Part shown: positions 1 to 15,261 of the stretch, piece after piece
How the letters are laid out: every line of letters begins with the position of its first letter
Position numbering within the stretch: the stretch's first letter is position 1
Notes under the pieces: generated by a model
What the model was told of the DNA's origin: nothing
What the model saw: the letters and a program-made list of their open reading frames with translations, nothing else
Databases searched by the model: none
Position numbers and translations under genes: made by a program
DNA from: a virus
Taxonomy: Duplodnaviria > Heunggongvirae > Uroviricota > Caudoviricetes
DNA length: 15,261 nt
IMG/VR virus record: IMGVR_UViG_2545824644_000012
Location: 1 to 15,261 of that record
Strand: one strand, 5' to 3'

Positions 1-1131
1 TCAAATGACCAGTTTTTTCCATTCCTTACCACGTGCGTCGTTGTAAATATCGGTCATTTTTTGATTCGAATGTCCCAGCAAAATTTTGGTATCAATTCCC
101 TGTTCTCTGAACAATCGTTCTGATAAAGATCTCTGCTCATGGAAAGAGGGTGGGGTGCCATTAGCACGCCAGTTGTAATCCACAGAATCCCGGGCTTTTT
201 TAAATGCAACGGTTAACGTTGCTGGCTTAACCATCCCGCCGCGCTTAGCTGTCCCTTTAGCATGATGGTGGTGCAATAGCCACGGACTAAGAACGCAATC
301 GCGACAGGATGACACCACATCATCCAGGGTGAGATTTAATTTATCGCAACGCAGAGCCAGAGGGATGGCAATCCGGGTTCCTGTTTTTTGCTGTTCGACA
401 TGAAGATAACCATCCCTGATATCCGAAAATTTCATTTTGCAAATATCTGAAAGGCGCTGGCCTGTCATCAGTGCCAGCAGCATACCACGCTGTAAAAAGT
501 AACCATTCTTTTCCGCTGCATTATAAATCATCATCCACTCATCAAAGGTCAGTCGTTGCCGTGATATCCGTACCTGGGGTTTTTTTGCCGATTCTGCAGG
601 GTTAAAGCCTGGCGGGACATCGCCCGTTTGCTGGGCCTCCCGGAAAACATCGATCAGTACTTTCCTGAAAATTTGTCCCATTCTGTTATGTCCTTTTGCC
701 TTGTAATCTTCCAGCACCGATACCACATCTTTTACGGTTATGGCATCTAATGGTCTGGTACCAAAACGTTCATCAAATACTCTGAGAGGGGATGCTTTCT
801 GTTTCAGTGTGTTGAGTTTGATCTCTCCGTTTTCATATCTTTCCTGTTGAATTTTTCGGTAACTATTCAGAAAAGCAGAAACGGTTGATGGACTACCGGT
901 ATCACTAATAATTTTCTCCTGCAGACTGAGCATTTGTTCCATTTGTTGCCTGGCAAGACGGCTGTTCGCTTCTGCTGCAATAGCTTCTGCCTGTTTCTGG
1001 TCAATACTGCCGAGTCCGTGATTTTTTCCTGTTATGGGATGCCTGTAACGCCAGTAAACTTTGTTATTTCTTTTGTCAAAATACGGAGATAATCCCGGAA
1101 CTTCAGTTTTATATTTTCGTGGGCGCGCCAT
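1..1131 (-). CDS. int: Phage tyrosine integrase (lambda Int family), complete
   Basis: 376-aa ORF; C-terminal catalytic-domain motifs resemble lambda Int (HEQRSLSERL, LLGHSNQKMTDIY with the presumed catalytic Tyr); stop codon at window positions 1-3; 23-nt overlap with the upstream excisionase, as in lambda xis-int. Confidence 0.9.
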   Translation of the reverse strand: MARPRKYKTEVPGLSPYFDKRNNKVYWRYRHPITGKNHGLGSIDQKQAEAIAAEANSRLARQQMEQMLSLQEKIISDTGSPSTVSAFLNSYRKIQQERYENGEIKLNTLKQKASPLRVFDERFGTRPLDAITVKDVVSVLEDYKAKGHNRMGQIFRKVLIDVFREAQQTGDVPPGFNPAESAKKPQVRISRQRLTFDEWMMIYNAAEKNGYFLQRGMLLALMTGQRLSDICKMKFSDIRDGYLHVEQQKTGTRIAIPLALRCDKLNLTLDDVVSSCRDCVLSPWLLHHHHAKGTAKRGGMVKPATLTVAFKKARDSVDYNWRANGTPPSFHEQRSLSERLFREQGIDTKILLGHSNQKMTDIYNDARGKEWKKLVI

Positions 1132-1357
1132 CTTCCAGTATCCTCTTCAAAGCAGGGTGATCTGTGGCGATCACTTCCGGCTTGTTTACCATTCCGACAA
1201 AGCGAGCTCGAGGATCCACTCGCCAGTGTCTTCCAACTTTTTTGGGGAGAGGAAATATCATTCCGGCTTTAGCGTATTTACTTAACGTGCCCGGAGTCGG
1301 GACCGGGTCACTGAATTCCTCTTTTGCCCACTCAGTGAGAAGAATAAGTCTTGCCAT
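1109..1357 (-). CDS. xis: Excisionase (lambda Xis-like)
   Basis: 82-aa ORF immediately upstream of and overlapping int; sequence aligns by eye with lambda Xis (LTEWAKE, IFPLPKKVGRHWRV). No strong Shine-Dalgarno seen. Confidence 0.75.
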   Translation of the reverse strand: MARLILLTEWAKEEFSDPVPTPGTLSKYAKAGMIFPLPKKVGRHWRVDPRARFVGMVNKPEVIATDHPALKRILEDGAPTKI

Positions 1358-1421
1358 GAGAGTTGTTCGCTAATCATGGTCGCCGCCACTATAGCTTGCG
1401 GGCGACGACCGGGGTTGAACA

Positions 1422-3893
1422 TTAAAAATCAGCCTGACTCGGGAGCAGTTTTTGCCAGATGGCTGAAACGTATTTTGCCTGGTAACGAGCATCGTGCAGC
1501 GCGTTATGGCGTTCACCTTCGAATGGAATAGTCGTTCTTGCGTCGAAATCCATCACCAGTCCCAGAGCAACCATCGTTCTTACATCGCGATCATTGGTGA
1601 AACGCCACGGGCAGGGGAGCCCCTGTCGTTCATATGAACGGCGTAAAATCACGTTGTCGAAAGTTGCACCGTTACCCCAGACCTGAACAAAAAATTCACC
1701 GGAGTTTTCGTCGATAAATTCCCGTAGTTGCAGCAGTGCATCATCCAACGGGATTTCATCGGTCAGAATGGCGGATTGTGCTTCGCGTGACTGTTTCAGC
1801 CACCACTTAATGGTGTCCCGATCGATGACCCCGCCTGCGGTTTCCAGATCGATAGTTTTGCTGAATTCTGGCCCCATCTCTCCGGTTGCCGGATCAAAAA
1901 ACTTACCGGCTATAGCGTTTATTGGCGCATCAGGATTTTTTCCCATTGTTTCAAGGTCAATCATCAGATGGTGCCACAACCTGCTGGTGGATGTGATTTC
2001 ATGATGACCGTTCACTTTAATTAAGGGATTTGCTGTCTCGCCAGTTTTATTATCGCTGGCGTGATACTGATCGCTGCCAGTGTTCTCCTTGTGCAGATGT
2101 TCAGTGCCTTCCATTTCCTCCGGAGCATTTTCCTGAGCTTCAGCCTGATTCTCTTCATCGAATGTTTCCTGGTAGGTTGCGTTCCCCATCACCGCACCAC
2201 AGTCAGGACAGTTGCCGCCACCGGTCTGACCGCATGCGGTGCAAACTTTTTCCAGTTCCTGTTGCACTGCTGGTTCTGGTTGTTGTTCTTCTGGCCCGTT
2301 TTGTTGCGTATCCGGGCTGTTTTGTTCCGCTTCTGGCTCATTTTGTTTCACGTTGGGCTGATTCAGGTCCTCAGCGTCGCGACTCTGGATCCCTTTCACC
2401 CATTTCGGATCATCCGGGTCGCTAATCCCTTCAACAAATTCACCACGTGATGCAGCAAGCAATTTATCGGCGTCAGGCTGGCTGATATTGGCTGCCTGCA
2501 TAATTTTGTTTACTTCGTCAGCGGTAACTTTTACCGGCTCTGGTTGTTCGGAATCTTCAGTGCTATCCACATTTTGCGGTAAGCCCGTGTATGTGCCATT
2601 TTTTCGGGCAAAATATTCTTCTTTTGAGATTTCGGTACCGCCGGCAGCCAGCGCCCTGTCCAGACCAGAAAGTTTGTTTGCCCTGCCGTATTTTTCCCCG
2701 CCCTTATCGGTAAAGACGAAATAAAATGGTCCTTCACGCTCTACAGATGGTTCAGCTTCCACCAGGATTTCATTTTTTTGAGTATCGGATTCTGCCGTCT
2801 CCACTGGAGCAGTTTGTGCTGCTGACTGCTGGAGAGCATTAGCAGAGCTCTGGTCTGTTTCTTCATGTTCAAACACGCCCTTTGTCGTCAGGTATTCGCT
2901 GATATATTTGTTCAGTGCAACGGGATCTTTGTGAATATCGATCGGACGTTCGCGAACAAGGCCAAAAATAGTCTGACGGTCATAGGCAAGTGCTTCGGGC
3001 TGTTTGCGCATTGATGCTGAGATACGCTTCCAGTCTTCGCGATCCTTGTCGATAACCTCATTTGTCGCCCAGCGATGGATGGTACCGTCAATGTTTCCTG
3101 CATCCACATCACCGGGCCAGAGGGCGCAGGCCAGTTCATTGTCGAGTGTTTTCCATGTCTGTTTGTATTCGCGGCGAATGGCAACAGTGACAGCCCCGGT
3201 TTTTTCAGCAGCGTTTTCAGTGTTCTGTTGGTTGACTCTGGCGCGGGCGAGATCAACAACAGACGTGTATTTTCCGGTTTCCTTGCGTTCACCTTCGCGA
3301 CGTTTTTTCCAGATGCGCATCTCTGCCTGAATTTCAGGCCATTTAGCGCCAGGCTCACATTTATTCTTAACCCACCCGATGGCATGCAGTTTAAGTTCAG
3401 GATACATGGCGTTAACTTCTGGCATTTTCATCAACGCTTCAACGATATGTCCGCCGAATGTTGCCATGTCTTCCTGTAGTAATTCCTGTGCGCTAATCAC
3501 CATATCAACGGTGATGTTTTCGCATGTGTCGAATTTAACCAGGACTGCGTTCTGTACTTCAGGGGACAGCTTGTCAAAATTGACGTTCATCGGATCGGAT
3601 TCGGGTTCGACCGGGACAAAGGACGCAGACTCCTCATCCCAGCGGTTTTCCTGCATATATTCGGTATCCCAGGAATCGAGGGCAGGGCGGGGTATGCCGG
3701 GTTTATCCTCGCAGACAATAAATTTATAAGCGCAGTCCTGAGCTGCCGGGAATTGCTCCAGAAATTGCCAGTGAAATTTTGCGCGTGCGCGACGCTCATC
3801 ACCGGCTTCAATGGCAGTGGCCACCGCAACAGCGCTATCTTCTTCTATGGCCTGCTCGTCAGGAATAGCAGCGCAAATAAAGATTTTATTCAT
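1422..3893 (-). CDS. Large RecE-like exonuclease (exodeoxyribonuclease VIII-like) with C-terminal DEDDh 3'-5' exonuclease domain
   Basis: 823-aa ORF. C-terminal ~180 aa carry DnaQ/RNase T-type motifs ([34 protein letters not shown]). Central acidic Q/E/P-rich low-complexity stretch with a CxxC-x8-CxxC zinc-ribbon ([16 protein letters not shown]). Sits where lambdoid phages carry exo/recE, upstream of xis-int. GAGG about 11 nt before the ATG. Confidence 0.7.
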
Positions 3894-3988
3894 TGTGTTT
3901 TAACCTCATTACAGATTTCAGGGTGAACGAATCCCTGCCATTGCTGGCATTTTTAATCCGTTGGTATGGCGTTAATATGGCTGGCGGG

Positions 3989-4177
3989 TTATCCAGCCGG
4001 TGTTTCGTTATTCAGGTACAGCGATACTTTTTTTACCGGGAGGCATTCACCGGGGATTTTTTGTTCGTCCCTTACCTGAATGCAGGATGACTTACTGTCA
4101 TAAATTCCGGTAATCACATTCTGCGGCTCACCCGTTATAAGAAAAACGGTCATCACCAGTGCAAATGCTGAAGTCAT
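3989..4177 (-). CDS. ydfD: YdfD-like small lysis protein (Qin ydfD homologue)
   Basis: 62-aa ORF with hydrophobic N-terminus (MTSAFALVMTVFLITGEP) and EQKIPG.C.PV.KV pattern recalled from Qin YdfD; GGAG 7 nt upstream; ATG overlaps the dicB stop (ATGA). Confidence 0.6.
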   Translation of the reverse strand: MTSAFALVMTVFLITGEPQNVITGIYDSKSSCIQVRDEQKIPGECLPVKKVSLYLNNETPAG

Positions 4178-4362
4178 TGACGTTCTCCGAAAATACCAAG
4201 TTTAATAAGGGCAATTCGGGAAAGAATGGAATTATCATTGAGCAGATAAGGCTCATATTTCCGCATATTAATGGCATCCTCAGTAAACGCTTTATTACTG
4301 AGCAGAACACCAATATCAAAACAACCTTCAGACGTATTAACGTTTGGTAATAACGTTTCCAT
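4174..4362 (-). CDS. dicB: Cell-division inhibitor DicB homologue
   Basis: 62-aa ORF; N-terminus METLLPNVNTSEGCFDIGV..FTEDAIN.RK matches recalled K-12 DicB (MKTLLPNVNTSEGCFEIGV...FTEDAINKRK); GAGGA 7 nt upstream of the ATG; same length as DicB. Confidence 0.75.
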   Translation of the reverse strand: METLLPNVNTSEGCFDIGVLLSNKAFTEDAINMRKYEPYLLNDNSILSRIALIKLGIFGERQ

Positions 4363-4379
4363 TATCGCGTCCTCAACAA

Positions 4380-4535
4380 TGAATTTTGTGATGCAGTGCC
4401 TGGTGCCTCCAGGTGACGTTAACCAGTTAACAATTAACGCCGGATTGTTAGTTGATGTCTGTTACGCAAGTAAAAGACCGCTTGTTTTAACTGTTCCGCG
4501 TGCGCATAGCCGCATTCACCGCATCACAAAATTCA
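4380..4535. repeat. Near-perfect 19-bp inverted repeat pair (tGAATTTTGTGATGC(a/g)GTG) separated by about 118 bp
   Basis: Plus strand 4380-4398 tgaattttgtgatgcagtg; reverse complement of 4517-4535 is tgaattttgtgatgcggtg (18/19 identical). Lies between the DicF-like element and the dicB ribosome-binding site. Confidence 0.8.
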
Positions 4536-4539
4536 CTTT

Positions 4540-4579
4540 AAAAAGGGCGGATATCCATTTCCGCCGAATCACCAGAAAA
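4540..4579 (-). ncRNA. dicF: DicF-like small RNA (shortened variant) with intrinsic-terminator 3' end
   Basis: Minus strand reads UUUCUGGUGAUUCGGCGGAAAUGGAUAUCCGCCCUUUUU. The 5' UUUCUGGUGA and the GGCGG...CCGCCC stem plus U-run resemble recalled DicF (UUUCUGGUGACGUUUGGCGG...GCCGCCC). Position immediately upstream of dicB matches Qin gene order. Boundaries approximate. Confidence 0.45.
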
Positions 4580-4941
4580 GTGATAACAGAGGTTGTTGTG
4601 GCTGGGGTGTCACTTAAGCGTATGGTCAACCTGACAACCCGGTGTCCTCAACGGGGGAAGGAATAACCCCGCCATACTTACCGCCGCGCCATTTCGCGGA
4701 TTACCACAACCGGAAGCGCACGATCGAATTAAATTTAACGACGACCTATACAGAGAGACGAACTTCGCCGTGCGCTTTCGTGTTGTGTGCCTGCTTTAAC
4801 CACGTCAGGCGAGGTGGACTCGTTATTCCCCAACAACAAGGATCTTGTTAATCTGGATATCCACAACAAGAATAAGAGTATTCAGAGTGATCGCTGAATT
4901 AACGGCAGCAATGGCGGCTATTCCTTAATTACCAGGCATCA

Positions 4942-5094
4942 TTAGTCAGAGTTTCTTGCTAACCAGCGATGCGCGCCAGCTTCGGTTTTAAACGTTTTAC
5001 TTTTGGTATACGTCATCGCGGTAAACGTGCCGTCCTGGTTGGGGAAGACGCCGCACACCAGAGATTCATTGTTGCCAAGATTGAGCATATCCAT
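4942..5094 (-). CDS. DUF1391-like small protein (YdfA/YdaF family)
   Basis: 50-aa ORF below the track length cutoff: MDMLNLGNNESLVCGVFPNQDGTFTAMTYTKSKTFKTEAGAHRWLARNSD; GAGG 4 nt before the ATG; first gene downstream of the leftward promoter, as ydfA is in the Qin dicB operon. Family assignment from memory. Confidence 0.55.
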   Translation of the reverse strand: MDMLNLGNNESLVCGVFPNQDGTFTAMTYTKSKTFKTEAGAHRWLARNSD

Positions 5095-5272
5095 GTTGAC
5101 CTCATTTACCCTTAACGCCGGGTCGCGGAACTAAAAACCTGCTGCGCTGTTATACAAAGTGTTCCCGCCGTCATGTTCATACGCCTCGGGCTGGCTACTT
5201 AACCCCTGACCACTGCCTGGTAACTCGAAGTATTGCCCTGCGTTCTGTGGGGCGGGGTGGGTTGATGAATAT

Positions 5273-5310
5273 AATCTACAAGTAAAAACTGTTTGATGTC
5301 AACAATAAAT
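5273..5310 (-). promoter_or_regulatory. Leftward sigma70-type promoter (-35 TTGACA, 18-bp spacer, -10 TAGATT) overlapped by a repressor operator
   Basis: Minus strand: TTGACA is the reverse complement of 5297-5302 and TAGATT of 5273-5278. Plus strand 5283-5310 contains aaaaaCTGTT-N7-AACAAtaaat, the same half-site pattern as the palindrome in the repressor/cro intergenic region. Confidence 0.5.
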
Positions 5311-5366
5311 AACTGTCATTTTGGACGAAGAAAACTCCCTCATCAGTGGGAGCAAAAGCGGTGGGC

Positions 5367-5654
5367 TTAAAGATTAGCGGGGAATTGTCGACGGGCGTGA
5401 ACCACGTTTACAATTTCAATACCTGAAGTTGTCACCCGGTACAAAATTATGTAATTGGGGTGAGCCACAATCTCGCGCAAACCTGGCACTCTGTCGCTTG
5501 GCGGATATAAATACGGATGTTCGGATAACGGCAGGACGCAAGCTCTTAAGCGTTGCCATAAGCGTTCTGCCGCATCTATGTCGAAACGGGCAATATAACT
5601 AGTTATATCATCCAGATCGGTATCTGCGCTTTCAAGCCATAACACGGGTAACAT
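5367..5654 (-). CDS. parE2: ParE/RelE-family type II toxin (ParE2-like)
   Basis: 95-aa ORF starting directly after the antitoxin stop (TAA-ATG); RelE/ParE-like size and sequence; partner of a PaaA2-like antitoxin. Confidence 0.8.
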   Translation of the reverse strand: MLPVLWLESADTDLDDITSYIARFDIDAAERLWQRLRACVLPLSEHPYLYPPSDRVPGLREIVAHPNYIILYRVTTSGIEIVNVVHARRQFPANL

Positions 5655-5846
5655 TTACTGCTCTCTCCGTTCCTTGCGAATTTTGGCAAAGCGTTCTGCC
5701 ATTCTGCGCTCAACTTCATCATGTGGAATAGCAGGACGTGGATCAGCAAGGCTTGCGGCTACTTTTGCGCGTAACCATTCGTTATAACTGTTTTCTTGCT
5801 CAACGGTTTCAAATTCAGAAACCATTGGTGAAAGGGCTGTATTCAT
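5655..5846 (-). CDS. paaA2: PaaA2-like antitoxin (63 aa)
   Basis: Using the internal Met gives MNTALSPMVSEFETVEQENSYNEWLRAKVAASLADPRPAIPHDEVERRMAERFAKIRKERREQ, near-identical to the recalled E. coli O157 PaaA2. AGGAGG 6 nt upstream of this ATG; the longer track ORF (to 5909) would overlap the repressor gene. Confidence 0.85.
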   Translation of the reverse strand: MNTALSPMVSEFETVEQENSYNEWLRAKVAASLADPRPAIPHDEVERRMAERFAKIRKERREQ

Positions 5847-5875
5847 GACATACCTCCTCTTACAGGTGGTAGAGA

Positions 5876-6277
5876 TTACGCTCGGTGCCCCTTTTGGGCT
5901 GCGATCCACCGAGCAACAGTTTCTTCCATTGACTTTTTCTTATTTTTTATTTCCTGAAGCATTTTTTCTTGGTCTTCATCGGGAAATGCACTAAAAGCTT
6001 GGAGCAATTCACGTTGGCGAGGGCCAATTTTCATCGTGTCAGGAGTAAAAATTTGCTCTCCCTCTTCTGGAGGTAATAAAAACCAATGTAGTGGATGCCC
6101 TGTAACCTCGACCAACTTATCTAAGCTGGAGGCTTTAGGTGTGGCTTTTCCACTGACCCATTGCTGAACAGTTTGCTGTGTCACACCGACTCTACGAGCA
6201 AGTTCAGCTTGGCTCCATCCTGTTTCTTTGAGGAGCCTGCTAATTCTGTACATAGATACTTCTAGGGCCTTCATCAT
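5876..6277 (-). CDS. paaR2: HTH (XRE-family) repressor, DicA/PaaR2-like; probable prophage repressor
   Basis: 133-aa ORF with helix-turn-helix (SQAELARRVGVTQQTVQQW); divergent from a Cro-like gene across an operator-containing intergenic region; immediately upstream of the PaaA2/ParE2 pair on the same strand. No Shine-Dalgarno upstream, so possibly leaderless like lambda cI. Confidence 0.7.
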   Translation of the reverse strand: MMKALEVSMYRISRLLKETGWSQAELARRVGVTQQTVQQWVSGKATPKASSLDKLVEVTGHPLHWFLLPPEEGEQIFTPDTMKIGPRQRELLQAFSAFPDEDQEKMLQEIKNKKKSMEETVARWIAAQKGHRA

Positions 6278-6288
6278 TATTCGATTTT

Positions 6289-6347
6289 ACAGGTAAATAC
6301 TGTTAAAAGCACCACAATAAAAAACTGTTGATCATGAACAGTTTTTT
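6289..6347. promoter_or_regulatory. Operator region between divergent repressor and cro-like genes
   Basis: 6319-6347 aaaaaaCTGTTgatcatgAACAGtttttt has perfect 11-bp inverted arms around a 7-bp spacer; a second ACAG-N7-CTGT element lies at 6289-6303. Divergent promoters were not resolved confidently. Confidence 0.5.
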
Positions 6348-6385
6348 ATTGTAGCCTTTATCTATGAACTTCAGAGGAGGGCAAC

Positions 6386-6646
6386 ATGCTCAATAGCACC
6401 CGTGAAAAAATTAAGCAGAAATACACACAGGCTGAAATAGGACGCTATATGGGAGTAACCCAACAAACTGTTTGGCAATGGTTTAGCTTGGGTATTCCTC
6501 CCAAACAGGTAATCCCTTTATGCCAACTAATGCAGTGGGGGGTTACTCCTCACGAACTCCGACCTGATATTTATCCTAACCCAACAGACGGCTTGCCTGC
6601 TGAGTTTCAGACTAGCACACAGCCAGCGACGGGAGTTGATTCATGA
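6386..6646 (+). CDS. Cro-like HTH regulator (YdaS family)
   Basis: 86-aa ORF; GAGGAGGG Shine-Dalgarno; motif GVTQQTVWQW..GIPP...ELRPD typical of YdaS/Cro-like proteins; divergent from the repressor. Confidence 0.7.
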   Translation: MLNSTREKIKQKYTQAEIGRYMGVTQQTVWQWFSLGIPPKQVIPLCQLMQWGVTPHELRPDIYPNPTDGLPAEFQTSTQPATGVDS

Positions 6647-7068
6647 AAATCAAGCATGAGCACATCCGCATGGCGATGAATGCCTGGGCATATCCTGACG
6701 GTGAGAAAGTTCCCGCAGCTGAAATAGCCCGGACTTATTTCGAACTGGGGATGACGTTCCCGGAACTGTACGACGACACTCATCCTGAGGCCCTGGCTCG
6801 TAATACCCAGAAAATTTTCCGTTGGCTGGATAAAGACACCCATGATGCTGTTGAAAAAATTCAGGCTCTGTTACCGGCGATCGAAAAGGCGATGCCGCCT
6901 TTGCTGGTGGCCCGTATGCGCAGTCACAGTTCTGAGTACTACCGGGAGATTGTCGAACGGCGGGATCGGCTGGTGAAGGATGTCGACGATTTTGTTGCGT
7001 CAGCGGTCGTTTTGTATGACCAGATAAATCGCGGCGGCCCGGCAGGGAATGCTGTGGTGATGCACTAA
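6643..7068 (+). CDS. YdaT-family protein (CII-like regulator / putative toxin)
   Basis: 141-aa ORF beginning MKIKHEHI, as recalled for Rac YdaT; ATG overlaps the cro-like stop (ATGA), matching the ydaS-ydaT arrangement. Confidence 0.6.
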   Translation: MKIKHEHIRMAMNAWAYPDGEKVPAAEIARTYFELGMTFPELYDDTHPEALARNTQKIFRWLDKDTHDAVEKIQALLPAIEKAMPPLLVARMRSHSSEYYREIVERRDRLVKDVDDFVASAVVLYDQINRGGPAGNAVVMH

Positions 7069-7090
7069 AAGCACGGTGTTCGGGGGTTTT

Positions 7091-8059
7091 ATGAGCAGCA
7101 AGCTTCATGGTCTTGTCTGGGAAGGATGCGCCTTCACTGGCATGATCTTATCAAGGGTGGCAGTAATGGCCCGTCTTGCAGATTACAGCAATGACGAGGG
7201 GGTGTCATGGCCTGCTATGGAAACGATCCGGCGTCAGATCGGTGCCAGAAGTGAATCCACCGTGAAATCTGCGATTGCAGAACTGGCGAAAGAGGGCTGG
7301 CTGACGAAGGAAGAGCGTAAGATCGGTGGGCGTAACGTAAGCAATATCTATCGGCTTAATGTGGAAAAACTCGAAGCAGCGGCAGCGGCGGCGCGTGAGG
7401 CATATAAACCGAAAAGAAAAATTAGCCCGGCAAAAAATGACCCGTTAACAGTTGACCCGTCAAATATTGACCCCTCAACGGTTGACCCGTCAAATTCTGA
7501 GGGGTCAACCATTGATAAAAAACAGCCGATTAGGGGGGCGATGATTGACCCCGATCCGTCAGTATTAAAACCTGATCCGTCAGATAAAAGATCTTCTTGT
7601 CCGGACGTTTCACTTCCGGACGAAAAAAAATCATCTCCGGTTGAACGCTTTCTGGATAAACACCCTGATGCGCATACGTGGAATGTGCCGAAGCGACAGT
7701 GGGGAACCCGTGATGATATTACCTGTGCGCAGTGGATCTGGGGGCGTGTTGTTGCGCTGTATGAACACGCAGCCAGTGATGATGGTGAGGTTTCTCGCCC
7801 CAGAGAGCCAAACTGGACGACATGGGCTAACGATGTCCGGATGATGCGCATGCTGGATGGCCGCAGTCACCGGCAGATTTGTGAAATGTTCAGTCGGGTG
7901 CAGCGGGATCCGTTCTGGGTAAAAAATATCATGAGTCCGGCAAAACTGCGCGAAAAATGGGATGAACTGGTCATTCGTCTTGGGCGTGGGCCTGCGCAGA
8001 GTTGCGTGAATCATATTTCTGAACCGGACACTGAAATTCCACCGGGTTTCAGGGGGTAA
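7091..8059 (+). CDS. Replication initiator (lambda O-like / YdaU-like, N-terminal winged-helix)
   Basis: ORF upstream of the DnaC-like gene; N-terminal winged-helix region (VSWPAMETIRRQIGARSESTVKSAIAELAKEGWLT); iteron repeats lie inside the gene. Start placed at ATG 7091 (GGGGG 4 nt upstream); the track's GTG 7076 has no ribosome-binding site. Confidence 0.7.
   Translation: MSSKLHGLVWEGCAFTGMILSRVAVMARLADYSNDEGVSWPAMETIRRQIGARSESTVKSAIAELAKEGWLTKEERKIGGRNVSNIYRLNVEKLEAAAAAAREAYKPKRKISPAKNDPLTVDPSNIDPSTVDPSNSEGSTIDKKQPIRGAMIDPDPSVLKPDPSDKRSSCPDVSLPDEKKSSPVERFLDKHPDAHTWNVPKRQWGTRDDITCAQWIWGRVVALYEHAASDDGEVSRPREPNWTTWANDVRMMRMLDGRSHRQICEMFSRVQRDPFWVKNIMSPAKLREKWDELVIRLGRGPAQSCVNHISEPDTEIPPGFRG
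7438..7585. repeat. Iteron-like repeats inside the initiator gene; candidate origin of replication
   Basis: TTGACCC direct repeats at 7452, 7467 and 7482 (15-bp period), an inverted copy GGGTCAA at 7502-7508, another TTGACCC at 7545, an A-rich segment at 7511-7525, and two GATCCGTCAG repeats at 7553 and 7574. Analogous to ori-lambda inside gene O. Confidence 0.45.
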
Positions 8060-8065
8060 CTGACC

Positions 8066-8818
8066 ATGAAAGATATCGCGACAGTTGCAGTTGGTGTTCT
8101 GGAACGCATCCGCAGACTGGCTCCTGAGCACGTTCCCGTGCCGTACAGTACGACGGAGGAGTGGCGCGAGTGGCAACTTGCCGAAGGCCGGAAATACTGC
8201 GAGGAGATTAACCGCCGGAATCGTCAGTTGCGGGTGGAAAAAATCCTGAACCGTTCGGGCATCCAGCCGCTGCACCGCAAATGTTCGTTCGCGAATTACC
8301 AGGTGCGGAACGACGGGCAGAAACATGCGCTGAGCCAGGCTAAATCCATCGCTGAGGAAATGATGACCGGTTATACAAACTTCGTGTTCAGCGGGAATCC
8401 GGGAACCGGAAAAAATCATCTGGCGGCGGCTGTGGGTAATCGTCTGCTGAAGGCTGGTAAATCCGTGATAGTGGTCACCGTGGCGGATGTGATGAGCGCG
8501 TTACATGCCAGCTATGACGACGGGCTGTCAGGGGAAAAATTTTTGCGTGAACTGTGCGAAGTGGACCTCCTGGTTCTTGACGAAATTGGCATCCAGCGTG
8601 AGACGAAAAACGAGCAGGTGGTACTGCACCAGATTGTTGACCGCCGGACGGCATCACTGTGCAGTGTCGGGATGCTGACAAACCTGAATCATGCCGCAAT
8701 GAGCACGCTTCTTGGTGAGAGGATTATGGACAGGATGACCATGAACGGTGGTCGCTGGGTGAGTTTTAACTGGGAAAGCTGGCGTCCCAATGTCAGCCAT
8801 CTGAGAGTATTGAAGTAA
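8066..8818 (+). CDS. DnaC-like helicase loader (IstB-like AAA+ ATPase)
   Basis: 250-aa ORF; Walker [16 protein letters not shown] and Walker [10 protein letters not shown]; overall very similar to recalled E. coli DnaC ([13 protein letters not shown]..., MLTN..., LGERVMDRM). Confidence 0.9.
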
Positions 8819-8840
8819 TTTTTATCCGGAGGAAATTTTA

Positions 8841-9557
8841 ATGGAAACCGTTTTTGACGCACTGAAAGCACTGAAAAGAGCCTCTTCACAGGTAGTGGCG
8901 GCCCGCCTTGGAATCAGCCGTGAAGATGCGGTCAACGAACTGTGGAAACTGAAGCGCCGTGGTGAAGCGGATAACAAGGGGTCGATGTGGTGGCTGATTC
9001 AGGCTGGTGAAAGTGAACCTGTGTCACAGGTACCGAAAGTGACAGCGCAAATGCTGACTGAGGCGATTGAACAACATGGCCCACAAACGGCGGATGAACT
9101 GGCACTGATGTTCGGAATTACCTCCCGCCGGGCGAATTCATCGCTGGCGATGGCAATCAGCAAAGGGCGTCTGATTCGCGTGAATCAGGGCGGTAAATTT
9201 CGTTACTGCATACCGGGCGCTGATTTACCGGCAGAGCCGGAAGCTGCATCCGTAGCGGAAACGGATGGTAAAGCCTTTCCTCAGCCAGCAGGAGTTGCGT
9301 TACCGGTACAGGAAGCGGCGACACAGGAAGAAATTAAAACAGATACTGTGGCGGACATTGTGCAGTCGCTGCCATCGTTTACCGAAACGAAAGCAGATGA
9401 CCTGATTCTACCATCGCTGAATGTGGCTAACCGCGAGCTGCGCCGGGCGAAAAGTCATGTCCAGAAGTGGGAGCGTGTCTGTGCCGCGCTGCGGGAACTG
9501 AACAAACACAGGGATATTCTCCGGGATATTACCACCACCAGAGAGCAGCAACAGTGA
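8841..9557 (+). CDS. Hypothetical protein with two winged-helix-like segments and a C-terminal coiled-coil (possibly DUF1627-like)
   Basis: 238-aa ORF with GGAGG Shine-Dalgarno; two HTH-like segments ([17 protein letters not shown] and [26 protein letters not shown]); function unknown. Confidence 0.6.
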
Positions 9558-9871
9558 GTGGCTGGAAGACGTGGTGCCGGGCGGAAATCCTGATACTCCG
9601 GCAGTGTGCGGGAACAATGACGGTGGAATGCATCGGGATGCTTATTGGTCGTAGTGAGGCTGCGGTCAGAACGAAAGCGCGGGAACTGGGTATTAGTATG
9701 ATGTTACGGGGTGATTATCACCAGTCAGCAAAATATCCGCAGAGTGATATTGAGCTGGCGCGACAGCAGCATCAGCGTGGCGTGTCGAGGAGAGAAATCG
9801 CCAGAAAATTCGGAATGCCGTTGCGCACAGTGAATAACTACGTTTATTTCGACAGGAGGGTGTCTGCGTGA
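9554..9871 (+). CDS. Small HTH protein, NinH-like C-terminus
   Basis: GTG start overlapping the upstream stop (GTGA); alternative ATG at 9617. C-terminal [21 protein letters not shown] resembles lambda NinH (EVARRLKCSRGTVRKYV). Confidence 0.5.
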
Positions 9872-10095
9872 AAATCCTGTATCAGGATTACGGCCCGGTG
9901 GGGCAGGTGCTTATCAGCAGTACTGTAATGGAGTTCCGGAAGCATAACCGTGTGGTGGATTCTGTGCTGTTAACCTGTCCGGGGATATCGGCGAGTCGTG
10001 CAGGTGTGTTTATTATGAAGACGAAATTATATGGCAGTAAGGCGTGGATAAAGAAGGCGTATCGTGTAGCGTTGCAGGAGGTTAACAGTGAGTGA
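9868..10095 (+). CDS. Hypothetical 75-aa protein
   Basis: GTG start overlapping the upstream stop; AGGAGGG 7 nt upstream; no recognisable domain. Confidence 0.45.
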   Translation: MKILYQDYGPVGQVLISSTVMEFRKHNRVVDSVLLTCPGISASRAGVFIMKTKLYGSKAWIKKAYRVALQEVNSE

Positions 10096-10399
10096 AATTA
10101 AAGAAATGCCGGTAGTTCGTGACGAATATGGCTACTGGACACATCCTGAATATGAAAAATTCTGTGATGGTCGGGAGAATATTTCAACGGAAGAATTTAA
10201 CGCGTGGATGGAGGCAAATAATCTTCAGTGGACTATCTGCACTATGGATGAAGATGATTTTAACCTGGACGCAGATGGCCCTGATATTTCAGCATGGGAA
10301 CCGGAACGACCAGAGGGCGATGGCTGGTTTATTGGTTCCATTCATGATACGGAAGATGGCCCGGTTTGTGTCTGGTTGCGAAATAAGGCTGAAGCATAA
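10088..10399 (+). CDS. Hypothetical strongly acidic 103-aa protein
   Basis: GTG start with AGGAGG 6 nt upstream, overlapping the upstream stop. Roughly 29 Asp/Glu against about 7 Lys/Arg; several conserved-looking Trp residues. Confidence 0.55.
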   Translation: MSEIKEMPVVRDEYGYWTHPEYEKFCDGRENISTEEFNAWMEANNLQWTICTMDEDDFNLDADGPDISAWEPERPEGDGWFIGSIHDTEDGPVCVWLRNKAEA

Positions 10400-10745
10400 A
10401 GGAGATAAACCAACTAACAACTAAATACTGAAGATTTAAATCAGAAACGATTTTTATTAAATCCTTAACCGGAGGGATTCCTGCACCCTCAGAATATCAG
10501 GAGGCCGCCCGAAAGGGCGGTAAGAAATGAAACATTATTTAGAAAAAATTACCCACGAAAGAGCAGAACAACAGAGTTTCTGTTTTTCATTCTGTTTATA
10601 GTGTTGATGATACCGATATCCCCGCTATTACTGGTCTGGATAATTGGAAGGACATTTGAACCAGTTATTGAGCTATATACCGATGTGACATGGGAATCAT
10701 TCAGCGCACTGCACAATAAAATTAATCCGTATAAGGAAAACTGAT

Positions 10746-11303
10746 ATGAGCACTATTACCAGAGAACGCGCGGAGATTAAATCATACATCACAGGCTTCC
10801 TGAGCGACTCGGCGCACGATAACAAGTCTTCAGACAGCCTGCTGGCTAATGTGTTTCGTATCGCGCTGGCATCACTGGAAGCAGAGCCGATAGCAATGGT
10901 AGTGCCTGATGAAATGGATTTGCTTACCTGCCATCTCGACGGTGTAACTAAAACATATGCTGATGGCTGGAACGTCTGCCGCGTCGCCATGCTTCAGGCC
11001 GGAAACTTTCGGGAAAATAAGAATTCGTCAACCAACAATTTTCGGGAAATCTCGGAAACGTCAACCAGATCTCCGATAACTCCGGATGGCTGGATAAGCT
11101 GTACTGAGCGAATGCCTGAAAAGAGCCAGAACGTGCTTATTTCGATGAATATCGATAGCGAGGCAGGGCCATTAATATATTCCGCACGCTATCTCGGAGG
11201 CACGTTCCGGCGCGGAGGTATAGCAGTTAGTCCGGGTAATGATCTTAGGCAAGCAACCCACTGGATGCCGCTACCAGAACCGCCGCAGGAGGTGAATCAA
11301 TGA
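10746..11303 (+). CDS. DUF551-like phage protein
   Basis: 185-aa ORF with AAGGA Shine-Dalgarno; C-terminal pattern W.S..ERMPE...HWMPLPEPP recalled as typical of DUF551 proteins. Confidence 0.6.
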   Translation: MSTITRERAEIKSYITGFLSDSAHDNKSSDSLLANVFRIALASLEAEPIAMVVPDEMDLLTCHLDGVTKTYADGWNVCRVAMLQAGNFRENKNSSTNNFREISETSTRSPITPDGWISCTERMPEKSQNVLISMNIDSEAGPLIYSARYLGGTFRRGGIAVSPGNDLRQATHWMPLPEPPQEVNQ

Positions 11304-11383
11304 CCTGGCCTGAAGCATTCACAACGGTAGGAATTGCGATGGCGGTGGCGCTGGTGGTGTATTCGATTTGCCGCTGGGGATAA
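11300..11383 (+). CDS. Small hydrophobic peptide (27 aa), putative membrane protein
   Basis: MTWPEAFTTVGIAMAVALVVYSICRWG; ATG overlaps the DUF551 stop (ATGA) with GGAGGTG 7 nt upstream; below the track length cutoff. Confidence 0.35.
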   Translation: MTWPEAFTTVGIAMAVALVVYSICRWG

Positions 11384-11390
11384 AAACGGT

Positions 11391-11418
11391 TTGCGGGAAA
11401 AGGATAGTTAAGTAGAAT
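11391..11418 (+). promoter_or_regulatory. Candidate hok mRNA promoter (-35 TTGCGG, 16-bp spacer, -10 TAGAAT)
   Basis: Hexamers at 11391-11396 and 11413-11418; the predicted transcript 5' end (about 11420) coincides with a sequence complementary to the region downstream of hok. Confidence 0.4.
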
Positions 11419-11593
11419 TGCAGCGGGTGCTTGAGGCTATCTGCCTCGGGCATGAACACCAACGGCAGATAGAGAAAAGCCCCAGTTAACATTACGCGTC
11501 CTGCAAGACGCTTAACATTAATCTGAGGCTCAATCCATGCTGAACACATGTAGGTTAGCCTCTTACGTGCCGAAAGGCAAGGAGAAGCAGGCT

Positions 11594-11749
11594 ATGAAGC
11601 AGCAAAAGGCGATGTTAATCGCCCTGATCGTCATCTGTTTAACCGTCATAGTGACGGCACTGGTAACGAGGAAAGACCTCTGCGAGGTGCGAATCCGAAC
11701 CGGTCAGACGGAGGTCGCTGTCTTCGTAGACTACGAATCTGAGAAGTAA
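11594..11749 (+). CDS. hok: Hok/Gef-family type I toxin (HokD/RelF-like)
   Basis: 51-aa ORF MKQQKAMLIALIVICLTVIVTALVTRKDLCEVRIRTGQTEVAVFVDYESEK with the Hok signature; AAGGAG upstream. The in-frame upstream ATG at 11537 (track ORF) would add a 19-aa extension. Confidence 0.85.
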   Translation: MKQQKAMLIALIVICLTVIVTALVTRKDLCEVRIRTGQTEVAVFVDYESEK

Positions 11750-11756
11750 GAGACCT

Positions 11757-11816
11757 GGCGGGGGAGTAATCTCCCGCCACCTCTGATGTGTCAGGCATCC
11801 TCAACGCACCCGCGCT
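11757..11816 (+). other. hok mRNA 3' element: hairpin plus fold-back sequence complementary to the mRNA 5' end
   Basis: Hairpin GGCGGGGGAG-taat-CTCCCGCC at 11757-11778; 11799-11816 CCTCAACGCACCCGCGCT is complementary (one bulge) to 11420-11436 GCAGCGGGTGCTTGAGG, about 380 nt upstream. Confidence 0.5.
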
Positions 11817-11868
11817 TTACCATACTGAAAATGCTGTTTGAATGTTCATCTCTGAAAGAGGACTATGA

Positions 11869-12213
11869 ATGAAAAAGGTATTGATTGCAGCACTTATTTC
11901 CGGTGTGTCTTTTGGCGCTTTTGCACAGCAGGGTGGTTTCCAGGGGCCAGAAGCAGAGCGTTCAACAGTAGCGCAGGCAAAAGAACTGAAGGATGATGCA
12001 TGGGTTATCCTTGAAGGGAGCATCGTTAAAAAAGTGGGTGATGAACGTTATGAGTTTCGTGACAATAGCGGGACAATTGTCACGGATATTGATGACAGCG
12101 TATGGGCCGGGCAGAATGTTTCTCCTAAAGACAAAGTAAGAATTGAGGGTGAAATTGATAAAGACCTGAGCAGTGTTGAAGTTGATGTAAAGGCACTGAA
12201 ATTATTAAAGTAA
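11869..12213 (+). CDS. YgiW/YdeI (BOF) family periplasmic OB-fold stress protein, with signal peptide
   Basis: 114-aa ORF; signal peptide MKKVLIAALISGVSFGAFA; AGAGGA Shine-Dalgarno; recognisable BOF-family sequence; followed by an intrinsic terminator, i.e. moron-like. Confidence 0.8.
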   Translation: MKKVLIAALISGVSFGAFAQQGGFQGPEAERSTVAQAKELKDDAWVILEGSIVKKVGDERYEFRDNSGTIVTDIDDSVWAGQNVSPKDKVRIEGEIDKDLSSVEVDVKALKLLK

Positions 12214-12231
12214 CCGCCCCTGCTTGTTAAG

Positions 12232-12258
12232 CCCGTCTTACTGACGGGTTTTCTGTTT
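12232..12258 (+). terminator. Rho-independent terminator
   Basis: CCCGTC-ttact-GACGGG stem-loop followed by TTTTCTGTTT, directly after the YgiW-like gene stop. Confidence 0.55.
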
Positions 12259-12285
12259 GTACATTCCGGCGTATTGCCTTACAAT
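12257..12285 (+). promoter_or_regulatory. Candidate sigma70 promoter (-35 TTGTAC, 17-bp spacer, -10 TACAAT)
   Basis: Hexamers at 12257-12262 and 12280-12285, upstream of the 12335 gene and the DUF968-rusA-Q operon; a TGACA-N5-TGTCA palindrome follows at about 12308-12322. Confidence 0.4.
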
Positions 12286-12334
12286 TCGCGCAGTCAGCCT
12301 GAACAACTGACACCTGCTGTCACCGGAGAATCCG

Positions 12335-12607
12335 ATGACACAACACATAAAATCCCACAATTCTGAAGCCGACCCGGAAATTAAGCAGGGGAGGCGTTTT
12401 CGTGCGCCTCAGTATGGCTGGTTTCACTATCTGTTCTGTACGATCGATGAGGCAGATATGCTTCAAGAGGCGTATCTGCGTCGCGGTGTCCGTGTGGAGC
12501 GGAGTCTGAACGCTGATCGTCTGACCTGGACCGTTTCTGTATATCTTCCTGTTCGTGCACATCTGCCACGGACACATGCCTGCTACCGTCAGCGCGTCTG
12601 GAGGTAA
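12335..12607 (+). CDS. Hypothetical 90-aa protein (occupies the position of rem in Qin)
   Basis: ORF with GGAG 7 nt upstream; its stop TAA lies inside the ribosome-binding site of the next gene (GGAGGTAATGTG), indicating translational coupling; no recognisable domain. Confidence 0.5.
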   Translation: MTQHIKSHNSEADPEIKQGRRFRAPQYGWFHYLFCTIDEADMLQEAYLRRGVRVERSLNADRLTWTVSVYLPVRAHLPRTHACYRQRVWR

Positions 12608-12608
12608 T

Positions 12609-13658
12609 GTGCGGGTATTACTTCGACCTGTTCTGGTTCCGGAACTCGGGCTGGTGGTCCTTAAGCCCGGTCGTGAATCATTGCCAGTTTTTCATCGCGG
12701 CAGGGTGCTGGTGGAGCCGGAACCGAAAAACATGCGCGGTCTGCCGTCCGGAGTCGTTCCTGCCGTTCGCCAGCCGCTGGCAGAGGATAAAACATTACTG
12801 CCATTTTTCAGCGATGAGCGGGTTATTCGTGCAGCAGGTGGTGCAGGTGCACTGTCTGACTGGTTATTACGTCACGTGAAATCCTGCCAGTGGCCACACG
12901 GCGATTATCATCACAGCGAAACCGTCATTCACCGTTACGGTACCGGCGCGATGGTGTTGTGCTGGCACTGTGACAACCAGCTGCGCGACCAGACATCAGA
13001 ATCACTCGATCAACTTGCTCAGCAGAATCTGGTTGCCTGGATGATTGACGTCATCCGTCACGCAATAAGCGGTACGCAGGAGAGGGAGTTATCGCTGGCC
13101 GAATTATCCTGGTGGGCGGCCTGCAGTCAGGTGGTGGATGCACTACCTGAGGCAGTAGCGCGTCGTTCGCTGGGATTACCAGCGGAAAAAATCCGCTCCG
13201 TATACCGTGAGAGTGACATCGTACCGGGAGAACAGACAGCCATCAGCATACTGAAGCAGCGCACAAAAAATATTGCGCTGCCACTTCACGTCCACCAGCA
13301 ACAAAATCCACCACAGAAAAAAACGGTTGTCAGTATCGCCGTTGATCCGGAGTCTCCTGAATCGTTCATGAGGCGGCCTAAACGTCGCCGTTGGGTTAAT
13401 GAGAAATACACGCGCTGGGTAAAGACACAGCCGTGTGCGTGTTGTGGTAAGCCTGCTGACGATCCGCATCACCTGATTGGTCATGGTCAGGGGGGAATGG
13501 GGACAAAGGCCCACGATATTTTCACGCTACCGTTGTGCCGGGAGCACCACAACGAACTTCATGCAGACCCGCTGGAGTTTGAGAAAAAGTACGGCTCTCA
13601 GATTGAGTTAATTTTTCGTTTTCTTGATCACGCCTTTGCGACTGGCGTGCTCGGGTAA
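12609..13658 (+). CDS. DUF968-like protein (YdfU family) with C-terminal HNH-like Cys/His motif
   Basis: GTG start at 12609 (GGAGG 4 nt upstream) gives 349 aa; C-terminal CACCGKPADDPHHLIGHG...CREHHNELH resembles an HNH/zinc-binding nuclease motif. The track start at 12555 lacks a ribosome-binding site and overlaps the upstream gene. Confidence 0.65.
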   Translation: MRVLLRPVLVPELGLVVLKPGRESLPVFHRGRVLVEPEPKNMRGLPSGVVPAVRQPLAEDKTLLPFFSDERVIRAAGGAGALSDWLLRHVKSCQWPHGDYHHSETVIHRYGTGAMVLCWHCDNQLRDQTSESLDQLAQQNLVAWMIDVIRHAISGTQERELSLAELSWWAACSQVVDALPEAVARRSLGLPAEKIRSVYRESDIVPGEQTAISILKQRTKNIALPLHVHQQQNPPQKKTVVSIAVDPESPESFMRRPKRRRWVNEKYTRWVKTQPCACCGKPADDPHHLIGHGQGGMGTKAHDIFTLPLCREHHNELHADPLEFEKKYGSQIELIFRFLDHAFATGVLG

Positions 13659-13670
13659 AAGAGGTGACTG

Positions 13671-14044
13671 ATGCTCATAGATTTGGTTTTACCTTACCCG
13701 CCGACGGTGAACACTTACTGGAGACGCCGTGGCAGCACATATTTTGTATCAAAAGCAGGGGAGCGTTATCGCCGGCAGTGGCGCTTATTGTTCGCCAGCA
13801 GCGACTGAAATTAAGCCTGTCCGGACGGCTGGCAATAAAAATTATTGCAGAGCCACCGGATAAGCGTCGTCGCGACCTGGACAATATTCTGAAAGCACCG
13901 CTGGATGCGCTGACGCATGCGGGAGTGCTTATTGATGACGAGCAGTTTGATGAAATCAATATTGTACGTGGTCAGCCAGTATCTGGTGGACGTCTGGGGG
14001 TGAAGATTTACCCCATAATGCTTGAAGGGCAGGTCAAAAAATGA
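13671..14044 (+). pseudogene. rusA: rusA Holliday-junction resolvase, apparently disrupted by a -1 frameshift
   Basis: From ATG 13671 (AAGAGG 6 nt upstream) the frame reads MLIDLVLPYPPTVNTYWRRRGSTYFVSKAGERYRR, matching the RusA N-terminus, then stops at 13806-13808. The RusA C-terminus (AVALIV...PDKRRRDLDN...) continues in the -1 frame to 14044. The shift maps to the G-run near 13774-13776. Confidence 0.65.
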
Positions 14045-14862
14045 AACTGGAAGATTTACCGAAATACTACTCCCCAAAATCCCCCGGCCTGACTGATGCA
14101 TCGGCCTCAACGTCAAAAGATGCGCTGAGTATCACTGATGTGATGGCCGCGCAGGGCATGACACAGAATCGGGCTGAGATGGGGTTTTCTGCGTTCCTTG
14201 GGAAAATGGGCATTAGTATGAATGACAGAGAGCGGGCAACAGAATTGCTGACAGAATATGCACTCAGTCGGTGTGATCGCGTGGCGGCGTTAAGAAAACT
14301 CCCGGCAGAAATAAAACCGGCAGTGATGCGAATTATGGCTTCGTATGCGTTTGAAGATTATGCCCGTAGCGCGGCGAGCAAAAAACAGTGCCCCTGCTGT
14401 CACGGAAAAAAATTTATTGAAAGCGAGGTTTTTACAAACAAGATCCAGTATCCGGATGGTAAGCCGCCAGTGTGGGCAAAGTGCACAAAAGGCGTGTATC
14501 CGTCTTACTGGGAGGAATGGAAAAAAGTCAGGGAGGTGGTAAAAGTTGCCTGTCCGGAGTGTGGCGGAAAGGGGGAGGTTTCCACCGCCTGTAAAGATTG
14601 TCGTGGGCGCGGTGTTGCCATTCATCGTGAAGAGTCGGAAAAACAGGGTGTGCCGGTTTTCAGAAACTGCCAGCGTTGTGGTGGGCGTGGCTATGAAAGA
14701 TTACCTTCAACGGAGGCATTTAATGCCATATGTAATGTAACCGATGCCATATCTCTTGATACATGGAAAAAAACAGTTAAACGTTTTTACGATACGCTGG
14801 TGGTGCAGTTTGATATTGAAGAAGCATGGGCAGAACAACAACTGAAAAAGGTGACCAGATAG
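14041..14862 (+). CDS. Putative Q-type late antiterminator (QuuQ-like) with DnaJ-type CxxCxGxG zinc-finger repeats
   Basis: 273-aa ORF; ATG overlaps the rusA stop (ATGA). Cys motifs CPCCHGKK, CPECGGKG, CKDCRGRG, CQRCGGRG. Position between rusA and a downstream promoter-like region matches lambdoid Q. Confidence 0.55.
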   Translation: MKLEDLPKYYSPKSPGLTDASASTSKDALSITDVMAAQGMTQNRAEMGFSAFLGKMGISMNDRERATELLTEYALSRCDRVAALRKLPAEIKPAVMRIMASYAFEDYARSAASKKQCPCCHGKKFIESEVFTNKIQYPDGKPPVWAKCTKGVYPSYWEEWKKVREVVKVACPECGGKGEVSTACKDCRGRGVAIHREESEKQGVPVFRNCQRCGGRGYERLPSTEAFNAICNVTDAISLDTWKKTVKRFYDTLVVQFDIEEAWAEQQLKKVTR

Positions 14863-14867
14863 CTTTG

Positions 14868-14895
14868 TTGATTTTTCCCGAATCTGTGGTAAATT
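14868..14895 (+). promoter_or_regulatory. Candidate late (pR'-like) promoter downstream of the Q-like gene
   Basis: -35 TTGATT (14868-14873), 16-bp spacer, -10 TAAATT (14890-14895), immediately after the Q-like stop. Confidence 0.35.
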
Positions 14896-15087
14896 TGCCC
14901 TAACGATGGGCGTTTTATGCCTGACGTTAGAAGATTTTTACACCCGTCGCCAGGCGGTTTTTTTTATGACTGAAATCACGCCAGTACAGTAAACGCGCTG
15001 GTGGCGGTGAATACCGGTCTTTCAGCTTGCTGGCTTTTTTGACAAGAGTTATTGGTGTGTCACGTTAACCGGAAAAGGGAAAAAGAC

Positions 15088-15261
15088 ATGCTGAAACAGC
15101 AGGATATGACCGAAACTGCCAGAGTGGTGTTTAATGAATTAAGCGTCACCGAACCGGCGACAGTCGGGGAGATTGCGCAGAATACTTACCTTTCACGCGA
15201 ACGCTGCCAGTTAATACTGACCCAGCTTGTTATGGCGGGTCTGGCAGACTATCAGTGCGGT
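15088..15261 (+). CDS. Partial ORF (N-terminal 58 aa), continues beyond the window
   Basis: ATG at 15088 with a weak ribosome-binding site; open to the window end (MLKQQDMTETARVVFNELSVTEPATVGEIAQNTYLSRERCQLILTQLVMAGLADYQCG); possible winged-helix. Confidence 0.35.
   Translation, partial: MLKQQDMTETARVVFNELSVTEPATVGEIAQNTYLSRERCQLILTQLVMAGLADYQCG

Follow-up and report, generated by a model that had tools for sequence, protein, structure and literature searches.

RecE-RecT is a textbook recombination system and one of the main recombineering tools. The window analysed here, a 15,261-nt stretch of viral DNA (positions 1 to 15,261 of IMG/VR record IMGVR_UViG_2545824644_000012), carries a gene originally predicted to encode a RecE-like protein with a DEDDh-type nuclease domain at its C-terminus and no annealing partner, which prompts one to ask what purpose a 3'-5' exonuclease serves in the early operon of a lambdoid phage. 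The host element is a defective lambdoid (Qin-type) E. coli prophage of 47 kb, integrated at ompW. The exonuclease gene sits in its leftward early operon, dicB-ydfD-exo-xis-int, and is described as the last gene of that operon. The features of this region are:

4174-4362, minus strand: dicB, 5' of the exonuclease gene
3989-4177, minus strand: ydfD-like DUF1482 gene, 5' of the exonuclease gene
3904..3907, minus strand: GAGG ribosome-binding site, 10 nt 5' of the exonuclease ATG, read directly from the sequence
1422..3893, minus strand: exonuclease gene, complete ORF (ATG to stop), 823 aa
1375..1408 (approximate), minus strand: stable hairpin in the exonuclease-xis spacer (dG -22.7 kcal/mol, z -3.3)
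1109-1357, minus strand: xis, 3' of the exonuclease gene
1-1131, minus strand: int, after xis and followed by the ompW attachment site

The 823-aa ORF at 1422-3893 was confirmed, running from ATG to stop with GAGG 10 nt 5' of the start. No promoter-like or terminator-like sites were found on this strand from dicB/ydfD to the exonuclease gene, and the gene order around it is the same in K-12 Qin and in phage Tritos. Only 64 nt separate the exonuclease stop from the start of xis, so that no annealing-protein gene lies between the two, as had been proposed. Hairpins with different sequences occupy the equivalent exonuclease-xis position in Tritos and at two related loci (L009 and L015).

In the Qin prophage of E. 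coli K-12 the gene is represented by the pseudogene ydfE (b1577), of which the window carries the intact form. K-12 ydfE lies in the same operon, dicF-dicB-ydfD-ydfE-(xis)-int, and its product is 89% identical over aa 1-255, but it is truncated by IS2 after codon 255 and lacks the remaining N-terminal part, the zinc ribbon and the nuclease. DicF itself is present in the window as a shortened variant, as shown by alignment; it was not matched in an Rfam search of the window. PHROG 2082 matches the 823-aa protein over its full length, and a near-identical protein, WP_464289453.1, is labelled '3'-5' exonuclease' in RefSeq. The models YdfE_N (PF27430) and YdfE_C (PF27432), both newer than our local copy of Pfam, are precomputed for a 97%-identical homologue.

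To characterise the C-terminus, the protein was searched against Pfam, which returned a single domain and nothing besides it at E<=1:

1455..1973, minus strand: DexA/Rv2179c-like DEDDh 3'-5' exonuclease domain, aa 641-813 (Pfam PF16473)

The match to PF16473 (Rv2179c-like) covered the full profile (1-177) at E 8.9e-62 and 208 bits (cutoff 27). The DxE of Exo I is formed by D646 and E648 (MIDLETMG), the Asp of Exo II is D746 (WGNGATFD) and the H-x4-D of Exo III is H796 and D801 (HNALHD). All five catalytic residues were invariant in every aligned relative covering them. The closest and sole solved structure retrieved with this nuclease head in a sequence search was PDB 8KEL (E 2e-5), which is T4 DexA according to the NAR 2025 crystal structure paper. 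BLASTP against the RecE nuclease (RecE aa 592-866) detected no similarity in the 823-aa protein. The family and motif matches thus firmly predict a head of the DEDDh 3'-5' type rather than the RecE PD-(D/E)XK fold, in agreement with the original prediction of a DnaQ-type C-terminus. Since PF16473 is named after the exoribonuclease Rv2179c, the predicted exonuclease head may prefer either DNA or RNA.

The part of the protein preceding the head was resolved into the following features:

3129..3893, minus strand: YdfE_N-type N-terminal module, aa 1-255 (identity to K-12 YdfE as above)
2874..3176, minus strand: helical domain, aa 240-340, inside the region assigned to PF27432 YdfE_C (AlphaFold2 pLDDT 95-98)
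2751..2858, minus strand: first acidic disordered linker, aa 346-381 (pLDDT <50; net charge -7 to -8 per 40 aa)
2589..2741, minus strand: small beta-hairpin plus helix domain, aa 385-435 (AlphaFold2 pLDDT 93-97)
2019..2474, minus strand: RecE-shared segment, aa 474-625 (BLASTP 66% identity, E 8e-58, to Rac RecE aa 454-591)
2199..2243, minus strand: zinc ribbon, CxxC-x7-CxxC, aa 551-565

Within the N-terminal module, an alpha/beta domain (aa 1-205) was confidently folded (AlphaFold2 pLDDT >95). A PDB structure search returned no neighbour for any of this N-terminal part, including that module, that might point to a binding target. A distant relationship links the helical domain to the central part of RecE, as judged from the overlap of its phmmer segment with the RecE central-region matches of relatives. 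The RecE-shared segment consists, in order, of a conserved helix, a Q/E/P-rich acidic linker, the zinc ribbon and a second acidic linker. Charge and composition confirmed the predicted acidic Q/E/P-rich stretch over aa 501-620, with a net charge of -5 to -11 in 40-aa segments; Q, E and P make up 19-20 of 40 residues around aa 501-560; disorder was predicted for aa 502-546 and 577-640 (AlphaFold2 pLDDT <50). The zinc ribbon does lie within this stretch, but its spacing is x7 rather than the x8 first proposed, and it starts 3 nt later (2199). Its cysteines are four of the 11 in the protein and are also kept in RecE. The same zinc-ribbon motif was found at the C-terminus of phage Dam methylases, which would predict a partner or DNA feature common to both kinds of protein.

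Selection along the protein was estimated by comparison with the counterpart in phage Tritos. The overall dN/dS was 0.18. Values were 0.12 for the YdfE_N-type module, 0.11 for aa 256-340, 0.15 for aa 381-473, 0.03 for the zinc ribbon (aa 551-575) and 0.11 for the nuclease head (aa 636-823), compared to 0.90 around the first acidic linker (aa 341-380). Low dN/dS (0.03-0.15) is therefore seen throughout the folded modules as well as in the zinc ribbon and in the head, whereas the acidic linkers are under relaxed constraint (0.42-0.90). Collectively, these results show that the N-terminal part is a RecE-family non-catalytic scaffold built from three folded domains and disordered acidic linkers, together with a zinc ribbon under strong constraint. 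No study of the fused scaffold-exonuclease protein was found in the literature on PF16473/Rv2179c, ydfE and RecE.

How far, then, does the resemblance to RecE extend? Like K-12 Rac RecE (866 aa), the protein is large, and its gene lies late in a leftward early operon, a few genes 5' of xis and int. The N-terminal part of RecE, like that of the 823-aa protein, has no known function (review PMC11611040). The likeness in sequence is limited to aa 474-625 and the distantly related central helical region. The NCBIfam RecE equivalog NF007259 scored 255 bits against a cutoff of 1269, with its best-scoring stretch at aa 453-625. The RecE N-terminus is of the Exonuc_VIII type (PF06630), which is unmatched here, and the RecE head is a PD-(D/E)XK 5'-3' exonuclease (PF12684, aa ~592-866) in contrast to the DEDDh 3'-5' head of this protein. 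The description 'RecE-like' thus holds for aa 474-625 but not for the N-terminus, which is of the YdfE_N/YdfE_C type.

A further difference from Rac is that no recT follows the gene. No annealase gene is annotated across the whole 47-kb prophage, and none of the ten window proteins scanned against PHROGs, among them those labelled hypothetical or DUF in the rightward early region, was an annealase. RecT, Redbeta, Erf, Rad52-like and Sak4 annealases were absent from the window, from the remaining prophage and from five related loci, and no annealase is annotated anywhere in the complete genome of Tritos. The predicted lack of a RecT/Erf/Bet partner therefore holds for the operon and for the whole prophage. 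Neither a RecE-type nuclease at the C-terminus nor an annealase elsewhere in the operon, the two findings that would have spoken against the original prediction, was encountered.

The whole-protein homologue search was saturated with near-identical E. coli proteins, and the diversity of the family emerged from a representative library queried with aa 1-640. Both scaffold types, YdfE-type and K-12 RecE-type, were found with either nuclease head. One relative (P0131) combines a K-12 RecE-type N-terminus with a DexA head, and three others (P0129, P0201 and P0229) combine a YdfE-type N-terminus with the RecE nuclease. The scaffold is thus modular, and heads have been exchanged among relatives. The neighbouring genes differ with the head. 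At the one RecE-head locus examined (P0129), the next gene is RecT (Pfam 2e-36), and in a DNA search with the K-12 RecE nuclease, recT lay under the match in five of five rows among the matches listed. After the DexA head, xis/int instead come next in each of the six contexts examined, namely the window, Tritos, L009, L012, L013/L014 and L015. This opposite predicted polarity, together with the immediate proximity of xis/int and the lack of an annealase in 6/6 DexA-head contexts, makes it reasonable to suggest that the protein has a role different from classical RecET recombination.

In 14 relatives the scaffold carries a third tail instead of either nuclease. This tail is possibly a Rad52-like annealase. 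Its match to Pfam Rad52_Rad22 stayed below threshold (E 0.027), its alignment to human RAD52 reached E 0.019 and a probability of only 2.4% (hhalign), and a PDB profile search with it gave no match. We tentatively propose that the N-terminal ~600 residues of the RecE family may be a general delivery platform of enterobacterial temperate phages, bringing interchangeable heads (5'-3', 3'-5' or Rad52-like annealase) to one common target; we consider this rather less likely than not.

These comparisons bear on whether the protein has a function at all. It could be a decaying chimera that arose when a recE gene recombined illegitimately with a DexA-like gene, since the prophage is defective and truncated or disrupted copies are known, K-12 ydfE being interrupted by IS2 and its counterpart in phage 606R7 being split in two ORFs. 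Against this, nearly all of the 120 closest homologue clusters have a length of 816-824 aa, dN/dS is low overall and in the nuclease domain, the catalytic residues are invariant, and the scaffold-plus-DexA-head architecture is repeated on two scaffold types and in distant relatives. The conservation data already contradict a functionless chimera, and we regard it as highly improbable. Three biological roles may be considered in its place: 3'-end processing, defence like that of EcD/HREX, and nucleotide scavenging.

T4 DexA (PDB 8KEL/8KEN) is a phage 3'-5' DNA exonuclease that shares the PF16473 family and the DEDDh catalytic set. It differs in being a stand-alone protein of 227 aa, with extra loops, from a lytic phage with modified DNA, whereas in the window protein, from a temperate phage, the head is joined to 640 aa of scaffold; the tetramer and 5hmC-recognition residues of DexA are partly kept. 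DexA has a role in recombination-based intron homing and in host-DNA scavenging (PMC12153337). Its stand-alone E. coli homologue EcD ('HREX', GenBank HAK9828821.1) is reported to digest T4 DNA and not unmodified DNA, and plasmid-borne expression reportedly protects cells against T4 (PMC12153337). The published EcD forward primer matches IMG/VR viral contigs at the start of a 189-aa EcD-like ORF, whose product has the reported A78 and is 38% identical to aa 644-817. We considered and rejected EcD as a fragment of the 1422-3893 gene, as EcD begins MIDTET and the EcD-like protein has only this 38% identity.

By analogy with EcD, which is likewise a DexA-like DEDDh exonuclease in E. coli, the protein could be a prophage-borne defence or exclusion nuclease whose head degrades incoming phage DNA with modified bases (e.g. 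5hmC) and so protects the lysogen. The T4 protection reported for EcD and the similarity of the EcD-like protein provide the precedent. In addition, the decayed prophage has kept this ORF intact, and DexA-type head DNA is present in 73% of complete E. coli genomes, which would also fit a host-benefiting function. However, the residues linked to the EcD phenotype are not fully retained. The position of DexA D90, an Asp assigned to tetramer formation, is Ala in EcD and Asp (D718) here. DexA W152 and D169 are assigned to 5hmC recognition; in a region of uncertain alignment T766, variable among relatives, aligns with W152, while D782, equivalent to D169, is Asp here but Gly in many relatives. EcD is moreover a stand-alone protein whose next gene is a Dam methylase, and the defence phenotype is known for EcD alone, not for the scaffold-fused family. 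The gene occupies a recombination-gene position, its early operon is one that lysogens should keep silent, and no PADLOC model matches the protein, HREX being newer than that PADLOC library. A defence role would also leave the 640-aa scaffold common to RecE unexplained. We therefore consider it unlikely.

The protein could also break down DNA of the host or of a competitor, or fragments of nucleic acid, and thereby feed or manipulate nucleotide pools in the lytic phase; T4 DexA, in its other classical role, supplies mononucleotides from host DNA. Stand-alone DexA-like exonucleases of enterobacterial temperate phages and phage-plasmids (N15-like YDC107_1 and Salmonella 118970_sal3) are 53-57% identical to the C-terminal domain; they are 189-199 aa long and have neither scaffold nor zinc ribbon. 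The 118970_sal3 homologue (55% identical) is encoded at the same position, just 5' of int, and its operon includes a gene matched by PHROGs to a deoxyribonucleoside 5'-monophosphate phosphatase family. Against this, degradation of the host chromosome is not known for lambdoid phages, the operon has no evident endonuclease to open entry sites, and bulk degradation needs neither a large scaffold shared with RecE nor a constrained zinc ribbon. Supply of the nucleotide pool thus appears quite unlikely.

The best explanation is that this is a modular early-operon protein of a Qin-type prophage, acting in 3'-end trimming or degradation in phage DNA metabolism, a reading to which we give roughly even chances. 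From its position, the gene would be transcribed with dicB and ydfD from a repressor-controlled leftward early promoter, so that the exonuclease would be expressed mainly after induction. Homology to T4 DexA and EcD suggests that the head would remove nucleotides from free 3'-OH DNA ends by two-metal hydrolysis. Judging from its other partners, the scaffold may direct the head towards whichever DNA ends or host partner RecE addresses. The protein could then act alongside host functions on intermediates of recombination or replication, much as DexA does during intron homing in T4, and unlike in RecE-RecT no 3' tail would be made for a dedicated annealase. Because 3'-5' digestion of duplex ends leaves 5' tails, which serve as substrates neither for RecA loading nor for the annealase pathways known so far, it is not obvious how the protein would promote recombination. 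The occurrence of the same scaffold on the RecE nuclease and on a possible annealase nevertheless links it to DNA transactions of the recombination type and speaks against some unrelated process.

In this family the scaffold and its constrained zinc ribbon are kept while the head is swapped for one of opposite predicted polarity and the annealase is dropped. As DNA, the DexA-type head is present in over twice the number of complete E. coli genomes (73%) that have the K-12-type RecE nuclease (32%). Comparing heads on one platform makes the role of the first ~600 residues of RecE testable. Should the targets of the protein be foreign or modified DNA, in the manner described for EcD, it would constitute a very widespread prophage-borne defence. 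If the N-terminal part is indeed a general delivery platform, the DexA-head form, the commonest of the three in E. coli, would represent a so far unstudied way of processing phage DNA that is directed at 3' ends and needs no annealase, and would offer direct access to what the RecE N-terminus does.

The 823-aa ORF on the minus strand (1422-3893) is a real gene with a GAGG ribosome-binding site. A Pfam search of its product returned a single domain, PF16473 (Rv2179c-like 3'-5' exoribonuclease domain; aa 641-813, E 8.9e-62), bearing out the DEDDh C-terminus first read from the sequence alone. The catalytic residues are all present (D646 and E648; D746; H796-x4-D801) and are invariant in all fused and stand-alone aligned relatives covering those positions. 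The sole solved relative found by sequence search was PDB 8KEL/8KEN (E 2e-5), deposited as 'Exodeoxyribonuclease'; given a length of 227 aa and the crystal-structure paper (NAR 2025), we take this to be T4 DexA. No similarity to the RecE nuclease was found in the protein, as originally proposed. These results strongly suggest that a RecE-family scaffold here bears a metal-dependent 3'-5' exonuclease as its head.

Over residues 1-255 the protein shares 89% identity with the product of ydfE, a K-12 pseudogene interrupted by IS2 after codon 255; the ORF is therefore an intact ydfE. Precomputed Pfam assignments for close homologues are PF27430 (YdfE_N), PF27432 (YdfE_C) and PF16473. The match to K-12 RecE is limited to aa 474-625 (66% identity to RecE aa 454-591), a segment that in RecE directly precedes the nuclease domain; a 2023 review describes the RecE N-terminal domain as having no known function (PMC11611040). 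The predicted zinc ribbon is present at aa 551-565 (2199-2243), but as CTAC-x7-CPDC, correcting the x8 spacing and the start at 2196. Its Q/E/P-rich surround is strongly acidic as described, and AlphaFold2 predicted disorder on both flanks. With these small corrections, the original prediction was confirmed as an observation. The AlphaFold2 model of aa 1-640 shows confident folded domains (1-205, 240-340, 385-435) and low-confidence linkers (346-381, 440-456, 502-546, 577-640). The dN/dS, computed per module against the orthologue in the complete related phage Tritos, was lowest over the zinc ribbon (0.03), with 0.06 over aa 474-500 and 0.11-0.15 in the folded modules and nuclease, and reached 0.42-0.90 in the acidic linkers. 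All modules are under purifying selection, the zinc ribbon above all. The idea of a dead chimera is contradicted by the conservation data.

The zinc-ribbon motif common to this protein and RecE, CxACGxxGGxxCPDCGxVxGDATY, also makes up the C-terminus of Dam-type DNA methylases in records of an Enterobacter phage of ~32 kb and of a Klebsiella prophage (phage records H138-H140). At another locus (L036) a methylase gene with the motif (4465-5445, minus strand) directly follows an EcD-like exonuclease gene. Among phage DNA enzymes the motif behaves like a portable mini-domain.

With aa 1-640 as query, 248 relatives were retrieved from a representative library clustered at 50% identity, and query and RecE segments were mapped onto them to type scaffold and head. 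Both scaffold types were found with both nuclease heads: K-12 RecE-type N-termini with the DexA head (P0131, P0137, P0242, P0270) and YdfE-type N-termini with the RecE nuclease (P0129, P0201, P0229). A third C-terminal tail with Rad52-like sequence motifs occurs on these same scaffolds (P0130, P0133, P0134, P0150, P0158, P0180, P0184, P0193, P0206, P0222 and others; for example L011, 5001-7717). The third-type gene is followed by a Sipho_Gp157 gene, and PHROGs labels these proteins 'exonuclease'; the tail is possibly an annealase joined to a scaffold of the RecE type. In P0199 (703 aa), a K-12 RecE-type N-terminus and half the zinc-ribbon segment continue directly into part of RecT (positions 92-265 of the PHROG 148 profile), as if a deletion had taken out the nuclease domain and joined recE to recT.

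Two bovine E. coli chromosomes match the 15.3-kb window from end to end. NZ_AP042495.1 differs by 7 nt, of which three fall inside the gene (S423L, A567V and one synonymous). The window covers the left arm and the early region of a lambdoid prophage whose insertion site adjoins ompW. Its minus-strand order is repressor, relB, relE, DUF1391 gene (ydfA/ydaF-like), DicF-like spacer, dicB, DUF1482 gene (ydfD-like), the 823-aa ORF, xis and int. Features along the window include:

~1375-1408, minus strand, stable hairpin between the exonuclease stop and xis start (-22.7 kcal/mol, z -3.3)
4330-4547, sub-threshold STnc100, the sole Rfam match at the DicF-like spacer
4363-4941 (especially ~4546-4565), minus strand, dicB upstream spacer, homologous to the DicF-holding spacer of K-12 and Tritos
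5367-5846, minus strand, relBE toxin-antitoxin pair, directly downstream of the same-strand repressor gene (5876-6277)
11425-11749, plus strand, hok/sok toxin-antitoxin locus (sok RNA, 113 bits, Rfam RF01794)
11594-11749, plus strand, annotated Hok/Gef family CDS within hok/sok

In the DicF equivalent, the 5' TTTCTGGTGA and the terminal hairpin, T-run included, are retained but ~19 nt are missing from the middle; the Rfam DicF model did not match it. The dicF-dicB-ydfD-exonuclease order is common to K-12 Qin, Tritos and the window. No promoter-like or terminator-like sites were found between dicB/ydfD and the exonuclease gene. From this absence and the gene order, we infer that dicB, ydfD and the exonuclease gene are probably transcribed together, under the control of the repressor. 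The prophage (its remainder in L001 and L008) is defective: tail assembly gene T is split by ISEc12 (IS21 family), there are frameshifts in ydaS, rusA and a tail-fibre gene, a stop codon interrupts gpG, and gpU is incomplete. Despite this, the 823-aa ORF is intact.

The absence of an annealase gene before xis was upheld; the gap between the stop codon and xis is just 64 nt. The annotation of the whole 47-kb prophage lists no annealase, and a PHROGs scan of ten proteins from the window, the hypothetical and DUF proteins of its rightward early region among them, did not turn one up. RecT is the next gene after the RecE-head P0129, and K-12-type RecE nuclease DNA is accompanied by recT in E. coli genomes among the matches listed. 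All DexA-head genes examined are followed directly by xis/int (window, Tritos, L009, L012, L013/L014, L015). Tritos, L009 and L015 have hairpins of unrelated sequence at the exonuclease-xis spot; this kept position points to a conserved structural signal that might, for instance, serve processing or attenuation before xis-int. An adjacent annealase is likewise lacking for the stand-alone DexA-like genes in a Salmonella prophage and in an N15-like phage-plasmid. Salmonella phage 118970_sal3 carries its stand-alone DexA-like exonuclease gene immediately before int. The operon also holds a match to the PHROG deoxyribonucleoside 5'-monophosphate phosphatase family, a pairing (L007, 3001-3540 and 4998-5567) that hints at a tie to nucleotide-pool handling. 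Nucleotide scavenging seems an improbable role for the head.

Of 5426 complete E. coli genomes, 3529 contain at least 80% of the full gene. DexA-type head DNA occurs in 3977, at up to 7 copies per genome, and K-12-type RecE nuclease DNA in 1730. The fused protein is already in sequence databases under generic names; our literature search found no study of it. A 2025 paper solved the T4 DexA structure and described EcD, a stand-alone homologue from E. coli, which reportedly digests 5hmC-containing T4 DNA, not unmodified DNA, and protects cells against T4, a strategy its authors named HREX (PMC12153337). A defence nuclease of this kind is unlikely here, if somewhat less so than scavenging. The EcD-like 189-aa protein with the reported Ala78, located via published primers, is 38% identical to our exonuclease domain, and the specificity residues of PMC12153337 are kept only in part. 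The DexA D90 equivalent is Asp, not Ala; where the alignment is uncertain, the W152 equivalent is Thr, at a position variable among relatives, and that of D169 is Asp, which is Gly in most relatives.

The proposal of a role different from classical RecET recombination is partly supported: the swapped nuclease and missing annealase stand, and the biological role itself is a proposal. As read from its sequence, the protein is built on a RecE-family scaffold whose nuclease has been exchanged for one of opposite predicted polarity, and no annealase accompanies it. We favour a role in which the head would process 3' ends in phage DNA metabolism, because the other heads carried by this scaffold are recombination enzymes, the gene sits in the recombination slot of the early operon, and DexA has a documented part in recombination-dependent intron homing (PMC12153337).

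Follow-up and report, generated by a model that had tools for sequence, protein, structure and literature searches.

Two small open reading frames at positions 3989-4362 of a 15,261-nt stretch of viral DNA (the window) were originally predicted to form a translationally coupled dicB-ydfD cassette for host division inhibition and lysis, which together with ParE and Hok would make at least four host-toxic modules within 12 kb. The locus raises the question of whether these genes are what they were taken to be, and whether they would act as two additive toxins or as a division inhibitor paired with a lysis peptide that it restrains. In this study, we favor the reading that the region is the distal part of a repressor-controlled early-left (PL, or 'dicBF') operon of an ompW-adjacent lambdoid prophage, with dicB-ydfD working as proposed below; we assign this reading a probability of about 0.88.

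We compared both reading frames with protein-family profiles and with their K-12 counterparts. The dicB gene occupies 4362..4174 of the minus strand (start ATG 4362..4360, stop TGA 4176..4174), a strand that the original prediction left unstated, and encodes 62 aa. Its product matched Pfam PF05358 over its entire length (1-62/62; 121.4 bits, E=1.3e-35, cut-off 27) and NCBIfam NF049927 (CellDivInhibDicB; 112.2 bits, cut-off 100), and BLASTP gave 65% identity to K-12 DicB over 55 aa. The ydfD-family gene (DUF1482), identified from its ORF and its Pfam match, lies on the same strand at 4177..3989 (start ATG 4177..4175, stop 3991..3989) and also encodes 62 aa. The results showed matches of this protein to Pfam PF07358 (DUF1482) over residues 4-61 (57.3 bits, E=1.5e-15, cut-off 25), to PHROG 1092 (E=3e-33) and, by BLASTP, to K-12 YdfD (48% identity over 62 aa). 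Protein alignment to K-12 DicB and YdfD had been set beforehand as the check on the two identities, and the homology was found for both. Plus-strand ORFs over the region (e.g. 4159..4350 and 3893..4090) were unsupported by any evidence and were set aside. A PDB sequence search with DicB found no relative of solved structure, and the same search with the YdfD-like protein returned chance matches only.

The pair is already known: the families and their arrangement have been described, and RefSeq annotates both genes with this exact sequence in the prophage of E. coli OkiPb01678. There, DicB is named dicB (WP_000449168.1, 'cell division inhibition protein DicB') and the YdfD-like protein, which we found in identical form on 528 contigs, is named 'DUF1482 family protein'. 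Being well known and annotated in public genomes, the pair is ordinary. Both frames are under purifying selection, with a pooled pairwise pN/pS of 0.24-0.35 at low divergence among 35 distinct dicB and 43 distinct ydfD alleles, the pairwise counts being non-independent. When the window was initially compared pairwise with the alleles nearest to it, dN/dS had suggested an omega of ~1 for ydfD, which we rejected as the product of small-count noise and frameshifted alleles; the pooled estimate was 0.24-0.42.

Conservation along DicB was uneven. Residues 1-33 were nearly unchanged from K-12, whereas the C-terminal half had diverged, with ~35% identity over residues 34-62 as estimated by eye. The N-terminus, METLLPNVNTSEGCF, equals the K-12 sequence except for K2E, and the essential first ~14 aa and Leu5 are intact. 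[quoted passage not shown] By homology to K-12 DicB, the window allele would inhibit division by a MinC- and ZipA-dependent block of Z-ring formation, and the divergence of its C-terminal half is a specific reason for doubt about its activity.

To characterize the stop/start junction, we read it directly in the window. The dicB TGA overlaps the ydfD ATG as ATGA at 4177..4174 of the minus strand, a 4-nt overlap as in K-12. Each gene also has the good ribosome-binding site (SD) that had been claimed for it: the core GAGGA for dicB (4374..4370, in a stretch identical in K-12) and GGAG for ydfD (4188..4185, within the last dicB codons), both on the minus strand and both 7 nt 5' of the ATG. We then compared the junction across 80 viral-contig loci obtained by a YdfD alignment scan, 9 genome loci and several phage records; the number of genome loci was small owing to the narrow peptide pattern used to scan the genome contigs. 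A 4-nt overlap was present in 57/80 viral-contig loci (31 ATGA, 26 GTGA), and a gap of 1-2 nt between the upstream stop and the ydfD start in 18/80. The upstream stop lay within -2..+4 nt of the ydfD start in 75 of the 80, and likewise in 13/13 loci comprising the window and 12 reference loci. An AGGA, GGAG, GGA or GAG core was found 7-8 nt 5' of the ydfD start in 36/36 distinct junction sequences, and YdfD was adjacent in 20/20 DicB-bearing records of the phage collection. Within the variable DicB tail, G59 and Q62 were the only invariant residues, and their codons supply the ydfD SD and start codon. The commonest window-type (PPompW-like) ydfD allele in the IMG/VR sample starts with GTG in a GTGA overlap (L018-L041 junctions).

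Outside Escherichia, the ydfD homologue overlaps upstream small ORFs unrelated to DicB, by ATGA (4 nt) or TGATG (1 nt). A 37-65-aa peptide of the form 'DFARK...QAVRL...LAQKG' is the product of the upstream ORF in Enterobacter and a Klebsiella phage; in Salmonella phage SW-37, Citrobacter phage Omnitron and Apirhabdus, that ORF encodes a 66-aa peptide. These pairs of DUF1482 genes with non-DicB partners lie in L003 (2391-2692), L012 (2307-2680), and L004, L005 and L013 (2301-2698). The non-DicB partner ORFs belong to PHROGs 22279/31129 and 3722, all of unknown function, and Pfam gave nothing significant for the upstream partners from the Klebsiella and Salmonella phages. These ORFs may be partners of DUF1482 genes comparable to dicB. 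The retention of the junction in 75 of the 80 loci and with unrelated partners indicates that the tight junction is a conserved property of DUF1482 genes rather than an accident of the window.

Such an overlap might still be mere genome compaction, with ydfD translation starting by itself at the ydfD SD and the two genes not functionally coupled. The good ydfD SD at optimal spacing agrees with this explanation, and so do two groups of loci. In 17/80, a Trp-to-stop change makes DicB two residues shorter, and an intact ydfD then starts after a gap of 2 nt (e.g. L056/L074 type junctions); in 5/80, ydfD follows its own GGGAG SD without an overlapping upstream ORF (L068 1340-1700, L092). These loci indicate that independent initiation of ydfD is possible. 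Predicted pairing around the ydfD SD/AUG was also only mildly above average (0.69 vs a transcript mean of 0.58). Compaction, however, does not account well for a stop that keeps to -2..+4 nt of the ydfD start in nearly all loci, for the recurrence of this junction in other genera, where three unrelated ORFs take the upstream place, or for a dispensable, variable DicB tail that nevertheless keeps the two residues encoding the SD and start codon of the next gene. We therefore regard compaction alone as rather doubtful, although it keeps appreciable weight. In the five loci with a free-standing ydfD, another short sequence replaces dicB behind the conserved leader. The translational coupling of the original prediction thus holds in part: the overlap, with an SD inside the upstream ORF, gives the potential for coupling but is not proof of it. 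Among the relatives, there are loci with a gap of 2 nt between the genes and loci in which ydfD has an SD to itself and no upstream ORF, so coupling is not obligatory across the family.

To assess what the downstream peptide might do, we aligned DUF1482 homologues from six genera, including Escherichia, Klebsiella, Salmonella and Citrobacter. The YdfD-like protein of the window keeps all family invariants, namely C32, C45, E38-Q39, P60-A61-G62 and the N-terminal hydrophobic helix. It ends ...ETPAG at Gly62 and has no Leu63. In K-12, expression of YdfD alone causes rapid lysis, the protein binds IspG, and cells are rescued by ispG overexpression or HMBPP; the deltaC1 and L63A mutants lose plate lethality (PMC8835842). 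The tail after PAG was variable across the family in our alignment, so the Leu63 requirement may be specific to K-12. Since this lysis depends on cells that are still dividing, co-expression of DicB or SulA also prevents it (PMC8835842). By its 48% identity to K-12 YdfD, the window allele would be a lysis peptide as well, with the missing Leu63 as a second specific reason for doubt.

A different reading of DUF1482 is that the protein is natively no lysis protein at all and is instead a small membrane-anchored peptide, perhaps for superinfection exclusion or envelope modulation, with lysis in K-12 being an overexpression effect that might not extend to the window allele. An AlphaFold2 model built on a 15-sequence alignment (pLDDT 50.5, pTM 0.18) predicted the N-terminal hydrophobic helix at residues 3-15 as its sole element, which is consistent with an anchored peptide, and the model was too poor to judge the proximity of the two conserved Cys. 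The hydrophobic N-terminus and these two invariant Cys sit uneasily with a purely cytoplasmic IspG inhibitor. In addition, the window allele is without the residue that K-12 needs for lethality, DicB co-expression cancels lysis, and PHROGs lists every relevant family here, as Pfam does DUF1482, under unknown function. Against this reading, published work on the K-12 homologue documents lysis, binding to IspG and rescue by either ispG or HMBPP (PMC8835842), and the family invariants are kept under purifying selection. We consider a native role other than lysis unlikely, and retain the view that the YdfD-family peptide is a lysis protein by homology.

The surroundings of the pair are those of an ompW-adjacent lambdoid prophage. 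Over 1.1 kb, the region matches E. coli OkiPb01678 with 100% identity, and related sequence was found in 4729/5426 complete E. coli genomes. On the minus strand, the order is repressor, PaaA2, ParE, ydfA, dicF site, dicB, ydfD, exonuclease, xis and int; the YdaS/YdaT, replication, hok/sok and Q genes run in the opposite direction to the dicB operon. The HTH repressor (CI-like, PaaR2-type) lies at 6277..5876 of the minus strand, followed on that strand by the PaaA2-type antitoxin at 5846..5655 (Pfam PaaA2, 73.7 bits) and the ParE toxin at 5654..5367 (Pfam ParE_toxin, 61.8 bits). After parE come a terminator-like hairpin (5353..5334, minus strand) and a promoter-like site, TTGACA-18-TAGATT (5302..5273, minus strand), which is a candidate PL/dicBp equivalent by a consensus match only (10/12 positions). 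Both sites, like the hairpin at the dicF site described below, are at the positions expected for this operon. The first operon gene is a ydfA homologue (DUF1391) at 5094..4942 of the minus strand (Pfam E=1.3e-29), with DNA ~90% identical to K-12 ydfA. Downstream of ydfD, an intact 823-aa 3'-5' exonuclease (3893..1422, minus strand; Pfam Rv2179c-like, E=9e-62; RefSeq) precedes xis and int. A complete hok/sok locus is present on the plus strand at 11425-11749 (sok RNA, 113.5 bits), with the 51-aa Hok at 11594-11749 (Pfam HOK_GEF, 81.1 bits), confirming the earlier statement that ParE and Hok are carried by the same prophage.

RefSeq records frameshifts in the YdaS-family (Cro-like) gene (6386-6659, plus strand) and in the RusA gene (13671-14044, plus strand), so the prophage may be partly defective. 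Truncated ydfD alleles occur elsewhere, e.g. in L043. The label 'toxin YdaT' at 6643-7068 is disputed, YdaT having been argued to be a CII analogue and not a toxin (PMC8630535). That dicB-ydfD is a decaying cryptic-prophage remnant without current function, as the two frameshifts and the truncated alleles could suggest, is very improbable, given that neither ORF is broken and each keeps its start codon, SD and family invariants, that the exact YdfD protein recurs on so many contigs, that pN/pS is well below 1, and that the prophage has an intact integrase, excisionase and exonuclease as well as intact replication genes and Q.

The pair had also been placed directly downstream of a DicF-like sRNA. 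Alignment to K-12 revealed, at the homologous site 177 nt upstream of dicB, a short DicF-like allele of 39 nt at 4578..4540 on the minus strand (UUUCUGGUGAUUCGGCGGAAAUGGAUAUCCGCCCUUUUU). Still present in this allele are the 5' end of DicF (UUUCUGGUGA), both flanks and the GGCGG/CCGCC base of the terminator. About 19 nt of the DicF body are missing, among them the ACUCC stretch through which DicF pairs with the ribosome-binding site of ftsZ; pairing of the DicF 3' region with that site has been described (PMC5069750). A terminator-like hairpin at 4565..4546 is followed by a T-run, and the allele folds to -10.7 kcal/mol. The Rfam DicF model (RF00039) gave no match in the window at its gathering threshold (48 bits) or at E<=10, and the positive controls scored 76.7 bits (K-12, L023) and 62 bits (L027). 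The location given in the original prediction was therefore right, but the element there is a 39-nt allele that the Rfam DicF model does not match.

RNA duplex energies separated poorly from shuffled controls (z=-1.2 for ftsZ with K-12 DicF), so we used cofold ddG and the published pairing region instead. The results showed a cofold ddG with ftsZ of -6.8 kcal/mol for the short allele compared with -16.3 kcal/mol for canonical DicF, and the pairing of the short allele missed the ftsZ SD. The predicted interaction with xylR was likewise weaker (-8.9 vs -15.3 kcal/mol). The short allele is thus predicted to have lost ftsZ pairing. It was found in 418/5426 complete E. coli genomes (~8%), many of them O157:H7, and canonical DicF in 3969. 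The dicF site upstream of dicB was highly allelic across L018-L097, ~370 nt upstream of the ydfD match, with at least six different 5' tails and loop bodies (examples being L027 1077-1128, L053, L071, L094 and L068); what stayed conserved across the alleles was the 3' flank and the GGCGG/CCGCC base of the terminator. Rfam DicF recognized the canonical form and one alternative-5' allele and missed four other types. This variety resembles an exchange of seeds at an sRNA locus that itself stays in place.

The dicB 5' UTR (4363..4539, minus strand) spans the interval from the dicF terminator to dicB, and its 3' part is very highly conserved. About 100 nt of this leader are identical to K-12. Nucleotide diversity was 0.02-0.07 at -60..-1 of dicB compared with 0.2-0.35 in the dicB 3' half and ydfD; because the first 17 nt of dicB anchored the alignment, only the UTR part of this estimate is unbiased. 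The strongest conservation was seen at 4363-4452 of the window (minus strand) and in the first ~30 nt of dicB. Rfam STnc100 scored 33.4 bits over 4330-4547, below threshold; in L068 the same family passed its threshold with 49.7 bits. The low diversity suggests RNA-level constraint on the leader.

The dicBF operon and its regulation have been described (PMC5069750, PMC10448788): it is repressed in the lysogen, and its expression follows derepression or stress or arises spontaneously in a subpopulation (PMC10448788). In the window, relief of the repressor together with some read-through of the DicF-like terminator would allow dicB to be translated. Ribosomes would end at the dicB TGA, overlapping the ydfD ATG and with the embedded SD 7 nt upstream, and we infer that the one mRNA would then also yield YdfD, in a fixed relation to DicB. 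Inhibition of ManYZ and protection from lambda-type phages have also been reported for DicB (PMC6832061), and the window protein may likewise exclude lambda-like phages in this way. The YdfD-family peptide, as a lysis and IspG-binding protein by homology, would have its killing suppressed by the co-made DicB, because killing by YdfD in K-12 needs ongoing division. All four products counted as host-toxic in the original prediction (DicB, the YdfD-family peptide, ParE and Hok) are indeed encoded here, but the effects of DicB and YdfD are not additive, as DicB blocks YdfD lysis in K-12 (PMC8835842). The pair is therefore better seen as a division inhibitor restraining a co-made lysis peptide than as two additive toxins.

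Taken more widely, a conserved module of two peptides might have the DUF1482 gene at its distal end and an interchangeable proximal partner, the junction ensuring that no lysis peptide is produced unless its restraining partner is too. We put this forward as a speculative extension that is probably not correct as it stands. If true, the unrelated partners would be predicted to be undescribed division inhibitors or antidotes, and in the window the loss of the ftsZ-pairing segment from the DicF allele would moreover separate the module from repression of ftsZ. As a discovery, dicB-ydfD carries little weight, being a textbook cryptic-prophage cassette. Its value lies in annotation, as DicB, the YdfD-family peptide, ParE and Hok are all potentially toxic on cloning or induction. 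The short DicF allele, the dicF-site alleles missed by Rfam, the conserved dicB leader and the DUF1482 partners are minor, unvalidated by-products that may be of use for work on prophage sRNAs and small proteins.

Finally, we compared the locus with known systems. The K-12 Qin prophage (b1575/b1576) carries dicB at 1649609-1649797 and ydfD at 1649794-1649985, with the same 4-nt ATGA overlap. The two loci share the Pfam families, the order ydfA, dicF site, dicB, ydfD, exonuclease (ydfE) and int, and a nearly identical dicB 5' UTR and first ~30 codons. They differ in DicB residues 34-62 and in the whole of YdfD (65% and 48% identity for the two proteins), and in YdfD length, which is 62 aa without Leu63 in the window and 63 aa in K-12. 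The window also lacks ydfB and ydfC of Qin and has the 39-nt DicF allele in place of the canonical form. Its exonuclease, xis and int are intact, whereas the K-12 counterparts are pseudogenes (ydfE in the case of the exonuclease), and its immunity region consists of PaaR2/PaaA2/ParE and YdaS/YdaT, in contrast to DicA/DicC in K-12. Compared with DicF as defined by RF00039, the element of the window occupies the homologous site and shares the 5' end, terminator base and flanks, but the ftsZ-pairing body is gone.

Like dicB, lambda kil is a small division inhibitor in a repressor-controlled early-left pL operon. Kil is reported to block cytokinesis through ZipA-dependent inhibition of FtsZ assembly (PMC3961180). 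The two are set apart by description, Kil acting on FtsZ via ZipA and DicB through MinC, and kil, unlike dicB, has no coupled downstream DUF1482 gene.

The closest phage records were the PPompW prophages of Shiga-toxin-producing E. coli (LC567818-LC567841), with 88.7% identity in DicB and 93.5% in YdfD. The commonest PPompW-like ydfD allele of the IMG/VR sample starts with GTG and lies behind a full-length or alternative-5' DicF, whereas the window has ATG and the short allele. In CP-933P, PaaR2 takes the role of CI, YdaS that of Cro and YdaT that of CII, the PL933P promoter is downstream of paaR2-paaA2-parE2, and dicB is 3' of paaR2 (PMC8630535). Like the window, the PPompW prophages and CP-933P/Sp12 (O157:H7) have the ompW neighbourhood, DicB and YdfD of one allele group, and a division-inhibitor gene 3' of paaR2-paaA2-parE2. 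By this comparison of sequence and gene order, the prophage of the window resembles CP-933P and the PPompW phages, and its immunity and early-left architecture is that described for CP-933P of O157:H7 (PMC8630535).

What the first reader, a model, noticed from the sequence alone, without database searches (positions are those of the whole stretch)
4380..4535. 19-bp near-perfect inverted repeats flanking 118 bp between the DicF-like element and the dicB ribosome-binding site
In the leftward transcript the arms would form a long duplex of about 19 bp, which is RNase III-substrate-like, immediately after the sRNA and just before dicB. This could be a processing site releasing the sRNA and/or a gate on dicB translation. 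A small inserted element with terminal inverted repeats is an alternative. The spacer also contains a CCTGG/CCAGG hairpin (4399-4413) and GTTAAC palindromes.
Basis: seen in the sequence. Interest (0 to 1): 0.45.

Follow-up and report, generated by a model that had tools for sequence, protein, structure and literature searches.

The report
RNase III stem between DicF and dicB
The inverted repeat is real and forms a conserved 21-base-pair RNA helix closing a structured spacer between the small RNA DicF and the cell-division inhibitor gene dicB; in E. coli K-12 RNase III cuts at a position that falls in the same helix, so the finding is correct but largely already known.

Summary
The arms at 4380-4398 and 4517-4535 are 18/19 complementary. 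On the minus-strand transcript the one mismatch is a G.U wobble, and the helix extends to 21 bp (4378-4398 with 4517-4537). Only 1 of 300 shuffles of the window gives such a repeat.

The helix is the closing stem (P1) of a roughly 160-nt structured RNA.

Across 31 homologues from several genera, P1 is kept through many compensatory changes: 14 of its 21 pairs change on both sides. The region is the direct homologue of the K-12 Qin dicF-dicB spacer. There, published work reports RNase III processing that yields a 72-nt DicF. That end is 19 nt past the terminator, which places it mid-way along the 5' arm.

Two points I did not find in the papers searched. First, the spacer is a divergent relative of the Rfam family STnc100. 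Second, the same module with a long P1 sits just upstream of unrelated division inhibitors (dicB, kilR) and other small ORFs, including loci without a DicF.

The mobile-element alternative is rejected. A translational gate on dicB is untested. Interest is low to moderate.

The parts
4517..4537 (-).
   Evidence: covariation
4378..4398 (-).
4501..4514 (-). P2 hairpin (UGCG/CGCA stem, 4511-4514 with 4501-4504). It lies in the invariant block GGUGAAUGCGGCUNNGCGCRCG that defines the sub-family.
   Evidence: 100% of cells paired, almost invariant, so no covariation evidence
4441..4498 (-). P3 (4495-4498 with 4441-4444), enclosing a hypervariable, indel-rich insert (4445-4494) that folds as a local hairpin in this window
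   Evidence: 3 of 4 pairs change on both sides
4416..4440 (-).
   Evidence: 5 of 9 pairs change on both sides
4399..4413 (-). P5 hairpin CCUGG-AGGCA-CCAGG, directly abutting the P1 3' strand. It is the signature hairpin shared with Rfam STnc100 (CCGGG-AGGCA-CCCGG), with a U-A to G-C compensatory swap.
   Evidence: pair 146/156: UA in 19 sequences, GC in 12
4540..4578 (-). DicF-like sRNA, short variant. It keeps the 5' seed UUUCUGGUGA and a terminator hairpin GGCGG-AAAUGGAUAU-CCGCC plus U5, but lacks about 17 nt of the K-12 DicF 3' half.
   Evidence: no Rfam DicF match even at E<=10
4525..4526 (-). Inferred RNase III cut on the 5' arm, equivalent to the 3' end of the K-12 72-nt DicF
   Evidence: Inference: the 53-nt DicF ends at GCCGCCC, and 19 nt further falls after U4526. 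The 72-nt species is reported in PMC5069750 and PMC9438474, both citing Faubladier 1990.
4387..4388 (-). Inferred partner cut on the 3' arm (2-nt 3' overhang rule). It would leave a 25-nt dicB leader.
   Evidence: Inference from canonical RNase III geometry (about 22-bp substrate, 2-nt offset; PMC6212723). Not mapped.
4174..4374 (-). dicB with its Shine-Dalgarno (GAGGA 4370-4374; ATG 4362-4360; CDS 4174-4362)

Best explanation
The two arms pair in the leftward (minus-strand) early transcript of this Qin/Rac-like lambdoid prophage. They form a 21-bp helix that closes a conserved five-helix RNA domain lying between the DicF terminator and the dicB ribosome-binding site. When RNA polymerase reads through the DicF terminator, the helix forms and RNase III cuts it near its middle. 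This is inferred to occur at 4526|4525 on the 5' arm and at 4388|4387 on the 3' arm. The cut separates three products: the upstream RNA ending in a 3'-extended DicF (the '72-nt' form in K-12), the enclosed core of about 138 nt, and a dicB-DUF1482 mRNA with a short unstructured leader of about 25 nt. Shown here: the helix exists, it is strand-specific, it is far beyond chance, it is maintained by compensatory changes in several genera, and it is homologous to the K-12 spacer. Taken from the literature: RNase III dependence of the DicF 72-nt 3' end in K-12. Inferred: the exact cut positions in this window, double-strand cleavage, and the consequences for dicB. The enclosed domain is a divergent relative of the prophage RNA family STnc100. 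The long P1 is a specialisation of the copies embedded in early-left operons.
For: Repeat and fold. Chance: 1 of 300 shuffles. Homology to K-12 Qin over the whole dicF-dicB region, with nearly identical arms. K-12 DicF ends at GCCGCCC (Rfam hit). The 72-nt RNase III-dependent 3' end (PMC5069750 and PMC9438474, seen) therefore falls 11 nt into the 20-nt arm. All lambdoid-context homologues have a 15-22 bp closing duplex. The outer arms fall into three unrelated sequence classes, each matched to its own partner: cognate mean -10.2 versus non-cognate -5.6 kcal/mol. On alignment A3, 94.8% of cells are paired versus 34-41% when the partners are slid; 9 of 12 outer and 5 of 9 inner P1 pairs change on both sides. 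RNAalifold recovers the inner 10 bp on the unadjusted MAFFT alignment and all 21 bp on the adjusted one. G.U pairs at several positions are valid only on the minus strand. The 21-bp length fits the roughly 22-bp RNase III binding valley (PMC6212723). STnc100 relation: full-length Rfam alignment at 33.4 bits, E 2e-5; siblings score 43.8, 39.6 and 47.8 bits.
Against: No RNA-end data exist for this strain. I could not read the primary 1990 paper, so I do not know whether its authors assigned the cut to this long-range helix. The 72-nt length comes from secondary citations, and its mapping to the arm is my arithmetic. The 2023 re-examination (PMC10448788) discusses only the RNase III cut that makes the 5' end of the 190-nt species. 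The helix ends in a multi-helix junction rather than a hairpin loop, and I did not score RNase III antideterminant positions. Alignment A3 was adjusted by hand (12 rows shifted by one column), so its pair counts lean towards the structure. The long helix is also conserved in loci that show no DicF-like terminator upstream (L003, L016, L086, L127), so DicF 3'-end formation cannot be its only role.
Confidence: 0.8

Rival explanations
1. Translational or stability gate for the toxic gene (compatible with the main explanation). The helix base lies only 3 nt from the dicB SD. The intact structure would limit 30S access or standby binding. RNase III cleavage would then either activate translation through an open A/U-rich leader, or expose a 5'-monophosphate that speeds decay and keeps DicB low.
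For: In the sub-family the helix is nearly always followed within about 15-50 nt by the start codon of an ORF: dicB 33 nt, kilR 38 nt, and others 33-67 nt, measured from the P5 motif end. Two unrelated division inhibitors, DicB and KilR, share the module. PMC10448788 reports that loss of RNase III changes the stability of dicBF transcripts.
Against: The SD and AUG are outside the helix. The only pairing to the SD in the MFE is a 4-bp contact that is absent from the centroid. About 20 of 92 unique contexts have no obvious ORF downstream. There are no expression data.
Confidence: 0.3
2. The helix mainly serves to excise the enclosed core of about 138 nt as a discrete, stable RNA with its own function (an intra-operonic STnc100/PasD-like sRNA). 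This would resemble the way RNase III releases rRNAs from long flanking stems.
For: The core is a conserved multi-helix domain with covariation in P3, P4 and P5. It is related to STnc100, whose canonical copies are expressed RNAs in EHEC, one of them confirmed by Northern blot (PMC5331693), and to the abundant Hfq-bound PasD (bioRxiv 10.64898/2026.05.13.724894). The long stem persists in loci that show no DicF-like terminator upstream.
Against: No RNA species from this spacer is reported. The EHEC RNA-seq and Ribo-seq catalogue lists no novel ncRNA named for coordinates next to its four DicF copies. The window copy has no terminator or U-tail of its own for Hfq binding. The centre of the core is hypervariable.
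Confidence: 0.3
3. A small non-autonomous mobile element (MITE-like) with 19-bp terminal inverted repeats, inserted between dicF and dicB.
For: Terminal inverted repeats flank a short unit, and the core motif occurs in many genomic contexts and genera, sometimes in arrays.
Against: The arm sequences differ between lineages and change in a compensatory way, with G.U pairs valid on one strand only; this is selection on RNA pairing, not on a transposase site. No target-site duplication flanks the arms (UUUAAA versus GUUGAG). In 79 of 80 dicB loci the 3' hairpin and arm motif sits at exactly the same distance, 33 nt from the ATG; the 80th shows the same upstream sequence with a single base change in the motif, and no empty site was found. 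Copies in P1-like phage D6 and in the L006 group have the core but no long arms.
Confidence: 0.03
4. A DNA-level palindromic protein-binding site (operator or recombination site), or a chance repeat.
For: None beyond the existence of the repeat.
Against: The arms are 118 bp apart. The spacer folds into conserved helices. The wobble pattern is strand-specific. Covariation is present. The shuffle expectation is about 0.003 per window.
Confidence: 0.02

Closest known systems
RNase III processing downstream of DicF in the E. coli K-12 Qin dicBF operon (Faubladier, Cam & Bouche 1990; cited in PMC5069750, PMC9438474, PMC10448788)
   Same: The locus is homologous. The 20-nt arms differ at one position: C4521 in the window is U in K-12, giving one G.U wobble instead of two. 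The position between the DicF terminator and the dicB SD is the same. The reported 72-nt DicF 3' end maps to the middle of the 5' arm.
   Different: The window carries a shorter DicF allele and a different hypervariable insert inside the spacer. Cleavage has not been measured in this strain. I could not confirm from the primary paper that the authors attributed the cut to this long-range helix.
Rfam STnc100 (RF02076) and the related PasD sRNAs of lambdoid and Stx prophages
   Same: The order of helices is the same: closing stem GGUG/CACC, a 5' hairpin after GAAU, a variable hairpin, then a hairpin, then the CC(G/U)GG-AGGCA-CC(C/A)GG hairpin abutting the closing stem. The match covers the full model length at E 2e-5. 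A sibling reaches the gathering score (L017, 47.8 bits).
   Different: The window scores 33.4 bits, below the 47-bit gathering score. The 5' hairpin is UGCG/CGCA instead of CCCCC/GGGGG. Canonical copies have a short closing stem (median 7 contiguous bp), and many have their own terminator downstream. In EHEC they lie 11-15 kb from DicF on the opposite strand (PMC5331693), consistent with the late region. The window copy is embedded in the early-left operon, has a 21-bp closing stem and has no terminator.
RNase III processing stems that flank structured RNAs or separate cistrons: rRNA operon 16S/23S stems, phage T7 early-region sites, lambda N-leader (recalled from general knowledge, not tested here)
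   Same: A long-range helix of about 20 bp formed by sequences flanking a structured RNA, placed between functional units of a polycistronic phage or host transcript, and immediately upstream of a ribosome-binding site.
   Different: There is no sequence relationship. T7 sites are local hairpins with internal loops, whereas this helix encloses a multi-helix domain of about 118 nt.

Membership tests
E. coli RNase III processing site | Double-stranded RNA of about two helical turns (about 20-22 bp) | tested here: met
   21 contiguous pairs including 2 G.U (duplex -30.9 kcal/mol); about 22 bp is the size of the substrate valley per PMC6212723
E. coli RNase III processing site | Pairing is maintained in evolution on the transcribed strand | tested here: met
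   14 of 21 P1 pairs change on both sides; 90-98% of cells paired versus 34-41% when slid; cognate versus non-cognate arm energies
E. coli RNase III processing site | rnc-dependent cleavage in vivo or in vitro within the helix, with staggered 2-nt 3' overhangs | not testable with these tools
   Reported only for the K-12 homologue, as the 72-nt DicF 3' end (PMC5069750, PMC9438474, citing Faubladier 1990). The window positions 4526|4525 and 4388|4387 are inferred.
E. coli RNase III processing site | No antideterminant base pairs in the proximal and distal boxes | not tested
Rfam STnc100 (RF02076) | Covariance-model score at or above the gathering threshold (47 bits) | tested here: not met
   33.4 bits, E 2e-5, model positions 1-206 of 206. 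K-12 copy 34.4, Rac-SA53 43.8, D6 39.6; Pseudescherichia sibling 47.8
Rfam STnc100 (RF02076) | Shared helix order and the signature 3' hairpin CACCNGGAGGCACCNGGCAC abutting the closing stem | tested here: met
Rfam STnc100 (RF02076) | Stand-alone sRNA gene ending in its own terminator | tested here: not met
   No terminator lies between the 3' arm and dicB. The element sits inside the operon 15 nt from the dicB ATG.
DicF (RF00039), for the adjacent sRNA | Match to the DicF covariance model | tested here: not met
   No hit at E<=10 in 4150-4950, although K-12 scores 76.7 bits. The 5' seed and terminator stem are conserved, and about 17 nt are deleted.
MITE / element with terminal inverted repeats | Target-site duplication, conserved TIR sequence among copies, and presence/absence polymorphism | tested here: not met
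   No flanking direct repeat. The arms covary instead of being conserved. The 3' hairpin and arm motif was found at the same distance from the ATG in 79 of 80 dicB loci; the 80th has a point change in the motif.

The most novel reading that the evidence does not exclude
The dicF-dicB spacer is not a mere linker. It would be a third product of the operon: an STnc100/PasD-type structured RNA of about 138 nt that RNase III excises through its extended closing helix. The same cassette (intrinsic terminator, then long-stem STnc100-like domain, then RBS) would have been recruited repeatedly in front of unrelated toxic division inhibitors (DicB, KilR) and other small early-left genes across Enterobacterales. 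That would point to a shared post-transcriptional control module for these genes.
Probability: 0.3. Interest if true: 0.55.

Novelty: new member of a known kind. Interest (0 to 1): 0.3.

Why it matters
DicF and DicB are toxic prophage products whose expression has to be tightly set. The helix is where the polycistronic transcript is split into sRNA and mRNA. It therefore determines which DicF isoform is made, and what 5' end and presumably what stability and translation the dicB mRNA has. The processing site itself has been known in K-12 since 1990, so this copy adds little on that point. Two things are worth recording. First, the helix closes a conserved STnc100-like domain that current annotation misses: it is below the Rfam threshold, and no RNA is annotated here in RefSeq. 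Second, the same module precedes both DicB and KilR. This gives a concrete and testable handle on the unknown function of the STnc100/PasD family and on the control of prophage division inhibitors.

Tried and rejected
1. The Rfam gathering scan of the window found only sok. The DicF-like RNA and the spacer are both below threshold. The permissive scan gave the STnc100 lead.

2. I could not obtain the primary papers: Faubladier 1990, Faubladier & Bouche 1994 (PMC205167) and Melson & Kendall 2019 are not held. No supplements are held for the RNase III cleavage atlas. Neither global RNase III paper mentions dicB, kilR or prophage targets in its text.

3. I looked for a reported RNA species from the spacer in the EHEC RNA-seq catalogue, using the ncR names expected for coordinates next to the DicF copies. 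None was found.

4. The plain MAFFT alignment (A2) put the outer half of the helix out of register, because some lineages have a 1-nt bulge. RNAalifold then recovered only the inner 10 bp. I re-registered 12 rows by one column using N padding (A3). As controls independent of the alignment, I used per-sequence duplex folding and cognate versus non-cognate arm energies.

5. The MITE reading was rejected (see the rival explanations).

6. The region upstream of DicF (4575-4770), where K-12 has its second RNase III cut, shows no significant predicted structure (z = 0.07). I did not pursue it.

7. No sigma-70-like promoter was found on either strand in 3900-5200. This gives no support for an independent or antisense transcript.

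8. I considered tRNA-like or ribozyme readings of the core, because of its neighbourhood with phage tRNAs and its GCACCA 3' side. I found no defining motifs and did not test these readings.

Full report
OBSERVATION

The arms are 4380-4398 and 4517-4535, 19 nt each, 18/19 complementary, with 118 nt between them.

Read as the minus-strand RNA, which is the strand of dicB, the single mismatch is a G.U wobble (G4520.U4395). On the plus strand it would be a C.A mismatch. Two further pairs (G4536.U4379 and A4537-U4378) extend the helix to 21 bp.

Both the minimum-free-energy and the centroid folds of the minus strand 4375-4540 contain this helix, closing four inner hairpins (dG -63 kcal/mol, z = -6.2, none of 200 shuffles as stable). 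The longer 4355-4610 fold gives the same result.

The repeat is the only one of its quality in the 15-kb window. Only 1 of 300 dinucleotide-preserving shuffles of the window produced any inverted repeat of at least 19 nt with at most one mismatch within 300 nt.

CONTEXT

The window is the left arm and immunity region of a Qin/Rac-like lambdoid prophage. Its genes, with Pfam results, are:
- integrase (1-1131, minus strand)
- an 823-aa 3'-5' exonuclease (1422-3893, minus strand)
- a DUF1482 protein (3989-4177, minus strand)
- DicB (4174-4362, minus strand; Pfam DicB E 1.3e-35)
- a DUF1391/YdfA-like protein (4942-5094, minus strand)
- a ParE/RelB toxin-antitoxin pair
- an HTH repressor (5876-6277, minus strand)
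- divergent YdaS and YdaT genes

A 100% identical stretch is present in E. coli OkiPb01678. RefSeq annotates no RNA gene between dicB and the DUF1391 gene in that record.

Upstream of the 5' arm lies a terminator-like hairpin (4565-4546) followed by U5. It is preceded by the DicF seed UUUCUGGUGA. Together these form a short DicF allele (4578-4540).

Downstream, the 3' arm ends 3 nt before the dicB Shine-Dalgarno (GAGGA, 4370-4374) and 15 nt before the ATG.

HOMOLOGY TO THE CHARACTERISED K-12 LOCUS

The whole stretch aligns with the K-12 Qin ydfC-dicF-dicB region.

The arms are conserved. The only difference in the helix is C4521 (U in K-12), so K-12 has two adjacent wobble pairs where the window has one.

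The centre of the spacer (about 4445-4494) is diverged and indel-rich. The DicF allele lacks about 17 nt.

[quoted passage not shown] These are PMC5069750 and PMC9438474, both citing Faubladier et al. 1990.

The Rfam DicF model places the end of the terminated form at GCCGCCC in K-12. Nineteen nucleotides further gives UUUUUAAAGUGAAUUUUGU|G. That point is 11 nt into the 20-nt 5' arm and corresponds to window 4526|4525.

With the canonical 2-nt 3' overhang (PMC6212723), the partner cut would fall at 4388|4387. This would release a core of about 138 nt and leave a 25-nt dicB leader.

These positions are my inference. I could not read the primary paper, and the 2023 re-examination of the operon (PMC10448788) discusses only the other RNase III cut, which makes the 5' end of the 190-nt species.

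IS THE HELIX CONSERVED AS RNA?

I collected homologues in two scans. The first was a genome scan for the hairpin motif CACCNGGAGGCACCNGGCAC. The second was a viral-contig scan for the sub-family 5' block GGTGAATGCGGCTNNGCGCRCG. I added phage records from BLAST. This gave 77 unique sequences and 34 distinct arm combinations.

Every copy in a lambdoid early-left context has a 15-22 bp closing duplex.

The outer arms fall into three unrelated sequence classes, each with its own complementary partner:
- GUGAAUUUUGU
- CAGGCUUUAAG
- CAGGCUUUGCA

Cognate outer arms pair at a mean of -10.2 kcal/mol, against -5.6 for non-cognate combinations.

On a 31-sequence alignment with the helix in register (A3), 94.8% of cells are paired, against 34-41% when the partners are slid by 1-3 columns. 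Nine of the 12 outer P1 pairs and 5 of the 9 inner P1 pairs change on both sides. No shuffle reached the observed covariation score.

One caveat applies. A3 was adjusted by hand: 12 rows were shifted by one column around a lineage-specific bulge. Its counts therefore lean towards the structure.

Two checks address this. RNAalifold on the untouched MAFFT alignment still finds the inner 10 bp and helices P2-P5. The per-sequence duplex analysis does not depend on any alignment. RNAalifold on A3 recovers all 21 pairs.

Frequent G.U and U.G pairs (columns 8/179, 13/174, 24/162 and 26/160) are compatible only with the minus-strand RNA.

WHAT THE SPACER IS

The 118 nt are not a neutral linker. They contain:
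- P2 (4511-4514 with 4501-4504)
- P3 (4495-4498 with 4441-4444), which encloses the hypervariable insert

P3, P4 and P5 all show compensatory changes.

A permissive Rfam scan aligns 4330-4547 (minus strand) over the full length of STnc100 (RF02076). The score is 33.4 bits (gathering score 47), E 2e-5.

Sibling copies score as follows:
- K-12: 34.4 bits
- P1-like phage D6: 39.6 bits
- Rac-SA53: 43.8 bits
- a Pseudescherichia copy: 47.8 bits

Canonical copies found through the same hairpin motif score 50-90 bits. The spacer is therefore a divergent relative of STnc100, but it fails that family's curated threshold.

Canonical STnc100 copies have a short closing stem (5-12 contiguous bp, median 7; flank duplex median -15.6 kcal/mol). 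The early-left sub-family reaches 21-22 contiguous bp, with a median of -30.2 kcal/mol. The long helix is thus a specialisation of the copies embedded inside operons.

No paper in the searchable library connects the dicF-dicB spacer with STnc100. In EHEC, the annotated STnc100 copies lie 11-15 kb from the DicF copies on the other strand, consistent with a late-region location.

WHERE THE MODULE OCCURS

The same sub-family element lies directly upstream of several genes:
- dicB, in Qin-type prophages and in phage mEp460
- kil/kilR, in Rac-SA53, in Stx phage 75/02 and in another Rac-like phage
- tciA, in P1-like phage D6, where the closing stem is only about 8 bp
- various small unknown ORFs, in Citrobacter, Lelliottia, Scandinavium, Pseudescherichia and Klebsiella prophages

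Among 92 unique contexts that were not seeded with dicB, 38 are followed by DicB, 15 by KilR, and 20 by no obvious ORF. The sample is biased towards E. coli.

In 80 dicB loci from IMG/VR, 79 have the hairpin and arm exactly 33 nt from the ATG. No empty site was seen.

The long stem is also present where no DicF-like terminator is evident upstream (L003, L016, L086, L127). Maturation of DicF therefore cannot be its only role.

MECHANISM AND RIVALS

The best-supported reading is an RNase III processing helix that punctuates the early-left transcript between the sRNA and the division-inhibitor mRNA (confidence about 0.8). Two non-exclusive extensions remain open.

- Control of dicB translation or stability. 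The helix base is 3 nt from the SD, but the SD itself is not sequestered. A 4-bp contact to the SD appears only in the MFE, not in the centroid.
- Excision of the core as a discrete STnc100-like RNA. I found no report of such a species.

The arms covary, there is no target-site duplication, and there is no presence/absence polymorphism. A DNA-level site or a chance repeat is excluded by the strand-specific covariation and by the shuffle test.

VERDICT

The processing site is already known in the K-12 homologue, so this copy is a further member of a known kind.

Two points are not in the literature I could search:
- the helix closes a conserved STnc100-like domain that current annotation misses
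- the same module precedes both DicB and KilR

These are modestly interesting and experimentally tractable.

Noticed in passing
window 4540-4578 (-): The DicF here is a short allele (about 39 nt with the U-tract). It keeps the 5' seed UUUCUGGUGA and the GGCGG/CCGCC terminator stem, but lacks about 17 nt of the K-12 3' half, the part reported to pair with ftsZ and pykA (PMC5069750). The Rfam DicF model does not detect it even at E<=10, and RefSeq does not annotate it. The same allele is in 11 of about 73 IMG/VR dicB loci and in E. albertii (L004). It may no longer repress ftsZ.
   Followed up: partly
loci L097, L111, L008, L075, L051, L041: Canonical STnc100 copies occur in tandem arrays of up to 4-5 per locus, and they are interleaved with phage tRNA genes in several Enterobacterales. 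This suggests co-transcription and processing with tRNAs. The function of the fold is unknown.
   Followed up: no
L028 (Shigella flexneri) 3122-3424: In this locus the same long-stem element is followed within about 100 nt by Rfam isrK and then C4 antisense RNA matches. This links the module to the IsrK/antirepressor region rather than to dicB or kil.
   Followed up: no
window 11425-11599 (+): A full-length sok antitoxin RNA (hok/sok type I toxin-antitoxin) match: 113.5 bits, E 1e-25.
   Followed up: no
window 5367-5909 (-): A ParE/RelE-family toxin with a RelB antitoxin lies between the ydfA-like gene and the prophage repressor, inside the early-left operon. This position is occupied by ydfB/ydfC in K-12.
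   Followed up: no
hits H31 and H50: Records named Aeromonas phage AP1 (254 kb; match at the extreme end, 249963-250142) and Actinobacillus phage vB_Apl-pPE4 carry this E. coli-type dicF-dicB spacer at 84-85% identity. This may reflect chimeric assemblies or mis-assigned hosts.
   Followed up: no
window 4575-4770 (-): The region upstream of DicF is about 95% identical to K-12, where the second RNase III cut (the 5' end of the 190-nt DicF) is reported. It shows no predicted structure beyond shuffles (z = 0.07), so that cut may depend on a longer-range or intermolecular duplex.
   Followed up: partly

What the first reader, a model, noticed from the sequence alone, without database searches (positions are those of the whole stretch)
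4540..4579. DicF-like sRNA upstream of dicB, apparently a shortened variant
The minus strand encodes UUUCUGGUGA followed by a GGCGG/CCGCC hairpin and a U-run, echoing both ends of K-12 DicF but with a much shorter internal region. DicF regulates ftsZ and other mRNAs; a variant may have a different target set.
Basis: partly seen in the sequence, partly recalled or inferred. Interest (0 to 1): 0.55.

Follow-up and report, generated by a model that had tools for sequence, protein, structure and literature searches.

The report
Short dicF allele upstream of dicB
This is the prophage's copy of the small-RNA gene dicF in a naturally shortened form. It keeps the transcription terminator and the first ten bases but lacks the part that lets normal DicF switch off the cell-division gene ftsZ. 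It is probably mainly a terminator in front of dicB and is missed by standard annotation.

Summary
On the minus strand, 4578-4540 reads UUUCUGGUGAUUC, then GGCGGA(AAUGGAUA)UCCGCC, then C and UUUUU, 178 nt upstream of dicB (4362-4174).

It is the positional homologue of K-12 dicF. The flanks are 88% and 87% identical to the Qin locus. The first 10 nt, the base of the stem and the U-run are kept. K-12 nt 11-15 (CGUUU) became UUC, and the 27-nt hairpin top became 10 unrelated nt.

The Rfam DicF model finds nothing here, even at E<=10. K-12 scores 76.7 bits.

The allele is real and recurrent:
- It is in 442 of 5426 complete E. coli genomes, in the E. albertii type strain, and identically in O157:H7 Sakai prophage Sp14.
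- dicB lies about 180 nt downstream wherever downstream DNA is held.

The missing or altered segments are those published as pairing with ftsZ, pykA, manX and xylR. Predicted pairing of the short allele with these targets is at background.

Best reading: an intrinsic terminator and processing hairpin in the dicB leader. It may release a 34-39-nt RNA that is not a DicF-equivalent division inhibitor. A retargeted mini-sRNA is not excluded. Expression is untested.

This is a new variant of a known kind, of modest interest.

The parts
4540..4578 (-). Short dicF allele. The predicted RNA runs from the homologue of the K-12 DicF 5' end (4578) to the end of the U-run (4540). It is 39 nt, or 34 nt without the U's.
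   Evidence: Alignment to K-12 dicF (b1574, annotated ncRNA). The sequence is read.
4566..4578 (-). Single-stranded 5' tail UUUCUGGUGAUUC. The first 10 nt are identical to K-12 DicF. K-12 nt 11-15 (CGUUU) are replaced by UUC.
   Evidence: The xylR pairing core GGUGACGUUU is reduced to GGUGAU.
4546..4565 (-). Terminator hairpin GGCGGA-AAUGGAUA-UCCGCC, with 6 bp and an 8-nt loop. Its free energy is about -10.4 to -10.7 kcal/mol. It is followed by C and UUUUU (4545-4540).
   Evidence: The stem base GGCGG/CCGCC is shared by all slot alleles, and a compensatory GGUGG/CCACC pair occurs in L199, L204 and L236.
4568..4584 (-). Precursor hairpin AUCACU-UUUCU-GGUGAU. It pairs the 5' tail with upstream sequence and places the homologue of the DicF 5' end (the RNase E site in K-12) in its loop.
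   Evidence: MFE folds of the 431-nt window region and of K-12 both show a hairpin here. The role in processing is inferred.
4581..4756 (-). Conserved, structured, non-coding leader upstream of the dicF slot. It is 88% identical to the K-12 ydfC-dicF spacer.
   Evidence: The whole 431-nt region folds with z = -4.2. ORFs here have no Pfam match.
4517..4537 (-). 5' arm of a long-range stem of about 20 bp that starts 3 nt after the U-run. It is the likely RNase III substrate; in K-12, RNase III cleavage gives the 72-nt DicF form.
   Evidence: MFE and centroid folds in window and K-12. RNase III processing is taken from the literature (PMC5069750, PMC9438474). The link to this stem is inferred.
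4378..4398 (-). 3' arm of the long-range stem. It ends 4 nt before the dicB Shine-Dalgarno sequence (GAGGA, 4374-4370).
4174..4362 (-). dicB, the cell-division inhibitor gene (62 aa).
   Evidence: Pfam PF05358, 121 bits. RefSeq annotation of the identical record.
3989..4177 (-). DUF1482 (ydfD-like) gene, overlapping the end of dicB.
   Evidence: Pfam PF07358.
4942..5094 (-). DUF1391 (ydfA-like) gene, the first gene of the dicB-type operon.
   Evidence: Pfam PF07151.
5273..5302 (-). Promoter-like site TTGACA-18-TAGATT upstream of the DUF1391 gene. It is a candidate operon promoter.
   Evidence: Consensus scan only, 10 of 12 positions. Not evidence of function.

Best explanation
The element is the dicF locus of a lambdoid prophage integrated beside ompW, in a short allelic form.

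Shown:
- It occupies exactly the dicF slot of the ydfA-...-dicF-dicB-ydfD operon.
- It keeps the first 10 nt of DicF, the G+C-rich base of the terminator stem and the U-run.
- It keeps the upstream hairpin that holds the DicF 5'-end site, and the downstream ~20-bp stem.
- It lacks the 27-nt hairpin top and nt 11-15 of K-12 DicF.

Inferred mechanism: transcription from the operon promoter upstream of the DUF1391 gene reaches this hairpin, and a fraction terminates at the U-run. The rest reads through into dicB. RNase E cleavage in the upstream hairpin loop would release a 34-39-nt RNA: a 13-nt tail, a 6-bp hairpin and a U tail. RNase III cleavage in the downstream stem would give a form about 19 nt longer.

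The deleted or altered segments are the ones DicF uses to pair with ftsZ, pykA, manX and xylR. I therefore predict that this allele does not repress ftsZ translation and is not a DicF-equivalent division inhibitor. In this prophage, division inhibition would rest on DicB. The retained role of the element would be in cis: termination or attenuation, and processing of the dicB leader.
For: Homology:
- Flanks are 88% and 87% identical to the K-12 dicF locus, with the slot in register.
- dicB, DUF1391 and DUF1482 are confirmed.

Terminator:
- Found by the consensus scan and the fold.
- The stem base is shared by 11 slot alleles, with a compensatory GGUGG/CCACC change in three loci.

Processing context:
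- The upstream hairpin and the downstream long stem are both present in window and K-12 folds.

Loss of targeting modules:
- The literature places ftsZ, pykA and manX pairing in the DicF 3' region and xylR pairing at the 5' end (PMC5069750; PMC5861419).
- My accessibility-corrected duplex search recovers the xylR, pykA and manX sites for K-12 DicF at -12 to -14 kcal/mol, better than all 24 shuffled targets in each case.
- The short allele gives only -4.6 to -7.5 kcal/mol, within the shuffled range.

Reality of the allele:
- It is full length in 442 of 5426 complete E. coli genomes, in the E. albertii type strain and in Sakai Sp14.
- dicB lies about 180 nt downstream in every short-allele locus that extends far enough: 8 distinct loci besides the window's own record, at 84-100% protein identity.
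- The slot differs by at most 1 of the 32 bases compared across three different flank haplotypes.
Against: - No expression, processing or Hfq-binding data exist for this allele, so the cis-only emphasis is an inference.
- The invariant 5' tail and hairpin across divergent flanks could reflect selection on a trans-acting RNA.
- The hairpin is the weakest of all slot alleles (-10.4 against -14 to -22 kcal/mol), so termination may be less efficient than assumed.
- My duplex method did not separate the K-12 DicF-ftsZ pairing from shuffles. The claim of ftsZ loss therefore rests on published mapping to the 3' region plus the absence of that region here, not on my calculation.
- The short allele shows a 12-nt complementarity to pchA codons 32-35 (+94..+105; 1 of 24 shuffles did as well). 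This is of uncertain meaning.
Confidence: 0.6

Rival explanations
1. A functional, retargeted mini-DicF. The 34-39-nt RNA is stable, binds Hfq through its U tail, and uses the 13-nt tail UUUCUGGUGAUUC to regulate mRNAs or sponge sRNAs different from those of K-12 DicF.
For: - The tail and hairpin are nearly invariant across three flank haplotypes, while neighbouring DicB drops to 84% identity.
- The processing context is retained.
- The architecture of seed, single hairpin and U tail matches what is known to suffice for Hfq-dependent sRNAs (established knowledge from the Aiba laboratory's minimal-sRNA work; not tested here).
- Prophages are known to encode short sRNAs of 51-60 nt with variable 5' seeds on a conserved terminator (PMC4104026).
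- There is a weak pchA complementarity at +94..+105.
Against: - No transcript evidence exists.
- The U-run has only 5 U's and the hairpin is weak.
- No significant pairing was found with any of the five published DicF targets.
- A genome-wide target search could not be run.
- The near-invariance may simply reflect recent horizontal spread.
Confidence: 0.27
2. A decayed dicF pseudogene. An internal deletion destroyed the sRNA, and what remains is a neutral remnant with no selected function in cis or in trans.
For: - It is the only one of 11 slot alleles without an inner stem, and it is the least stable.
- Its 3' arm GGAUAUCCGCC looks like the leftover of a longer stem, the complement of the 5' arm of allele L200.
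- Some copies carry a stem mismatch (GGCAG in L092) or a wobble (GGUGG in L032).
Against: - An intact G+C stem plus U-run is kept in almost all copies.
- The allele is widespread, and found in two Escherichia species.
- It is always upstream of an intact dicB.
Confidence: 0.1
3. A chance resemblance to DicF: an unrelated terminator that happens to follow a UUUCUGGUGA string.
For: The Rfam DicF model gives no hit.
Against: - The flanks are 88% and 87% identical to the K-12 dicF locus, with the slot in register.
- The gene order is the same.
Confidence: 0.01

Closest known systems
DicF sRNA of the E. coli K-12 Qin prophage (Rfam RF00039; b1574)
   Same: - Same slot between the ydfA-type genes and dicB.
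- Identical first 10 nt.
- Same stem base GGCGG/CCGCC(C) and UUUUU tail.
- Same upstream hairpin and downstream long stem.
- Flanks 87-88% identical.
   Different: - The hairpin is 21 nt instead of 38 nt.
- The 27-nt top (UAUCAGUUUUACUCCGUGACUGCUCUG), which carries the ftsZ, pykA and manX pairing region, is replaced by AAAUGGAUAU.
- Nt 11-15, CGUUU (the xylR core), is replaced by UUC.
- There is no covariance-model hit.
Other alleles of the same slot: the 'v63' DicF variant (about 630 genomes, also in O157:H7) and the Rac-type hairpin upstream of kilR (1837 genomes)
   Same: - Same terminator base, U-run and downstream sequence.
- All sit in front of a division-inhibitor gene, dicB or kilR.
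   Different: - Those alleles keep a long hairpin with an inner CAUCAG/CUGAUG-type stem (-14 to -22 kcal/mol).
- The Rac type has an unrelated 5' tail.
- Only the short allele has a plain loop.
Prophage 'anti-sRNAs' AgvB and AsxR of EHEC (Tree et al. 2014, PMC4104026)
   Same: - Very short prophage-encoded RNAs built as a variable 5' seed on a conserved terminator.
- Present as families of related but non-identical copies in lambdoid prophages.
   Different: - They are encoded in the late region at the moron site, with their own promoters.
- There is no sequence similarity.
- Their function as sRNA sponges is demonstrated; nothing is demonstrated for the short dicF allele.
Rfam STnc100 (RF02076)
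   Same: The dicF-dicB spacer (4330-4547, minus strand) matches the model over its full length. It shares the UCACCUGGAGGCACCAGGCAC hairpin and an enclosing long stem.
   Different: - It scores 33.4 bits against a gathering score of 47. The K-12 spacer scores 34.4.
- A true STnc100 copy (138 bits) lies in the late region of Sakai Sp4.
- The match concerns the neighbouring spacer, not the dicF slot itself.

Membership tests
DicF (Rfam RF00039) | Covariance-model score at or above the gathering score (48 bits) | tested here: not met
   No DicF match at E<=10 on 601 nt or on 81 nt. The positive control, K-12, scores 76.7 bits, and Sakai Sp4 scores 76.9 bits.
DicF (Rfam RF00039) | Location in the untranslated stretch between the ydfA(BC)-type genes and dicB of a lambdoid prophage, with homologous flanks | tested here: met
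   Gene order DUF1391 - slot - dicB - DUF1482. Flanks are 88% and 87% identical to K-12.
DicF (Rfam RF00039) | Single-stranded 5' region UUUCUGGUGACGUUU, used for xylR pairing | tested here: inconclusive
   The first 10 nt are identical, and nt 11-15 are replaced by UUC. The predicted xylR duplex falls from -13.9 to -7.5 kcal/mol, within the shuffled range.
DicF (Rfam RF00039) | 3' region complementary to the ftsZ ribosome-binding site (also used for pykA and manX) | tested here: not met
   The 27-nt hairpin top is absent. pykA and manX pairing is at background for the short allele. The mapping of these sites to the 3' region comes from PMC5069750 and PMC5861419.
DicF (Rfam RF00039) | Rho-independent terminator hairpin followed by a U-run that forms the 3' end | tested here: met
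   6-bp stem with 5 G-C pairs, and the tail CUUUUUAAAG.
DicF (Rfam RF00039) | Generation by RNase E (5' end) and RNase III (alternative 3' end); Hfq binding | not testable with these tools
   Only the sequence context is conserved: the upstream hairpin and the downstream ~20-bp stem.
Intrinsic (Rho-independent) terminator | G+C-rich hairpin immediately followed by a T-run on the transcribed strand, inside a transcription unit | tested here: met
   Searches (scan; fold), and co-orientation with DUF1391 and dicB. Termination efficiency was not measured.
STnc100 (Rfam RF02076), for the adjacent spacer | Covariance-model score at or above the gathering score (47 bits) | tested here: not met
   33.4 bits, E = 1.5e-5. 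This is a sub-threshold relative only.

The most novel reading that the evidence does not exclude
The dicF slot is a modular, recombining cassette in which two independent targeting modules are shuffled among lambdoid prophages: the 5' tail and the hairpin top. On this reading the short allele is a selected 'tail-only' DicF, a 34-39-nt Hfq-dependent RNA among the shortest natural ones. It would have shed the toxic ftsZ, pykA and manX module and would have its own regulon. It would be present but uncounted in EHEC O157:H7 (Sakai Sp14) beside the copies that Rfam-based annotation detects.
Probability: 0.2. Interest if true: 0.6.

Novelty: new variant of a known kind. Interest (0 to 1): 0.38.

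Why it matters
DicF is a classic prophage sRNA that links prophages to host cell division, sugar metabolism and, in EHEC, virulence (pchA). Rfam-based lists of dicF copies miss this allele: four DicF entries are listed for EDL933 (PMC5331693), and reviews cite four copies in Sakai and 86-24 (PMC7873438). Yet the allele sits in 8% of complete E. coli genomes and in the reference EHEC strain Sakai.

If it is only a terminator, it shows that the sRNA function of the slot is dispensable while the cis element is not. That bears on why prophages keep this locus. If it is expressed, it is a natural separation-of-function allele for dissecting which DicF effects need which module. In either case it changes how dicF dosage in pathogenic strains should be counted.

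Tried and rejected
- **Rfam at three settings**. No DicF hit. I kept this as a membership failure, not as evidence against homology.
- **Plain RNAduplex without accessibility**. It gave long, loop-rich duplexes with uninformative z-scores, so I replaced it with an accessibility-corrected window search.
- **ftsZ in that search.** The method did not distinguish the K-12 DicF-ftsZ pairing from shuffles (9 of 24 shuffles did as well). No computational claim is made for ftsZ.
- **pchA**.
  - In my fold the anti-SD (the coding-region stretch that pairs with the Shine-Dalgarno sequence) is +24..+30.
  - K-12 DicF nt 1-5 and 9-15 can pair there weakly (-7.9 kcal/mol), and the short allele loses the second block.
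  - The short allele has a separate 12-nt match at +94..+105. I treat this as a lead only.
- **Plus-strand and other ORFs over the region** (4271-4666, 4642-4851, 4735-4869). None has a Pfam family. They are treated as spurious.
- **Window search for complements of the 5' tail**. There were 7 matches against 5.5 expected, and only the element itself is exact.
- **GTDB-wide pattern scan**.
  - Most of the 66 hits are chance matches without the hairpin.
  - Matches in Veillonella and Collinsella MAGs carry a K-12-type DicF sequence and look like contamination.
  - L085 from the viral scan is also a chance match.
- **Literature.**
  - Searches for natural dicF variants found no description of a short allele.
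  - Melson & Kendall 2019, Murashko & Lin-Chao 2017 and Faubladier & Bouché 1994 are not held, so prior mention there cannot be excluded.
  - The supplements of Tree et al. 2014 contain no entry at the Sakai coordinates.

Full report
**What is in the sequence**

Read on the minus strand, 4579-4540 is (U)UUUCUGGUGAUUC GGCGGA AAUGGAUA UCCGCC C UUUUU. The terminator scan independently reports 4565..4546(-) as a 6-bp stem with 5 G-C pairs, an 8-nt loop and the tail CTTTTTAAAG. RNA folding gives the same hairpin at -10.7 kcal/mol.

The element lies inside a co-oriented gene string, confirmed by Pfam and by the RefSeq annotation of an identical record:
- DUF1391/ydfA-like at 5094-4942;
- dicB at 4362-4174 (PF05358, 121 bits);
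- DUF1482/ydfD-like at 4177-3989;
- then exonuclease, excisionase and integrase.

The window is 100% identical to a prophage beside ompW in E. coli OkiPb01678, from bovine faeces.

**Is it dicF?**

By position and descent, yes. Aligned with the K-12 Qin locus, where dicF is an annotated ncRNA:
- the 177 nt upstream are 88% identical;
- the 200 nt downstream are 87% identical;
- the slot is in register.

Within the slot, the first 10 nt (UUUCUGGUGA), the stem base GGCGG/CCGCCC and the U-run are kept. K-12 nt 11-15 (CGUUU) are replaced by UUC. The 27-nt hairpin top (UAUCAGUUUUACUCCGUGACUGCUCUG) is replaced by 10 unrelated nt (AAAUGGAUAU). This is not a simple deletion of K-12 sequence.

The short allele's 3' arm, GGAUAUCCGCC, is the exact complement of the 5' arm of another slot allele (L200, GGCGGAUAUC...). 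This hints at origin by internal deletion from a longer-stem relative (inference).

By the Rfam test the answer is no. RF00039 gives no hit at gathering threshold, nor at E<=10 on 601 nt or 81 nt. The K-12 control scores 76.7 bits and Sakai Sp4 scores 76.9 bits. A 52-position model cannot absorb the loss of 18-19 positions including the inner stem. I record this as a failed membership criterion, not as evidence against homology.

**The allele is real and recurrent**

An 81-nt query centred on the slot is matched over at least 80% of its length in 442 of 5426 complete E. coli genomes. K-12-type loci match only the shared 31-36 nt on one side. For comparison:
- the K-12 type is in 3973 genomes;
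- a third allele with a different top ('v63') is in about 630 genomes at 95% identity or more;
- the Rac-type hairpin in front of kilR is in 1837 genomes.

No record of the phage collection carries the short allele at full length.

A scan of one genome per species found the seed-plus-anchor pattern, with the hairpin, only in Escherichia and Shigella. The exceptions are K-12-type DicF sequences in Veillonella and Collinsella MAGs, which look like contamination. The E. albertii type strain carries the short allele with one loop change.

In O157:H7 Sakai the identical allele lies in prophage Sp14, between ECs_2767 and dicB (ECs_2768). Rfam finds DicF in Sp4 but nothing in Sp14. Rfam-based lists therefore cannot include this locus. 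This applies to the four DicF entries listed for EDL933 in PMC5331693. Reviews give four copies for Sakai and 86-24 (PMC7873438), but I could not read the primary paper, so I cannot say how those were counted.

Across the distinct short-allele loci, the slot differs by at most one of the 32 bases compared. It occurs in three different flank haplotypes. dicB lies about 180 nt downstream in every locus that extends that far: 8 distinct loci besides the window's own record, at 84-100% protein identity.

**The slot as a family**

Anchoring only on the conserved downstream sequence, viral contigs show at least 11 hairpin alleles and at least three unrelated 5' tails. These include chimeras in which the K-12 top, the ftsZ-pairing part, sits behind a Rac-like tail. 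Those chimeras have a compensatory GGUGG/CCACC stem.

All alleles except the short one have a 36-43-nt hairpin with an inner stem, at -14 to -22 kcal/mol. The short allele has 21 nt at -10.4 kcal/mol. What is constant across the family is the terminator base, the U-run and the downstream sequence.

**Processing context**

The 431-nt region from 4760 to 4330 folds far better than shuffles (z = -4.2). K-12 behaves likewise (z = -3.6). Two features recur in both:
- A hairpin pairs the DicF 5' tail with upstream AUCAC and places the homologue of the DicF 5' end in its loop (4584-4568).
- A long-range stem of about 20 bp starts 3 nt after the U-run (4537-4517 with 4398-4378) and ends 4 nt before the dicB Shine-Dalgarno sequence.

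In K-12, the DicF 5' end is made by RNase E. A 72-nt form, 19 nt past the 53-nt end, is made by RNase III (PMC5069750; PMC9438474). The 19 extra nt fall inside the 5' arm of this stem, so it is the obvious RNase III substrate (inference). This spacer is also a sub-threshold match to Rfam STnc100 (33.4 bits here, 34.4 in K-12).

**What the short allele can and cannot pair with**

Published genetics place ftsZ, pykA and manX pairing in the 3' region of DicF and xylR pairing at the 5' end (PMC5069750; PMC5861419).

I ran an accessibility-corrected duplex search and compared each result with 24 shuffled versions of the target.

| Target | K-12 DicF nt | Target position | K-12 (kcal/mol) | Shuffles as good as K-12 | Short allele: shuffles as good |
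|---|---|---|---|---|---|
| xylR | 6-15 | +10..+19 | -13.9 | 0 of 24 | 4 of 24 |
| pykA | 26-42 | -18..-1 | -12.6 | 0 of 24 | 8 of 24 |
| manX | 36-53 | +35..+52 | -12.1 | 0 of 24 | 19 of 24 |

The short allele reaches only -4.6 to -7.5 kcal/mol on these targets. The xylR core GGUGACGUUU/AAACGUCACC shrinks to GGUGAU/GUCACC.

The method did not separate the K-12-ftsZ pairing from shuffles. The ftsZ statement therefore rests on the published mapping plus the physical absence of that segment.

For pchA the picture is weak:
- K-12 DicF can pair weakly with the anti-SD (the coding-region stretch that pairs with the Shine-Dalgarno sequence) through nt 1-5 and 9-15, and the short allele loses the second block.
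- A separate 12-nt match of the short tail to +94..+105 is noted as a lead only.

**Interpretation**

The best-supported reading (confidence about 0.6) is that the cis element has been kept: a terminator and processing hairpin in the dicB leader. The trans-acting modules that make DicF a division and metabolism regulator have been lost. A 34-39-nt RNA may still be released, but it should not repress ftsZ.

The rivals are:
- a retargeted mini-sRNA acting through the 13-nt tail (about 0.27);
- a neutral remnant (about 0.1);
- chance resemblance (excluded by the alignment).

No tool here can show transcripts, Hfq binding or termination efficiency. The decisive data are allele-specific reads in existing EHEC datasets, Northern blots, and the Vanderpool-type reporter fusions.

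**Novelty and score**

I found no description of natural short dicF alleles in the searchable literature. Three key papers are not held, so earlier mention cannot be ruled out.

It is a new variant of a known kind. It is useful for annotation and as a natural separation-of-function allele, but not a new principle. Interest: 0.38.

Noticed in passing
window 4330-4547 (-): The dicF-dicB spacer is a sub-threshold, full-length match to Rfam STnc100 (33.4 bits, gathering score 47). The K-12 spacer gives 34.4 bits. It contains a long-range stem of about 20 bp (4537-4517 with 4398-4378) that ends just before the dicB ribosome-binding site. This stem is probably the RNase III site behind the 72-nt DicF form. 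A true STnc100 copy (138 bits) lies in the late region of Sakai Sp4 instead.
   Followed up: partly
window 11425-11749 (+): There is a hok/sok-type toxin-antitoxin module. Rfam sok scores 113.5 bits at 11425-11599, overlapping a Hok/Gef family gene annotated at 11594-11749 in the identical RefSeq record.
   Followed up: no
window 5367-5846 (-): A relB/relE toxin-antitoxin pair sits between the dicA-like repressor gene (5876-6277) and the DUF1391 gene, inside the immunity and early-left region. K-12 Qin has nothing there. Sakai Sp4 and strain 05-3629 have the same arrangement.
   Followed up: no
window 6386-6659 (+): The ydaS/cro-like gene divergent from the repressor is annotated as a frameshifted pseudogene in the identical RefSeq record. 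The prophage may therefore be defective in its lytic switch.
   Followed up: no
loci L199, L204, L236, L228, L235 (IMG/VR contigs), dicF slot: These are chimeric slot alleles. The K-12-type hairpin top, the ftsZ-pairing segment ACUCCGUGACUGCUCUG, sits behind a Rac-like 5' tail with no UUUCUGGUGA. Three of them have a compensatory GGUGG/CCACC stem base. The 5' tail and the hairpin top therefore behave as separately exchangeable modules.
   Followed up: partly
L240 8680-8717 (NC_002695.2 about 2,707,679-2,707,716), O157:H7 Sakai prophage Sp14: The identical short allele lies between ECs_2767 and dicB (ECs_2768) in the reference EHEC strain. Rfam detects DicF in Sp4 but not here, so Rfam-based lists of dicF copies in O157:H7 omit this locus.
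   Followed up: yes
L160 (E. albertii), L011/L112, H111 (O157:H7 PV15-279): A third allele ('v63') has the K-12 5' tail but a different hairpin top (GGCGGCAUCUGUUUGCCCAUGAACUGAUGUCCGCC). It is in about 630 E. coli genomes. In the prediction it keeps the xylR site but loses the pykA and manX sites. It may be the 56-nt 'DicF_3' listed for EDL933.
   Followed up: partly
window 4566-4573 (-): The tail segment GGUGAU(U) is complementary to AUCACC in the 3' end of 16S rRNA, so it is Shine-Dalgarno-like. K-12 DicF has GGUGAC. The significance is unknown.
   Followed up: no

What the first reader, a model, noticed from the sequence alone, without database searches (positions are those of the whole stretch)
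5283..6347. Same operator motif (A5-CTGTT-N7-AACAG-T5) at the repressor/cro switch and at the leftward dicB-operon promoter
6319-6347 is a perfect 11-bp-arm palindrome. 5283-5310 carries the same half-sites with the same 7-bp spacing and overlaps the -35 of a strong leftward promoter (TTGACA-18-TAGATT). This implies a single repressor controls both the immunity switch and the DicF/dicB/ydfD/exo/xis/int operon, as DicA does in Qin.
Basis: seen in the sequence. Interest (0 to 1): 0.5.

Follow-up and report, generated by a model that had tools for sequence, protein, structure and literature searches.

The report
Prophage repressor operators at OR and PL
The repeated motif is real, but it is the junction of two neighbouring 15-bp repressor-binding sites in an ordinary lambda-style prophage switch: three sites at the repressor/cro switch and two at the leftward promoter that drives the dicB cell-division-inhibitor genes.

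Summary
The palindrome at 6319-6347 is real and is longer than reported: 16-bp arms, 6314-6352. The second site (5283-5310) matches only partly. Its left arm and 7-bp spacing fit, the right core is AACAA rather than AACAG, and there is no T5 flank. The promoter TTGACA-18-TAGATT is confirmed.

The repeating unit is more likely a 15-bp operator, ACAR-N7-YTGT. The window has five and no others: OL1 5278, OL2 5302, OR3 6289, OR2 6314, OR1 6338. Starts are 24-25 bp apart.

In 60+ related loci (repressor identity down to 47%):
- the 3+2 layout and the internal N7 never change;

The 133-aa repressor's best solved-structure match is the phage 434 repressor, and the base-contacting glutamines are conserved. 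434 binds ACAA-N6-TTGT.

The one-repressor, two-promoter inference is well supported, but only indirectly. Qin (DicA) and CP-933P (PaaR2) are heteroimmune analogues, not orthologues.

This is a new immunity specificity within a known design, and of low to moderate interest.

The parts
5273..5278 (-). PL -10 hexamer TAGATT
   Evidence: Promoter scan. It shares one base with OL1.
5278..5292 (.). OL1, 15-bp operator ACAAGTAAAAACTGT, filling the PL spacer between -35 and -10
   Evidence: Same position relative to the promoter as OR1 at PR.
5297..5302 (-). PL -35 hexamer TTGACA
   Evidence: It lies in the 9-bp gap between OL1 and OL2.
5302..5316 (.). OL2, 15-bp operator ACAATAAATAACTGT, just upstream of the PL -35
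5334..5353 (-). Terminator-like hairpin followed by TTTCTT, at the end of the repressor-paaA-parE operon
5367..5654 (-). ParE2-like toxin gene (95 aa)
   Evidence: Pfam ParE_toxin. Matches PDB 5CW7 ParE2 at E 2e-58. 92% identical to the CP-933P protein.
5655..5846 (-). PaaA2-like antitoxin gene (63 aa)
   Evidence: Pfam PaaA2. Matches PDB 3ZBE at E 1.5e-33. 90% identical to the CP-933P protein.
5876..6277 (-). 133-aa repressor: a 434-like HTH N-terminal domain plus a DicA/PaaR-type C-terminal domain, with no S24 peptidase domain
6284..6289 (-). Putative PRM -10 TAAAAT, 6 nt before the repressor ATG, implying a leaderless mRNA
   Evidence: Read from sequence. The block ATTTTACAGG is kept in 65 loci. 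Leaderless paaR2 was shown experimentally only in the CP-933P analogue.
6289..6303 (.). OR3, ACAGGTAAATACTGT, over the PRM -10/spacer
6314..6328 (.). OR2, ACAATAAAAAACTGT, between the PRM -35 position and the PR -35
6328..6333 (+). Putative PR -35 TTGATC
   Evidence: Read from sequence. Same geometry as PL, with an 18-bp spacer.
6338..6352 (.). OR1, ACAGTTTTTTATTGT, the exact reverse complement of OR2, filling the PR spacer
6352..6357 (+). Putative PR -10 TAGCCT
   Evidence: Read from sequence. Inferred from the mirror-image match to PL (I1). Below the promoter scan's threshold.
6386..6646 (+). Cro-like YdaS-family gene (86 aa), with recognition helix GVTQQTVWQW
   Evidence: Pfam YdaS.
4942..5094 (-). 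ydfA (DUF1391), the first gene downstream of PL
4174..4362 (-). dicB, in the leftward gene string downstream of PL
   Evidence: Pfam DicB at E 1e-35.

Best explanation
The window holds the immunity region of a lambdoid E. coli prophage inserted next to ompW. It works like the lambda/434 switch.

Mechanism.
- The 133-aa repressor binds as dimers to five 15-bp operators of the form ACAR-N7-YTGT.
- OR1 fills the PR spacer and OR2 lies just upstream of the PR -35. Occupying them shuts off the cro-like ydaS gene and ydaT.
- OR2 also sits next to the weak -35 of the leaderless repressor promoter, a position that could activate it.
- OR3 overlaps that promoter's -10/spacer, a position that allows autorepression.
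- OL1 and OL2 flank the -35 of PL in a mirror image of the PR arrangement. Occupying them shuts off the leftward transcript (ydfA, DicF remnant, dicB and beyond).
- The Cro-like protein carries almost the same recognition helix and probably binds the same units.

The palindrome is OR2 + PR -35 + OR1.

Shown here: the units, their spacing, their conservation, the promoter geometry, the protein homologies and the mosaic ancestry.

Inferred: actual binding, order of occupancy, activation at OR2, and OL-OR looping through the PaaR2-like C-terminal domain.
For: 1. Five ACAR-N7-YTGT units and no others occur in 15 kb, with starts 24, 25 and 24 bp apart. None of 2000 simulations had even one such neighbouring pair.
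2. In 60+ loci spanning repressor identities of 92, 81, 71 and 47%, there are always three units at OR (spacing 25, 24) and two at OL. In the 47% (Arsenophonus-type) loci the strict pattern finds only the outer two OR units, 49 bp apart; a middle unit with a degenerate left half (AAAAGAATTTATTGT) was read by eye. There are almost no stray hits, and the internal N7 never changes. The start-to-start spacing at OL is 23, 24 or 25 bp.
3. Among 20 close OR variants the three units are invariant apart from one central base of OR3. Substitutions pile up at 6333-6337, between the units.
4. In the diverged lineages the central 7 bp change while ACAR/YTGT stay, for example GTATCCC and TTAACTC.
5. The best PDB match of the repressor is the phage 434 repressor DNA-binding domain, aligning TQQTVQQWVSGK with [12 protein letters not shown]. 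434 operators are 14 bp with conserved outer 4+4 bases and non-contacted central bases (PMC1636474).
6. The recognition helix GVTQQTVQQW is invariant in all lineages that carry these units. Operators differ where the recognition element differs: the helix is altered in a homologous domain in Stx-phage CI (SAQSVQY; no units) and DicA (SHVSVSQ; TGTTAG-type operators), and the N-terminal domain is unrelated in PaaR2 (GTTTAGTG-type).
8. PL and PR share the geometry operator / -35 / 8 bp / operator / -10, with 18-bp spacers (I1, 32).
9. OL co-segregates with the repressor's N-terminal domain, OR and cro across a toxin-antitoxin cassette of different ancestry.
10. In analogous systems, PaaR2 and YdaS footprint OR and both repress PL933P about 100-fold (PMC8630535). 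Deleting dicA raises dicBp activity 22-fold (PMC10448788).
Against: - There are no binding or expression data for this repressor type. The experiments cited are on heteroimmune analogues whose DNA-binding domains and operators differ.
- The units were found with a pattern, so invariance of positions 1-3 and 13-15 is partly circular.
- The register argument rests on about five independent lineages.
- The operator is 15 bp, not the 14 bp of 434, so the dimer geometry cannot be identical.
- The PR -10 (TAGCCT) and the PRM -35 are weak, and no transcription start is mapped here.
- Only two OL units are found, whereas CP-933P and Qin are described as having three.
- In the close lineage the OR2/OR1 and OL pairs are exact inverted copies. 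My model treats that as incidental.
Confidence: 0.8

Rival explanations
1. One repressor dimer binds A5-CTGTT-N7-AACAG-T5, once at the switch and once over the PL -35.
For: The element at 6319-6347 is a perfect palindrome. The cores recur at 5289-5305 with one mismatch and the same N7. The N7 is also kept at OR in the 81% and 71% lineages. A variable centre would be expected for a non-contacted spacer.
Against: - At OL in relatives the same register gives N6, N7 or N8.
- OR3 is conserved but has no partner in this register.
- The outer ACAA and TTGT are conserved in every lineage, yet this model gives them no role.
- Base 6337 of 'AACAG' is T or C in the close variants.
- The A5/T5 'flanks' are not kept in diverged lineages.
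- Half-site centres are 13 bp apart, and the ACAG orientation is the reverse of the 434 precedent (PMC1636474).
Confidence: 0.08
2. The OL/OR similarity reflects only common ancestry of two promoters (a PL/PR duplication). The repressor does not act at PL, which would then be constitutive or controlled some other way.
For: The PL and PR regions are mirror copies over 44 nt at 70% complementarity, promoter hexamers included (I1).
Against: - In diverged lineages the ACAR/YTGT tetranucleotides at OL are kept while the unit centres and flanks drift.
- The OL type follows the repressor type across a mosaic boundary.
- An unrepressed PL would express dicB, a cell-division inhibitor. In both analogous systems PL is repressed.
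Confidence: 0.05
3. The 39-bp palindrome acts as a structure, a cruciform or hairpin/terminator, rather than as protein-binding sites.
For: As single-stranded DNA it folds at -13.6 kcal/mol, z-score -7.
Against: - It lies between divergent promoters and upstream of both likely transcription starts, so it should not be transcribed.
- The stem is A/T-rich and was not flagged as a terminator.
- Arm complementarity decays in the 71% and 47% lineages (OR1 matches inverted OR2 at only 12 of 15 in the 71% lineage), while the 15-bp units persist.
Confidence: 0.03

Closest known systems
paaR-paaA-parE immunity region of a second E. coli O157:H7 prophage (locus L002; probably the CP-933M homologue mentioned in PMC8630535)
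   Same: Repressor 91% identical and cro-like protein 72-80% identical. The three OR units are identical in sequence. OL has two units of the same form. Gene order is the same.
   Different: Its antitoxin and toxin are only 65-66% identical to those in the window. Its OL unit spacing is 25 rather than 24 bp. I found no experimental work on its operators in the held literature. The assignment to CP-933M is inferred, not verified.
CP-933P immunity region: PaaR2 / YdaS / YdaT with PRM, PR, PL and PRE (Jurenas et al. 2021, PMC8630535)
   Same: The architecture is the same: repressor-paaA2-parE2 operon, divergent cro-like gene, ydaT, and a PL just beyond parE2. PaaA2, ParE2 and YdaT are 90-93% identical. 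The repressor's C-terminal 46 aa are about 61% identical. The exact YdaT site is present. In CP-933P, PL is repressed by both regulators, paaR2 is leaderless, and PaaR2 forms octamers.
   Different: It is heteroimmune. The PaaR2 N-terminal domain is unrelated (34% overall). Its YdaS shows no detectable similarity. Its operators are GTTTAGTG-type. Those experiments therefore support the design by analogy only, not this operator sequence.
Qin DicA / DicC / dicBp of E. coli K-12
   Same: A short, non-cleavable repressor with the same two-domain layout (26% identity over the full length). A PL-like promoter upstream of ydfA...dicB is repressed by it, and operators lie at both promoters (PMC10448788).
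   Different: The recognition helix differs. The operators differ (TGTTAG..CTAACA type). DicC has no similarity to the cro-like protein here. Qin has no toxin-antitoxin cassette between repressor and promoter. Qin has an intact DicF.
Phage 434 repressor and Cro with their 14-bp operators
   Same: 434 repressor is the best solved-structure match of the DNA-binding domain, and the Gln-Gln...Gln recognition residues are conserved. Operators have conserved outer ACAA/TTGT and a central part that tolerates change, in three-site OR arrays (PMC1636474). Repressor and Cro share a QQ recognition helix (for the window's pair; for 434 Cro this is recalled, not tested here).
   Different: The operator is 15 bp (N7), not 14 bp (N6). 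The fourth base is A or G. The C-terminal domain is DicA/PaaR-type, not a RecA-cleavable S24 peptidase domain. Overall similarity is confined to about 55 residues.
Lambda CI / Cro with OR1-3 and OL1-3
   Same: Three-part OR with centres about 24 bp apart. One operator fills the PR spacer, one abuts the PRM -35, and one overlaps PRM. The repressor mRNA is leaderless. A second operator cluster lies at PL about 1 kb away.
   Different: The operator sequence is unrelated. Only two OL units are present. There is no S24 cleavage domain. A toxin-antitoxin cassette occupies the rexAB position.

Membership tests
Lambdoid CI/Cro immunity switch | Divergent repressor and cro-like HTH genes separated by a short intergenic region | tested here: met
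   Repressor at 5876-6277 (-) and YdaS-family gene at 6386-6646 (+), with a 108-bp gap between them.
Lambdoid CI/Cro immunity switch | Three similar operators at OR, about 24 bp apart, overlapping PR and PRM | tested here: met
   Units start at 6289, 6314 and 6338. The layout is conserved in 60+ loci. Promoter positions were read from sequence, not mapped.
Lambdoid CI/Cro immunity switch | The same operators overlap a leftward early promoter (PL) | tested here: met
   Units at 5278 and 5302 flank the -35 of TTGACA-18-TAGATT. There are two units, not three.
Lambdoid CI/Cro immunity switch | The repressor binds the operators and represses PR and PL | not testable with these tools
   Needs EMSA or footprinting and reporter fusions. 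Shown only for the analogues PaaR2 (PMC8630535) and DicA (PMC10448788).
Lambdoid CI/Cro immunity switch | RecA-cleavable S24 (LexA-like) C-terminal domain | tested here: not met
   Pfam finds only HTH families in the 133-aa protein. The C-terminal part resembles DicA and PaaR2. It therefore belongs to the non-cleavable subclass.
paaR-paaA-parE three-component module (O157:H7 type) | PaaA-family antitoxin and ParE toxin downstream of a regulator gene on the same strand | tested here: met
   Pfam PaaA2 at E 2e-20 and ParE_toxin at E 9e-17. PDB 3ZBE and 5CW7 match at E 1e-33 and 2e-58.
paaR-paaA-parE three-component module (O157:H7 type) | Regulator orthologous to PaaR2 | tested here: not met
   34% identity overall. 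Only the C-terminal ~46 aa are alike, and the N-terminal DNA-binding domain is unrelated. The regulator is 91% identical to that of a second O157 locus instead.
Qin DicA regulon | DicA-type repressor: short, HTH plus an ELLxxFxxLPE-type C-terminal domain | tested here: met
   26% identity across residues 11-129, E 7e-12. Aligned.
Qin DicA regulon | DicA operator sequence (TGTTAG..CTAACA type) at both promoters | tested here: not met
   The Qin intergenic sequences share no motif with the window's units, and the recognition helices differ.
Qin DicA regulon | DicC as the cro partner and an intact DicF in the leftward operon | tested here: not met
   DicC shows no similarity to the window's cro-like protein. 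DicF is not found by Rfam even at E<=1. The alignment shows a 19-nt net deletion of the DicF core.
Phage 434-type repressor/operator recognition | 434-like HTH with Gln28, Gln29 and Gln33 equivalents | tested here: met
   The PDB alignment pairs TQQTVQQ with TQQSIEQ. The residue roles come from established 434 structural work and were not tested here.
Phage 434-type repressor/operator recognition | 14-bp operator ACAA-N6-TTGT | tested here: not met
   The units are 15 bp, ACAR-N7-YTGT, in every lineage. It works like 434 but is not a 434-immunity member.

The most novel reading that the evidence does not exclude
The mirror-symmetric pair itself (OR2 / -35 / OR1) may be a functional super-operator with its two-fold axis on the promoter's -35, read by a symmetric repressor tetramer or octamer. 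It is a perfect 39-bp palindrome here, and the two OL units are exact inverted copies of each other in most close relatives (OL spacing 24).
Probability: 0.07. Interest if true: 0.45.

Novelty: new member of a known kind. Interest (0 to 1): 0.25.

Why it matters
- It gives a concrete, testable operator definition (ACAR-N7-YTGT, five sites) for an immunity type present in about 500 of 5426 complete E. coli genomes, including a second prophage of O157:H7. I found no published operator for this type.
- It shows how dicB, a cell-division inhibitor, is probably kept silent in these lysogens.
- The authors of the CP-933P study could not decide which of two overlapping repeat registers is the real binding site. 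Comparative indel analysis, as used here, is one way to settle that kind of question.
- The mosaic is a natural domain swap. The paaA2-parE2 cassette and the repressor's C-terminal domain resemble those of CP-933P, but they are combined with a different DNA-binding domain, cro, OL and OR. This could be used to test whether OL-OR looping depends on the shared C-terminal domain.
- None of this changes the known logic of lambdoid switches.

Tried and rejected
- **Wrong orthologue at first.** I initially took the O157:H7 locus L002 to be CP-933P and treated the PaaR2 experiments as orthologous evidence. The paper's N-terminal sequence (MQKKE) and its primers showed this was wrong. I fetched the real CP-933P locus and found it heteroimmune. 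The correction is in notebook entry 2.
- **Searches for more diverged relatives gave little.** The genome-contig scan found one locus, from Arsenophonus. An alignment-based viral scan found nothing new. The metagenome scan returned the same identity classes. Independent lineages therefore number about five.
- **DicF search was negative.** Rfam found no DicF at the gathering threshold or at E<=1. The only hit was a sub-threshold STnc100 match at 4330-4547.
- **Key paper not held.** Hallez et al. 2010 (the paaR1/paaR2 description) is not in the library, so the name 'PaaR1' for this repressor type is unverified.
- **No third OL unit.** Nothing of the right form lies 24 bp to either side of OL1/OL2.
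- **Mirror symmetry is not conserved.** Mirror symmetry of adjacent units does not hold in the window's own OL or in the 81% and 47% lineages.
- **Information profile is partly circular.** The profile of the units is fixed by construction at the pattern positions, so I used it only for the flanks and the centre.
Full report
**1. What the window is**

The window is 99.9% identical to a prophage next to ompW in E. coli strain OkiPb01678.

On the minus strand, reading leftward from the switch, it carries:
- a 133-aa HTH repressor (5876-6277);
- a PaaA2-family antitoxin (5655-5846);
- a ParE toxin (5367-5654);
- a terminator-like hairpin (5334-5353);
- ydfA/DUF1391 (4942-5094);
- dicB (4174-4362) and a DUF1482 gene;
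- an 823-aa exonuclease, xis and int.

On the plus strand it carries a YdaS-family cro-like gene (6386-6646), a YdaT-family gene (6643-7068) and replication genes. This is a lambdoid immunity region with a toxin-antitoxin cassette where lambda has rexAB.

**2. Checking the observation**

The palindrome is real. 6319-6347 reads AAAAAACTGTT-GATCATG-AACAGTTTTTT. It extends to perfect 16-bp arms, 6314-6352 (folded; the repeat finder lists it as 19-nt arms at 95%, I2).

The second site is only partly the same. 5283-5310 reads TAAAAACTGTT-TGATGTC-AACAATAAAT.
- The left arm and the 7-bp spacing match.
- The right core is AACAA.
- There is no T5 flank.

The promoter is confirmed: TTGACA (5302..5297), 18 bp, TAGATT (5278..5273), 10 of 12 matches to consensus.

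It gives 2 hits against 0.56 expected, and 23 of 200 shuffles do as well.

**3. A different register fits better**

The repeat finder reported a 15-16-nt direct-repeat family, ACAAnTAAAnACTGT, in both regions (D1 and D2). Written as ACAR-N7-YTGT, it has exactly five matches in 15 kb:

| Unit | Start | Sequence |
|---|---|---|
| OL1 | 5278 | ACAAGTAAAAACTGT |
| OL2 | 5302 | ACAATAAATAACTGT |
| OR3 | 6289 | ACAGGTAAATACTGT |
| OR2 | 6314 | ACAATAAAAAACTGT |
| OR1 | 6338 | ACAGTTTTTTATTGT |

Starts are 24, 25 and 24 bp apart, the spacing of lambdoid operator arrays. In 2000 dinucleotide-matched simulations, none had even one neighbouring pair 22-27 bp apart. The window has three.

OR1 is the exact reverse complement of OR2. 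That is why OR2 + spacer + OR1 reads as a perfect palindrome.

**4. Comparative test of the two registers**

I collected about 65 loci that encode relatives of the repressor, at 92, 81, 71 and 47% identity, from viral, metagenome and genome collections plus a second O157:H7 prophage.

- Every locus with enough flanking DNA has three units at OR (starts 25 and 24 bp apart) and two at OL, with almost no stray matches in 4-5 kb. In the 47% (Arsenophonus-type) loci the strict pattern finds only the two outer OR units, 49 bp apart; between them lies a unit with a degenerate left half, read by eye.
- The spacing inside a unit is always N7.
- The start-to-start spacing of the two OL units is 23, 24 or 25 bp, depending on lineage.
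- Among 20 near-identical OR variants, the three units are invariant apart from one central base of OR3. Substitutions concentrate at 6333-6337, between the PR -35 and OR1.
- In the 71% lineage the centres of the units are quite different (GTATCCC, TTAACTC) but ACAR/YTGT persist.
- OR3, and the outer ACAA/TTGT of every unit, are conserved.

**5. The protein fits the 15-bp register**

- The repressor's best match among solved structures is the phage 434 repressor DNA-binding domain. The alignment pairs QAELARRVGVTQQTVQQWVSGK with [22 protein letters not shown].
- From established 434 structural work, Gln28, Gln29 and Gln33 read the outer ACAA of 14-bp operators, and the central bases are not contacted. 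PMC1636474 summarises the 14-bp sites, the conserved outer 4+4 bases and the indirect readout at the centre.
- All three glutamine positions are conserved here.
- The cro-like protein has nearly the same helix, GVTQQTVWQW.
- Inside a unit the half-site centres are 11 bp apart, about one helical turn, with ACAR outermost as in 434.

The recognition helix also tracks the operator type.

| Protein | DNA-binding domain / recognition helix | Operators |
|---|---|---|
| Window repressor and all relatives that carry the units | GVTQQTVQQW, invariant | ACAR-N7-YTGT |
| Stx-phage CI (47-51% identical N-terminal scaffold) | SAQSVQY | no such units |
| DicA of Qin | SHVSVSQ | TGTTAG..CTAACA type |
| PaaR2 of CP-933P | unrelated N-terminal domain | GTTTAGTG type |

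**6. Promoter geometry**

PL and PR are mirror images (I1). Each has the layout operator / -35 / 8 bp / operator / -10, with an 18-bp spacer.
- PL: OL2, TTGACA, OL1, TAGATT.
- PR: OR2, TTGATC, OR1, TAGCCT (read from sequence).

A -10-like TAAAAT (6289..6284) lies 6 nt before the repressor's ATG, and there is no Shine-Dalgarno sequence. This predicts a leaderless mRNA. OR3 would cover that promoter's -10/spacer, and OR2 would abut its weak -35.

These positions are inferred. Leaderless paaR2, activation of PRM at low repressor levels, and repression of PL were shown only in the CP-933P analogue (section 8 of PMC8630535, quoted).

**7. Relation to known systems, and a correction**

I first assumed the O157:H7 hit L002 was CP-933P. 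It is not. PaaR2 starts MQKKE.

The true CP-933P locus (L068) compares with the window as follows:
- its repressor shares only the C-terminal ~46 aa (about 61% there, 34% overall);
- its YdaS has no detectable similarity;
- its operators are unrelated.

The window is a mosaic:
- OL/PL and the repressor N-terminal domain + OR + cro follow L002, at about 66-94% identity across 50-bp windows (mostly above 80%);
- the toxin-antitoxin cassette and ydaT follow CP-933P, at 86-94%.

OL keeps company with the DNA-binding domain even though DNA of different ancestry lies between them. This is independent evidence that the OL units belong to this repressor.

L002 is probably the CP-933M homologue mentioned in PMC8630535. 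I could not verify that name.

Qin is a valid design analogue. DicA represses dicBp 22-fold, and operators lie at both promoters (PMC10448788). But it is a distant one: 26% identity, different operators, and an unrelated DicC.

**8. The leftward transcription unit**

- ydfA and dicB lie downstream of PL on the same strand.
- The DicF locus is a remnant. It keeps the first 10 nt of DicF and the terminator hairpin, with a 19-nt net deletion of the core. Rfam does not detect DicF.
- That hairpin (4565..4546) is the only terminator-like site on the minus strand between PL and int.
- Whether PL transcripts reach dicB, exo, xis and int is therefore not shown.

**9. Verdict**

- The regulatory inference, one repressor acting at two promoters, is well supported by comparative and homology evidence and by two experimentally studied analogues. 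No binding data exist for this immunity type.
- The motif as defined is mis-registered. The operator is most likely the 15-bp 434-like unit ACAR-N7-YTGT, three at OR and two at OL.
- This is the textbook lambdoid design with a previously undescribed specificity: a new member of a known kind, of low to moderate interest.

Noticed in passing
window 6333-6337: This 5-bp patch between the PR -35 and OR1 is hypervariable. It shows 13 different pentamers among 20 otherwise near-identical OR variants, mostly combinations of transitions. The other inter-operator spacer (6304-6313) barely varies. The cause is unknown: it could be relaxed constraint, a mutational hotspot, or tuning of PR.
   Followed up: partly
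window 4546-4578 (-): The DicF locus is a truncated remnant. The first 10 nt of K-12 DicF and the GGCGG...CCGCC-T5 terminator are kept, but there is a 19-nt net deletion of the core. Rfam DicF is not detected even at E<=1. A sub-threshold STnc100 match covers 4330-4547.
   Followed up: partly
window 6636-6653: An exact match to the published YdaT (CII-like) binding site, TTGATT-N6-AATCAA, reads TTGATTCATGAAAATCAA and spans the ydaS stop and the ydaT start (motif from PMC9986795).
   Followed up: partly
window 5243-6630: The immunity region is a mosaic. OL/PL and the repressor N-terminal domain + OR + cro resemble a second O157:H7 prophage (L002). The paaA2-parE2 cassette (5477-5825) and ydaT resemble CP-933P. 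The same toxin-antitoxin cassette therefore sits in two heteroimmune regions. This bears on the proposal in PMC8630535 that the cassette guards against immunity-region recombination.
   Followed up: partly
window 11425-11599 (+): A full-length sok antitoxin RNA (Rfam RF01794, 113 bits) lies next to a Hok/Gef-family gene.
   Followed up: no
window 6330-6333: A GATC (Dam) site overlaps the putative PR -35 (TTGATC). It is present in only some variants; others have TTGATT.
   Followed up: no
L042, L043 and L045-L047: The OL-to-OR distance is 658 bp in L042/L043 and 1317 bp in the 71% lineage, against about 1010 bp elsewhere. The content between repressor and PL therefore varies, and part of the toxin-antitoxin cassette is probably missing in L042/L043.
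   Followed up: no
L001 8387-8660 (strain OkiPb01678): In the 99.9% identical RefSeq genome the cro-like ydaS gene is annotated as frameshifted. In the window the 86-aa ORF is intact.
   Followed up: no

What the first reader, a model, noticed from the sequence alone, without database searches (positions are those of the whole stretch)
5367..6277. Three-component PaaR2-PaaA2-ParE2-like toxin-antitoxin module sitting at the prophage repressor position
The HTH regulator is divergent from a Cro-like gene across an operator-bearing intergenic region, which is the cI position. It is followed on the same strand by a PaaA2-like antitoxin (strong ribosome-binding site, 29-nt gap) and a ParE-family toxin. 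The repressor and the toxin-antitoxin pair therefore look like one lysogeny-expressed unit, in the slot lambda uses for rexAB. This could couple prophage maintenance or superinfection exclusion to toxin activity.
Basis: partly seen in the sequence, partly recalled or inferred. Interest (0 to 1): 0.6.

Follow-up and report, generated by a model that had tools for sequence, protein, structure and literature searches.

The report
Known prophage repressor–toxin–antitoxin operon, recombinant allele
This is a new, rare recombinant copy of an already published arrangement in E. coli lambdoid prophages, in which the prophage's repressor gene is followed in one operon by the PaaA2 antitoxin and ParE2 toxin; it is real but ordinary.

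Summary
Three minus-strand genes lie at 5367-6277. They are an HTH regulator (133 aa), a PaaA2 antitoxin (63 aa, 90% identical to the O157:H7 protein) and a ParE2 toxin (95 aa, about 95% identical). They are divergent from ydaS (Cro-like) and ydaT (CII-like) across a 108-bp region.

Jurenas 2021 showed PaaR2 acting like CI, YdaS like Cro and YdaT like CII. Prolic-Kalinsek 2023 states that paaA2-parE2 replace rexAB.

What differs here is the regulator. Its DNA-binding domain is unlike PaaR2 (21% identity); only the C-terminal domain is shared (53%). It is DicA-like and 91-92% identical to the regulator of a second O157 locus, presumably CP-933M. It comes with its own Cro and its own operators. 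These are five 15-bp ACARNNAAANACTGT sites, three at OR and two at an OL/PL-like promoter. They are invariant in relatives and absent from CP-933P.

The window is therefore a heteroimmune recombinant. This combination occurs in 2 of 5426 complete E. coli genomes. Superinfection exclusion remains untested. Novelty and interest are low.

The parts
5367..5654 (-). parE2-type toxin gene (95 aa)
   Evidence: Pfam ParE_toxin E=9.4e-17. It matches PDB 5cw7 ParE2 at E=2e-58. Global identity to EDL933 CP-933P ParE2 is 91.6%, against 66-68% to type-1 loci.
5655..5846 (-). paaA2-type antitoxin gene (63 aa, no DNA-binding domain)
   Evidence: Pfam PaaA2 PF21217 E=1.1e-20, the only domain found. It matches PDB 3zbe PaaA2 at E=1.5e-33. 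Identity to EDL933 PaaA2 is 90.5%.
5853..5858 (-). Shine-Dalgarno AGGAGG of paaA2, inside the 29-nt gap after the regulator stop
   Evidence: Read directly from the sequence.
5876..6277 (-). Repressor gene at the cI position (133 aa): a DicA-like HTH N-terminal domain joined to a PaaR2/DicA-type C-terminal domain, with no S24 peptidase domain
   Evidence: Pfam HTH_3 E=2.8e-13 and Phage_CI_repr E=3.7e-6, with no Peptidase_S24 match. NCBIfam DicA PRK09706 E=5.5e-14 over residues 11-127, below the curated cut-off. The best PDB match is the 434 repressor HTH. Identity to regulators of type-1 loci is 91-92%. Identity to PaaR2 is 21% in the N-terminal part and 53% in the C-terminal 53 aa.
6284..6289 (-). 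PRM-like -10 hexamer TAAAAT, 6 nt upstream of the regulator ATG (6277), so a leaderless mRNA is predicted
   Evidence: Read directly from the sequence. No Shine-Dalgarno sequence lies upstream. Leaderless translation was shown for paaR2 (PMC8630535). For this locus it is an inference.
6289..6303 (+). Operator-like site OR-a (ACAGGTAAATACTGT), next to the PRM-like -10
   Evidence: Pattern search. Invariant in four loci.
6314..6328 (+). Operator-like site OR-b (ACAATAAAAAACTGT), centred about -44 from the predicted PRM start and abutting the PR-like -35
6338..6352 (-). Operator-like site OR-c (inverted copy of ACAATAAAAAACTGT), in the spacer of the PR-like promoter
6328..6357 (+). PR-like promoter TTGATC-18 nt-TAGCCT driving ydaS-ydaT (weak -10; assigned by its similarity to the PL-like promoter)
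   Evidence: A 44-nt inverted repeat, 70% complementary, links 5261-5304 and 6326-6369. The scan tool did not call this promoter, so it is inferred.
6386..6646 (+). ydaS, a Cro-like HTH gene (86 aa) of the same immunity type as the repressor
   Evidence: Pfam YdaS_toxin E=2e-11. Identity to type-1 YdaS is 70-72%. There is no BLASTP hit to CP-933P YdaS.
6636..6653 (+). YdaT operator OM, TTGATTCATGAAAATCAA, spanning the ydaS stop and the ydaT start
   Evidence: Exact match to TTGATT-N6-AATCAA, with 0.07 expected. This site was footprinted in CP-933P (PMC9986795). It is invariant in four loci.
6643..7068 (+). ydaT, a CII-like activator gene (141 aa)
   Evidence: Pfam YdaT_toxin E=3.5e-11. Identity to CP-933P YdaT is 92.9%.
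5334..5353 (-). Terminator-like hairpin followed by a T-run, 14 nt after the parE stop
   Evidence: The count of such sites is not above chance for the region, so this is weak evidence.
5273..5302 (-). PL-like promoter TTGACA-18 nt-TAGATT, reading leftward into DUF1391 and dicB
   Evidence: 10 of 12 consensus positions matched.
5278..5292 (+). Operator-like site OL-a (ACAAGTAAAAACTGT), overlapping the PL-like -10 and spacer
   Evidence: Two equivalent sites occur in L002.
5302..5316 (+). Operator-like site OL-b (ACAATAAATAACTGT), abutting the PL-like -35

Best explanation
The locus is the immunity region of a lambdoid (Rac/Qin/CP-933P-like) E. coli prophage, and a PaaA2-ParE2 toxin-antitoxin pair rides on the repressor transcript.

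The 133-aa DicA-like repressor is inferred to bind five 15-bp operators. Three lie between the divergent promoters (OR) and two lie at a leftward PL-like promoter (OL). Through them it would shut off ydaS-ydaT and the replication genes on the right, and the DUF1391-dicB operon on the left. It would also autoregulate its own, probably leaderless, PRM-type transcript.

That transcript is inferred to continue across a 29-nt gap into paaA2 and parE2, and to end at a hairpin 14 nt after parE. YdaS would compete for the same operators, as Cro does. YdaT would bind the conserved TTGATT-N6-AATCAA site at the ydaS/ydaT junction and activate a PRE-like leftward promoter, as CII does.

From work on the archetype, PaaA2 is a labile, DNA-binding-free antitoxin degraded by ClpAP and ClpXP. 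ParE2 is a stable toxin that sits on the nucleoid and induces SOS. The pair therefore works as an addiction cassette that penalises loss of the immunity region.

Shown here by computation: the gene identities, the layout, the operator motif and its conservation, and the mosaic origin. Inferred by homology to CP-933P: binding, co-transcription, the leaderless start and addiction.
For: The layout, gap and ribosome-binding site come.

The operator motif is found 7 times against 0.17 expected, and 5 of the 7 lie exactly at the OR and OL positions. The three OR sites are invariant in four loci that are otherwise only about 79-87% identical, while the spacer between two of them varies. The same motif occurs at 3 OR and 2 OL sites in L002. 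It is absent from CP-933P, which has a different repressor N-terminal domain and a different Cro. Operators, repressor DNA-binding domain and Cro therefore co-vary.

The PL-like promoter matches 10 of 12 consensus positions. The YdaT operator is an exact match and is invariant. No S24 peptidase domain is present, as reported for PaaR2 (PMC8630535). The regulator matches DicA over its full length.

Experimental precedent for the same architecture is in PMC8630535 (EMSA and footprints, promoter fusions, 5' RACE, bistability, mini-F stabilisation) and PMC9986795 (YdaT footprint).
Against: Nothing was measured for this allele. The regulator's DNA-binding domain is not homologous to that of PaaR2, so operator binding is inferred only from motif position and conservation.

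The PR-like -10 (TAGCCT) is poor, and the scan did not call PR or PRM. The terminator-like site is no more than chance would give.

In the archetype the TA genes were transcribed appreciably in both switch states, so expression is not strictly confined to lysogeny (PMC8630535). In the 99.95%-identical prophage of strain OkiPb01678, ydaS is annotated as frameshifted and late genes are disrupted. The switch may therefore no longer control a viable phage.
Confidence: 0.85

Rival explanations
1. The HTH protein is only the dedicated transcriptional regulator of the toxin-antitoxin pair, in effect a 'split antitoxin' DNA-binding module. On this view it is not the prophage's master repressor, and the divergent ydaS-ydaT genes are unrelated neighbours.
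For: PaaA2 has no DNA-binding domain, so a separate regulator is needed. The system was first described as a three-component TA (Hallez 2010, as cited in PMC8630535 and PMC3141249).
Against: The same 15-bp sites also sit on a second, PL-like promoter about 1 kb away. That promoter drives DUF1391-dicB, not the TA. The regulator resembles the prophage repressors DicA, 434 cI and the Gifsy-1/2 repressors. Regulator and TA alleles recombine independently. The archetype PaaR2 represses PR and PL more readily than its own promoter (PMC8630535).
Confidence: 0.05
2. The toxin-antitoxin pair is an independent selfish cassette with its own constitutive promoter. It merely landed downstream of the repressor gene, so its expression is not coupled to the lysogenic state.
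For: The mosaic map shows that the toxin-antitoxin specificity core (about 5480-5720) has a different ancestry from the flanking regulator and operators. In CP-933P the reporter placed after parE2 was expressed in both switch states (PMC8630535).
Against: Only 29 nt separate the regulator stop from the paaA2 start, with no terminator between them. The only promoter-like hit on this strand near the TA lies inside parE itself, at 5635-5607, and hit counts for the region are at chance level. The R-A-E order and spacing are kept in every locus examined: L002 to L006 and the near-identical L001. Earlier expression studies reported one operon for paaR2-paaA2-parE2 (cited in PMC8630535).
Confidence: 0.1
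3. The pair acts mainly as an abortive-infection or superinfection-exclusion system, analogous to lambda RexAB, which is triggered by an incoming phage.
For: It occupies the same position as rexAB (layout; stated in PMC9986795). TA systems in general can provide phage defence (general knowledge).
Against: The toxin and antitoxin match no PADLOC defence model. There is no homology to RexA or RexB. No ParE2 activation was detected in the archetype apart from post-segregational killing (PMC8630535).
Confidence: 0.08

Closest known systems
paaR2-paaA2-parE2 with ydaS-ydaT, the immunity region of cryptic prophage CP-933P, E. coli O157:H7 EDL933 (Hallez 2010; Jurenas 2021, PMC8630535; Prolic-Kalinsek 2023, PMC9986795)
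   Same: The gene order and orientation are the same (R-A-E leftward, ydaS-ydaT rightward). PaaA2 is 90.5% identical, ParE2 about 92-95% and YdaT 93%. The YdaT operator is identical. The regulator's C-terminal domain is homologous (53%). Neither regulator has a peptidase domain. Both loci have a PL-type promoter with operators beyond the toxin gene.
   Different: The regulator's N-terminal DNA-binding domain is unrelated (21% identity; 133 aa against 123 aa). YdaS is not detectably similar by BLASTP. The operators differ entirely: ACARNNAAANACTGT here, against the GTTTAGTAA-type repeats of CP-933P. The intergenic region is 108 bp against 97 bp. The toxin has three extra C-terminal residues. 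At the DNA level, homology to CP-933P breaks off at the paaA2 start (5847) and resumes at the ydaS/ydaT junction (6632).
The second O157:H7 three-component locus, presumed to be paaR1-paaA1-parE1 of CP-933M (mentioned in PMC8630535), and its relatives in UPEC and STEC strains (L002, L005, L006)
   Same: The regulator is 91-92% identical and YdaS 70-72%. The three OR operator sites are invariant. The layout is the same, and DUF1391 lies downstream.
   Different: The antitoxin (65-70%) and toxin (66-68%) belong to the other allele. The antitoxin's C-terminal half and the toxin's N-terminal half are only 43-60% identical at the DNA level. I could not check the names PaaR1, PaaA1 and ParE1 or the CP-933M assignment against the original paper, which is not held.
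DicA/DicC/dicB operon of the Qin prophage, E. coli K-12
   Same: The regulator matches the DicA model over its full length (E=5.5e-14). Downstream lies a ydfA-like DUF1391 gene followed by dicB.
   Different: The score (52 bits) is below the curated DicA cut-off (101 bits). From my own knowledge of the K-12 map, Qin has no TA pair between dicA and ydfA. That was not tested here.
Lambda cI-rexA-rexB / OR / cro-cII
   Same: The functional layout matches. It has a leftward repressor operon with passenger genes, a tripartite OR with about 24-25 bp centre-to-centre spacing, an OL/PL cluster, and a probably leaderless repressor mRNA.
   Different: There is no sequence homology to Rex or CII. The regulator has no RecA-cleavable S24 domain. 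The passengers are a type II TA pair, not RexAB.

Membership tests
PaaR-PaaA-ParE three-component toxin-antitoxin systems | A ParE-family toxin closely related to ParE2 | tested here: met
   PF05016 E=9.4e-17. PDB 5cw7 E=2e-58, about 95% identity over 93 aa.
PaaR-PaaA-ParE three-component toxin-antitoxin systems | A PaaA2-family antitoxin without a DNA-binding domain, encoded immediately upstream of the toxin | tested here: met
   PF21217 E=1.1e-20 is the only domain found. PDB 3zbe E=1.5e-33. The antitoxin stop abuts the toxin start.
PaaR-PaaA-ParE three-component toxin-antitoxin systems | A third gene for an HTH regulator upstream on the same strand (order R-A-E) | tested here: met
   HTH_3 E=2.8e-13. 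The gap is 29 nt and on the same strand.
PaaR-PaaA-ParE three-component toxin-antitoxin systems | The regulator is homologous to PaaR2 itself | tested here: inconclusive
   BLASTP gives 39.8% identity over 98 aa, E=1.4e-19. The similarity is confined to the C-terminal domain (53%), and the N-terminal DNA-binding part is only 21% identical. The regulator is 91% identical to that of the other O157 paralogue (L006).
PaaR-PaaA-ParE three-component toxin-antitoxin systems | The three genes are co-transcribed and repressed by the regulator; the antitoxin is degraded by ClpAP/ClpXP; the locus shows post-segregational killing | not testable with these tools
   Known only for the CP-933P archetype (PMC8630535).
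CP-933P-type lambdoid immunity region (CI/Cro/CII analogues) | Divergent repressor and Cro-like genes flank a short region with multiple operators that overlap both promoters | tested here: met
   The intergenic region is 108 bp. It holds three 15-bp sites spaced 25 and 24 bp apart. They are invariant in relatives.
CP-933P-type lambdoid immunity region (CI/Cro/CII analogues) | A second operator cluster lies at a PL-type promoter beyond the passenger genes | tested here: met
   TTGACA-18 nt-TAGATT on the minus strand at 5302..5273. Two operator sites lie at 5278-5292 and 5302-5316. No third site was found.
CP-933P-type lambdoid immunity region (CI/Cro/CII analogues) | YdaT (the CII analogue) is present with its TTGATT-N6-AATCAA operator at the ydaS/ydaT junction | tested here: met
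   PF06254 E=3.5e-11. Exact site at 6636-6653. The motif is defined in PMC9986795.
CP-933P-type lambdoid immunity region (CI/Cro/CII analogues) | The repressor mRNA is leaderless | not testable with these tools
   The sequence is compatible with it. TAAAAT ends 6 nt before the ATG and there is no Shine-Dalgarno sequence. The transcription start was not measured.
LexA/lambda-CI type SOS-cleavable repressors | A C-terminal S24 peptidase autocleavage domain | tested here: not met
   No Peptidase_S24 match among 19 Pfam hits. The C-terminal domain instead matches DicA and PaaR2.
DicA family (NCBIfam PRK09706) | A score at or above the curated cut-off for the DicA model | tested here: not met
   52.1 bits against a cut-off of 101 bits, although the match covers residues 11-127 at E=5.5e-14. 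The regulator is a relative of DicA, not a member by the curated criterion.
Lambda RexAB exclusion system / catalogued anti-phage defence systems | Homology to RexA/RexB or to any catalogued defence protein | tested here: not met
   There are no Rex families in Pfam and no PADLOC match for the toxin or antitoxin. The regulator's PADLOC matches fall mainly on its HTH region.

The most novel reading that the evidence does not exclude
The window is a natural hybrid. A toxin-antitoxin 'specificity core' of the CP-933P type (the antitoxin's C-terminal half plus the toxin's N-terminal half) sits inside an immunity region of the other type (regulator, operators, Cro, DUF1391).

If the TA polices recombination in the immunity region, as Jurenas et al. 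proposed, such hybrids record the escape routes that are allowed. Either the two antitoxin types cross-neutralise, or TA cores are exchanged only as complete interface units. The locus would then offer a concrete test of TA-driven constraint on the evolution of phage immunity regions. Alternatively, the swapped core may change which superinfecting phages trigger the toxin.
Probability: 0.12. Interest if true: 0.45.

Novelty: new member of a known kind. Interest (0 to 1): 0.15.

Why it matters
It matters little beyond annotation. The locus shows that the published arrangement of a TA pair on the prophage repressor operon is not peculiar to CP-933P. It exists in at least two heteroimmune versions whose regulator/operator/Cro set and TA core recombine independently.

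This gives a predicted operator sequence (ACARNNAAANACTGT) for the widespread second immunity type. DNA related to this regulator was found in 509 of 5426 complete E. coli genomes. The locus is also a natural recombinant that could be used to test the hypothesis that the TA stabilises the immunity region.

It also warns against the misleading database labels 'toxin YdaS/YdaT' and 'RelB family antitoxin' that are attached to these genes.

Tried and rejected
1. I looked for a solved PaaR2-like structure. Only HTH-domain hits were found (434 repressor, HipB and others), and nothing covered the C-terminal domain.
2. I tried to read Hallez 2010 to check the PaaR1/PaaA1/ParE1 names. The paper is not held, so the CP-933M/'type 1' assignment rests on a sentence in PMC8630535 and on genome positions.
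3. A first operator pattern was one base too long and found nothing meaningful. It was corrected.
4. I considered the long palindrome 6314-6352 as a single operator or a bidirectional terminator. I rejected this because its centre varies among relatives while the two 15-bp arms are invariant.
5. I considered a LexA box in CTGT-N9-ACAG (6325-6341). I rejected it because the spacing is one base longer than CTGT-N8-ACAG and the spacer is not conserved.
6. I tested whether the conserved 150-nt leader after the PL-like promoter is a structured RNA. It has no Rfam hit and folds no better than shuffles (z=+1.45).
7. The PADLOC scan for a defence role gave no toxin or antitoxin match.
8. I did not run structure prediction or the large protein-database searches, because they could not change the verdict.

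Full report
**What is in the sequence.**
Three ORFs lie head to tail on the minus strand. They are a 133-aa protein at 5876-6277, a 63-aa protein at 5655-5846 and a 95-aa protein at 5367-5654.

Pfam assigns them to HTH_3 (E=2.8e-13, with a weaker Phage_CI_repr match), PaaA2 (PF21217, E=1.1e-20) and ParE_toxin (PF05016, E=9.4e-17). Against solved structures, the toxin aligns to ParE2 of E. coli O157:H7 (5cw7, E=2e-58). The antitoxin aligns to PaaA2 (3zbe, E=1.5e-33).

The regulator stop (5878-5876) and the paaA2 start (5846-5844) are 29 nt apart, and an AGGAGG lies 6 nt before that ATG. The paaA2 stop is directly followed by the parE start.

On the other strand, 108 bp away, a YdaS-family HTH gene starts (6386-6646, PF15943, E=2e-11). 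It is followed by ydaT (6643-7068, PF06254).

**Where it comes from.**
The whole 15.3-kb window is 99.95% identical to a prophage inserted at ompW in E. coli OkiPb01678, a bovine isolate from Okinawa.

Transferring that annotation gives this order: integrase, excisionase, exonuclease, DUF1482, dicB, DUF1391, the three genes of interest, ydaS, ydaT, replication genes, hok/sok, rusA and an antiterminator.

In that strain the prophage is about 47 kb. It has an ISEc12 in a tail assembly gene and several pseudogenes, so it is probably defective there.

**Is the interpretation new?**
No. [quoted passage not shown] Jurenas et al. 2021 (PMC8630535) reported the following:
- PaaR2 sits at the cI position and is translated from a leaderless mRNA.
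- PaaR2 and YdaS footprint on the 97-bp intergenic region and repress PRM, PR and a PL promoter.
- YdaT activates a PRE-like promoter.
- The locus is bistable, and the whole region stabilises an unstable mini-F plasmid.
- No ParE2 activity was detected in either transcriptional state.

Prolic-Kalinsek et al. 2023 (PMC9986795) state that paaA2-parE2 replace rexA-rexB and that PaaR2 replaces CI. They define the YdaT operator as TTGATT-N6-AATCAA.

**How this copy differs.**
I fetched the EDL933 CP-933P locus (L003) and compared proteins.

| Protein | Identity to CP-933P counterpart |
|---|---|
| PaaA2 | 90.5% |
| ParE2 | about 92-95% |
| YdaT | 92.9% |
| Regulator, whole length (global) | 34% |
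| Regulator, N-terminal DNA-binding part | 21% |
| Regulator, last 53 residues | 53% |
| YdaS | no BLASTP hit |

At the DNA level, homology to CP-933P stops at the paaA2 start codon (5847) and resumes at 6632, which is the ydaS/ydaT junction.

The regulator is instead 91-92% identical to the regulator of another R-A-E locus. That locus is present in UPEC and STEC strains, and at a second site in O157:H7 genomes (L002, L005 and L006). It is presumably the CP-933M paralogue mentioned in PMC8630535, though I could not verify the naming. In those loci the antitoxin and toxin are only 65-70% identical to the window's.

A sliding-window comparison shows a patchwork:
- DUF1391, the OL/PL region, the regulator, OR and most of ydaS are 'type 1'.
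- The antitoxin's 3' half plus the toxin's 5' half (about 5480-5720), and the 3' part of ydaT, are 'type 2' (CP-933P-like).

The full combination was found in only 2 of 5426 complete E. coli genomes. By comparison, 634 genomes hold paaA2-parE2-like DNA and 509 hold this regulator type.

The regulator matches the NCBIfam DicA model over its full length (E=5.5e-14, though below the curated cut-off). PaaR2 matches that model only in its C-terminal domain. The regulator also resembles the Gifsy-1/2 repressors (31% identity) and the 434 repressor HTH. It has no S24 peptidase domain.

**Operators and promoters.**
Repeat analysis and pattern search reveal a 15-bp motif, ACARNNAAANACTGT. It occurs 7 times in the window against 0.17 expected, and 0 of 200 shuffles reached 7. 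Five copies are placed as follows:
- Three at OR: 6289-6303, 6314-6328, and an inverted copy at 6338-6352. Their spacing is 25 and 24 bp.
- Two at 5278-5292 and 5302-5316. These overlap a good leftward promoter, TTGACA-18 nt-TAGATT.

This reproduces lambda's OL/PL position beyond the passenger genes.

The OR sites are invariant in four loci, while the spacer between two of them drifts. The motif recurs at the same five positions in L002. It is absent from CP-933P. Operators, repressor DNA-binding domain and Cro type thus co-vary, which is the signature of a heteroimmune immunity cassette.

On the minus strand, TAAAAT (6289-6284) ends 6 nt before the regulator's ATG, with no Shine-Dalgarno sequence. 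This is compatible with a leaderless PRM-type mRNA as in paaR2, but it is an inference. The middle operator is centred about 44 bp upstream of that start, close to where lambda OR2 sits relative to PRM. That last comparison rests on my own knowledge.

The YdaT operator is present as an exact match at 6636-6653 and is invariant in both types.

A hairpin with a T-run lies 14 nt after parE. It is weak evidence, at chance level.

**Mechanism proposed.**
The DicA-like repressor would bind OR and OL. It would repress ydaS-ydaT and replication rightward, and DUF1391-dicB leftward. It would also autoregulate a transcript that carries paaA2-parE2.

YdaS would compete at the same sites. YdaT would boost leftward transcription from the ydaS/ydaT junction.

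The TA pair would act as an addiction cassette that penalises loss of the region.

The gene identities, layout, motif statistics, conservation and mosaicism are shown here. Binding, co-transcription, the leaderless start, toxicity and addiction are inferred from the archetype.

**Rivals.**
1. A pure 'split antitoxin' role for the regulator is unlikely. Its sites also sit on the PL-like promoter, and regulator and TA alleles reassort.
2. An independent TA promoter cannot be excluded. The archetype's TA is expressed in both switch states. However, the 29-nt gap, the absence of a terminator and the conserved R-A-E spacing argue for an operon.
3. A RexAB-like exclusion role has no support. The toxin and antitoxin have no PADLOC match and there is no homology to Rex proteins. 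It remains untested.

**Verdict.**
This is a real feature and a correct reading, and it describes a known system. The window adds a rare recombinant allele and a predicted operator for the second immunity type. Interest is low.

Noticed in passing
window 11425-11749: A hok/sok type I toxin-antitoxin locus. Rfam sok matches at 11425-11599 (+) with 113.5 bits. A Hok/Gef CDS is annotated at the matching position in the near-identical record. It is a second addiction-type module in the same prophage.
   Followed up: partly
window 3989-5094 (minus strand): The operon downstream of the PL-like promoter looks like the Qin dicB operon. It has a DUF1391/ydfA-like gene (4942-5094), dicB (4174-4362) and DUF1482 (3989-4177). 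A sub-threshold match to sRNA family STnc100 lies at 4330-4547 (33.4 bits against 47, E=2.8e-5), roughly where dicF would sit.
   Followed up: partly
window 5110-5265: This non-coding leader of about 150 nt, just downstream of the PL-like promoter, is 88-98% identical in both immunity types. The promoter and operators next to it are type-specific. It has no Rfam hit and folds no better than shuffled sequence (z=+1.45). The reason for its conservation is unexplained.
   Followed up: partly
window 6600-6646: The 3' end of ydaS differs from type-1 loci by a 1-nt indel. The protein therefore ends ...GVDS*, as in CP-933P, and overlaps ydaT by ATGA. PGAP labels the 99.95%-identical copy in OkiPb01678 'frameshifted', but the HTH part is intact. 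It looks like a recombination junction rather than decay.
   Followed up: partly
L007 (NZ_AP042495.1 3462000-3506000): In the closest genome the prophage occupies the ompW site, with an ompW fragment at the far end. It carries three tRNA genes after the antiterminator region. It also has an ISEc12 insertion in tail assembly gene T and several frameshifted or truncated late genes.
   Followed up: no
window 6325-6341: CTGT-N9-ACAG, formed where two inverted operator copies meet, resembles a LexA box, but the spacer is one base too long. In this window only, the spacer contains a GATC (Dam) site inside the PR-like -35. Relatives have TGATTGTGT or TGATTGCAT instead.
   Followed up: partly
L004 (Escherichia phage Evi, LR597642.1 24332-25192): A 40-kb deposited phage genome carries a CP-933P-type R-A-E module plus ydaS-ydaT. 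Its ParE is 94.6% identical to the window's, and the gene is unannotated in that record. The arrangement is therefore not confined to chromosomal prophages such as CP-933P. Whether Evi forms infectious particles was not checked.
   Followed up: no

What the first reader, a model, noticed from the sequence alone, without database searches (positions are those of the whole stretch)
7438..7585. Iteron array embedded in the replication initiator gene: candidate prophage origin
Three TTGACCC repeats at an exact 15-bp period, an inverted copy, a further copy and an adjacent A-rich tract lie inside the initiator ORF, like ori-lambda within gene O. The same DNA encodes a repetitive peptide (DPLTVDPSNIDPSTVDPS), so DNA-level and protein-level constraints overlap.
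Basis: seen in the sequence. Interest (0 to 1): 0.5.

Follow-up and report, generated by a model that had tools for sequence, protein, structure and literature searches.

The report
Prophage replication origin inside initiator gene
A short DNA motif repeated every 15 bases inside a prophage's replication-initiator gene is most likely the binding-site array of that prophage's replication origin, the arrangement long known from phage lambda, so it is a real but fairly ordinary feature.

Summary
All five TTGACCC heptamers of the 15-kb window lie in 7452-7551. The real unit is a 12-bp palindrome (TTGAC-CC-GTCAA) repeated at an exact 15-bp period from 7437 to 7508, with degenerate in-register copies at 7422 and 7512. 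It is the strongest tandem repeat in the window.

It lies in a 322-aa winged-helix initiator (7091-8059; Pfam HTH_36; PHROG "replication initiation O-like"). This sits upstream of a DnaC-like helicase loader in a Rac-like lambdoid prophage next to ompW in E. coli. The array falls in a predicted disordered linker between the DNA-binding and C-terminal domains.

Comparison supports a DNA-level function:
- Copy number changes in 15-bp steps.
- Silent sites are less variable, and amino acids more variable, than in the folded N-domain.
- Serine is almost always the rare TCA codon.
- Distant relatives keep the TGA-N4-TCA skeleton while the peptide changes. Some units are flipped, so DPP becomes EGL.
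- Relatives with the same C-domain but other N-domains carry other repeats at the same place.

No experiment exists for any member of this family, and the A/T-rich tract is weak. Verdict: a candidate lambda-style origin and a new member of a known kind, of modest interest.

The parts
7091..8059 (+). Replication initiator gene (322 aa). Winged-helix N-domain is aa 1-104, predicted disordered linker aa 110-180, helical C-domain aa 183-297, DnaT-like tail aa 306-322.
   Evidence: RefSeq CDS WP_062873984.1 in the 100% identical E. coli OkiPb01678 record. Pfam HTH_36. PHROG 391 'replication initiation O-like', E 3e-105. AlphaFold2 model. Foldseek matches to MarR/PadR/ArsR-type winged-helix proteins only, all weak (best E 0.006).
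7422..7433 (+). Degenerate in-register unit TTAGCCCGGCAA (3 mismatches to the 12-mer)
7437..7448 (+). Iteron unit 0, ATGACCCGTTAA. This is the unit missing in the 317-aa alleles.
7452..7463 (+). Iteron unit 1, TTGACCCGTCAA (5-bp arms, 2-bp centre)
7467..7478 (+). Iteron unit 2, TTGACCCCTCAA
7482..7493 (+). Iteron unit 3, TTGACCCGTCAA
7497..7508 (-). Iteron unit 4 in flipped orientation (CTGAGGGGTCAA on +, TTGACCCCTCAG on -). Most relatives have TTGATGGATCAA here, a palindrome kept by changes on both arms.
7512..7522 (+). In-register half unit TTGAT followed by an A6 tract
7545..7562 (+). TTGACCCC followed by the first conserved GATCCGTCAG (contains a Dam site)
   Evidence: The GATCC[GA]TCAG pair is present in 157 of 167 unique relatives.
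7563..7572 (+). Short A/T-rich spacer TATTAAAACC between the two conserved sites. The 30-bp window starting at 7563 ties with 7395-7396 as the most A+T-rich in the gene (70%).
7573..7593 (+). Second conserved site TGATCCGTCAG, then ATAAAAGATC (third GATC)
8066..8818 (+). DnaC/IstB-like helicase loader (YdaV family), the presumed partner of the initiator's C-terminal domain
   Evidence: Pfam IstB_IS21. NCBIfam PRK12377 at 480 bits, and DnaC equivalog at E 3e-90 (302 bits, below its 357-bit cutoff). PHROG 50.
8006..8056 (+). C-terminal tail VNHISEPDTEIPPGFRG, nearly identical to the C-terminus of E. coli DnaT

Best explanation
Region 7422-7593 is the replication origin of this lambdoid prophage, embedded in the linker-coding part of its own initiator gene.

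Shown:
- There is an array of five to seven 12-bp dyad-symmetric sites (consensus TTGAC-SS-GTCAA) at a 15-bp period.
- Downstream lies a short A-tract, a G-run, one more TTGACCCC, and a conserved pair of GATCCGTCAG sites flanking a small A/T-rich patch.
- The array lies between a winged-helix DNA-binding domain and a helical C-terminal domain.
- The constraint on it is at the DNA level.
- Repeat type travels with the N-terminal domain in mosaic relatives.

Inferred:
- After the prophage is derepressed, the early-right operon is transcribed and the initiator is made.
- The initiator's N-domain, probably as dimers, occupies the palindromes. The resulting nucleoprotein complex destabilises the neighbouring A/T-richer DNA, somewhere in 7560-7630.
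- The C-terminal domain and the DnaT-like tail recruit host DnaB through the phage DnaC-like loader encoded just downstream. This parallels lambda O, ori-lambda, P and DnaB.
For: 1. Non-random array. Four exact TGA-N4-TCA sites at 15-bp spacing occurred in 0 of 1000 simulations. It is the top tandem repeat in the window. The motif is found essentially nowhere else in the window.

2. Gene identity and context. The ORF matches HTH_36 and PHROG 391 'replication initiation O-like'. It follows Cro-like and CII-like genes and precedes a DnaC-like loader.

3. Position. The array (aa 116-145) lies in a region with pLDDT below 50 and no secondary structure, between two confident domains.

4. DNA-level constraint, among 40 unique same-type genes (Fisher tests).
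- Polymorphic sites by codon position (1st, 2nd, 3rd) are 6/3/40 in the N-domain, 3/8/5 in the array and 5/9/8 in the rest of the linker (Fisher p = 8e-6).
- Third-position polymorphism is lower in the linker: 13 of 61 codons against 40 of 105 (p = 0.03).

5. Codon choice.
- Ser is TCA in 6 of 7 linker codons against 4 of 22 elsewhere (p = 0.003).
- The same holds in two distant subgroups (p = 0.002 and 0.001).
- The codon before each D/E in the array always ends in T.

6. Copy number changes in whole units. Alleles of 322 and 317 aa differ by exactly one 15-bp unit. The Klebsiella-type subgroup has 2-7 units.

7. Deep conservation of the DNA skeleton with a changing peptide. The Klebsiella type has TCTGAC-NCN-TCAAAA, encoding SD[T/A/P]SK. 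The Pantoea type alternates TTGACCCCCCAA and TTGAGGGGTTAA, encoding DPP and EGL, which are near reverse complements of each other.

8. Module coupling.
- L039-group genes share N-domain and array with the window (96% aa) but have a different C-domain (76%).
- L004 shares that C-domain (94%) but has another N-domain (27%) and another repeat, 5 x 23 bp of CATCGGGTCAAAATG.
- L008 has a third N-domain and 22-bp CCGCAGAATCGCGGAAC repeats.
- Rac YdaU has four AAGCAGATGTTCAA copies.

9. Functional phages carry this initiator family: SfII, SfIV, phiNP, YeP1-3 and Klebsiella phages.

10. Established knowledge. The origins of lambda, P22 and L are iteron arrays in the middle of gene O or gene 18, and extra iterons add residues to the protein (PMC7466680, PMC8022706).
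Against: - No member of this initiator family has a mapped origin in the literature I could search.
- There is no marked A/T-rich unwinding element. The gene peaks at 70% A+T over 30 bp, and the window holds far richer stretches elsewhere, for example 82% at about 10422.
- A 15-bp period (about 1.4 helical turns) differs from the 22-24 bp of lambda and of the L004 and L008 relatives, so the geometry of any complex is unknown.
- Shared codons among units could partly reflect recent duplication or concerted evolution rather than selection.
- Many prophage copies carry core-breaking substitutions (GAC to AAC, GCC or GGC), so some copies may be decaying.
- This prophage has a frameshifted Cro-like gene and a frameshifted rusA according to RefSeq, so it may be defective.
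- The polymorphism counts come from related sequences and are not independent events.
Confidence: 0.75

Rival explanations
1. The repeat is only a by-product of a low-complexity, slippage-prone disordered linker (pentapeptide x-D-P-S-x). The DNA periodicity has no function of its own, and the origin lies elsewhere.
For: The linker is predicted disordered. Copy number varies in whole units, as slippage would give. Amino-acid constraint is relaxed. There is no strong A/T-rich element.
Against: Slippage does not explain several things:
- the internal dyad symmetry of each unit;
- the flipped units (CTGAGGGGTCAA; DPP/EGL alternation in the Pantoea type);
- the palindrome kept by changes on both arms (TTGATGGATCAA);
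- the reduced silent-site variation;
- retention of TGA-N4-TCA across subgroups whose folded domains are only 50-60% identical.

It also does not explain why unrelated N-domains carry unrelated repeats at the same spot.
Confidence: 0.1
2. The sites are bound by the initiator or another protein, but for a purpose other than initiation. Examples are autoregulation or a roadblock on the early-right transcript, copy-number control by handcuffing, or exclusion of related phages. The true start site would then be outside 7422-7593.
For: Binding-site arrays can serve control functions in iteron plasmids (general knowledge; review PMC4980987 listed, not read). The unwinding element is weak here.
Against: No other repeat array or second cluster of the motif exists in the 15-kb window that could serve as the origin proper. 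The placement matches lambda, P22 and L, where such arrays are (lambda) or are taken to be (P22, L) the origin.
Confidence: 0.1
3. The TTGACC repeats are a cluster of sigma-70 -35 hexamers (consensus TTGACA), that is, internal promoters.
For: TTGACC matches 5 of 6 positions of the -35 consensus (read directly from the sequence).
Against: The promoter scan of 5600-9000 found no site in the array with a -35 hexamer, a 16-18 nt spacer and a -10 hexamer, on either strand. The conserved feature across subgroups is TGA-N4-TCA, not TTGACA. The Klebsiella type has CTGAC.
Confidence: 0.02

Closest known systems
ori-lambda within gene O of phage lambda, and its 6-iteron variants in Stx phages
   Same: - An initiator-binding repeat array sits in the middle of the initiator gene, in the segment between the DNA-binding N-domain and the C-domain that engages the helicase-loading partner.
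- Each repeat is an inverted repeat.
- Copy number differs between relatives and adds or removes residues in the protein.
- The gene lies in the early-right operon after cro and cII analogues (PMC7466680).
   Different: - The protein is not lambda O by sequence. It has no Pfam Phage_rep_O hit; it matches HTH_36.
- Units are 12 bp at a 15-bp period, rather than lambda's 19-bp iterons.
- There is no long A/T-rich tract.
- The partner is a DnaC-type AAA+ loader, not lambda P.
- The initiator ends in a DnaT-like tail.
Repeats in gene 18 of Salmonella phages P22 and L
   Same: Distinct short repeats inside the initiator gene are interpreted as the origin. Phage L has six imprecise 11-bp repeats, a size comparable with the 12-bp units here (PMC8022706).
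   Different: The initiator sequence and repeat sequence differ. In P22 and L the partner (gp12) is a DnaB-type helicase rather than a DnaC-type loader.
Rac prophage replication module ydaU-ydaV (oriJ) of E. coli K-12
   Same: The operon layout is the same: ydaS-ydaT-initiator-DnaC-like loader-DUF1627. The C-terminal tail IPPGFRG is the same. There are repeats in the linker of the initiator, four AAGCAGATGTTCAA copies.
   Different: Rac YdaU has a DUF1376 N-domain and only 21% overall identity. Its repeats are unrelated and spaced 33, 33 and 12 bp. The position of oriJ is not annotated in RefSeq, and I could not find it in the papers searched.
Initiators of Shigella phages SfII and SfIV, Citrobacter phage phiNP, Yersinia YeP1-3 and Klebsiella prophage-derived phages
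   Same: They belong to the same HTH_36 initiator family, at 43-55% identity over the N-domain and linker or the whole protein. The Klebsiella/Salmonella-type relatives whose DNA I read carry the same kind of 15-bp-period TGA-N4-TCA array.
   Different: They form a different subgroup. The unit is TCTGAC-NCN-TCAAAA and the copy number is 2-7. I did not read the DNA of the named phages themselves, and I found no description of an origin in them.

Membership tests
Lambdoid 'origin inside the initiator gene' (architecture class) | The gene encodes the phage replication initiator and sits in the early-right operon next to a helicase-loading or helicase gene | tested here: met
   HTH_36; PHROG 391 'replication initiation O-like' at E 3e-105; DnaC-like loader immediately downstream; cI/cro/cII analogues upstream
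Lambdoid 'origin inside the initiator gene' (architecture class) | An array of at least four similar repeats lies in the inter-domain part of the gene, each with internal dyad symmetry | tested here: met
   Units at 7437-7508 are 12-bp palindromes at a 15-bp period. They lie in a linker with pLDDT below 50.
Lambdoid 'origin inside the initiator gene' (architecture class) | Repeat sequence co-varies with the initiator's DNA-binding domain, not with its C-terminal domain | tested here: met
   L039 group, L004, L008 and Rac YdaU
Lambdoid 'origin inside the initiator gene' (architecture class) | An adjacent A/T-rich unwinding region | tested here: inconclusive
   Only short A/T patches are present: A6 at 7517-7522, and 70% A+T over 30 bp at 7563. 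This is not exceptional for the window.
Lambdoid 'origin inside the initiator gene' (architecture class) | The initiator binds the repeats, and the fragment supports initiator-dependent replication | not testable with these tools
   Needs EMSA or footprinting and a plasmid replication assay
Lambda O protein family (Pfam Phage_rep_O) | Sequence match to the lambda O N-terminal domain model | tested here: not met
   The Pfam scan at E <= 0.01 gave only HTH_36 and a sub-threshold DnaD_N hit. The relatives gave the same result.
HTH_36 / PHROG 391 initiator family | Profile match above the curated cut-off over the winged-helix domain, and a full-length PHROG match | tested here: met
   HTH_36 at 27.5 bits against a cut-off of 25. 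PHROG 391 covers residues 1-322 at 353 bits.
Iteron-type plasmid or P1-type origins controlled by Dam methylation | A cluster of GATC sites in or next to the unwinding region beyond chance | tested here: inconclusive
   Three GATC sites in 41 bp is not significant by count (444 of 1000 simulations). However, two of them lie in a GATCC[GA]TCAG pair conserved in 157 of 167 relatives.

The most novel reading that the evidence does not exclude
This origin type may assemble differently from the lambda O-some. Palindromic half-sites alternate every 7 and 8 bp, so sites are packed at about 1.4 turns per unit, and initiator dimers would sit on alternating faces as a continuous filament rather than a wrapped particle. 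Firing may also be gated by Dam methylation and SeqA, through the two deeply conserved GATCCGTCAG sites that bracket the only A/T-rich patch. In addition, the DnaT-like C-terminal tail, shared by several unrelated initiators upstream of DnaC-like loaders, may mark a common 'DnaT-mimic' route by which prophages hand DnaB-DnaC to their origins.
Probability: 0.15. Interest if true: 0.55.

Novelty: new member of a known kind. Interest (0 to 1): 0.3.

Why it matters
This gives a concrete, testable origin for a very common family of enterobacterial prophage replication modules. A region at least 80% covering this module was found in 1204 of 5426 complete E. coli genomes. Relatives occur in Salmonella, Klebsiella, Citrobacter, Pantoea, Erwinia, Serratia, Morganella, Edwardsiella and Yersinia phages.

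It also offers a clean example of DNA-level selection shaping a protein sequence. The peptide DPS/EGS/DPP/EGL is largely a read-out of binding sites. This is useful for annotation, because such 'pentapeptide repeats' should not be read as protein motifs. It may also help in designing prophage-derived replicons.

It does not change the understanding of how lambdoid origins are organised.

Tried and rejected
- Promoter reading. The sigma-70 scan found no promoter-like site in the array.
- GATC cluster as a statistical signal. Not significant by count. I kept it only because of its conservation.
- A strong A/T-rich unwinding element. Not found.
- Literature on oriJ and ydaU. Two papers mention oriJ without coordinates. 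A search for ydaU + ydaV + replication found nothing. The K-12 RefSeq record lists no origin feature among the annotations in the Rac replication region.
- Literature on this motif. 'TTGACCC' + 'iteron' gave four papers whose titles concern other systems; I did not read them. SfIV + iteron gave nothing specific.
- Solved structures by sequence. Only the short DnaT-tail match appeared.
- Foldseek against the PDB. Only generic winged-helix regulators, all with weak E-values of 0.006 or worse.
- GTDB genome scan. Only 5 loci, but these were useful as the 'other N-domain' cases.
- Single-strand DNA folding of 7430-7600. The z-score is -3.0. This is expected from tandem palindromes and adds nothing on its own.
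- Position-wise information content of the units. It is partly circular, because the units were picked with a TGA-N4-T[CT]A pattern. I therefore relied on the codon-choice and polymorphism tests instead.

Full report
**Where the window comes from**

The region 6300-8900 is 100% identical to the chromosome of E. coli strain OkiPb01678. There it lies in a prophage integrated beside ompW. The gene order is:
- integrase, excisionase and an 823-aa exonuclease;
- dicB and relBE;
- a cI-like repressor (5876-6277, minus strand);
- a YdaS-like Cro analogue (6386-6646, marked frameshifted in RefSeq) and a YdaT-like CII analogue (6643-7068);
- the ORF in question (RefSeq CDS 7091-8059);
- a DnaC/IstB-like ATPase (8066-8818) and a DUF1627 protein;
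- then nin-region-like genes, RusA (frameshifted) and an antiterminator.

This is the layout of a Rac-like lambdoid prophage. The same order, ydaS-ydaT-ydaU-ydaV-ydaW, is found in Rac of K-12.

**Check of the observation**

TTGACCC occurs five times in the 15,261 bases. All five lie within 7452-7551: three at exact 15-bp spacing (7452, 7467, 7482), one on the minus strand (7502-7508) and one at 7545. The total count is not unusual for the window; the clustering and the period are.

Reading the sequence in 15-base rows shows a longer unit. It is a 12-bp palindrome:
- TTGACCCGTCAA at 7452 and 7482;
- TTGACCCCTCAA at 7467;
- ATGACCCGTTAA at 7437;
- CTGAGGGGTCAA at 7497, which is the same site in the opposite orientation.

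Weaker in-register copies are at 7422 and 7512. Tandem Repeats Finder ranks this array first in the whole window. Four TGA-N4-TCA sites in 100 bp never arose in 1000 first-order Markov simulations.

Downstream come an A6 tract (7517-7522), a G6 run, a further TTGACCCC (7545), and two identical GATCCGTCAG decamers 21 bp apart (7553 and 7574). The decamers flank TATTAAAACC and are followed by ATAAAAGATC.

The A/T-rich character is weak. The maximum is 70% over 30 bp, and the window holds much richer stretches elsewhere. The three GATC sites are not a significant cluster by count.

**What the gene is**

The product matches Pfam HTH_36 (aa 30-76) and, over its full length, PHROG 391 'replication initiation O-like' (E 3e-105). 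The next gene is a DnaC-type helicase loader.

An AlphaFold2 model built on 23 homologues gives three parts:
- a confident winged-helix N-domain (aa 1-104);
- no structure and pLDDT below 50 for aa 110-180;
- a helical C-domain (aa 183-297).

The N-domain resembles MarR/PadR/ArsR-type dimeric winged-helix proteins, but only generically and with weak E-values. The array (aa 116-145) and the two GATCCGTCAG sites (aa 155-165) therefore lie in a predicted disordered inter-domain linker.

The last 17 residues, VNHISEPDTEIPPGFRG, are nearly identical to the C-terminus of E. coli DnaT, VNTVSEPDSQIPPGFRG. The same tail ends Rac YdaU and other initiators encoded upstream of DnaC-like loaders.

**Is the constraint on DNA or on protein?**

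I collected 80 loci with the same initiator type from IMG/VR, and about 240 more loci from three further scans with the Klebsiella-, Salmonella- and Pantoea-type proteins as queries. Four results bear on the question.

First, polymorphism among 40 unique window-type genes (Fisher tests):

| Segment | Polymorphic sites at codon position 1 / 2 / 3 | Synonymous : non-synonymous variants |
|---|---|---|
| N-domain | 6 / 3 / 40 | 44 : 9 |
| Array | 3 / 8 / 5 | 5 : 12 |
| Rest of the linker | 5 / 9 / 8 | 4 : 18 |

The shift between N-domain and linker has Fisher p = 8e-6. Third positions are less often polymorphic in the linker: 13 of 61 codons against 40 of 105 (p = 0.03).

Second, codon choice. 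Serine is TCA in 6 of 7 linker codons but in 4 of 22 elsewhere (p = 0.003). The same bias is seen in the two other subgroups (p = 0.002 and 0.001). The codon before each Asp or Glu of the array always ends in T.

Third, alleles differ by whole units. Over 81 copies (80 IMG/VR loci plus the window), 20 genes encode 322 aa and 11 encode 317 aa. The difference is exactly the unit at 7437-7451. The Klebsiella-type subgroup has 2-7 units.

Fourth, across subgroups whose N-domains are only 50-60% identical, the DNA skeleton is retained while the peptide changes:
- The Klebsiella type has TCTGAC-NCN-TCAAAA, encoding SD[T/A/P]SK.
- The Pantoea type alternates TTGACCCCCCAA (DPP) with TTGAGGGGTTAA (EGL). 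These are near reverse complements.
- Most window-type relatives have TTGATGGATCAA at unit 4, a palindrome maintained by changes on both arms.

None of this is expected of a protein repeat. All of it is expected of a dyad-symmetric protein-binding site.

Three caveats apply. The sequences are related, so the counts are not independent events. Units within a gene may share codons by recent duplication. The information-content profile is partly circular, so I did not rely on it.

**Coupling to the DNA-binding domain**

- The L039 group shares the N-domain and array with the window (96% aa) but has a different C-domain (76%). The mosaic joint lies right after the linker.
- L004-L007 carry that same C-domain (94% to L039). 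They have another N-domain (27%) and, at the same position, five 23-bp repeats of CATCGGGTCAAAATG..CGATG followed by A-rich ACAGAGAATAC repeats.
- L008 has a third N-domain with 22-bp CCGCAGAATCGCGGAAC repeats.
- Rac YdaU (DUF1376 N-domain) has four AAGCAGATGTTCAA copies in its linker.

Repeat type therefore follows the N-terminal domain, and the C-terminal domain is exchanged independently. This is the modular pattern described for lambdoid O proteins and their origins (established knowledge; PMC7466680 and PMC8022706).

**Conserved downstream element**

The pair GATCC[G/A]TCAG is present in 157 of 167 unique genes of all three subgroups. Its spacing is 21, 24 or 18 bp, and it always brackets a short A/T-rich patch. 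Each site also fits the iteron core (TGATCCGTCA). This is the best candidate for the initiator-proximal edge of the unwinding region, and it carries Dam sites. Whether methylation matters is unknown.

**Mechanism proposed**

Everything beyond the anatomy is inferred. After derepression, transcription from the early-right promoter produces the initiator. Its winged-helix domain binds the palindromes. The resulting complex, helped by supercoiling and transcription, opens the A/T-richer DNA to the right, somewhere in 7560-7630. The C-domain and the DnaT-like tail then bring in host DnaB through the phage DnaC-like loader. I put the confidence that this region is the origin at about 0.75.

**Rivals**

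- A functionless slippage-prone linker (0.10). It is contradicted by the dyad symmetry, the flipped units, the depression of silent-site variation and the deep conservation.
- Initiator-binding sites with a purely regulatory role (0.10). This is not excluded. However, the window holds no other array that could be the origin.
- A cluster of -35 hexamers (0.02). No -10 partner exists, and the TTGAC element is not conserved as TTGACA-like in other subgroups.

**Comparison with what is known**

This works like ori-lambda in gene O and like the repeats in gene 18 of P22 and L. The protein is not a member of the lambda O family: it has no Phage_rep_O match and belongs to HTH_36 / PHROG 391.

Isolated phages with this initiator family include SfII, SfIV, phiNP, YeP1-3, phiP27 and several Klebsiella phages, at 43-55% identity. 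I found no paper describing their origin or this motif. The library searched lacks most subscription-journal papers, including the classical lambdoid-origin literature.

The differences from lambda are the 12-bp unit, the 15-bp period, the lack of a long A/T tract, a DnaC-type partner and the DnaT-like tail.

**Verdict**

It is a new member of a known kind. It is useful for annotating a very widespread prophage module, which is present in at least 1204 of 5426 complete E. coli genomes, and it is a tidy example of binding sites dictating a peptide. It is not surprising to a specialist. Interest 0.3.

Noticed in passing
window 8006-8056 (aa 306-322 of the initiator): The C-terminal tail VNHISEPDTEIPPGFRG is nearly identical to the extreme C-terminus of E. 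coli DnaT (PDB 2ru8, 6aep, 9zbt; E 0.002-0.006 with the 69-aa query). Rac YdaU, the phage 666R9 'O' protein and the L004-type initiators share it. All of these are encoded upstream of DnaC-like loaders, which echoes the host dnaT-dnaC gene pair. Some relatives (Salmonella, Pantoea, Edwardsiella) end instead in ...EWNTPEGWRDVL.
   Followed up: partly
L002:4472-4563 (NC_000913.3 about 1421471-1421562, inside ydaU of Rac): There are four copies of AAGCAGATGTTCAA, spaced 33, 33 and 12 bp, in the linker-coding part of Rac ydaU. This is a candidate for the iterons of oriJ. No origin feature appears among the RefSeq annotations of the region.
   Followed up: partly
L004:3213-3328 and 3333-3370; L008:3266-3376: Relatives with the same C-domain but other N-domains carry other arrays at the same place. 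L004 has 5 x 23 bp of CATCGGGTCAAAATG..CGATG followed by A-rich ACAGAGAATAC repeats. L008 has 22-bp CCGCAGAATCGCGGAAC repeats followed by three GATC sites. The L004 unit contains GGGTCAA, the reverse complement of TTGACCC. Its N-domain shares the stretch SEST[VL]K with the window protein, so the half-site may be shared.
   Followed up: partly
window 7553-7593: Two identical GATCCGTCAG decamers (Dam sites) lie 21 bp apart and a third GATC lies at 7590. The cluster is not significant by count in this window. The decamer pair is conserved in 157 of 167 relatives across three subgroups, at spacings of 18, 21 or 24 bp.
   Followed up: yes
window 6386-6659 and about 13671-14044: RefSeq marks the YdaS-like (Cro analogue) gene and the RusA gene of this prophage as frameshifted, so the prophage may be defective even though the initiator and loader ORFs are intact.
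   Followed up: no
window 1422-3893 (minus strand): An 823-aa protein sits at the position of RecE. It has only a C-terminal Rv2179c-like 3'-5' exoribonuclease domain (Pfam E 9e-62). The first 640 residues have no Pfam match.
   Followed up: no
window 5367-5909, 4174-4362 and about 11594-11749: Accessory genes in the prophage: a relBE toxin-antitoxin pair next to the repressor, dicB, and a Hok/Gef family gene further right (RefSeq annotation).
   Followed up: no
window 10421-10465: This intergenic patch has the highest A+T content of the window (about 82% over 40 bp). It lies downstream of the replication genes and contains no repeats.
   Followed up: no
L005 and L007 (GTDB records titled Bacillota bacterium MAG and Veillonella parvula MAG): Contigs binned into Firmicutes metagenome-assembled genomes carry an Escherichia-type prophage initiator close to that of E. 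albertii and E. ruysiae. They are probably mis-binned enterobacterial contigs.
   Followed up: no
P0047 (protein): A variant has the window-type N-domain, array and IPPGFRG tail but an unrelated middle C-domain. This is a further mosaic junction just after the linker.
   Followed up: no

Follow-up and report, generated by a model that had tools for sequence, protein, structure and literature searches.

Four overlapping genes between the replication and nin-like regions of an ompW-integrated lambdoid prophage: probably a mosaic operon segment and not one cassette

Introduction

When the stop and start codons of neighbouring phage genes overlap one after another, the question arises whether the genes form one functional unit. 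Four such genes lie at positions 8841-10399 of the window, by which we mean the whole analysed stretch of 15,261 nucleotides of a Caudoviricetes record (IMG/VR IMGVR_UViG_2545824644_000012). An earlier note on this DNA had described them as a block of translationally coupled genes and had pointed to the host-takeover or anti-defence functions that such variable cassettes often encode. Here we analysed the reading frames and their junctions, the families of the four products, and the distribution of the genes in related prophages and phages.

Results

At 100% identity, the window matches the ompW-adjacent prophage in the RefSeq record of E. coli OkiPb01678, which is a Rac-like lambdoid prophage integrated at ompW. 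All four reading frames are intact and on the same strand (Table 1), and the PGAP annotation of the identical record gives the same four coding sequences with the same ends (locus coordinate = window + 301), so that both sources bear out the gene coordinates proposed before. The location of the block was likewise confirmed: O-like and DnaC-like replication genes precede it, and a nin-like stretch ending in RusA and Q follows. Inside 8841-10399, no promoter-like or terminator-like site was seen on the coding strand and no RNA family was found with Rfam.

The four genes belong to four separate catalogued and uncharacterised families, PF07789, phrog_323, phrog_1001 and phrog_1372, respectively. 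PADLOC and NCBIfam gave nothing meaningful for the four proteins, while PDB searches with single sequences (all four proteins) and with profiles (ORF1 and ORF2) returned only marginal wHTH/HTH or spurious TPR matches. None of the four resembles a characterised housekeeping protein, so the homology against which the earlier note had set its reading was not found, and its statement that function is not assignable from sequence holds.

Table 1. Features of the four-gene block (nucleotide positions refer to the window, aa positions to the named protein)
Feature	Position	Strand	Remarks
Shine-Dalgarno of ORF1, GGAGG	8828-8832	+	in 22-nt spacer; DnaC-like gene stops at 8818
ORF1	8841-9557	+	238 aa; DUF1627/YdaW family; PGAP CDS WP_021499160.1
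ORF1 putative wHTH 1	aa 1-55		sub-threshold wHTH family matches at aa 2-47
ORF1 putative wHTH 2	aa ~65-125		sub-threshold wHTH matches at aa 65-136
ORF1 linker	aa ~126-185		Pro/Ala/Glu-rich
ORF1 conserved C-terminal segment	aa ~188-232		family alignment
ORF1/ORF2 overlap, GTGA	9554-9557	+	ORF2 GTG start 9554-9556; ORF1 TGA stop 9555-9557
ORF2	9554-9871	+	105 aa; basic (pI 10.2); putative DNA-binding; PGAP "DNA-binding protein"
ORF2 second conserved region	aa ~5-48		may also be HTH
ORF2 HTH	aa 65-98		sub-threshold HTH_23 and Sigma70_r4_2 matches at aa 73-98
Shine-Dalgarno of ORF3, AGGAGG	9854-9859	+	within ORF2 3' end, 8 nt before ORF3 start
ORF2/ORF3 overlap, GTGA	9868-9871	+	ORF3 GTG start; ORF2 TGA stop
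ORF3	9868-10095	+	75 aa; basic (pI 9.8); phrog_1001 family
Shine-Dalgarno of ORF4, AGGAGG	10076-10081	+	within ORF3 3' end, 6 nt before ORF4 start
ORF3/ORF4 overlap, 8 nt, GTGAGTGA	10088-10095	+	ORF4 GTG start 10088-10090; ORF3 TGA stop 10093-10095
ORF4	10088-10399	+	103 aa; phrog_1372 family

Judged by their conservation, all four ORFs are real genes. A suspicion that some of them, especially the short ORF3 or the GTG-initiated ones, are chance reading frames could be based on the GTG start of three of the four and on the word-indexed protein search, in which ORF3 had only 8 matches, mostly partial. This is hardly credible: the exhaustive search retrieved 42 cluster representatives of ORF3 at 30-54% identity, its AF2 model reached a pLDDT of 92.7, homologues of ORF4 extend to phages of Burkholderia, Pseudomonas and Vibrio, each of the four has a PHROG family, and the substitutions in ORF1 and ORF2 relative to a 91%-identical allele are biased to the third codon position (13/13/38 and 11/9/31 changes by codon position, respectively). 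These conservation data already refute the chance-frame reading.

The three stop/start overlaps were present exactly at the positions given in the earlier note (Table 1), and the GTGA at the ORF1/ORF2 junction is conserved in five loci. The anatomy expected of translational coupling, namely overlapping stop and start codons and a ribosome-binding site for the second gene that lies within the first, was found, with only a weak purine run in place of a clear Shine-Dalgarno sequence upstream of ORF2. ORF3 and ORF4 would be translated from their own strong Shine-Dalgarno sequences inside the upstream gene. Since the ORF2 signal is weak, re-initiation of ribosomes terminating on ORF1 is proposed as its probable main route, as the anatomy suggests. 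The same kinds of junction were kept with other genes: in other strains DUF4406 is preceded by the junction seen between ORF2 and ORF3 (AGGAGG + GTGA), and 4- or 8-nt overlaps are retained upstream of ORF4 homologues despite an unrelated upstream gene (loci L005 and L006, and phage D6). D6 orf95, just upstream of the D6 homologue of ORF4, was considered as a relative of ORF3 and ruled out. The overlaps are real yet not unusual, being common in the operon and recurring in relatives with different genes; because identical junctions are kept with unrelated partners, they do not mark partnership.

The distribution of the genes was surveyed in 5426 E. coli genomes, with the whole block defined as at least 80% of 8841-10399 matched. 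Some part of the block was found in 1972 genomes and the whole block in only 509, which come mostly from heavily sampled, clonal STEC lineages and are for that reason not independent observations. ORF1 is the commonest of the four (~1970 of the 5426 genomes), followed by ORF2 (771), ORF4 (655) and ORF3 (529). The genes following DUF1627 in relatives were ORF2 and DUF4406; ORF2, ORF3 and a methyltransferase; DUF977, an unrelated 84-aa gene and ORF4; an ORF3-family gene with others and then ORF4; DUF977 and then unrelated genes; or an Ead/Ea22-like gene. Compared with the O145 allele, identity is uneven (ORF1 91%, ORF2 83.5%, ORF3 98.6%, ORF4 90%), and recombination joints lie at or near gene borders. 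Outside E. coli, 51 loci of other species carry an ORF4 homologue; within 5 kb of it ORF1 or ORF3 was present in none and ORF2 in two. Among the matches listed, none of the phage records holds all four genes together. The comparative-genomics check proposed in the earlier note, whether the four travel together, was thus answered in the negative: distributions differ, the genes are exchanged one by one, and the idea of a single four-gene cassette was not upheld. ORF2 and ORF4 homologues were found as direct or near neighbours in Pantoea stewartii, an Erwinia species, Serratia phage Parlo and phage D6, and this repeated proximity could reflect a functional link between those two genes.

ORF1 belongs to the DUF1627/YdaW family, since Pfam PF07789 matched its aa 76-230 over profile positions 1-155 of 155 (E 6.2e-90; 299.4 bits, cut-off 28.1); the PHROG match was phrog_630 (E 4e-120). 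This identity had been missed in the earlier note, which saw a tandem winged-helix protein; two stretches (aa 2-47 and 61-136) agree with that description, and it is kept as putative, with all wHTH matches sub-threshold, including the PDB profile matches of aa 61-119 to the wHTH proteins 2d1h and FeoC. An internal tandem duplication was rejected, as the two halves have no significant similarity. In the family alignment the C-terminal tail co-varies with the gene downstream. By eye, the conserved C-terminal segment has the look of an amphipathic helix. In the word-indexed protein search, all matches among those listed for ORF1 were at least 83% identical.

In every one of the 10 contexts examined, which comprise the window and 9 further loci, DUF1627 comes immediately after the helicase-loader gene; the loaders are of both the DnaC and the lambda P type and the repressor types differ. 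ORF1 is the only gene of the four with a fixed position. It is a pseudogene, with a frameshift or internal stop, in three of these 10 loci. Like ydaW in the Rac prophage, it stands directly after replication genes of the ydaU/ydaV type, but K-12 ydaW is truncated, covering only positions 224-414 of the 8841-10399 query (window 9064-9254, approximately ORF1 aa 75-138), whereas ORF1 is full length. The DUF1627/YdaW family is uncharacterised, and the literature found on ydaW/DUF1627 comprised a listing in a retron screen and mentions of synteny.

A relationship of ORF1 to lambda Ren was tried and rejected (BLASTP E 1.4; ORF1 profile against lambda Ren, hhalign E 0.09, probability below 1%). The family of both lambda Ren (E 1e-41) and DUF977 (E 1e-46) is phrog_142, which matched ORF1 only partially, over the generic wHTH at aa 71-120 (E 7e-5), and did not match ORF2. 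The Ren-like gene in relatives is DUF977, a separate gene after DUF1627, and in the related loci L005, L008 and L012 it occupies the slot of ORF2.

ORF2, which is flanked by DUF1627 and ORF3 and precedes Q by about 4 kb, was assigned to phrog_323 (E 9e-26). Its start at 9554 is supported by the GTGA junction and by a conserved N-terminus in five E. coli loci and phage D6, while PGAP chose later starts in some strains. The halves of ORF2 are not significantly similar, and an internal duplication was rejected here too. The description of ORF2 as NinH-like does not survive: Phage_NinH (PF06322; cut-off 29.8 bits, with lambda NinH itself at 149.5 bits) gave no match at E <= 1, and BLASTP against lambda NinH gave E 0.1, with an alignment confined to the generic HTH. 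The two proteins are alike in being small, in carrying an HTH with a weak HTH_23 match and in being encoded in a lambdoid early-right operon, but lambda NinH has 68 aa and belongs to phrog_268, whereas ORF2 carries an extra conserved N-terminal region; NinH-type proteins have a single HTH and their genes adjoin ninG and ninI/Q, while ORF2 adjoins the replication genes. We suggest that ORF2 may be a small HTH DNA-binding regulator in a slot filled by a Ren-like gene in relatives.

The size of ORF3, 75 aa, was as described previously, and phrog_1001, annotated as "unknown function", matched over positions 1-74 of 75 (E 1.7e-36). The AF2 model is a beta-beta-alpha-beta-beta-alpha two-layer sandwich, by prediction a generic ACT/ferredoxin-like fold, which resembles ACT regulatory domains and permuted BMC shell domains at the fold level only. 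In Stx phages, ORF3 homologues are placed some 2 kb into the record; where the distance was checked, in phiSTEC1589-Stx1c, the homologue at 1680-1898 is far from the replication module, with DUF1627 at 12761-13498.

ORF4 is strongly acidic, as had been stated (pI 4.05; 26 D+E vs 7 K+R; net charge about -19), and matched positions 55-158 of 194 of phrog_1372, also annotated as "unknown function" (E 3.6e-55). Its predicted fold is beta-alpha-alpha-beta, an acidic loop and beta-beta, and no solved structural relative was found. There are 245 ORF4 clusters across Enterobacterales and matches in 82 phage records, with hosts from E. coli to Burkholderia, Pseudomonas and Vibrio; in other phages the domain occurs alone or, often, fused to other segments. 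Divergence between alleles is concentrated at aa 48-65, where the third strand lies and the acidic loop begins. A candidate zinc site (His19, Cys26, His86, Cys94) was dropped because Cys26, His86 and Cys94 are not conserved in homologues from Pseudomonas, Vibrio, Burkholderia and Serratia phages, and kinship to the neighbouring DUF551 domain was rejected as well (hhalign E 0.55). ORF4 shares a strong net negative charge with the acidic DNA-mimic anti-restriction proteins of the Ocr/ArdA type, but no resemblance to a known DNA mimic was found in its structure or sequence.

Discussion

The block is probably an ordinary mosaic segment of an early-right (pR-type) operon, made up of four independently exchangeable accessory genes and not of one system. 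The opposite reading, in which the products act together, for example in anti-defence or host takeover, and the overlaps enforce their stoichiometry, could draw on the three successive overlaps, on the complete block kept in 509 E. coli genomes, on its presence in 96% of the genomes with a close ORF3 allele (509 vs 529) and on the proximity of the ORF2 and ORF4 homologues in Pantoea, Erwinia, Parlo and D6. It appears very unlikely, as clonal STEC lineages dominate the 509 genomes, related prophages replace each of the genes on its own, ORF1 and ORF3 are missing from all 51 ORF4 loci of other species, the ORF3 homologues of Stx phages lie in a different region, and identical overlap junctions occur with unrelated partner genes. 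Alternatively, ORF1 could be an accessory of the replication module, acting on origin-region DNA or on the initiator-loader-DnaB complex, with the other three genes as unrelated passengers. Its constant place beside the helicase-loader gene in the 10 contexts, irrespective of loader and repressor type, its two likely wHTH domains and its being the most widespread of the four argue for this; the pseudogenes in three of the 10 loci and the lambda annotation, in which ren and no DUF1627 directly follows P, argue against it, and the linkage to the loader may be historical. This role is possible but doubtful.

Inhibition of a bacterial defence system by at least one of the proteins, for which ORF1 or the acidic ORF4 would be the most plausible, is unlikely. 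The truncated K-12 ydaW was among the prophage "blockers" of the retron-Sen2 toxin RcaT in a TIC overexpression screen (bioRxiv 10.1101/2020.06.22.160242), although in the available part of that preprint ydaW is named in the hit list only and the re-tested hits are not specified, and K-12 ydaW is a fragment covering part of the protein. ORF4 is small, of pI 4.05, widespread in unrelated phages and divergent between alleles mainly within aa 48-65, but its domain is frequently joined to further modules. ORF2 occupies the place of the anti-exclusion gene Ren, and PADLOC gave no meaningful matches. A bolder version, in which ORF4 is a widespread inhibitor of unsolved fold whose variable acidic loop contacts a host protein or defence factor and full-length ORF1 neutralises retron-type abortive-infection toxins, is quite unlikely; if it were true, these would be two new anti-defence or host-takeover functions, though not one system.

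For the mosaic operon segment, the closest comparison is the ren-nin region of lambda, which occupies the same place in the operon (P to Q), holds small dispensable genes with ATGA/GTGA overlaps and is mosaic between phages; moreover, the slot after DUF1627 in relatives holds DUF977, a member of lambda Ren's PHROG family. The two regions differ in that none of the four genes in the window is homologous to ren or any nin gene and that no DUF1627 is annotated between P and ren in lambda. During induction, the cro/O/P transcript would read through into the four genes. ORF1, with its two likely winged-helix domains, would bind DNA; it is tied by position to the replication module and may dimerise via its conserved C-terminal segment. 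From their fold class, ORF3 and ORF4 may bind proteins or small ligands, as non-essential modulators of phage or host physiology.

Hundreds of E. coli genomes already have identical or near-identical copies of these genes annotated, and all four fall into existing families. The useful outcome is negative or organisational: the block is not a unit, and ORF2 is not NinH. Of the four genes, only DUF1627 keeps a fixed position, ORF2 lies in a slot that holds a Ren-like gene in relatives, and ORF4 is an acidic domain, widely distributed in phages, with no structural relative solved. For functional screens of prophage accessory genes, ORF1 and ORF4 are reasonable choices of low priority.

Gene reality and translation signals

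All four ORFs of the block are genuine genes, because substitutions in ORF1 and ORF2 are third-position-biased (against a 91%-identical allele) and because of the spread of homologues of ORF3 (42 representatives, down to 30% identity) and ORF4 (245 clusters within Enterobacterales, as well as homologues from 82 phage records). PGAP annotation gives these four CDS with identical ends, and the stop/start overlaps described in the earlier note are exact in the sequence (Table). A Shine-Dalgarno (SD) motif, GGAGG, lies within the 22-nt spacer between the helicase-loader gene and ORF1, AGGAGG precedes the GTG starts of ORF3 and ORF4 by 8 and 6 nt, respectively, inside the preceding gene, and only a weak purine run is present upstream of ORF2. 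For ORF2, a start at 9554 is supported, since the GTGA junction and the N-terminal residues are conserved in five E. coli loci and phage D6; a downstream ATG is lost in one of the five E. coli strains compared. Within the block, no promoter-like or terminator-like site was detected on the coding strand and no Rfam family was matched. The four genes would be transcribed by read-through of the early-right transcript on induction, with ORF3 and ORF4 presumably initiated on their own strong SDs and ORF2 probably translated by re-initiation after ORF1.

Coordinates of the block and of other prophage features
Feature	Position	Strand	Remark
3'-5' exonuclease-annotated gene	1422-3893	minus	823 aa
dicB	4174-4362	minus	
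RelE/ParE-RelB pair	5367-5846	minus	toxin-antitoxin
YdaS-like cro	about 6386-6659	plus	flagged frameshifted by PGAP
ORF1	8841-9557	plus	238 aa
ORF1/ORF2 overlap	9554-9557	plus	GTGA
ORF2	9554-9871	plus	105 aa, pI 10.2
ORF2/ORF3 overlap	9868-9871	plus	GTGA
ORF3	9868-10095	plus	75 aa, pI 9.8
ORF3 part compared with STEC allele	9872-10087	plus	98.6% identity
ORF3/ORF4 overlap	10088-10095	plus	GTGAGTGA
ORF4	10088-10399	plus	103 aa, pI 4.05
ORF4 aa 48-65	10229-10282	plus	two allelic forms
GC-rich hairpin	10503-10521		GGCCGCCC GAAA GGGCGG
DUF4014 gene	10527-10744	plus	1-nt deletion
Poly-A tract in DUF4014 gene	about 10543-10548	plus	A6 (A7 in O145 allele)
sok (Rfam match)	11425-11599		113.5 bits; type I toxin-antitoxin
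Hok ORF end	11749	plus	
RusA gene	about 13671-14044	plus	flagged frameshifted by PGAP

Prophage context

The window is 100% identical to the prophage adjoining ompW in E. coli OkiPb01678 (bovine faeces), and the element is a Rac-like lambdoid prophage. Its minus-strand genes are, in order, integrase, excisionase, a large 3'-5' exonuclease, dicB and the RelE/RelB pair; the repressor gene, directly adjoined by this pair, separates them from the plus-strand genes YdaS-like cro, YdaT, O-like initiator, DnaC-like loader, ORF1-ORF4, DUF4014, DUF551, hok/sok, YgiW-like, DUF968, RusA and Q. The exonuclease-annotated protein has a long, acidic, low-complexity central region and is encoded in the early-left operon, beside dicB and a DUF1482 gene.

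The deletion in the DUF4014 gene shifts its ATG at 10527 out of the reading frame of the DUF4014 domain, and PGAP rescues the gene by taking 10496 as a non-canonical start; the gene is probably either a pseudogene created by the frameshift or a site of slippage. Together with the frameshift flags on cro and RusA, this suggests that the prophage is decaying. Unlike these three genes, ORF1-ORF4 are all intact. The hairpin in the spacer 3' of ORF4 overlaps the DUF4014 SD region and is not a typical intrinsic terminator, since no T-run follows it.

Separate distribution of the four genes

The earlier note had implied that the four genes form one cassette and asked whether they travel together. They are not co-inherited: the genes are replaced individually in related prophages and have separate distributions in E. 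coli and beyond. Among 5426 complete E. coli genomes, some part of the block was found in 1972, mostly ORF1, and at least 80% of it in only 509, which are mostly O157, O145, O111, O121 and O103 STEC, i.e. heavily sampled clonal lineages. ORF2, ORF3 and ORF4 occurred in 771, 529 and 655 genomes, respectively, with frequent extra copies of ORF2 and ORF4 in other prophages of one genome.

In related prophages (L003-L008, L012, L013), DUF1627, the family of ORF1, is followed by ORF2 and then DUF4406 (L003, L007), by ORF2, ORF3 and a class I methyltransferase (L004), by DUF977, an unrelated 84-aa gene and ORF4 (L005), by an ORF3-family gene, two other genes and ORF4 (L006), by DUF977 and unrelated genes (L008, L012), or by an Ead/Ea22-like gene (L013). 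Homology breaks at or near gene borders, and identity to the O145 allele is uneven along the block (ORF1 91%, ORF2 83.5%, ORF3 98.6%, ORF4 90%, >99% downstream). ORF3 matches the allele of about 500 STEC genomes, in which the flanking ORF2 and ORF4 are 84% and 90% identical, showing sharp sub-kilobase mosaicism at gene borders. The stop/start overlaps are retained at these junctions even with an unrelated partner gene; such overlap thus characterises the region and does not indicate functional partnership.

In other species, neither ORF1 nor ORF3 was found within 5 kb of an ORF4 homologue at any of 51 loci, and ORF2 was near it at only two, in reversed order. In Stx phages, homologues of ORF3 are located close to the opposite end of the early region, and none of the records listed from the phage collection carries all four genes.

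Several unrelated elements carry homologues of ORF2 and ORF4 at a short distance from each other (L033 5001-5629, L035 5001-5635, L011 2751-3947, L010 2950-5494). In Pantoea stewartii and in an Erwinia species, ORF4 immediately precedes ORF2; the two are separated by one small gene in Serratia phage Parlo and lie 2 kb apart in P1-like phage D6. Their proximity may be a coincidence within early regions or may point to a functional link.

Encoded proteins

ORF1 is a full-length DUF1627/YdaW member (PF07789, E 6e-90; also phrog_630). Separate sub-threshold winged-helix family matches were obtained over aa 2-47 and aa 65-136, and the family profile matched the wHTH proteins 2d1h and FeoC in the PDB over aa 61-119; the tandem winged helix of the earlier note is thus plausible, its two regions being recovered at sub-threshold level. 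These regions are followed by a linker rich in Pro, Ala and Glu and by a C-terminal segment that is strongly conserved.

ORF2 belongs to phrog_323, with an HTH at aa 65-98, recognised from sub-threshold matches to HTH_23 and Sigma70_r4_2, and a conserved N-terminal region. Its description as NinH-like did not hold, as Phage_NinH was not matched, against 149 bits for lambda NinH itself. Membership of the NinH family was rejected; BLASTP against NinH gave only E 0.1, over a generic recognition helix.

The short third and strongly acidic fourth products were as described. ORF3 (phrog_1001) was modelled by AF2 as a beta-beta-alpha-beta-beta-alpha sandwich (pLDDT 92.7), and ORF4 (phrog_1372) as a small alpha/beta domain that carries a long acidic loop (pLDDT 84.9). 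The ORF4 domain is standalone in E. coli, Pseudomonas and Vibrio phages, and is fused N-terminally in PY54 ORF48 and Klebsiella phage SJM3, internally in Burkholderia phi1026b gp46 and C-terminally in Serratia phage Parlo gp049. A candidate Zn site in ORF4 was rejected, three of its four residues not being conserved in distant homologues. The two ORF4 alleles (QWTICTMDEDDFNLDADGPD and QYVLCFRDEGCADLDACDAD at aa 48-65) have 12 of their 16 non-synonymous codon differences in this segment, which covers the third strand and the acidic-loop start; recombination of this patch or diversifying selection may explain the pattern.

Possible roles

ORF1 and ORF2 would be DNA-binding proteins, and ORF3 and ORF4 small binding modules. 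A replication-accessory role is possible for ORF1. DUF1627 lies directly 3' of the helicase-loader gene in 10 of 10 contexts, with DnaC-type or lambda-P-type loaders and differing repressors, and three of the loci examined have it as a pseudogene, so that it is dispensable for a resident prophage. It is often followed by DUF977, a Ren-like family that shares one PHROG family with lambda Ren, and in lambda ren is directly 3' of P; in the window this Ren-like slot is held by ORF2. The C-terminal tail of ORF1 changes along with the downstream gene. An anti-defence role, as the earlier note had suggested for the block, is possible for ORF1 or ORF4; the sole published pointer to it is truncated K-12 ydaW, which an overexpression screen lists among its blockers of the retron-Sen2 toxin (bioRxiv 10.1101/2020.06.22.160242).

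RefSeq annotates all four proteins, and Pfam or PHROGs already contain them as proteins of unknown function. The block is real but ordinary, and is neither a cassette nor a new kind of system. Its closest analogue is the lambda ren-nin accessory region, whose genes have no homology to ORF1-ORF4 but which is alike in operon position, packing and mosaic behaviour.

Follow-up and report, generated by a model that had tools for sequence, protein, structure and literature searches.

The question raised by this locus is what an extremely acidic small protein contributes to the prophage that encodes it. The window, i.e., the whole stretch of 15,261 nt that was analysed, represents the early region of a Rac-like lambdoid prophage that sits beside ompW in E. 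coli, and is 100% identical to NZ_AP042495.1. An earlier note on this DNA had suggested, as a speculative reading, that a 103-aa product encoded here may be a DNA mimic or anti-restriction protein. The gene and its immediate surroundings comprise the following features:

9868..10095, + strand: 75-aa basic ORF, pI 9.8, whose stop overlaps the start of the acidic gene by 8 nt
10076..10081, + strand: Shine-Dalgarno sequence AGGAGG, with a 6-nt spacer to the start codon, read directly from the sequence
10088..10399, + strand: CDS of the acidic protein, 103 aa, GTG start, TAA stop (WP_021499163.1, PHROG 1372, orf184 family)

Both the reading frame and the AGGAGG ribosome-binding site claimed in the earlier note are exact. 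Its count of about 29 acidic residues was too high, as 15 Glu and 11 Asp amount to 26, and its about seven basic residues and several Trp agree with 7 Lys and Arg and 6 Trp; in addition, there are 2 His and 3 Cys. The note had asked for a calculation of pI and charge, and the resulting pI of 4.05 and net charge of −19 over 103 aa, together with the excess of Asp and Glu over Lys and Arg, bear out the view that the composition is like that of DNA mimics. With −0.18 charges per residue, the protein, labelled ‘hypothetical protein’ in RefSeq, is the most acidic among the 31 annotated prophage proteins (−0.09 for the runner-up).

Comparison of 37 DNA alleles from E. coli prophages, drawn from 70 related loci in IMG/VR and other sources, revealed a median dN/dS of ~0.10, and in 31 of the 37 alleles ATG replaces GTG at the same start codon. 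Because of this low ratio and the conserved position of the start codon, 10088-10399 is a genuine gene under purifying selection and not a chance ORF. The allele in the window is rare, with only 4 of 658 matching records being at least 95% identical to 10088-10399. Most matches are ~90% identical, compared to ~94% for the surrounding 2.5-kb region in many E. coli genomes, so that the acidic gene is more diverged than its flanks.

The acidic gene is located in a run of early genes on the same strand, after O-like and DnaC-like replication genes and before a Q-like antiterminator. On its own strand, the gene is not flanked by any promoter-like or terminator-like site which, together with the 8-nt overlap, indicates that it is probably transcribed as part of the early rightward operon. 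The overlap with the 75-aa ORF also suggests translational coupling within this operon. We infer early timing, so that the protein is probably made upon induction or in the lytic cycle rather than in the lysogenic state. The 75-aa ORF itself has no family match, shows no similarity to the ORFs upstream of the homologs in phages mEp213 and D6, and is not a conserved partner of the acidic family. The arrangement of a basic ORF and an acidic gene resembles a toxin-antitoxin pair, with a partner that is not conserved elsewhere. A type II toxin-antitoxin or nuclease-immunity pair was considered and rejected because there is no conserved adjacent partner, given that unrelated ORFs precede the gene in the window, in mEp213, and in D6.

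Scans of the acidic protein against Pfam, NCBIfam, and PADLOC gave no match. In PHROGs, it corresponds to phrog_1372, a family of unknown function (E=3.6e-55, residues 1-102). BLASTP aligns it to AFM76385.1 of mEp213 with 45% identity over 100 residues (E=1e-33), i.e., it shares full-length sequence similarity with the family of this protein, which is the orf184 (mEp213_045) of Silas et al. (bioRxiv 10.1101/2023.04.06.535777). No mention of the family was found in the main text of the literature, and the homolog surfaced only in the supplements of that study.

A word-indexed search identified 245 close homologs, every one of them from Enterobacterales and annotated as ‘hypothetical’, and a profile search covering 1.84 billion cluster representatives (50%-identity clusters) yielded 727 proteins at E<=1e-3. 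By tblastn, the family is present in 79 phage genomes. Carriers include the lambdoid phages mEp460, mEp213, and Rac-SA53, P1-like D6, Yersinia PY54, and Klebsiella phages, as well as temperate phages of Burkholderia, Pseudomonas, Vibrio, Acinetobacter, and Ralstonia. The family is also found on 2,032 plasmids, mostly Klebsiella IncF, of which 1,760 are conjugative, and in 655 of 5,426 complete E. coli genomes (12%), with many Shiga-toxin-producing strains among them and frequently with two copies per genome. Both E. coli loci that were inspected are prophages, and every family context inspected is a mobile element. In a set of 243 domains, net charge averages −14.5 (sd 3.2), and acidic residues make up 21% and basic residues 7%, showing acidity to be a family trait. 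Judged by these sequence comparisons, the gene in the window is a stand-alone copy of a widespread, unnamed acidic domain of ~100 aa that belongs to mobile elements. The domain is common in E. coli and in proteobacterial temperate phages and plasmids, yet has no name and no Pfam or NCBIfam model.

In ~60% of the distant relatives, the domain is fused to other modules: of the 129 distant representatives in which the domain is complete, 53 are stand-alone, and the domain is C-terminal in 36, N-terminal in 39, and in the middle of the protein in one. Fusion partners include Lar_restr_allev (three cases), an Rv2179c-like 3′-5′ exonuclease of the DEDDh type (two cases), RdgC, Tad2-like, DHH/DHHA1, and crAss001_48-related domains. 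The 305-aa distant relative P0134 carries two tandem copies connected by a short linker, and the domain may therefore act as a dimer. The most frequent fusion partner ends in the motif ...LVKAGALILAEIERLDR and matched nothing in Pfam, NCBIfam, or the PDB. A recurrent partner domain of ~95 aa, ER.RQ..EGW..EHDD..GELA.AA.CY...WPW...WKP..RRDLVKAGALILAEIERLDR, is carried by P0155, P0172, P0179, P0209, P0224, P0225, P0227, and P0261. Many phage proteins contain it (PHROGs 9763, 9434, 6628, and others, none with an assigned function), and it had no sequence match in Pfam, NCBIfam, or PDB.

The conserved residues of the domain and its predicted structure define three segments of the protein:

10118..10147, + strand: N-terminal motif R11-D-x-x-G15-x-W17-x-H19-P20, from conservation in 129 distant domains
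10244..10324, + strand: acidic coil, residues 53-79, DSSP coil with pLDDT 64-74 in both AlphaFold2 models
10325..10384, + strand: beta-hairpin W80-F-x-G-S-I-H-D-T-E-D-G-P-V-C-x-W96-x-R98, strands 80-88 and 91-99, pLDDT ~90

Over the 129 distant domains, R11 is conserved in 95%, G15 in 100%, W17 in 89%, H19 in 98%, and P20 in 93%. The remaining conserved positions are W40, W70, P72, P75, G77, G79, W80, F81, I85, G91, P92, and W96, and the window protein has all positions of the core motif R-D-x-x-G-x-W-x-H-P ... W-x-P-x-x-P-x-G-x-G-W-F-x-x-S-I-H-D-T-E-D-G-P-x-C-x-W-x-R. Basic residues are nearly confined to two conserved arginines, R11 and R98. By column conservation, the beta-hairpin with its acidic turn D87/E89/D90 is the most conserved part of the domain, and the turn D87-T-E89-D90 is acidic in 84-92% of the relatives.

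AlphaFold2 predicted a short N-terminal strand, helices 20-26 and 34-43, strand 46-52, the coil 53-79, and the hairpin 80-88/91-99. The model based on 105 close homologs reached a pLDDT of 81 and a pTM of 0.69, and a more diverse alignment increased these values to 86.2 and 0.78 with unchanged topology. The coil harbors 11 of the 26 Asp and Glu residues and is 6 residues shorter than the corresponding stretch of orf184 (BLASTP gap), for which the published coordinates show a pLDDT of ~95-97. Two further readings of the sequence were dropped. A His/Cys metal site is disfavored by the loss of C26, by C94 being only 78% conserved in distant relatives, and by the burial of H19, and an EF-hand-like D61-A-D-G-P-D66 has a non-canonical spacing and is acidic at D61 in only 60% and at D66 in only 57% of distant relatives.

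No structural neighbor of the AlphaFold model was found in the PDB, and the sequence search detected no similarity to any solved structure, known mimics included. The comparison with known DNA mimics that the earlier note had suggested thus returned neither a mimic homolog nor a mimic fold, and the acidic protein resembles no known DNA mimic.

For the geometry of the charges, we analysed the CA atoms and charged side-chain atoms in the published AlphaFold coordinates of orf184 (supplement of Silas et al.; pLDDT mostly 95-98), a 45%-identical homolog with a longer ordered stretch in place of the coil of the window protein. The model measures ~22 x 32 x 41 Å and is thus thicker than a DNA duplex. 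Its 23 carboxylates are isotropic, with a mean resultant length of 0.15 compared to 0.22 ± 0.07 for random surface residues. When ideal B-DNA phosphates were superposed by a RANSAC-type procedure, at most 8 of the 23 carboxylates came to lie within 3 Å, compared to 7.6 ± 0.7 for random surface points; the test is a crude one that uses only the monomer, straight B-DNA, and orf184 in place of the window protein. The carboxylates of the orf184 monomer are accordingly not arranged like the phosphates of a straight B-DNA duplex, and in this model the negative charge forms a uniform coat rather than a DNA-like track, at least in the monomer on straight DNA.

In contrast to the carboxylates, which are spread over the whole surface, the conserved Trp, His, Pro, Phe, and Ile as well as R101 are buried in the orf184 model, with 18-26 CA neighbors compared to a median of 14. 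These include W14 and H16, the equivalents of W17 and H19, as well as W83, F84, I88, W99, and R101, the latter forming a salt bridge to E44. In this model, the conserved motif thus makes up the interior of the fold instead of lining an exposed active site, and the burial of its residues together with the distribution of the carboxylates favors a charge-displaying scaffold over an active site.

What is known about a function of the family comes from orf184. According to Silas et al. (bioRxiv 10.1101/2023.04.06.535777), orf184 is widespread across the coliphages and is encoded in an accessory region that in other phages holds the anti-restriction gene ral. Its expression leads to cell death via gop-beta-cII, a locus that a P4-like satellite carries in ECOR59, and this death was reconstituted in a laboratory strain. 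The gop-beta-cII locus protects against lambda and P1 (Rousset et al., PMC9122126). Because a 45%-identical homolog triggers gop-beta-cII-dependent death, the family has a demonstrable effect on the cell that is sensed by a bacterial defence. In the same screen, sensitisation of the host to phage was reported for Ocr, Ral, ArdA, IpII, and six novel genes, and orf184 is absent from the section that names the sensitising genes for 45 phage-host combinations (bioRxiv 10.1101/2023.04.06.535777). This absence, limited to what that part of the study lists, points weakly away from a general Type I anti-restriction activity.

The window protein shares with orf184 the PHROG, the conserved motif, the strong acidity (net charge −19 compared to −17 for orf184), and an early accessory location. 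It differs in lacking 6 residues after strand 46-52, where its models have a coil of moderate confidence, and in its genomic position: orf184 follows N in the leftward operon, whereas the window gene belongs to the rightward operon, where it follows the replication genes. Moreover, the triggering of gop-beta-cII is known from the mEp213 homolog alone. The orf184 family had thus already been noticed and partly tested, and the window gene is a further member. New here are the breadth of the family including ~2,000 plasmids, the modular fusions, the lack of a structural neighbor, and the lack of a DNA-like charge geometry.

Based on these data, we tentatively favor a model in which the acidic protein serves mobile elements as a polyanionic binding module without enzymatic activity that is made early, acts on a protein of the host or of a rival element, and can be sensed by gop-beta-cII. 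We infer this mechanism from the compact conserved core and the uniformly negative surface. In this model, the conserved Trp, Pro, Gly, His, and Arg would build a compact alpha/beta core, leaving a uniformly negative surface almost devoid of Lys and Arg. The module would attach to a positively charged, probably nucleic-acid-binding, surface of its target and block or redirect it. In proteins in which the domain is fused to enzymes, it might deliver or accompany these activities. The structural part of the argument is drawn from predicted models, with the geometry taken from the 45%-identical homolog and its longer ordered stretch. Several observations argue against the binding module. As orf184 is not among the genes named as sensitising in the respective section of the screen, the family may serve phage DNA metabolism instead of immune evasion. 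The fusion partners are mostly enzymes acting on nucleic acids or nucleotides, for which a role in DNA or nucleotide metabolism would fit equally well, and a Trp-rich acidic composition would also suit the binding of cationic small molecules.

The genomic contexts of the family bear on the first of these alternatives, according to which the protein would be an accessory factor of DNA metabolism that binds and modulates a replication, recombination, or nuclease component of the host or the element, e.g., as a regulator or inhibitor of a nuclease or phosphoesterase, without a role in immune evasion. We regard this as possible but doubtful. In line with it, the window gene follows the O-like and DnaC-like replication genes, and relatives are fused to a DEDDh exonuclease, DHH/DHHA1, and RdgC. 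A JGI prophage carries the homolog among RdgC, a ParB-like gene, and an integrase, with RdgC and an exonuclease as neighbors in this prophage as well as in PY54. In a Serratia prophage, the homolog is located between Gam/exonuclease and xis/int, next to Gam, a PD-(D/E)XK exonuclease, and a DNA polymerase III theta homolog, and in D6 it abuts a metallophosphoesterase. Klebsiella IncFII(K) plasmids have the gene order finO - PIN - hypothetical - DUF2726 - homolog - PLD-family gene - repA, with a 4-nt overlap between DUF2726 and the homolog. This block is exemplified by positions 6984-9946 of our plasmid locus L087 (K. pneumoniae IncFII/IncFIB plasmid NZ_CP056435.1, homolog WP_004152383.1). As DUF2726 is PD-(D/E)XK-like, the finO-repA block could be a nuclease-related accessory module; the adjacency to DUF2726 was seen only in Klebsiella IncF plasmids. 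The absence of orf184 from the genes that the screen names with a counter-defence phenotype is also consistent with a metabolic role.

However, no conserved neighbor or partner gene was found across the family. The immediate neighbors vary, and the 70 loci of close relatives alone fall into 7 upstream and 6 downstream gene clusters. The contexts inspected consist of variable early or accessory genes throughout, as in mEp213, where the homolog lies just after N, between N and cIII, or in the window, where the early rightward run from the replication genes to Q has variable neighbors and qualifies as an accessory region. Such variable and dispensable early-region genes are better suited to conflict than to core DNA metabolism, and the Lar-like and Tad2-like fusions do not fit a metabolic role. 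The Klebsiella plasmid homolog was also considered as the anti-CRISPR AcrIE10, which was rejected because AcrIE10 is represented by PDB 8JI9 and no PDB sequence matched.

The reading put forward in the earlier note, a classical DNA mimic that fills the groove in which Type I or other restriction-modification enzymes bind DNA, in the manner of Ocr and ArdA, and thereby shields unmodified phage DNA, is unlikely in our assessment. The protein is indeed of a kind found among counter-defence genes, i.e., a mobile-element accessory protein that is small and extremely acidic, with a homolog from the ral region and with Lar-like and Tad2-like fusions among its relatives. It resembles Ocr (T7 gp0.3) and ArdA in being small, encoded on mobile elements, and of a pI of ~4. 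The pI and charge range of Ocr, ArdA, and Arn covers its values of 4.05 and −19 over 103 aa, and acidity is conserved in the family. A DNA mimic would further be consistent with the ral accessory region of the homolog, with the three independent Lar-family fusions, and with DNA methylases next to the gene in some prophages, e.g., in a Pseudomonas prophage in which the homolog is flanked by two of them near the integrase. In addition, Ocr and ArdA, like orf184, set off cell-death back-up systems according to Silas et al. (bioRxiv 10.1101/2023.04.06.535777).

In contrast to Ocr and ArdA, the acidic protein shows no sequence or fold similarity to solved proteins, mimics included, and the homolog monomer, thicker than a duplex, lacks a phosphate-like arrangement of its isotropic carboxylates, whose match to phosphates is at chance level. 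Furthermore, multi-domain proteins employ the acidic domain as one of their modules, and the screen, in the section that names Ocr, Ral, and ArdA among the phage-sensitising genes, reports no anti-restriction phenotype for orf184. Anti-restriction genes are expected in the leading region of conjugative plasmids, whereas the IncF copies inspected lie outside it, either in the finO-repA interval or, in the case of an IncF plasmid from Enterobacter, within the tra operon, where traW and traU flank the gene. In phages, in contrast, the gene is found in early operons. The anti-restriction part of the earlier claim is therefore unsupported, and the DNA-mimic or anti-restriction reading as a whole stands unproven and somewhat disfavored.

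The likeness to two further groups of anti-restriction proteins does not extend to their sequences. Ral of lambda and Lar of Rac act by enhancing modification and are not polyanionic. They are linked to the family by the position of orf184 in the ral accessory region and by the Lar-family domains fused in three distant relatives, but the acidic protein has no homology to either, and the annotation of the window prophage contains no lar or ral. Arn of T4, which is annotated to inhibit the restriction endonuclease McrBC and was included as a control in the Silas screen (bioRxiv 10.1101/2023.04.06.535777), is likewise an acidic phage accessory protein of similar size (92 aa compared to 103 aa), but has no detectable sequence or structural relationship to the acidic protein.

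A binder or sponge that sequesters a cationic or nucleotide-derived metabolite or immune signal (SAM, NAD-derived signals, polyamines) is very improbable: six Trp in 103 aa, the conserved His and Arg, abundant carboxylates, a fusion to Tad2-like (Tad2 being a known signal sponge), and fusions to DHH and DEDDh exonuclease domains that can act on nucleotides would suit it, but the conserved Trp, His, and Pro are buried in the model core and line no open pocket, PDB and BFVD searches revealed no similarity to known sponges, and a net charge of −17 to −19 disfavors anionic nucleotides.

Returning to the binding module, a bolder version, which we consider rather doubtful, is that the family constitutes a new, widespread class of mobile-element effectors with a fold of their own. 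These effectors would inhibit a conserved host factor guarded by the P4 gop-beta-cII locus, with the module serving on its own, as a tandem pair, or in fusions with Lar-like, Tad2-like, exonuclease, and phosphoesterase domains, and being present on ~2,000 plasmids. If true, this would be a new counter-defence or host-takeover family whose target could be found via the existing gop-beta-cII read-out. If the protein were merely another acidic early protein of narrow role, its interest would be modest. One member already provides a clean genetic read-out, i.e., gop-beta-cII-dependent death, and the modular fusions are testable hints on the pathway. The cellular target, once found, would explain both what the phage gains and what gop-beta-cII senses.

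The prophage around the acidic gene shows further features. According to the RefSeq annotation, a RelE/RelB pair adjoins the prophage repressor, a Hok/Gef family gene is also present, and the YdaS-like and RusA genes are frameshifted, indicating that the prophage is partly decayed:

5367-5846, 6386-6659, 11594-11749, and 13671-14044 of the window: RelE/RelB, Hok/Gef, YdaS-like, and RusA set (RefSeq)

Downstream of the acidic gene, a DUF4014 gene (window 10496-10744) is frameshifted as well. Its ATG at 10527 opens an ORF of just 24 codons, whereas the same ATG leads to an intact 72-aa DUF4014 protein in O157:H7 ATCC 43894, which has a run of seven A residues compared to six here (10543-10548); RefSeq retains the gene via a non-canonical ATC start at 10496. 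Between an AGGAGG (10499-10504) and this ATG lies a 7-bp hairpin with a GAAA tetraloop (10504-10521; fold z-score −3.6). The arrangement is identical in the O157 copy, and the hairpin may bring the Shine-Dalgarno sequence nearer to the DUF4014 start codon.

What the first reader, a model, noticed from the sequence alone, without database searches (positions are those of the whole stretch)
11391..11818. Complete hok-type type I toxin locus with long-range 5'-3' mRNA complementarity
A HokD/RelF-like 51-aa toxin is flanked by a candidate promoter and by a 3' segment (11799-11816) complementary to the predicted mRNA 5' end (11420-11436). This is the fold-back architecture that keeps full-length hok mRNA untranslated. 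An in-frame upstream ATG (11537) could act like mok. An antisense Sok-like RNA is expected on the minus strand around 11480-11580 but I could not place its promoter with confidence. Unlike Qin, the hok gene here is not linked to relBE.
Basis: partly seen in the sequence, partly recalled or inferred. Interest (0 to 1): 0.55.

Follow-up and report, generated by a model that had tools for sequence, protein, structure and literature searches.

The report
Known hokW/sokW prophage toxin-antitoxin locus
This is an intact copy of hokW-mokW-sokW, a small membrane-toxin gene silenced by its own mRNA folding and by an antisense RNA; it was already annotated in Shiga-toxin phage 933W and tested experimentally in phage Sp5, so the finding is correct but ordinary.

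Summary
Window 11420-11436 pairs with 11799-11816 (-28.8 kcal/mol). The 12 pairs 11425-11436 with 11799-11811 lie inside the likely transcript, and homologues conserve them with compensatory changes.

[quoted passage not shown] It is 99.2% identical over the mRNA to hokW-mokW-sokW of phages 933W and VT2-Sakai (Sp5). For Sp5, toxicity, the antisense RNA and its promoter have been shown experimentally (PMC8621323).

All family elements are present:
- a hok promoter with a family-conserved -10 box
- tac, its metastable partner, and ucb
- the mok ribosome-binding site and ATG 11537
- the Sok-target hairpin and dcb
- hok (51 aa, Pfam HOK_GEF)
- a 3' stem-loop and fbi

Its promoter is -35 TTGCCT (11580-11575) and -10 TAACCT (11557-11552).

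- The mRNA most likely starts at about 11425, not 11420.
- The prophage does carry a RelE/ParE-superfamily module (paaR2-paaA2-parE2, 5367-6277), 5.3 kb upstream on the other strand.

Novelty: already known. Interest: low.

The parts
11391..11418 (+). hok (hokW) promoter: -35 TTGCGG 11391-11396, 16-nt spacer, -10 TAGAAT 11413-11418; transcription start inferred at about 11425
   Evidence: Read from the sequence. A TAnnnT -10 box ends 6 nt before the GGG/GGC start in nearly all homologous loci, 3 of them shifted by one base. The consensus scan was too strict to list it.
11425..11436 (+). tac (translational activator element), the 5' end of the hok mRNA; it pairs alternately with fbi, the metastable partner or ucb
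   Evidence: Start of the Rfam RF01794 match. Pairs with 11799-11811 in the full-length fold. Covariation.
11444..11453 (+). partner of tac in the metastable 5' hairpin of the nascent transcript
   Evidence: MFE of the 51-nt and 176-nt 5' fragments. The helix is 91% paired in 61 loci, and 6 of 10 pairs show changes on both sides; 11428:11452 is CG 30 / UA 26.
11437..11472 (+). 5' hairpin (11437-11445 with 11464-11472) present in the full-length and open forms
   Evidence: RNAalifold recovers it independently. It is 97% paired, with AU 26 / UA 26 at one pair.
11477..11483 (+). ucb (anti-SD): pairs with the mok ribosome-binding site in the closed form and with tac in the open form
   Evidence: Full-length fold pairs 11478-11483 with 11525-11530. 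tac/ucb is 94% paired across 61 loci but almost invariant. The structure line of the Rfam alignment shows tac/ucb.
11475..11545 (-). SokW antisense RNA, 71 nt: a single-stranded 5' tail (GUUCAGCAUGGAUU) followed by a long hairpin ending GGGGCUUUU
   Evidence: Coordinates transferred from the sokW feature of 933W. Fold -30.0 kcal/mol, z = -5.0. Seen on Northern blot with a probe identical to window 11516-11545.
11552..11580 (-). sok promoter on the minus strand: -35 TTGCCT (11580 to 11575), 17-nt spacer, -10 TAACCT (11557 to 11552), start at 11545
   Evidence: Read from the sequence. The spacer is 17 nt in 61 of 61 loci, the -35 begins TTG in all, and the -10 fits TAnnnT in 52 of 61. In Sp5 the promoter-less construct was made with primer YO-421. 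By my alignment to the window it changes 11551, 11552, 11555 and 11557, and the construct lost protection.
11525..11562 (+). Sok-target hairpin of the open form: mok SD GAGG 11525-11528 pairs with dcb 11558-11562; the mok ATG lies in the stem and the loop is 11540-11546
   Evidence: Rfam structure. It forms when tac/ucb is enforced. The outer stem is 92% paired; the inner stem is 59% paired on the MAFFT alignment, with 7 of 8 pairs showing changes on both sides.
11537..11749 (+). mok (mokW) reading frame, 70 codons, in frame with hok
   Evidence: A start codon lies 56-60 nt upstream of the hok ATG in 61 of 61 loci (ATG in 60). Its frame varies: 0 in 35, +1 in 19, +2 in 7.
11594..11749 (+). hok (hokW), a 51-aa membrane toxin, with SD GGAG at 11581-11584
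   Evidence: Pfam HOK_GEF 81.1 bits. PHROG 251 'MokW-like host killing' 112.9 bits. Annotated 'Hok/Gef family protein' in a RefSeq record 100% identical over window 11300-11900. The Sp5 homologue is toxic.
11757..11778 (+). G+C-rich stem-loop just after the hok stop codon, inferred to protect the 3' end of the processed mRNA
   Evidence: Nine pairs in the folds. RNAalifold recovers it with compensatory changes. The protective role is shown for the equivalent R1 stem in PMC9841398.
11799..11818 (+). fbi (fold-back inhibitory element) 11799-11811, followed by GCGCUUU (U run 11816-11818), the likely 3' end of the full-length mRNA
   Evidence: The 3' end itself is inferred, not shown.

Best explanation
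This is an intact hokW-mokW-sokW type I toxin-antitoxin module carried by a lambdoid prophage.

Proposed mechanism (the steps are transferred from plasmid R1 unless marked as shown here):
1. A weak promoter (11391-11418) makes a roughly 394-nt hok mRNA starting near 11425.
2. While the mRNA is being made, its 5' end (tac) is held in a local metastable hairpin with 11444-11453.
3. Once the 3' end is transcribed, tac pairs with fbi (11799-11811). In this closed full-length form, ucb (11477-11483) covers the mok ribosome-binding site and the hok start is paired. The mRNA is therefore neither translated nor bound by Sok.
4. Slow 3' trimming back to the stem-loop at 11757-11778 removes fbi. tac then shifts to ucb, and the mok ribosome-binding site moves into the target hairpin 11525-11562.
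5. That open form is either bound by the 71-nt SokW RNA (11545 to 11475, minus strand) and destroyed, or, when the unstable SokW is gone, translated.
6. Ribosomes starting at the mok ATG 11537 open the way to hok translation. The 51-aa HokW inserts in the inner membrane and kills or lyses the cell.

In a prophage, the published effect is earlier lysis and about twofold more phage release after induction.
For: Shown here:
- Rfam RF01794 scores 113.5 bits against a gathering score of 59. Pfam HOK_GEF scores 81 bits.
- The mRNA region is 99.2% identical to VT2-Sakai/Sp5. Inside the mRNA it differs from 933W at only 3 positions: 11502, 11756 and 11757.
- Folds reproduce the closed form (tac/fbi, ucb on the mok SD, hok ATG paired) and the metastable hairpin.
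- The open form with tac/ucb costs only 2.5 kcal/mol more than the MFE of the truncated RNA.
- On 61 non-identical hok loci from at least 12 genera, the tac/fbi helix is 75.8% paired. With the 3' partner slid by 1-3 columns it is 31-55% paired.
- RNAalifold finds the long-range helix on its own.
- Position 11428 (U or C) covaries with both fbi 11808 (CG 30 / UA 26 / UG 3) and the metastable partner 11452 (CG 30 / UA 26). This is the coupled covariation described for the family.
- Cognate tac/fbi duplexes are more stable than cross-clade ones: -24.7 against -16.0 kcal/mol in the largest Photorhabdus tac group.
- The mok start position is conserved in 61 of 61 loci while its frame is not, and the sok promoter geometry is conserved.
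- SokW folds as a tail plus a terminator-like hairpin.

From the literature:
- PMC8621323 covers HokW toxicity, the SokW Northern blot, loss of protection in a sokW promoter mutant, inner-membrane localisation and the phage-release phenotype.
- PMC9841398 gives the R1 model of tac/fbi, ucb, dcb, the metastable hairpin and the protective 3' stem.
Against: - No transcript ends were measured for this window. The start at 11425 and the end at about 11818 are inferred.
- No canonical intrinsic terminator follows fbi. The first one on the + strand is at 12229-12251, after the next gene. The hok transcript may therefore extend further than in R1.
- For the truncated RNA, the thermodynamic MFE prefers the metastable hairpin over tac/ucb.
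- tac/ucb and ucb/SD are almost invariant, so covariation says nothing for or against them.
- The outer half of tac/fbi changes register between clades. On the MAFFT alignment it is only partly paired.
- In Sp5, 3' processing of hokW mRNA and the role of mokW have not been shown.
- The published phenotype comes from Sp5, where the module sits near attR. Here it sits in the nin region.
Confidence: 0.93

Rival explanations
1. The locus is a decayed, non-functional hok relic, like most chromosomal hok copies of E. coli K-12, which have lost their regulatory elements or been disrupted. It would then have no present activity.
For: Broken relatives exist in the fetched set:
- hok frames are disrupted in L046, L047 and L066.
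- The 3' regions of L019 and L062 are replaced so that fbi is lost.
- Qin-type hokD copies lack the leader altogether.
- RefSeq annotates only the 51-aa CDS here.
Against: - Every element is intact and in register: both promoters, tac, ucb, mok, the target hairpin, hok, the 3' stem and fbi.
- Inside the mRNA the window differs from 933W at only 3 positions, none of them in tac, ucb, the mok or hok starts, fbi or the sok promoter. The window is 99.2% identical to VT2-Sakai/Sp5 over the same region.
- The Sp5 locus is functional.
Confidence: 0.04
2. The module is regulated as described, but its biological role here is prophage maintenance by post-segregational killing, or exclusion of other phages, rather than help with lysis.
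For: - The 933W record annotates hokW/mokW as 'prophage maintenance', and PPompW phages annotate the gene as 'phage maintenance protein'.
- R1 hok/sok stabilises plasmids and reduces T4 plating, as cited in PMC8621323.
Against: - The only direct test on a near-identical locus found no growth effect of deletion in the lysogen. It did find faster growth arrest and about twofold more phage release after induction.
- Maintenance and exclusion were not tested there, so they are not excluded. The roles are not mutually exclusive.
Confidence: 0.3
3. The 5'-3' complementarity is a chance match between two G+C-rich segments, and silencing relies on Sok alone.
For: - An unanchored search of 160-nt flanks gives duplexes of similar energy in shuffled controls for many loci.
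Against: - When the search is anchored on tac, 0 of 100 shuffles match the window.
- The partner lies 44-68 nt after the stop codon in the loci where the anchored search recovered it, across genera.
- There is a compensatory U-A to C-G exchange, and slid controls fall to 31-55% paired.
- RNAalifold recovers the helix independently.
Confidence: 0.01

Closest known systems
hokW-mokW-sokW of Stx2 phages 933W and Sp5 (VT2-Sakai)
   Same: - It is essentially the same locus: 99.2% identity to VT2-Sakai over the 394-nt mRNA and 3 substitutions against 933W.
- It has the same flanking genes, DUF551 upstream and a YgiW/BOF-family gene downstream.
- Ten of the 13 Sp5 primer and probe sequences tested match the window exactly. 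The other three are a mutagenic primer, a mismatch over the 11756/11757 differences, and my trimming of YO-433.
   Different: - In 933W the module lies at the right prophage end next to attR. Here it lies between the replication genes and Q, in a prophage integrated beside ompW.
- The 27-codon ORF just upstream is 13% divergent from its 933W counterpart.
hok/mok/sok of plasmid R1 (and the F-plasmid copy)
   Same: - The order of elements and the alternative pairings are the same: tac/fbi, tac/metastable partner, tac/ucb, ucb/SD and SD/dcb.
- The Sok promoter has the same geometry.
- A G+C-rich 3' stem-loop follows the stop codon.
- fbi is followed directly by a short U run.
   Different: - The toxin is only 45% identical.
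- tac reads GGGUGC instead of GGCGC, with the matching change in fbi.
- mok is in frame with hok here and in the +1 frame in R1-type loci.
- The Sok hairpin region is longer: a 16-nt insertion against the Rfam model and about 20 nt more than R1/hokC-type loci in the alignment.
- The context is a prophage rather than a plasmid.
hokD (relF) of the Qin prophage, relB-relE-hokD
   Same: The toxin is about 90-92% identical.
   Different: Qin-type hokD follows relB and relE directly. It has no tac, mok, Sok target or Rfam leader match. The window's copy has the full regulatory set.
hokC (gef)/mokC/sokC of the E. coli chromosome
   Same: - The toxin is 80% identical.
- mok is in frame.
- It has the same tac sequence, GGGUGCUUGAGG.
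   Different: - The hokC-type leader is about 20 nt shorter, lacking the extended Sok hairpin.
- Its sok -10 region has a 1-nt deletion in the alignment.

Membership tests
[quoted passage not shown] | Small (about 50 aa) hydrophobic Hok/Gef toxin with an N-terminal transmembrane segment and the conserved Cys | tested here: met
   Pfam PF01848 scores 81.1 bits against a cut-off of 22, covering profile positions 1-42 of 42. PHROG 251 scores 112.9 bits.
[quoted passage not shown] | Structured hok mRNA leader with tac, ucb and the Sok-target hairpin | tested here: met
   Rfam RF01794 gives a full-length match (1-157 of 157) at 113.5 bits against a gathering score of 59. The helices are 92-97% paired in 61 loci, except the inner target stem at 59%.
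[quoted passage not shown] | Long-range tac/fbi pairing between the 5' and 3' ends of the mRNA, supported by covariation | tested here: met
   The window duplex is -28.8 kcal/mol, with 0 of 100 shuffles as good. The helix is 75.8% paired against 31-55% for slid controls, with a CG 30 / UA 26 exchange. RNAalifold recovers it.
[quoted passage not shown] | Metastable 5' hairpin in which tac pairs just downstream, coupled by covariation to tac/fbi | tested here: met
   It is the MFE of the nascent fragments. The helix is 91% paired, and tac position 11428 covaries with both partners.
[quoted passage not shown] | Overlapping mok reading frame whose ribosome-binding site is the regulated target | tested here: met
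   GAGG at 11525-11528 lies 8 nt before ATG 11537, giving 70 codons. The start position is conserved in 61 of 61 loci. That mok translation is needed for hok translation was not tested for hokW.
[quoted passage not shown] | Cis-encoded antisense Sok RNA with its own promoter, complementary to the mok translation-initiation region | tested here: met
   The promoter has a -35 box, a 17-nt spacer and a -10 box, conserved in geometry. The 71-nt RNA folds as a tail plus a hairpin followed by U4. The RNA and its promoter were shown experimentally for the near-identical Sp5 locus.
[quoted passage not shown] | Slow 3' processing converts an inert full-length mRNA into a translatable, Sok-binding truncated mRNA | not testable with these tools
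   The protective stem-loop 11757-11778 and fbi are in place. In Sp5, two shorter hokW RNAs were seen but not assigned.
[quoted passage not shown] | The toxin kills or arrests the cell, and Sok neutralises it | not testable with these tools
   This was shown for Sp5 hokW-sokW. By my translation, the primers used to clone hokW (YO-357, YO-369) and to tag its 3' end (YO-560) agree with the window's HokW over the N-terminal 7 and C-terminal 22 residues. The full Sp5 protein was not retrieved and compared here.
relBE-hokD (Qin-type) arrangement | hok directly downstream of relB-relE, without its own leader | tested here: not met
   The gene upstream of hok is a DUF551 gene. The window has the full leader, whereas Qin-type L010 has relB and relE upstream and no leader match.

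The most novel reading that the evidence does not exclude
The orientation of the module may be part of its trigger.

- In every lambdoid context examined, the hok sense strand runs the same way as the induced phage transcription that passes through it.
- In the window, and in PPompW_EH1992 and Evi, that transcription is the rightward replication/nin/Q operon. In PhiR12_3 it is the stretch just after Q. In 933W it would be the leftward pL-int transcript once excision joins attL to attR.
- After induction, antiterminated read-through would run head-on into the sok promoter and silence it. It would also make hok RNAs whose 5' end is not tac.
- This could explain the unexplained RecA-dependent disappearance of SokW and the appearance of HokW reported for Sp5.
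Probability: 0.2. Interest if true: 0.4.

Novelty: already known. Interest (0 to 1): 0.1.

Why it matters
It matters little as a discovery. The locus was annotated in 1999 and tested functionally in 2021, and the folding pathway of the family has been known since 1997. It is useful in three modest ways:
- A RefSeq record 100% identical over window 11300-11900 annotates only the 51-aa CDS. It omits mok, sok and the RNA elements, which this report maps to the base.
- The 61-locus alignment reconfirms the classic coupled covariations on a much wider set of genera.
- The position and orientation of the module in different prophages suggest a testable link between prophage induction and loss of the antitoxin.

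Tried and rejected
- **Consensus scans.** The promoter/terminator scans found nothing in 11250-11950. The thresholds are too strict for these promoters, so both were placed by family conservation and by the Sp5 mutagenesis instead.
- **Whole-flank RNAduplex.** Whole-flank and 20-nt-window RNAduplex searches were not discriminating. Shuffled 3' regions gave similar energies because long interior loops and G+C-rich hairpins are allowed. I replaced them with a tac-anchored search.
- **Failed runs.** One run timed out, and one used a faulty motif.
- **Paralogue alignment.** An alignment of eight Hok paralogues was too divergent for the locus search. A three-sequence alignment worked.
- **Missing terminator.** I considered that the lack of a terminator hairpin after fbi marks a defective or variant locus. 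I set this aside because R1/F-type loci also go straight from fbi into a short U run. By my own count on L063, fbi there ends about 398 nt from the start, which matches my recollection of the R1 full-length mRNA. The 3' end here remains unmeasured.
- **Cognate versus non-cognate test.** This test for tac/fbi is clear for clades with divergent outer halves. It is flat for the large GGGUGCUUGAGGC group (-19.3 against -19.2 kcal/mol).

Full report
**What is in the sequence**

Window 11391-11818 contains a 51-codon ORF (11594-11749) and an in-frame upstream ATG at 11537 that gives 70 codons. Both products match Pfam HOK_GEF at about 80 bits against a cut-off of 22. The 51-aa product also matches PHROG 251, 'MokW-like host killing', at 112.9 bits.

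The only Rfam family reaching its gathering score anywhere in the 15.3-kb window is RF01794 ('sok'). It gives a full-length match at 113.5 bits on the + strand, 11425-11599. Despite its name, that model describes the leader of the hok mRNA. Sok itself is the complement of its central part.

- RNAduplex pairs 11420-11437 with 11798-11816 at -28.8 kcal/mol, with C11805 bulged and A11422 unpaired.
- The MFE fold of 11420-11820 closes the 5' end on the 3' end, with z = -7.0 against 100 shuffles.
- With the 5' segment fixed, none of 100 shuffles of the 3' region gave as good a duplex.

**Where the window comes from**

Window 11300-11900 is 100% identical to E. coli chromosomes in which the element is a lambdoid prophage beside ompW. 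Related sequence occurs in 4731 of 5426 complete E. coli genomes.

Over those 601 nt it is 97.3% identical to phage 933W, whose record annotates mokW, hokW and a 'SokW antisense RNA'. Transferred to the window, those features are:
- mokW 11537-11749
- hokW 11594-11749
- sokW 11475-11545 on the minus strand

Over the mRNA proper (11425-11818) the identity to VT2-Sakai (Sp5) and many other Stx phages is 99.2%. Only 11502, 11756 and 11757 differ from 933W.

**Published experiments on the near-identical locus**

Takada et al. 2021 (PMC8621323) reported the following for Sp5:
- HokW arrests growth.
- sokW expressed from its own promoter protects, and a sokW -10 mutant does not.
- Both RNAs are seen on Northern blots.
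- Protection partly needs RNase III and Hfq.
- After mitomycin C, sokW RNA disappears and HokW appears in the inner membrane. HokW production depends on RecA.
- Deletion of the locus delays growth arrest and halves phage release.

Ten of the 13 primer and probe sequences I tested match the window exactly. These include the sokW probe (11516-11545) and the hokW probe (11553-11582). By my alignment to the window, their mutagenic primer alters 11551, 11552, 11555 and 11557. This places the sok -10 box at TAACCT, 11557 to 11552 on the minus strand.

- The -35 box is TTGCCT (11580 to 11575), followed by a 17-nt spacer and the -10 box TAACCT (11557 to 11552). The start is at 11545 and the end at about 11475.
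- In 61 homologous loci the spacer is 17 nt in all, the -35 begins TTG in all, and the -10 fits TAnnnT in 52.
- The 71-nt RNA folds into a 14-nt single-stranded 5' tail and a long hairpin ending GGGGCUUUU (-30.0 kcal/mol, z = -5.0).
- The tail is complementary to the loop and 5' arm of the hairpin that holds the mok start codon.

I fetched 80 hok loci from one-genome-per-species contigs. They come from Escherichia, Shigella, Kluyvera, Photorhabdus, Pantoea, Mixta, Sodalis, Citrobacter, Dryocola, Buttiauxella, Leclercia, Enterobacter and others, plus R1/F-type copies. I aligned 61 non-identical full-length mRNAs (A3).

| Structure tested | Result |
|---|---|
| tac/fbi helix taken from the window | 75.8% paired; 31-55% when the 3' partner is slid by 1-3 columns |
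| Pair 11428:11808 | C-G in 30, U-A in 26, U-G in 3 |
| Long-range helix by RNAalifold, given no structure | recovered, along with the 5' hairpin and the post-stop stem-loop, each with compensatory changes |
| Pair 11428:11452 (tac with its metastable partner) | C-G in 30, U-A in 26 |
| Position 11428 in tac/ucb | left unpaired |
| Pairs involving 11423-11424 | fail in 37 and 29 of 61 loci |

The double covariation of 11428, together with its being unpaired in tac/ucb, is the coupled covariation pattern published for the family. The reference is Gultyaev, Franch and Gerdes 1997, cited in PMC9841398.

The failure of the outermost pairs fits a transcription start at about 11425. A conserved -10 box ends 6 nt before that base in nearly all loci.

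The outer half of tac/fbi changes register between clades, so the fixed alignment undercounts it. Per-locus duplexes are significant in most loci. Cognate pairs beat cross-clade pairs where the sequences differ, for example -24.7 against -16.0 kcal/mol in the largest Photorhabdus tac group.

**Mechanism**

The R1 model is summarised in PMC9841398 and maps onto the window element by element.
- **Full-length RNA (11425-11818).** Its fold has tac/fbi, ucb 11478-11483 on the mok ribosome-binding site 11525-11530, and the hok start paired with 11556-11564.
- **5' fragments.** They fold tac onto 11444-11453, the metastable hairpin.
- **RNA truncated after the stem-loop 11757-11778.** It can adopt tac/ucb with the SD/dcb target hairpin at a cost of 2.5 kcal/mol over its MFE.
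- **mok.** A start codon lies 56-60 nt upstream of the hok ATG in 61 of 61 loci. Its frame relative to hok is 0 in 35, +1 in 19 (including R1-type) and +2 in 7. In the last group the ORF is only 19-20 codons long and ends at the hok start. This fits mok acting through its translation rather than through its product.

What is shown here is the presence, conservation and pairing potential of the elements. The transcript ends, 3' processing and translational coupling are inferred from R1 and have not been shown even for Sp5.

**Open point**

hokD-type relatives have a hairpin terminator (CCCGCTTCGGCGGGTTTT) right after fbi. The window, like 933W, goes from fbi into GCGCUUUACC, and the next gene starts at 11869. 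The first canonical + strand terminator is at 12229-12251. R1/F-type loci also pass from fbi straight into UUUAU, so this need not be a defect. Read-through into the YgiW/BOF-family gene is possible but untested.

**The relBE remark**

Qin-type hokD (L010) sits directly behind relB and relE and has no leader. However, the same prophage carries a three-gene type II module on the minus strand at 5367-6277:
- a toxin with E = 2e-58 to ParE2 of PDB 5CW7
- an antitoxin matching Pfam PaaA2
- an HTH regulator

It is divergent from ydaS/ydaT.

**A lead beyond the finding**

In the window, PPompW_EH1992, PhiR12_3 and Evi, hok points the same way as the rightward phage operon around it. In 933W it points the same way as pL-int transcription once attL and attR are joined.

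Induced, antiterminated read-through would then oppose the sok promoter. This could account for the unexplained loss of sokW RNA on induction. Most genes in these regions share that strand anyway, so five non-independent contexts are weak evidence. I give this reading a probability of about 0.2.

**Verdict**

The locus is already known and of low interest.

Noticed in passing
window 11300-11383 (+): An unannotated 27-codon hydrophobic ORF (MTWPEAFTTVGIAMAVALVVYSICRWG) starts by overlapping the stop codon of the DUF551 gene (ATGA). It is intact and the same length in 933W. Yet 11 of the 16 differences between the window and 933W in 11300-11900 fall inside it, which marks a mosaic junction just upstream of the hok promoter. 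It has no Pfam or PHROG match.
   Followed up: partly
window 5367-6277 (-): A three-gene type II toxin-antitoxin module of the paaR2-paaA2-parE2 kind. The toxin (5367-5654) matches ParE2 of PDB 5CW7 at E = 2e-58. The antitoxin matches Pfam PaaA2. An HTH regulator lies at 5876-6277. The module is divergent from ydaS/ydaT at 6386-7068, and RefSeq marks ydaS as frameshifted.
   Followed up: partly
window 11811-12251 (+): There is no canonical intrinsic terminator between fbi and the YgiW/BOF-family gene (11869-12213). The first one on this strand is at 12229-12251. hokD-type relatives have a terminator hairpin right after fbi. hok and the BOF gene may be co-transcribed.
   Followed up: partly
L006, L018, L026, L063, L064, L065 (whole loci): Contigs labelled Veillonella, Acinetobacter, Xanthomonas, Ferruginibacter, Streptomyces and Oscillibacter carry E. 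coli-type or R1-type hok loci at 91-100% protein identity to those types. They most likely reflect contamination of those assemblies by enterobacterial or plasmid DNA.
   Followed up: no
L035 856-1003 and 1485-1633: Photorhabdus temperata has two hok leaders about 630 nt apart on the same strand. Several Photorhabdus genomes carry many hok copies.
   Followed up: no
L002 12295-12450 (window 11594-11749): A RefSeq record 100% identical over window 11300-11900 annotates only the 51-aa Hok CDS. mok, sok and the RNA elements are absent from its annotation.
   Followed up: yes
window 13664-14044 (+): In the RefSeq chromosome (NZ_AP042495.1) that is identical to the window over 11300-11900, the RusA-family resolvase gene is marked frameshifted, as is ydaS. 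The prophage may therefore be partly decayed even though its hok module is intact.
   Followed up: no
L084 6001-6371 (PPompW_EH1992): Other prophages integrated at ompW carry, at the same map position, a hok locus annotated 'gef' that is only 85.5% identical to the window's. The hok allele at this position therefore varies between otherwise similar prophages.
   Followed up: no
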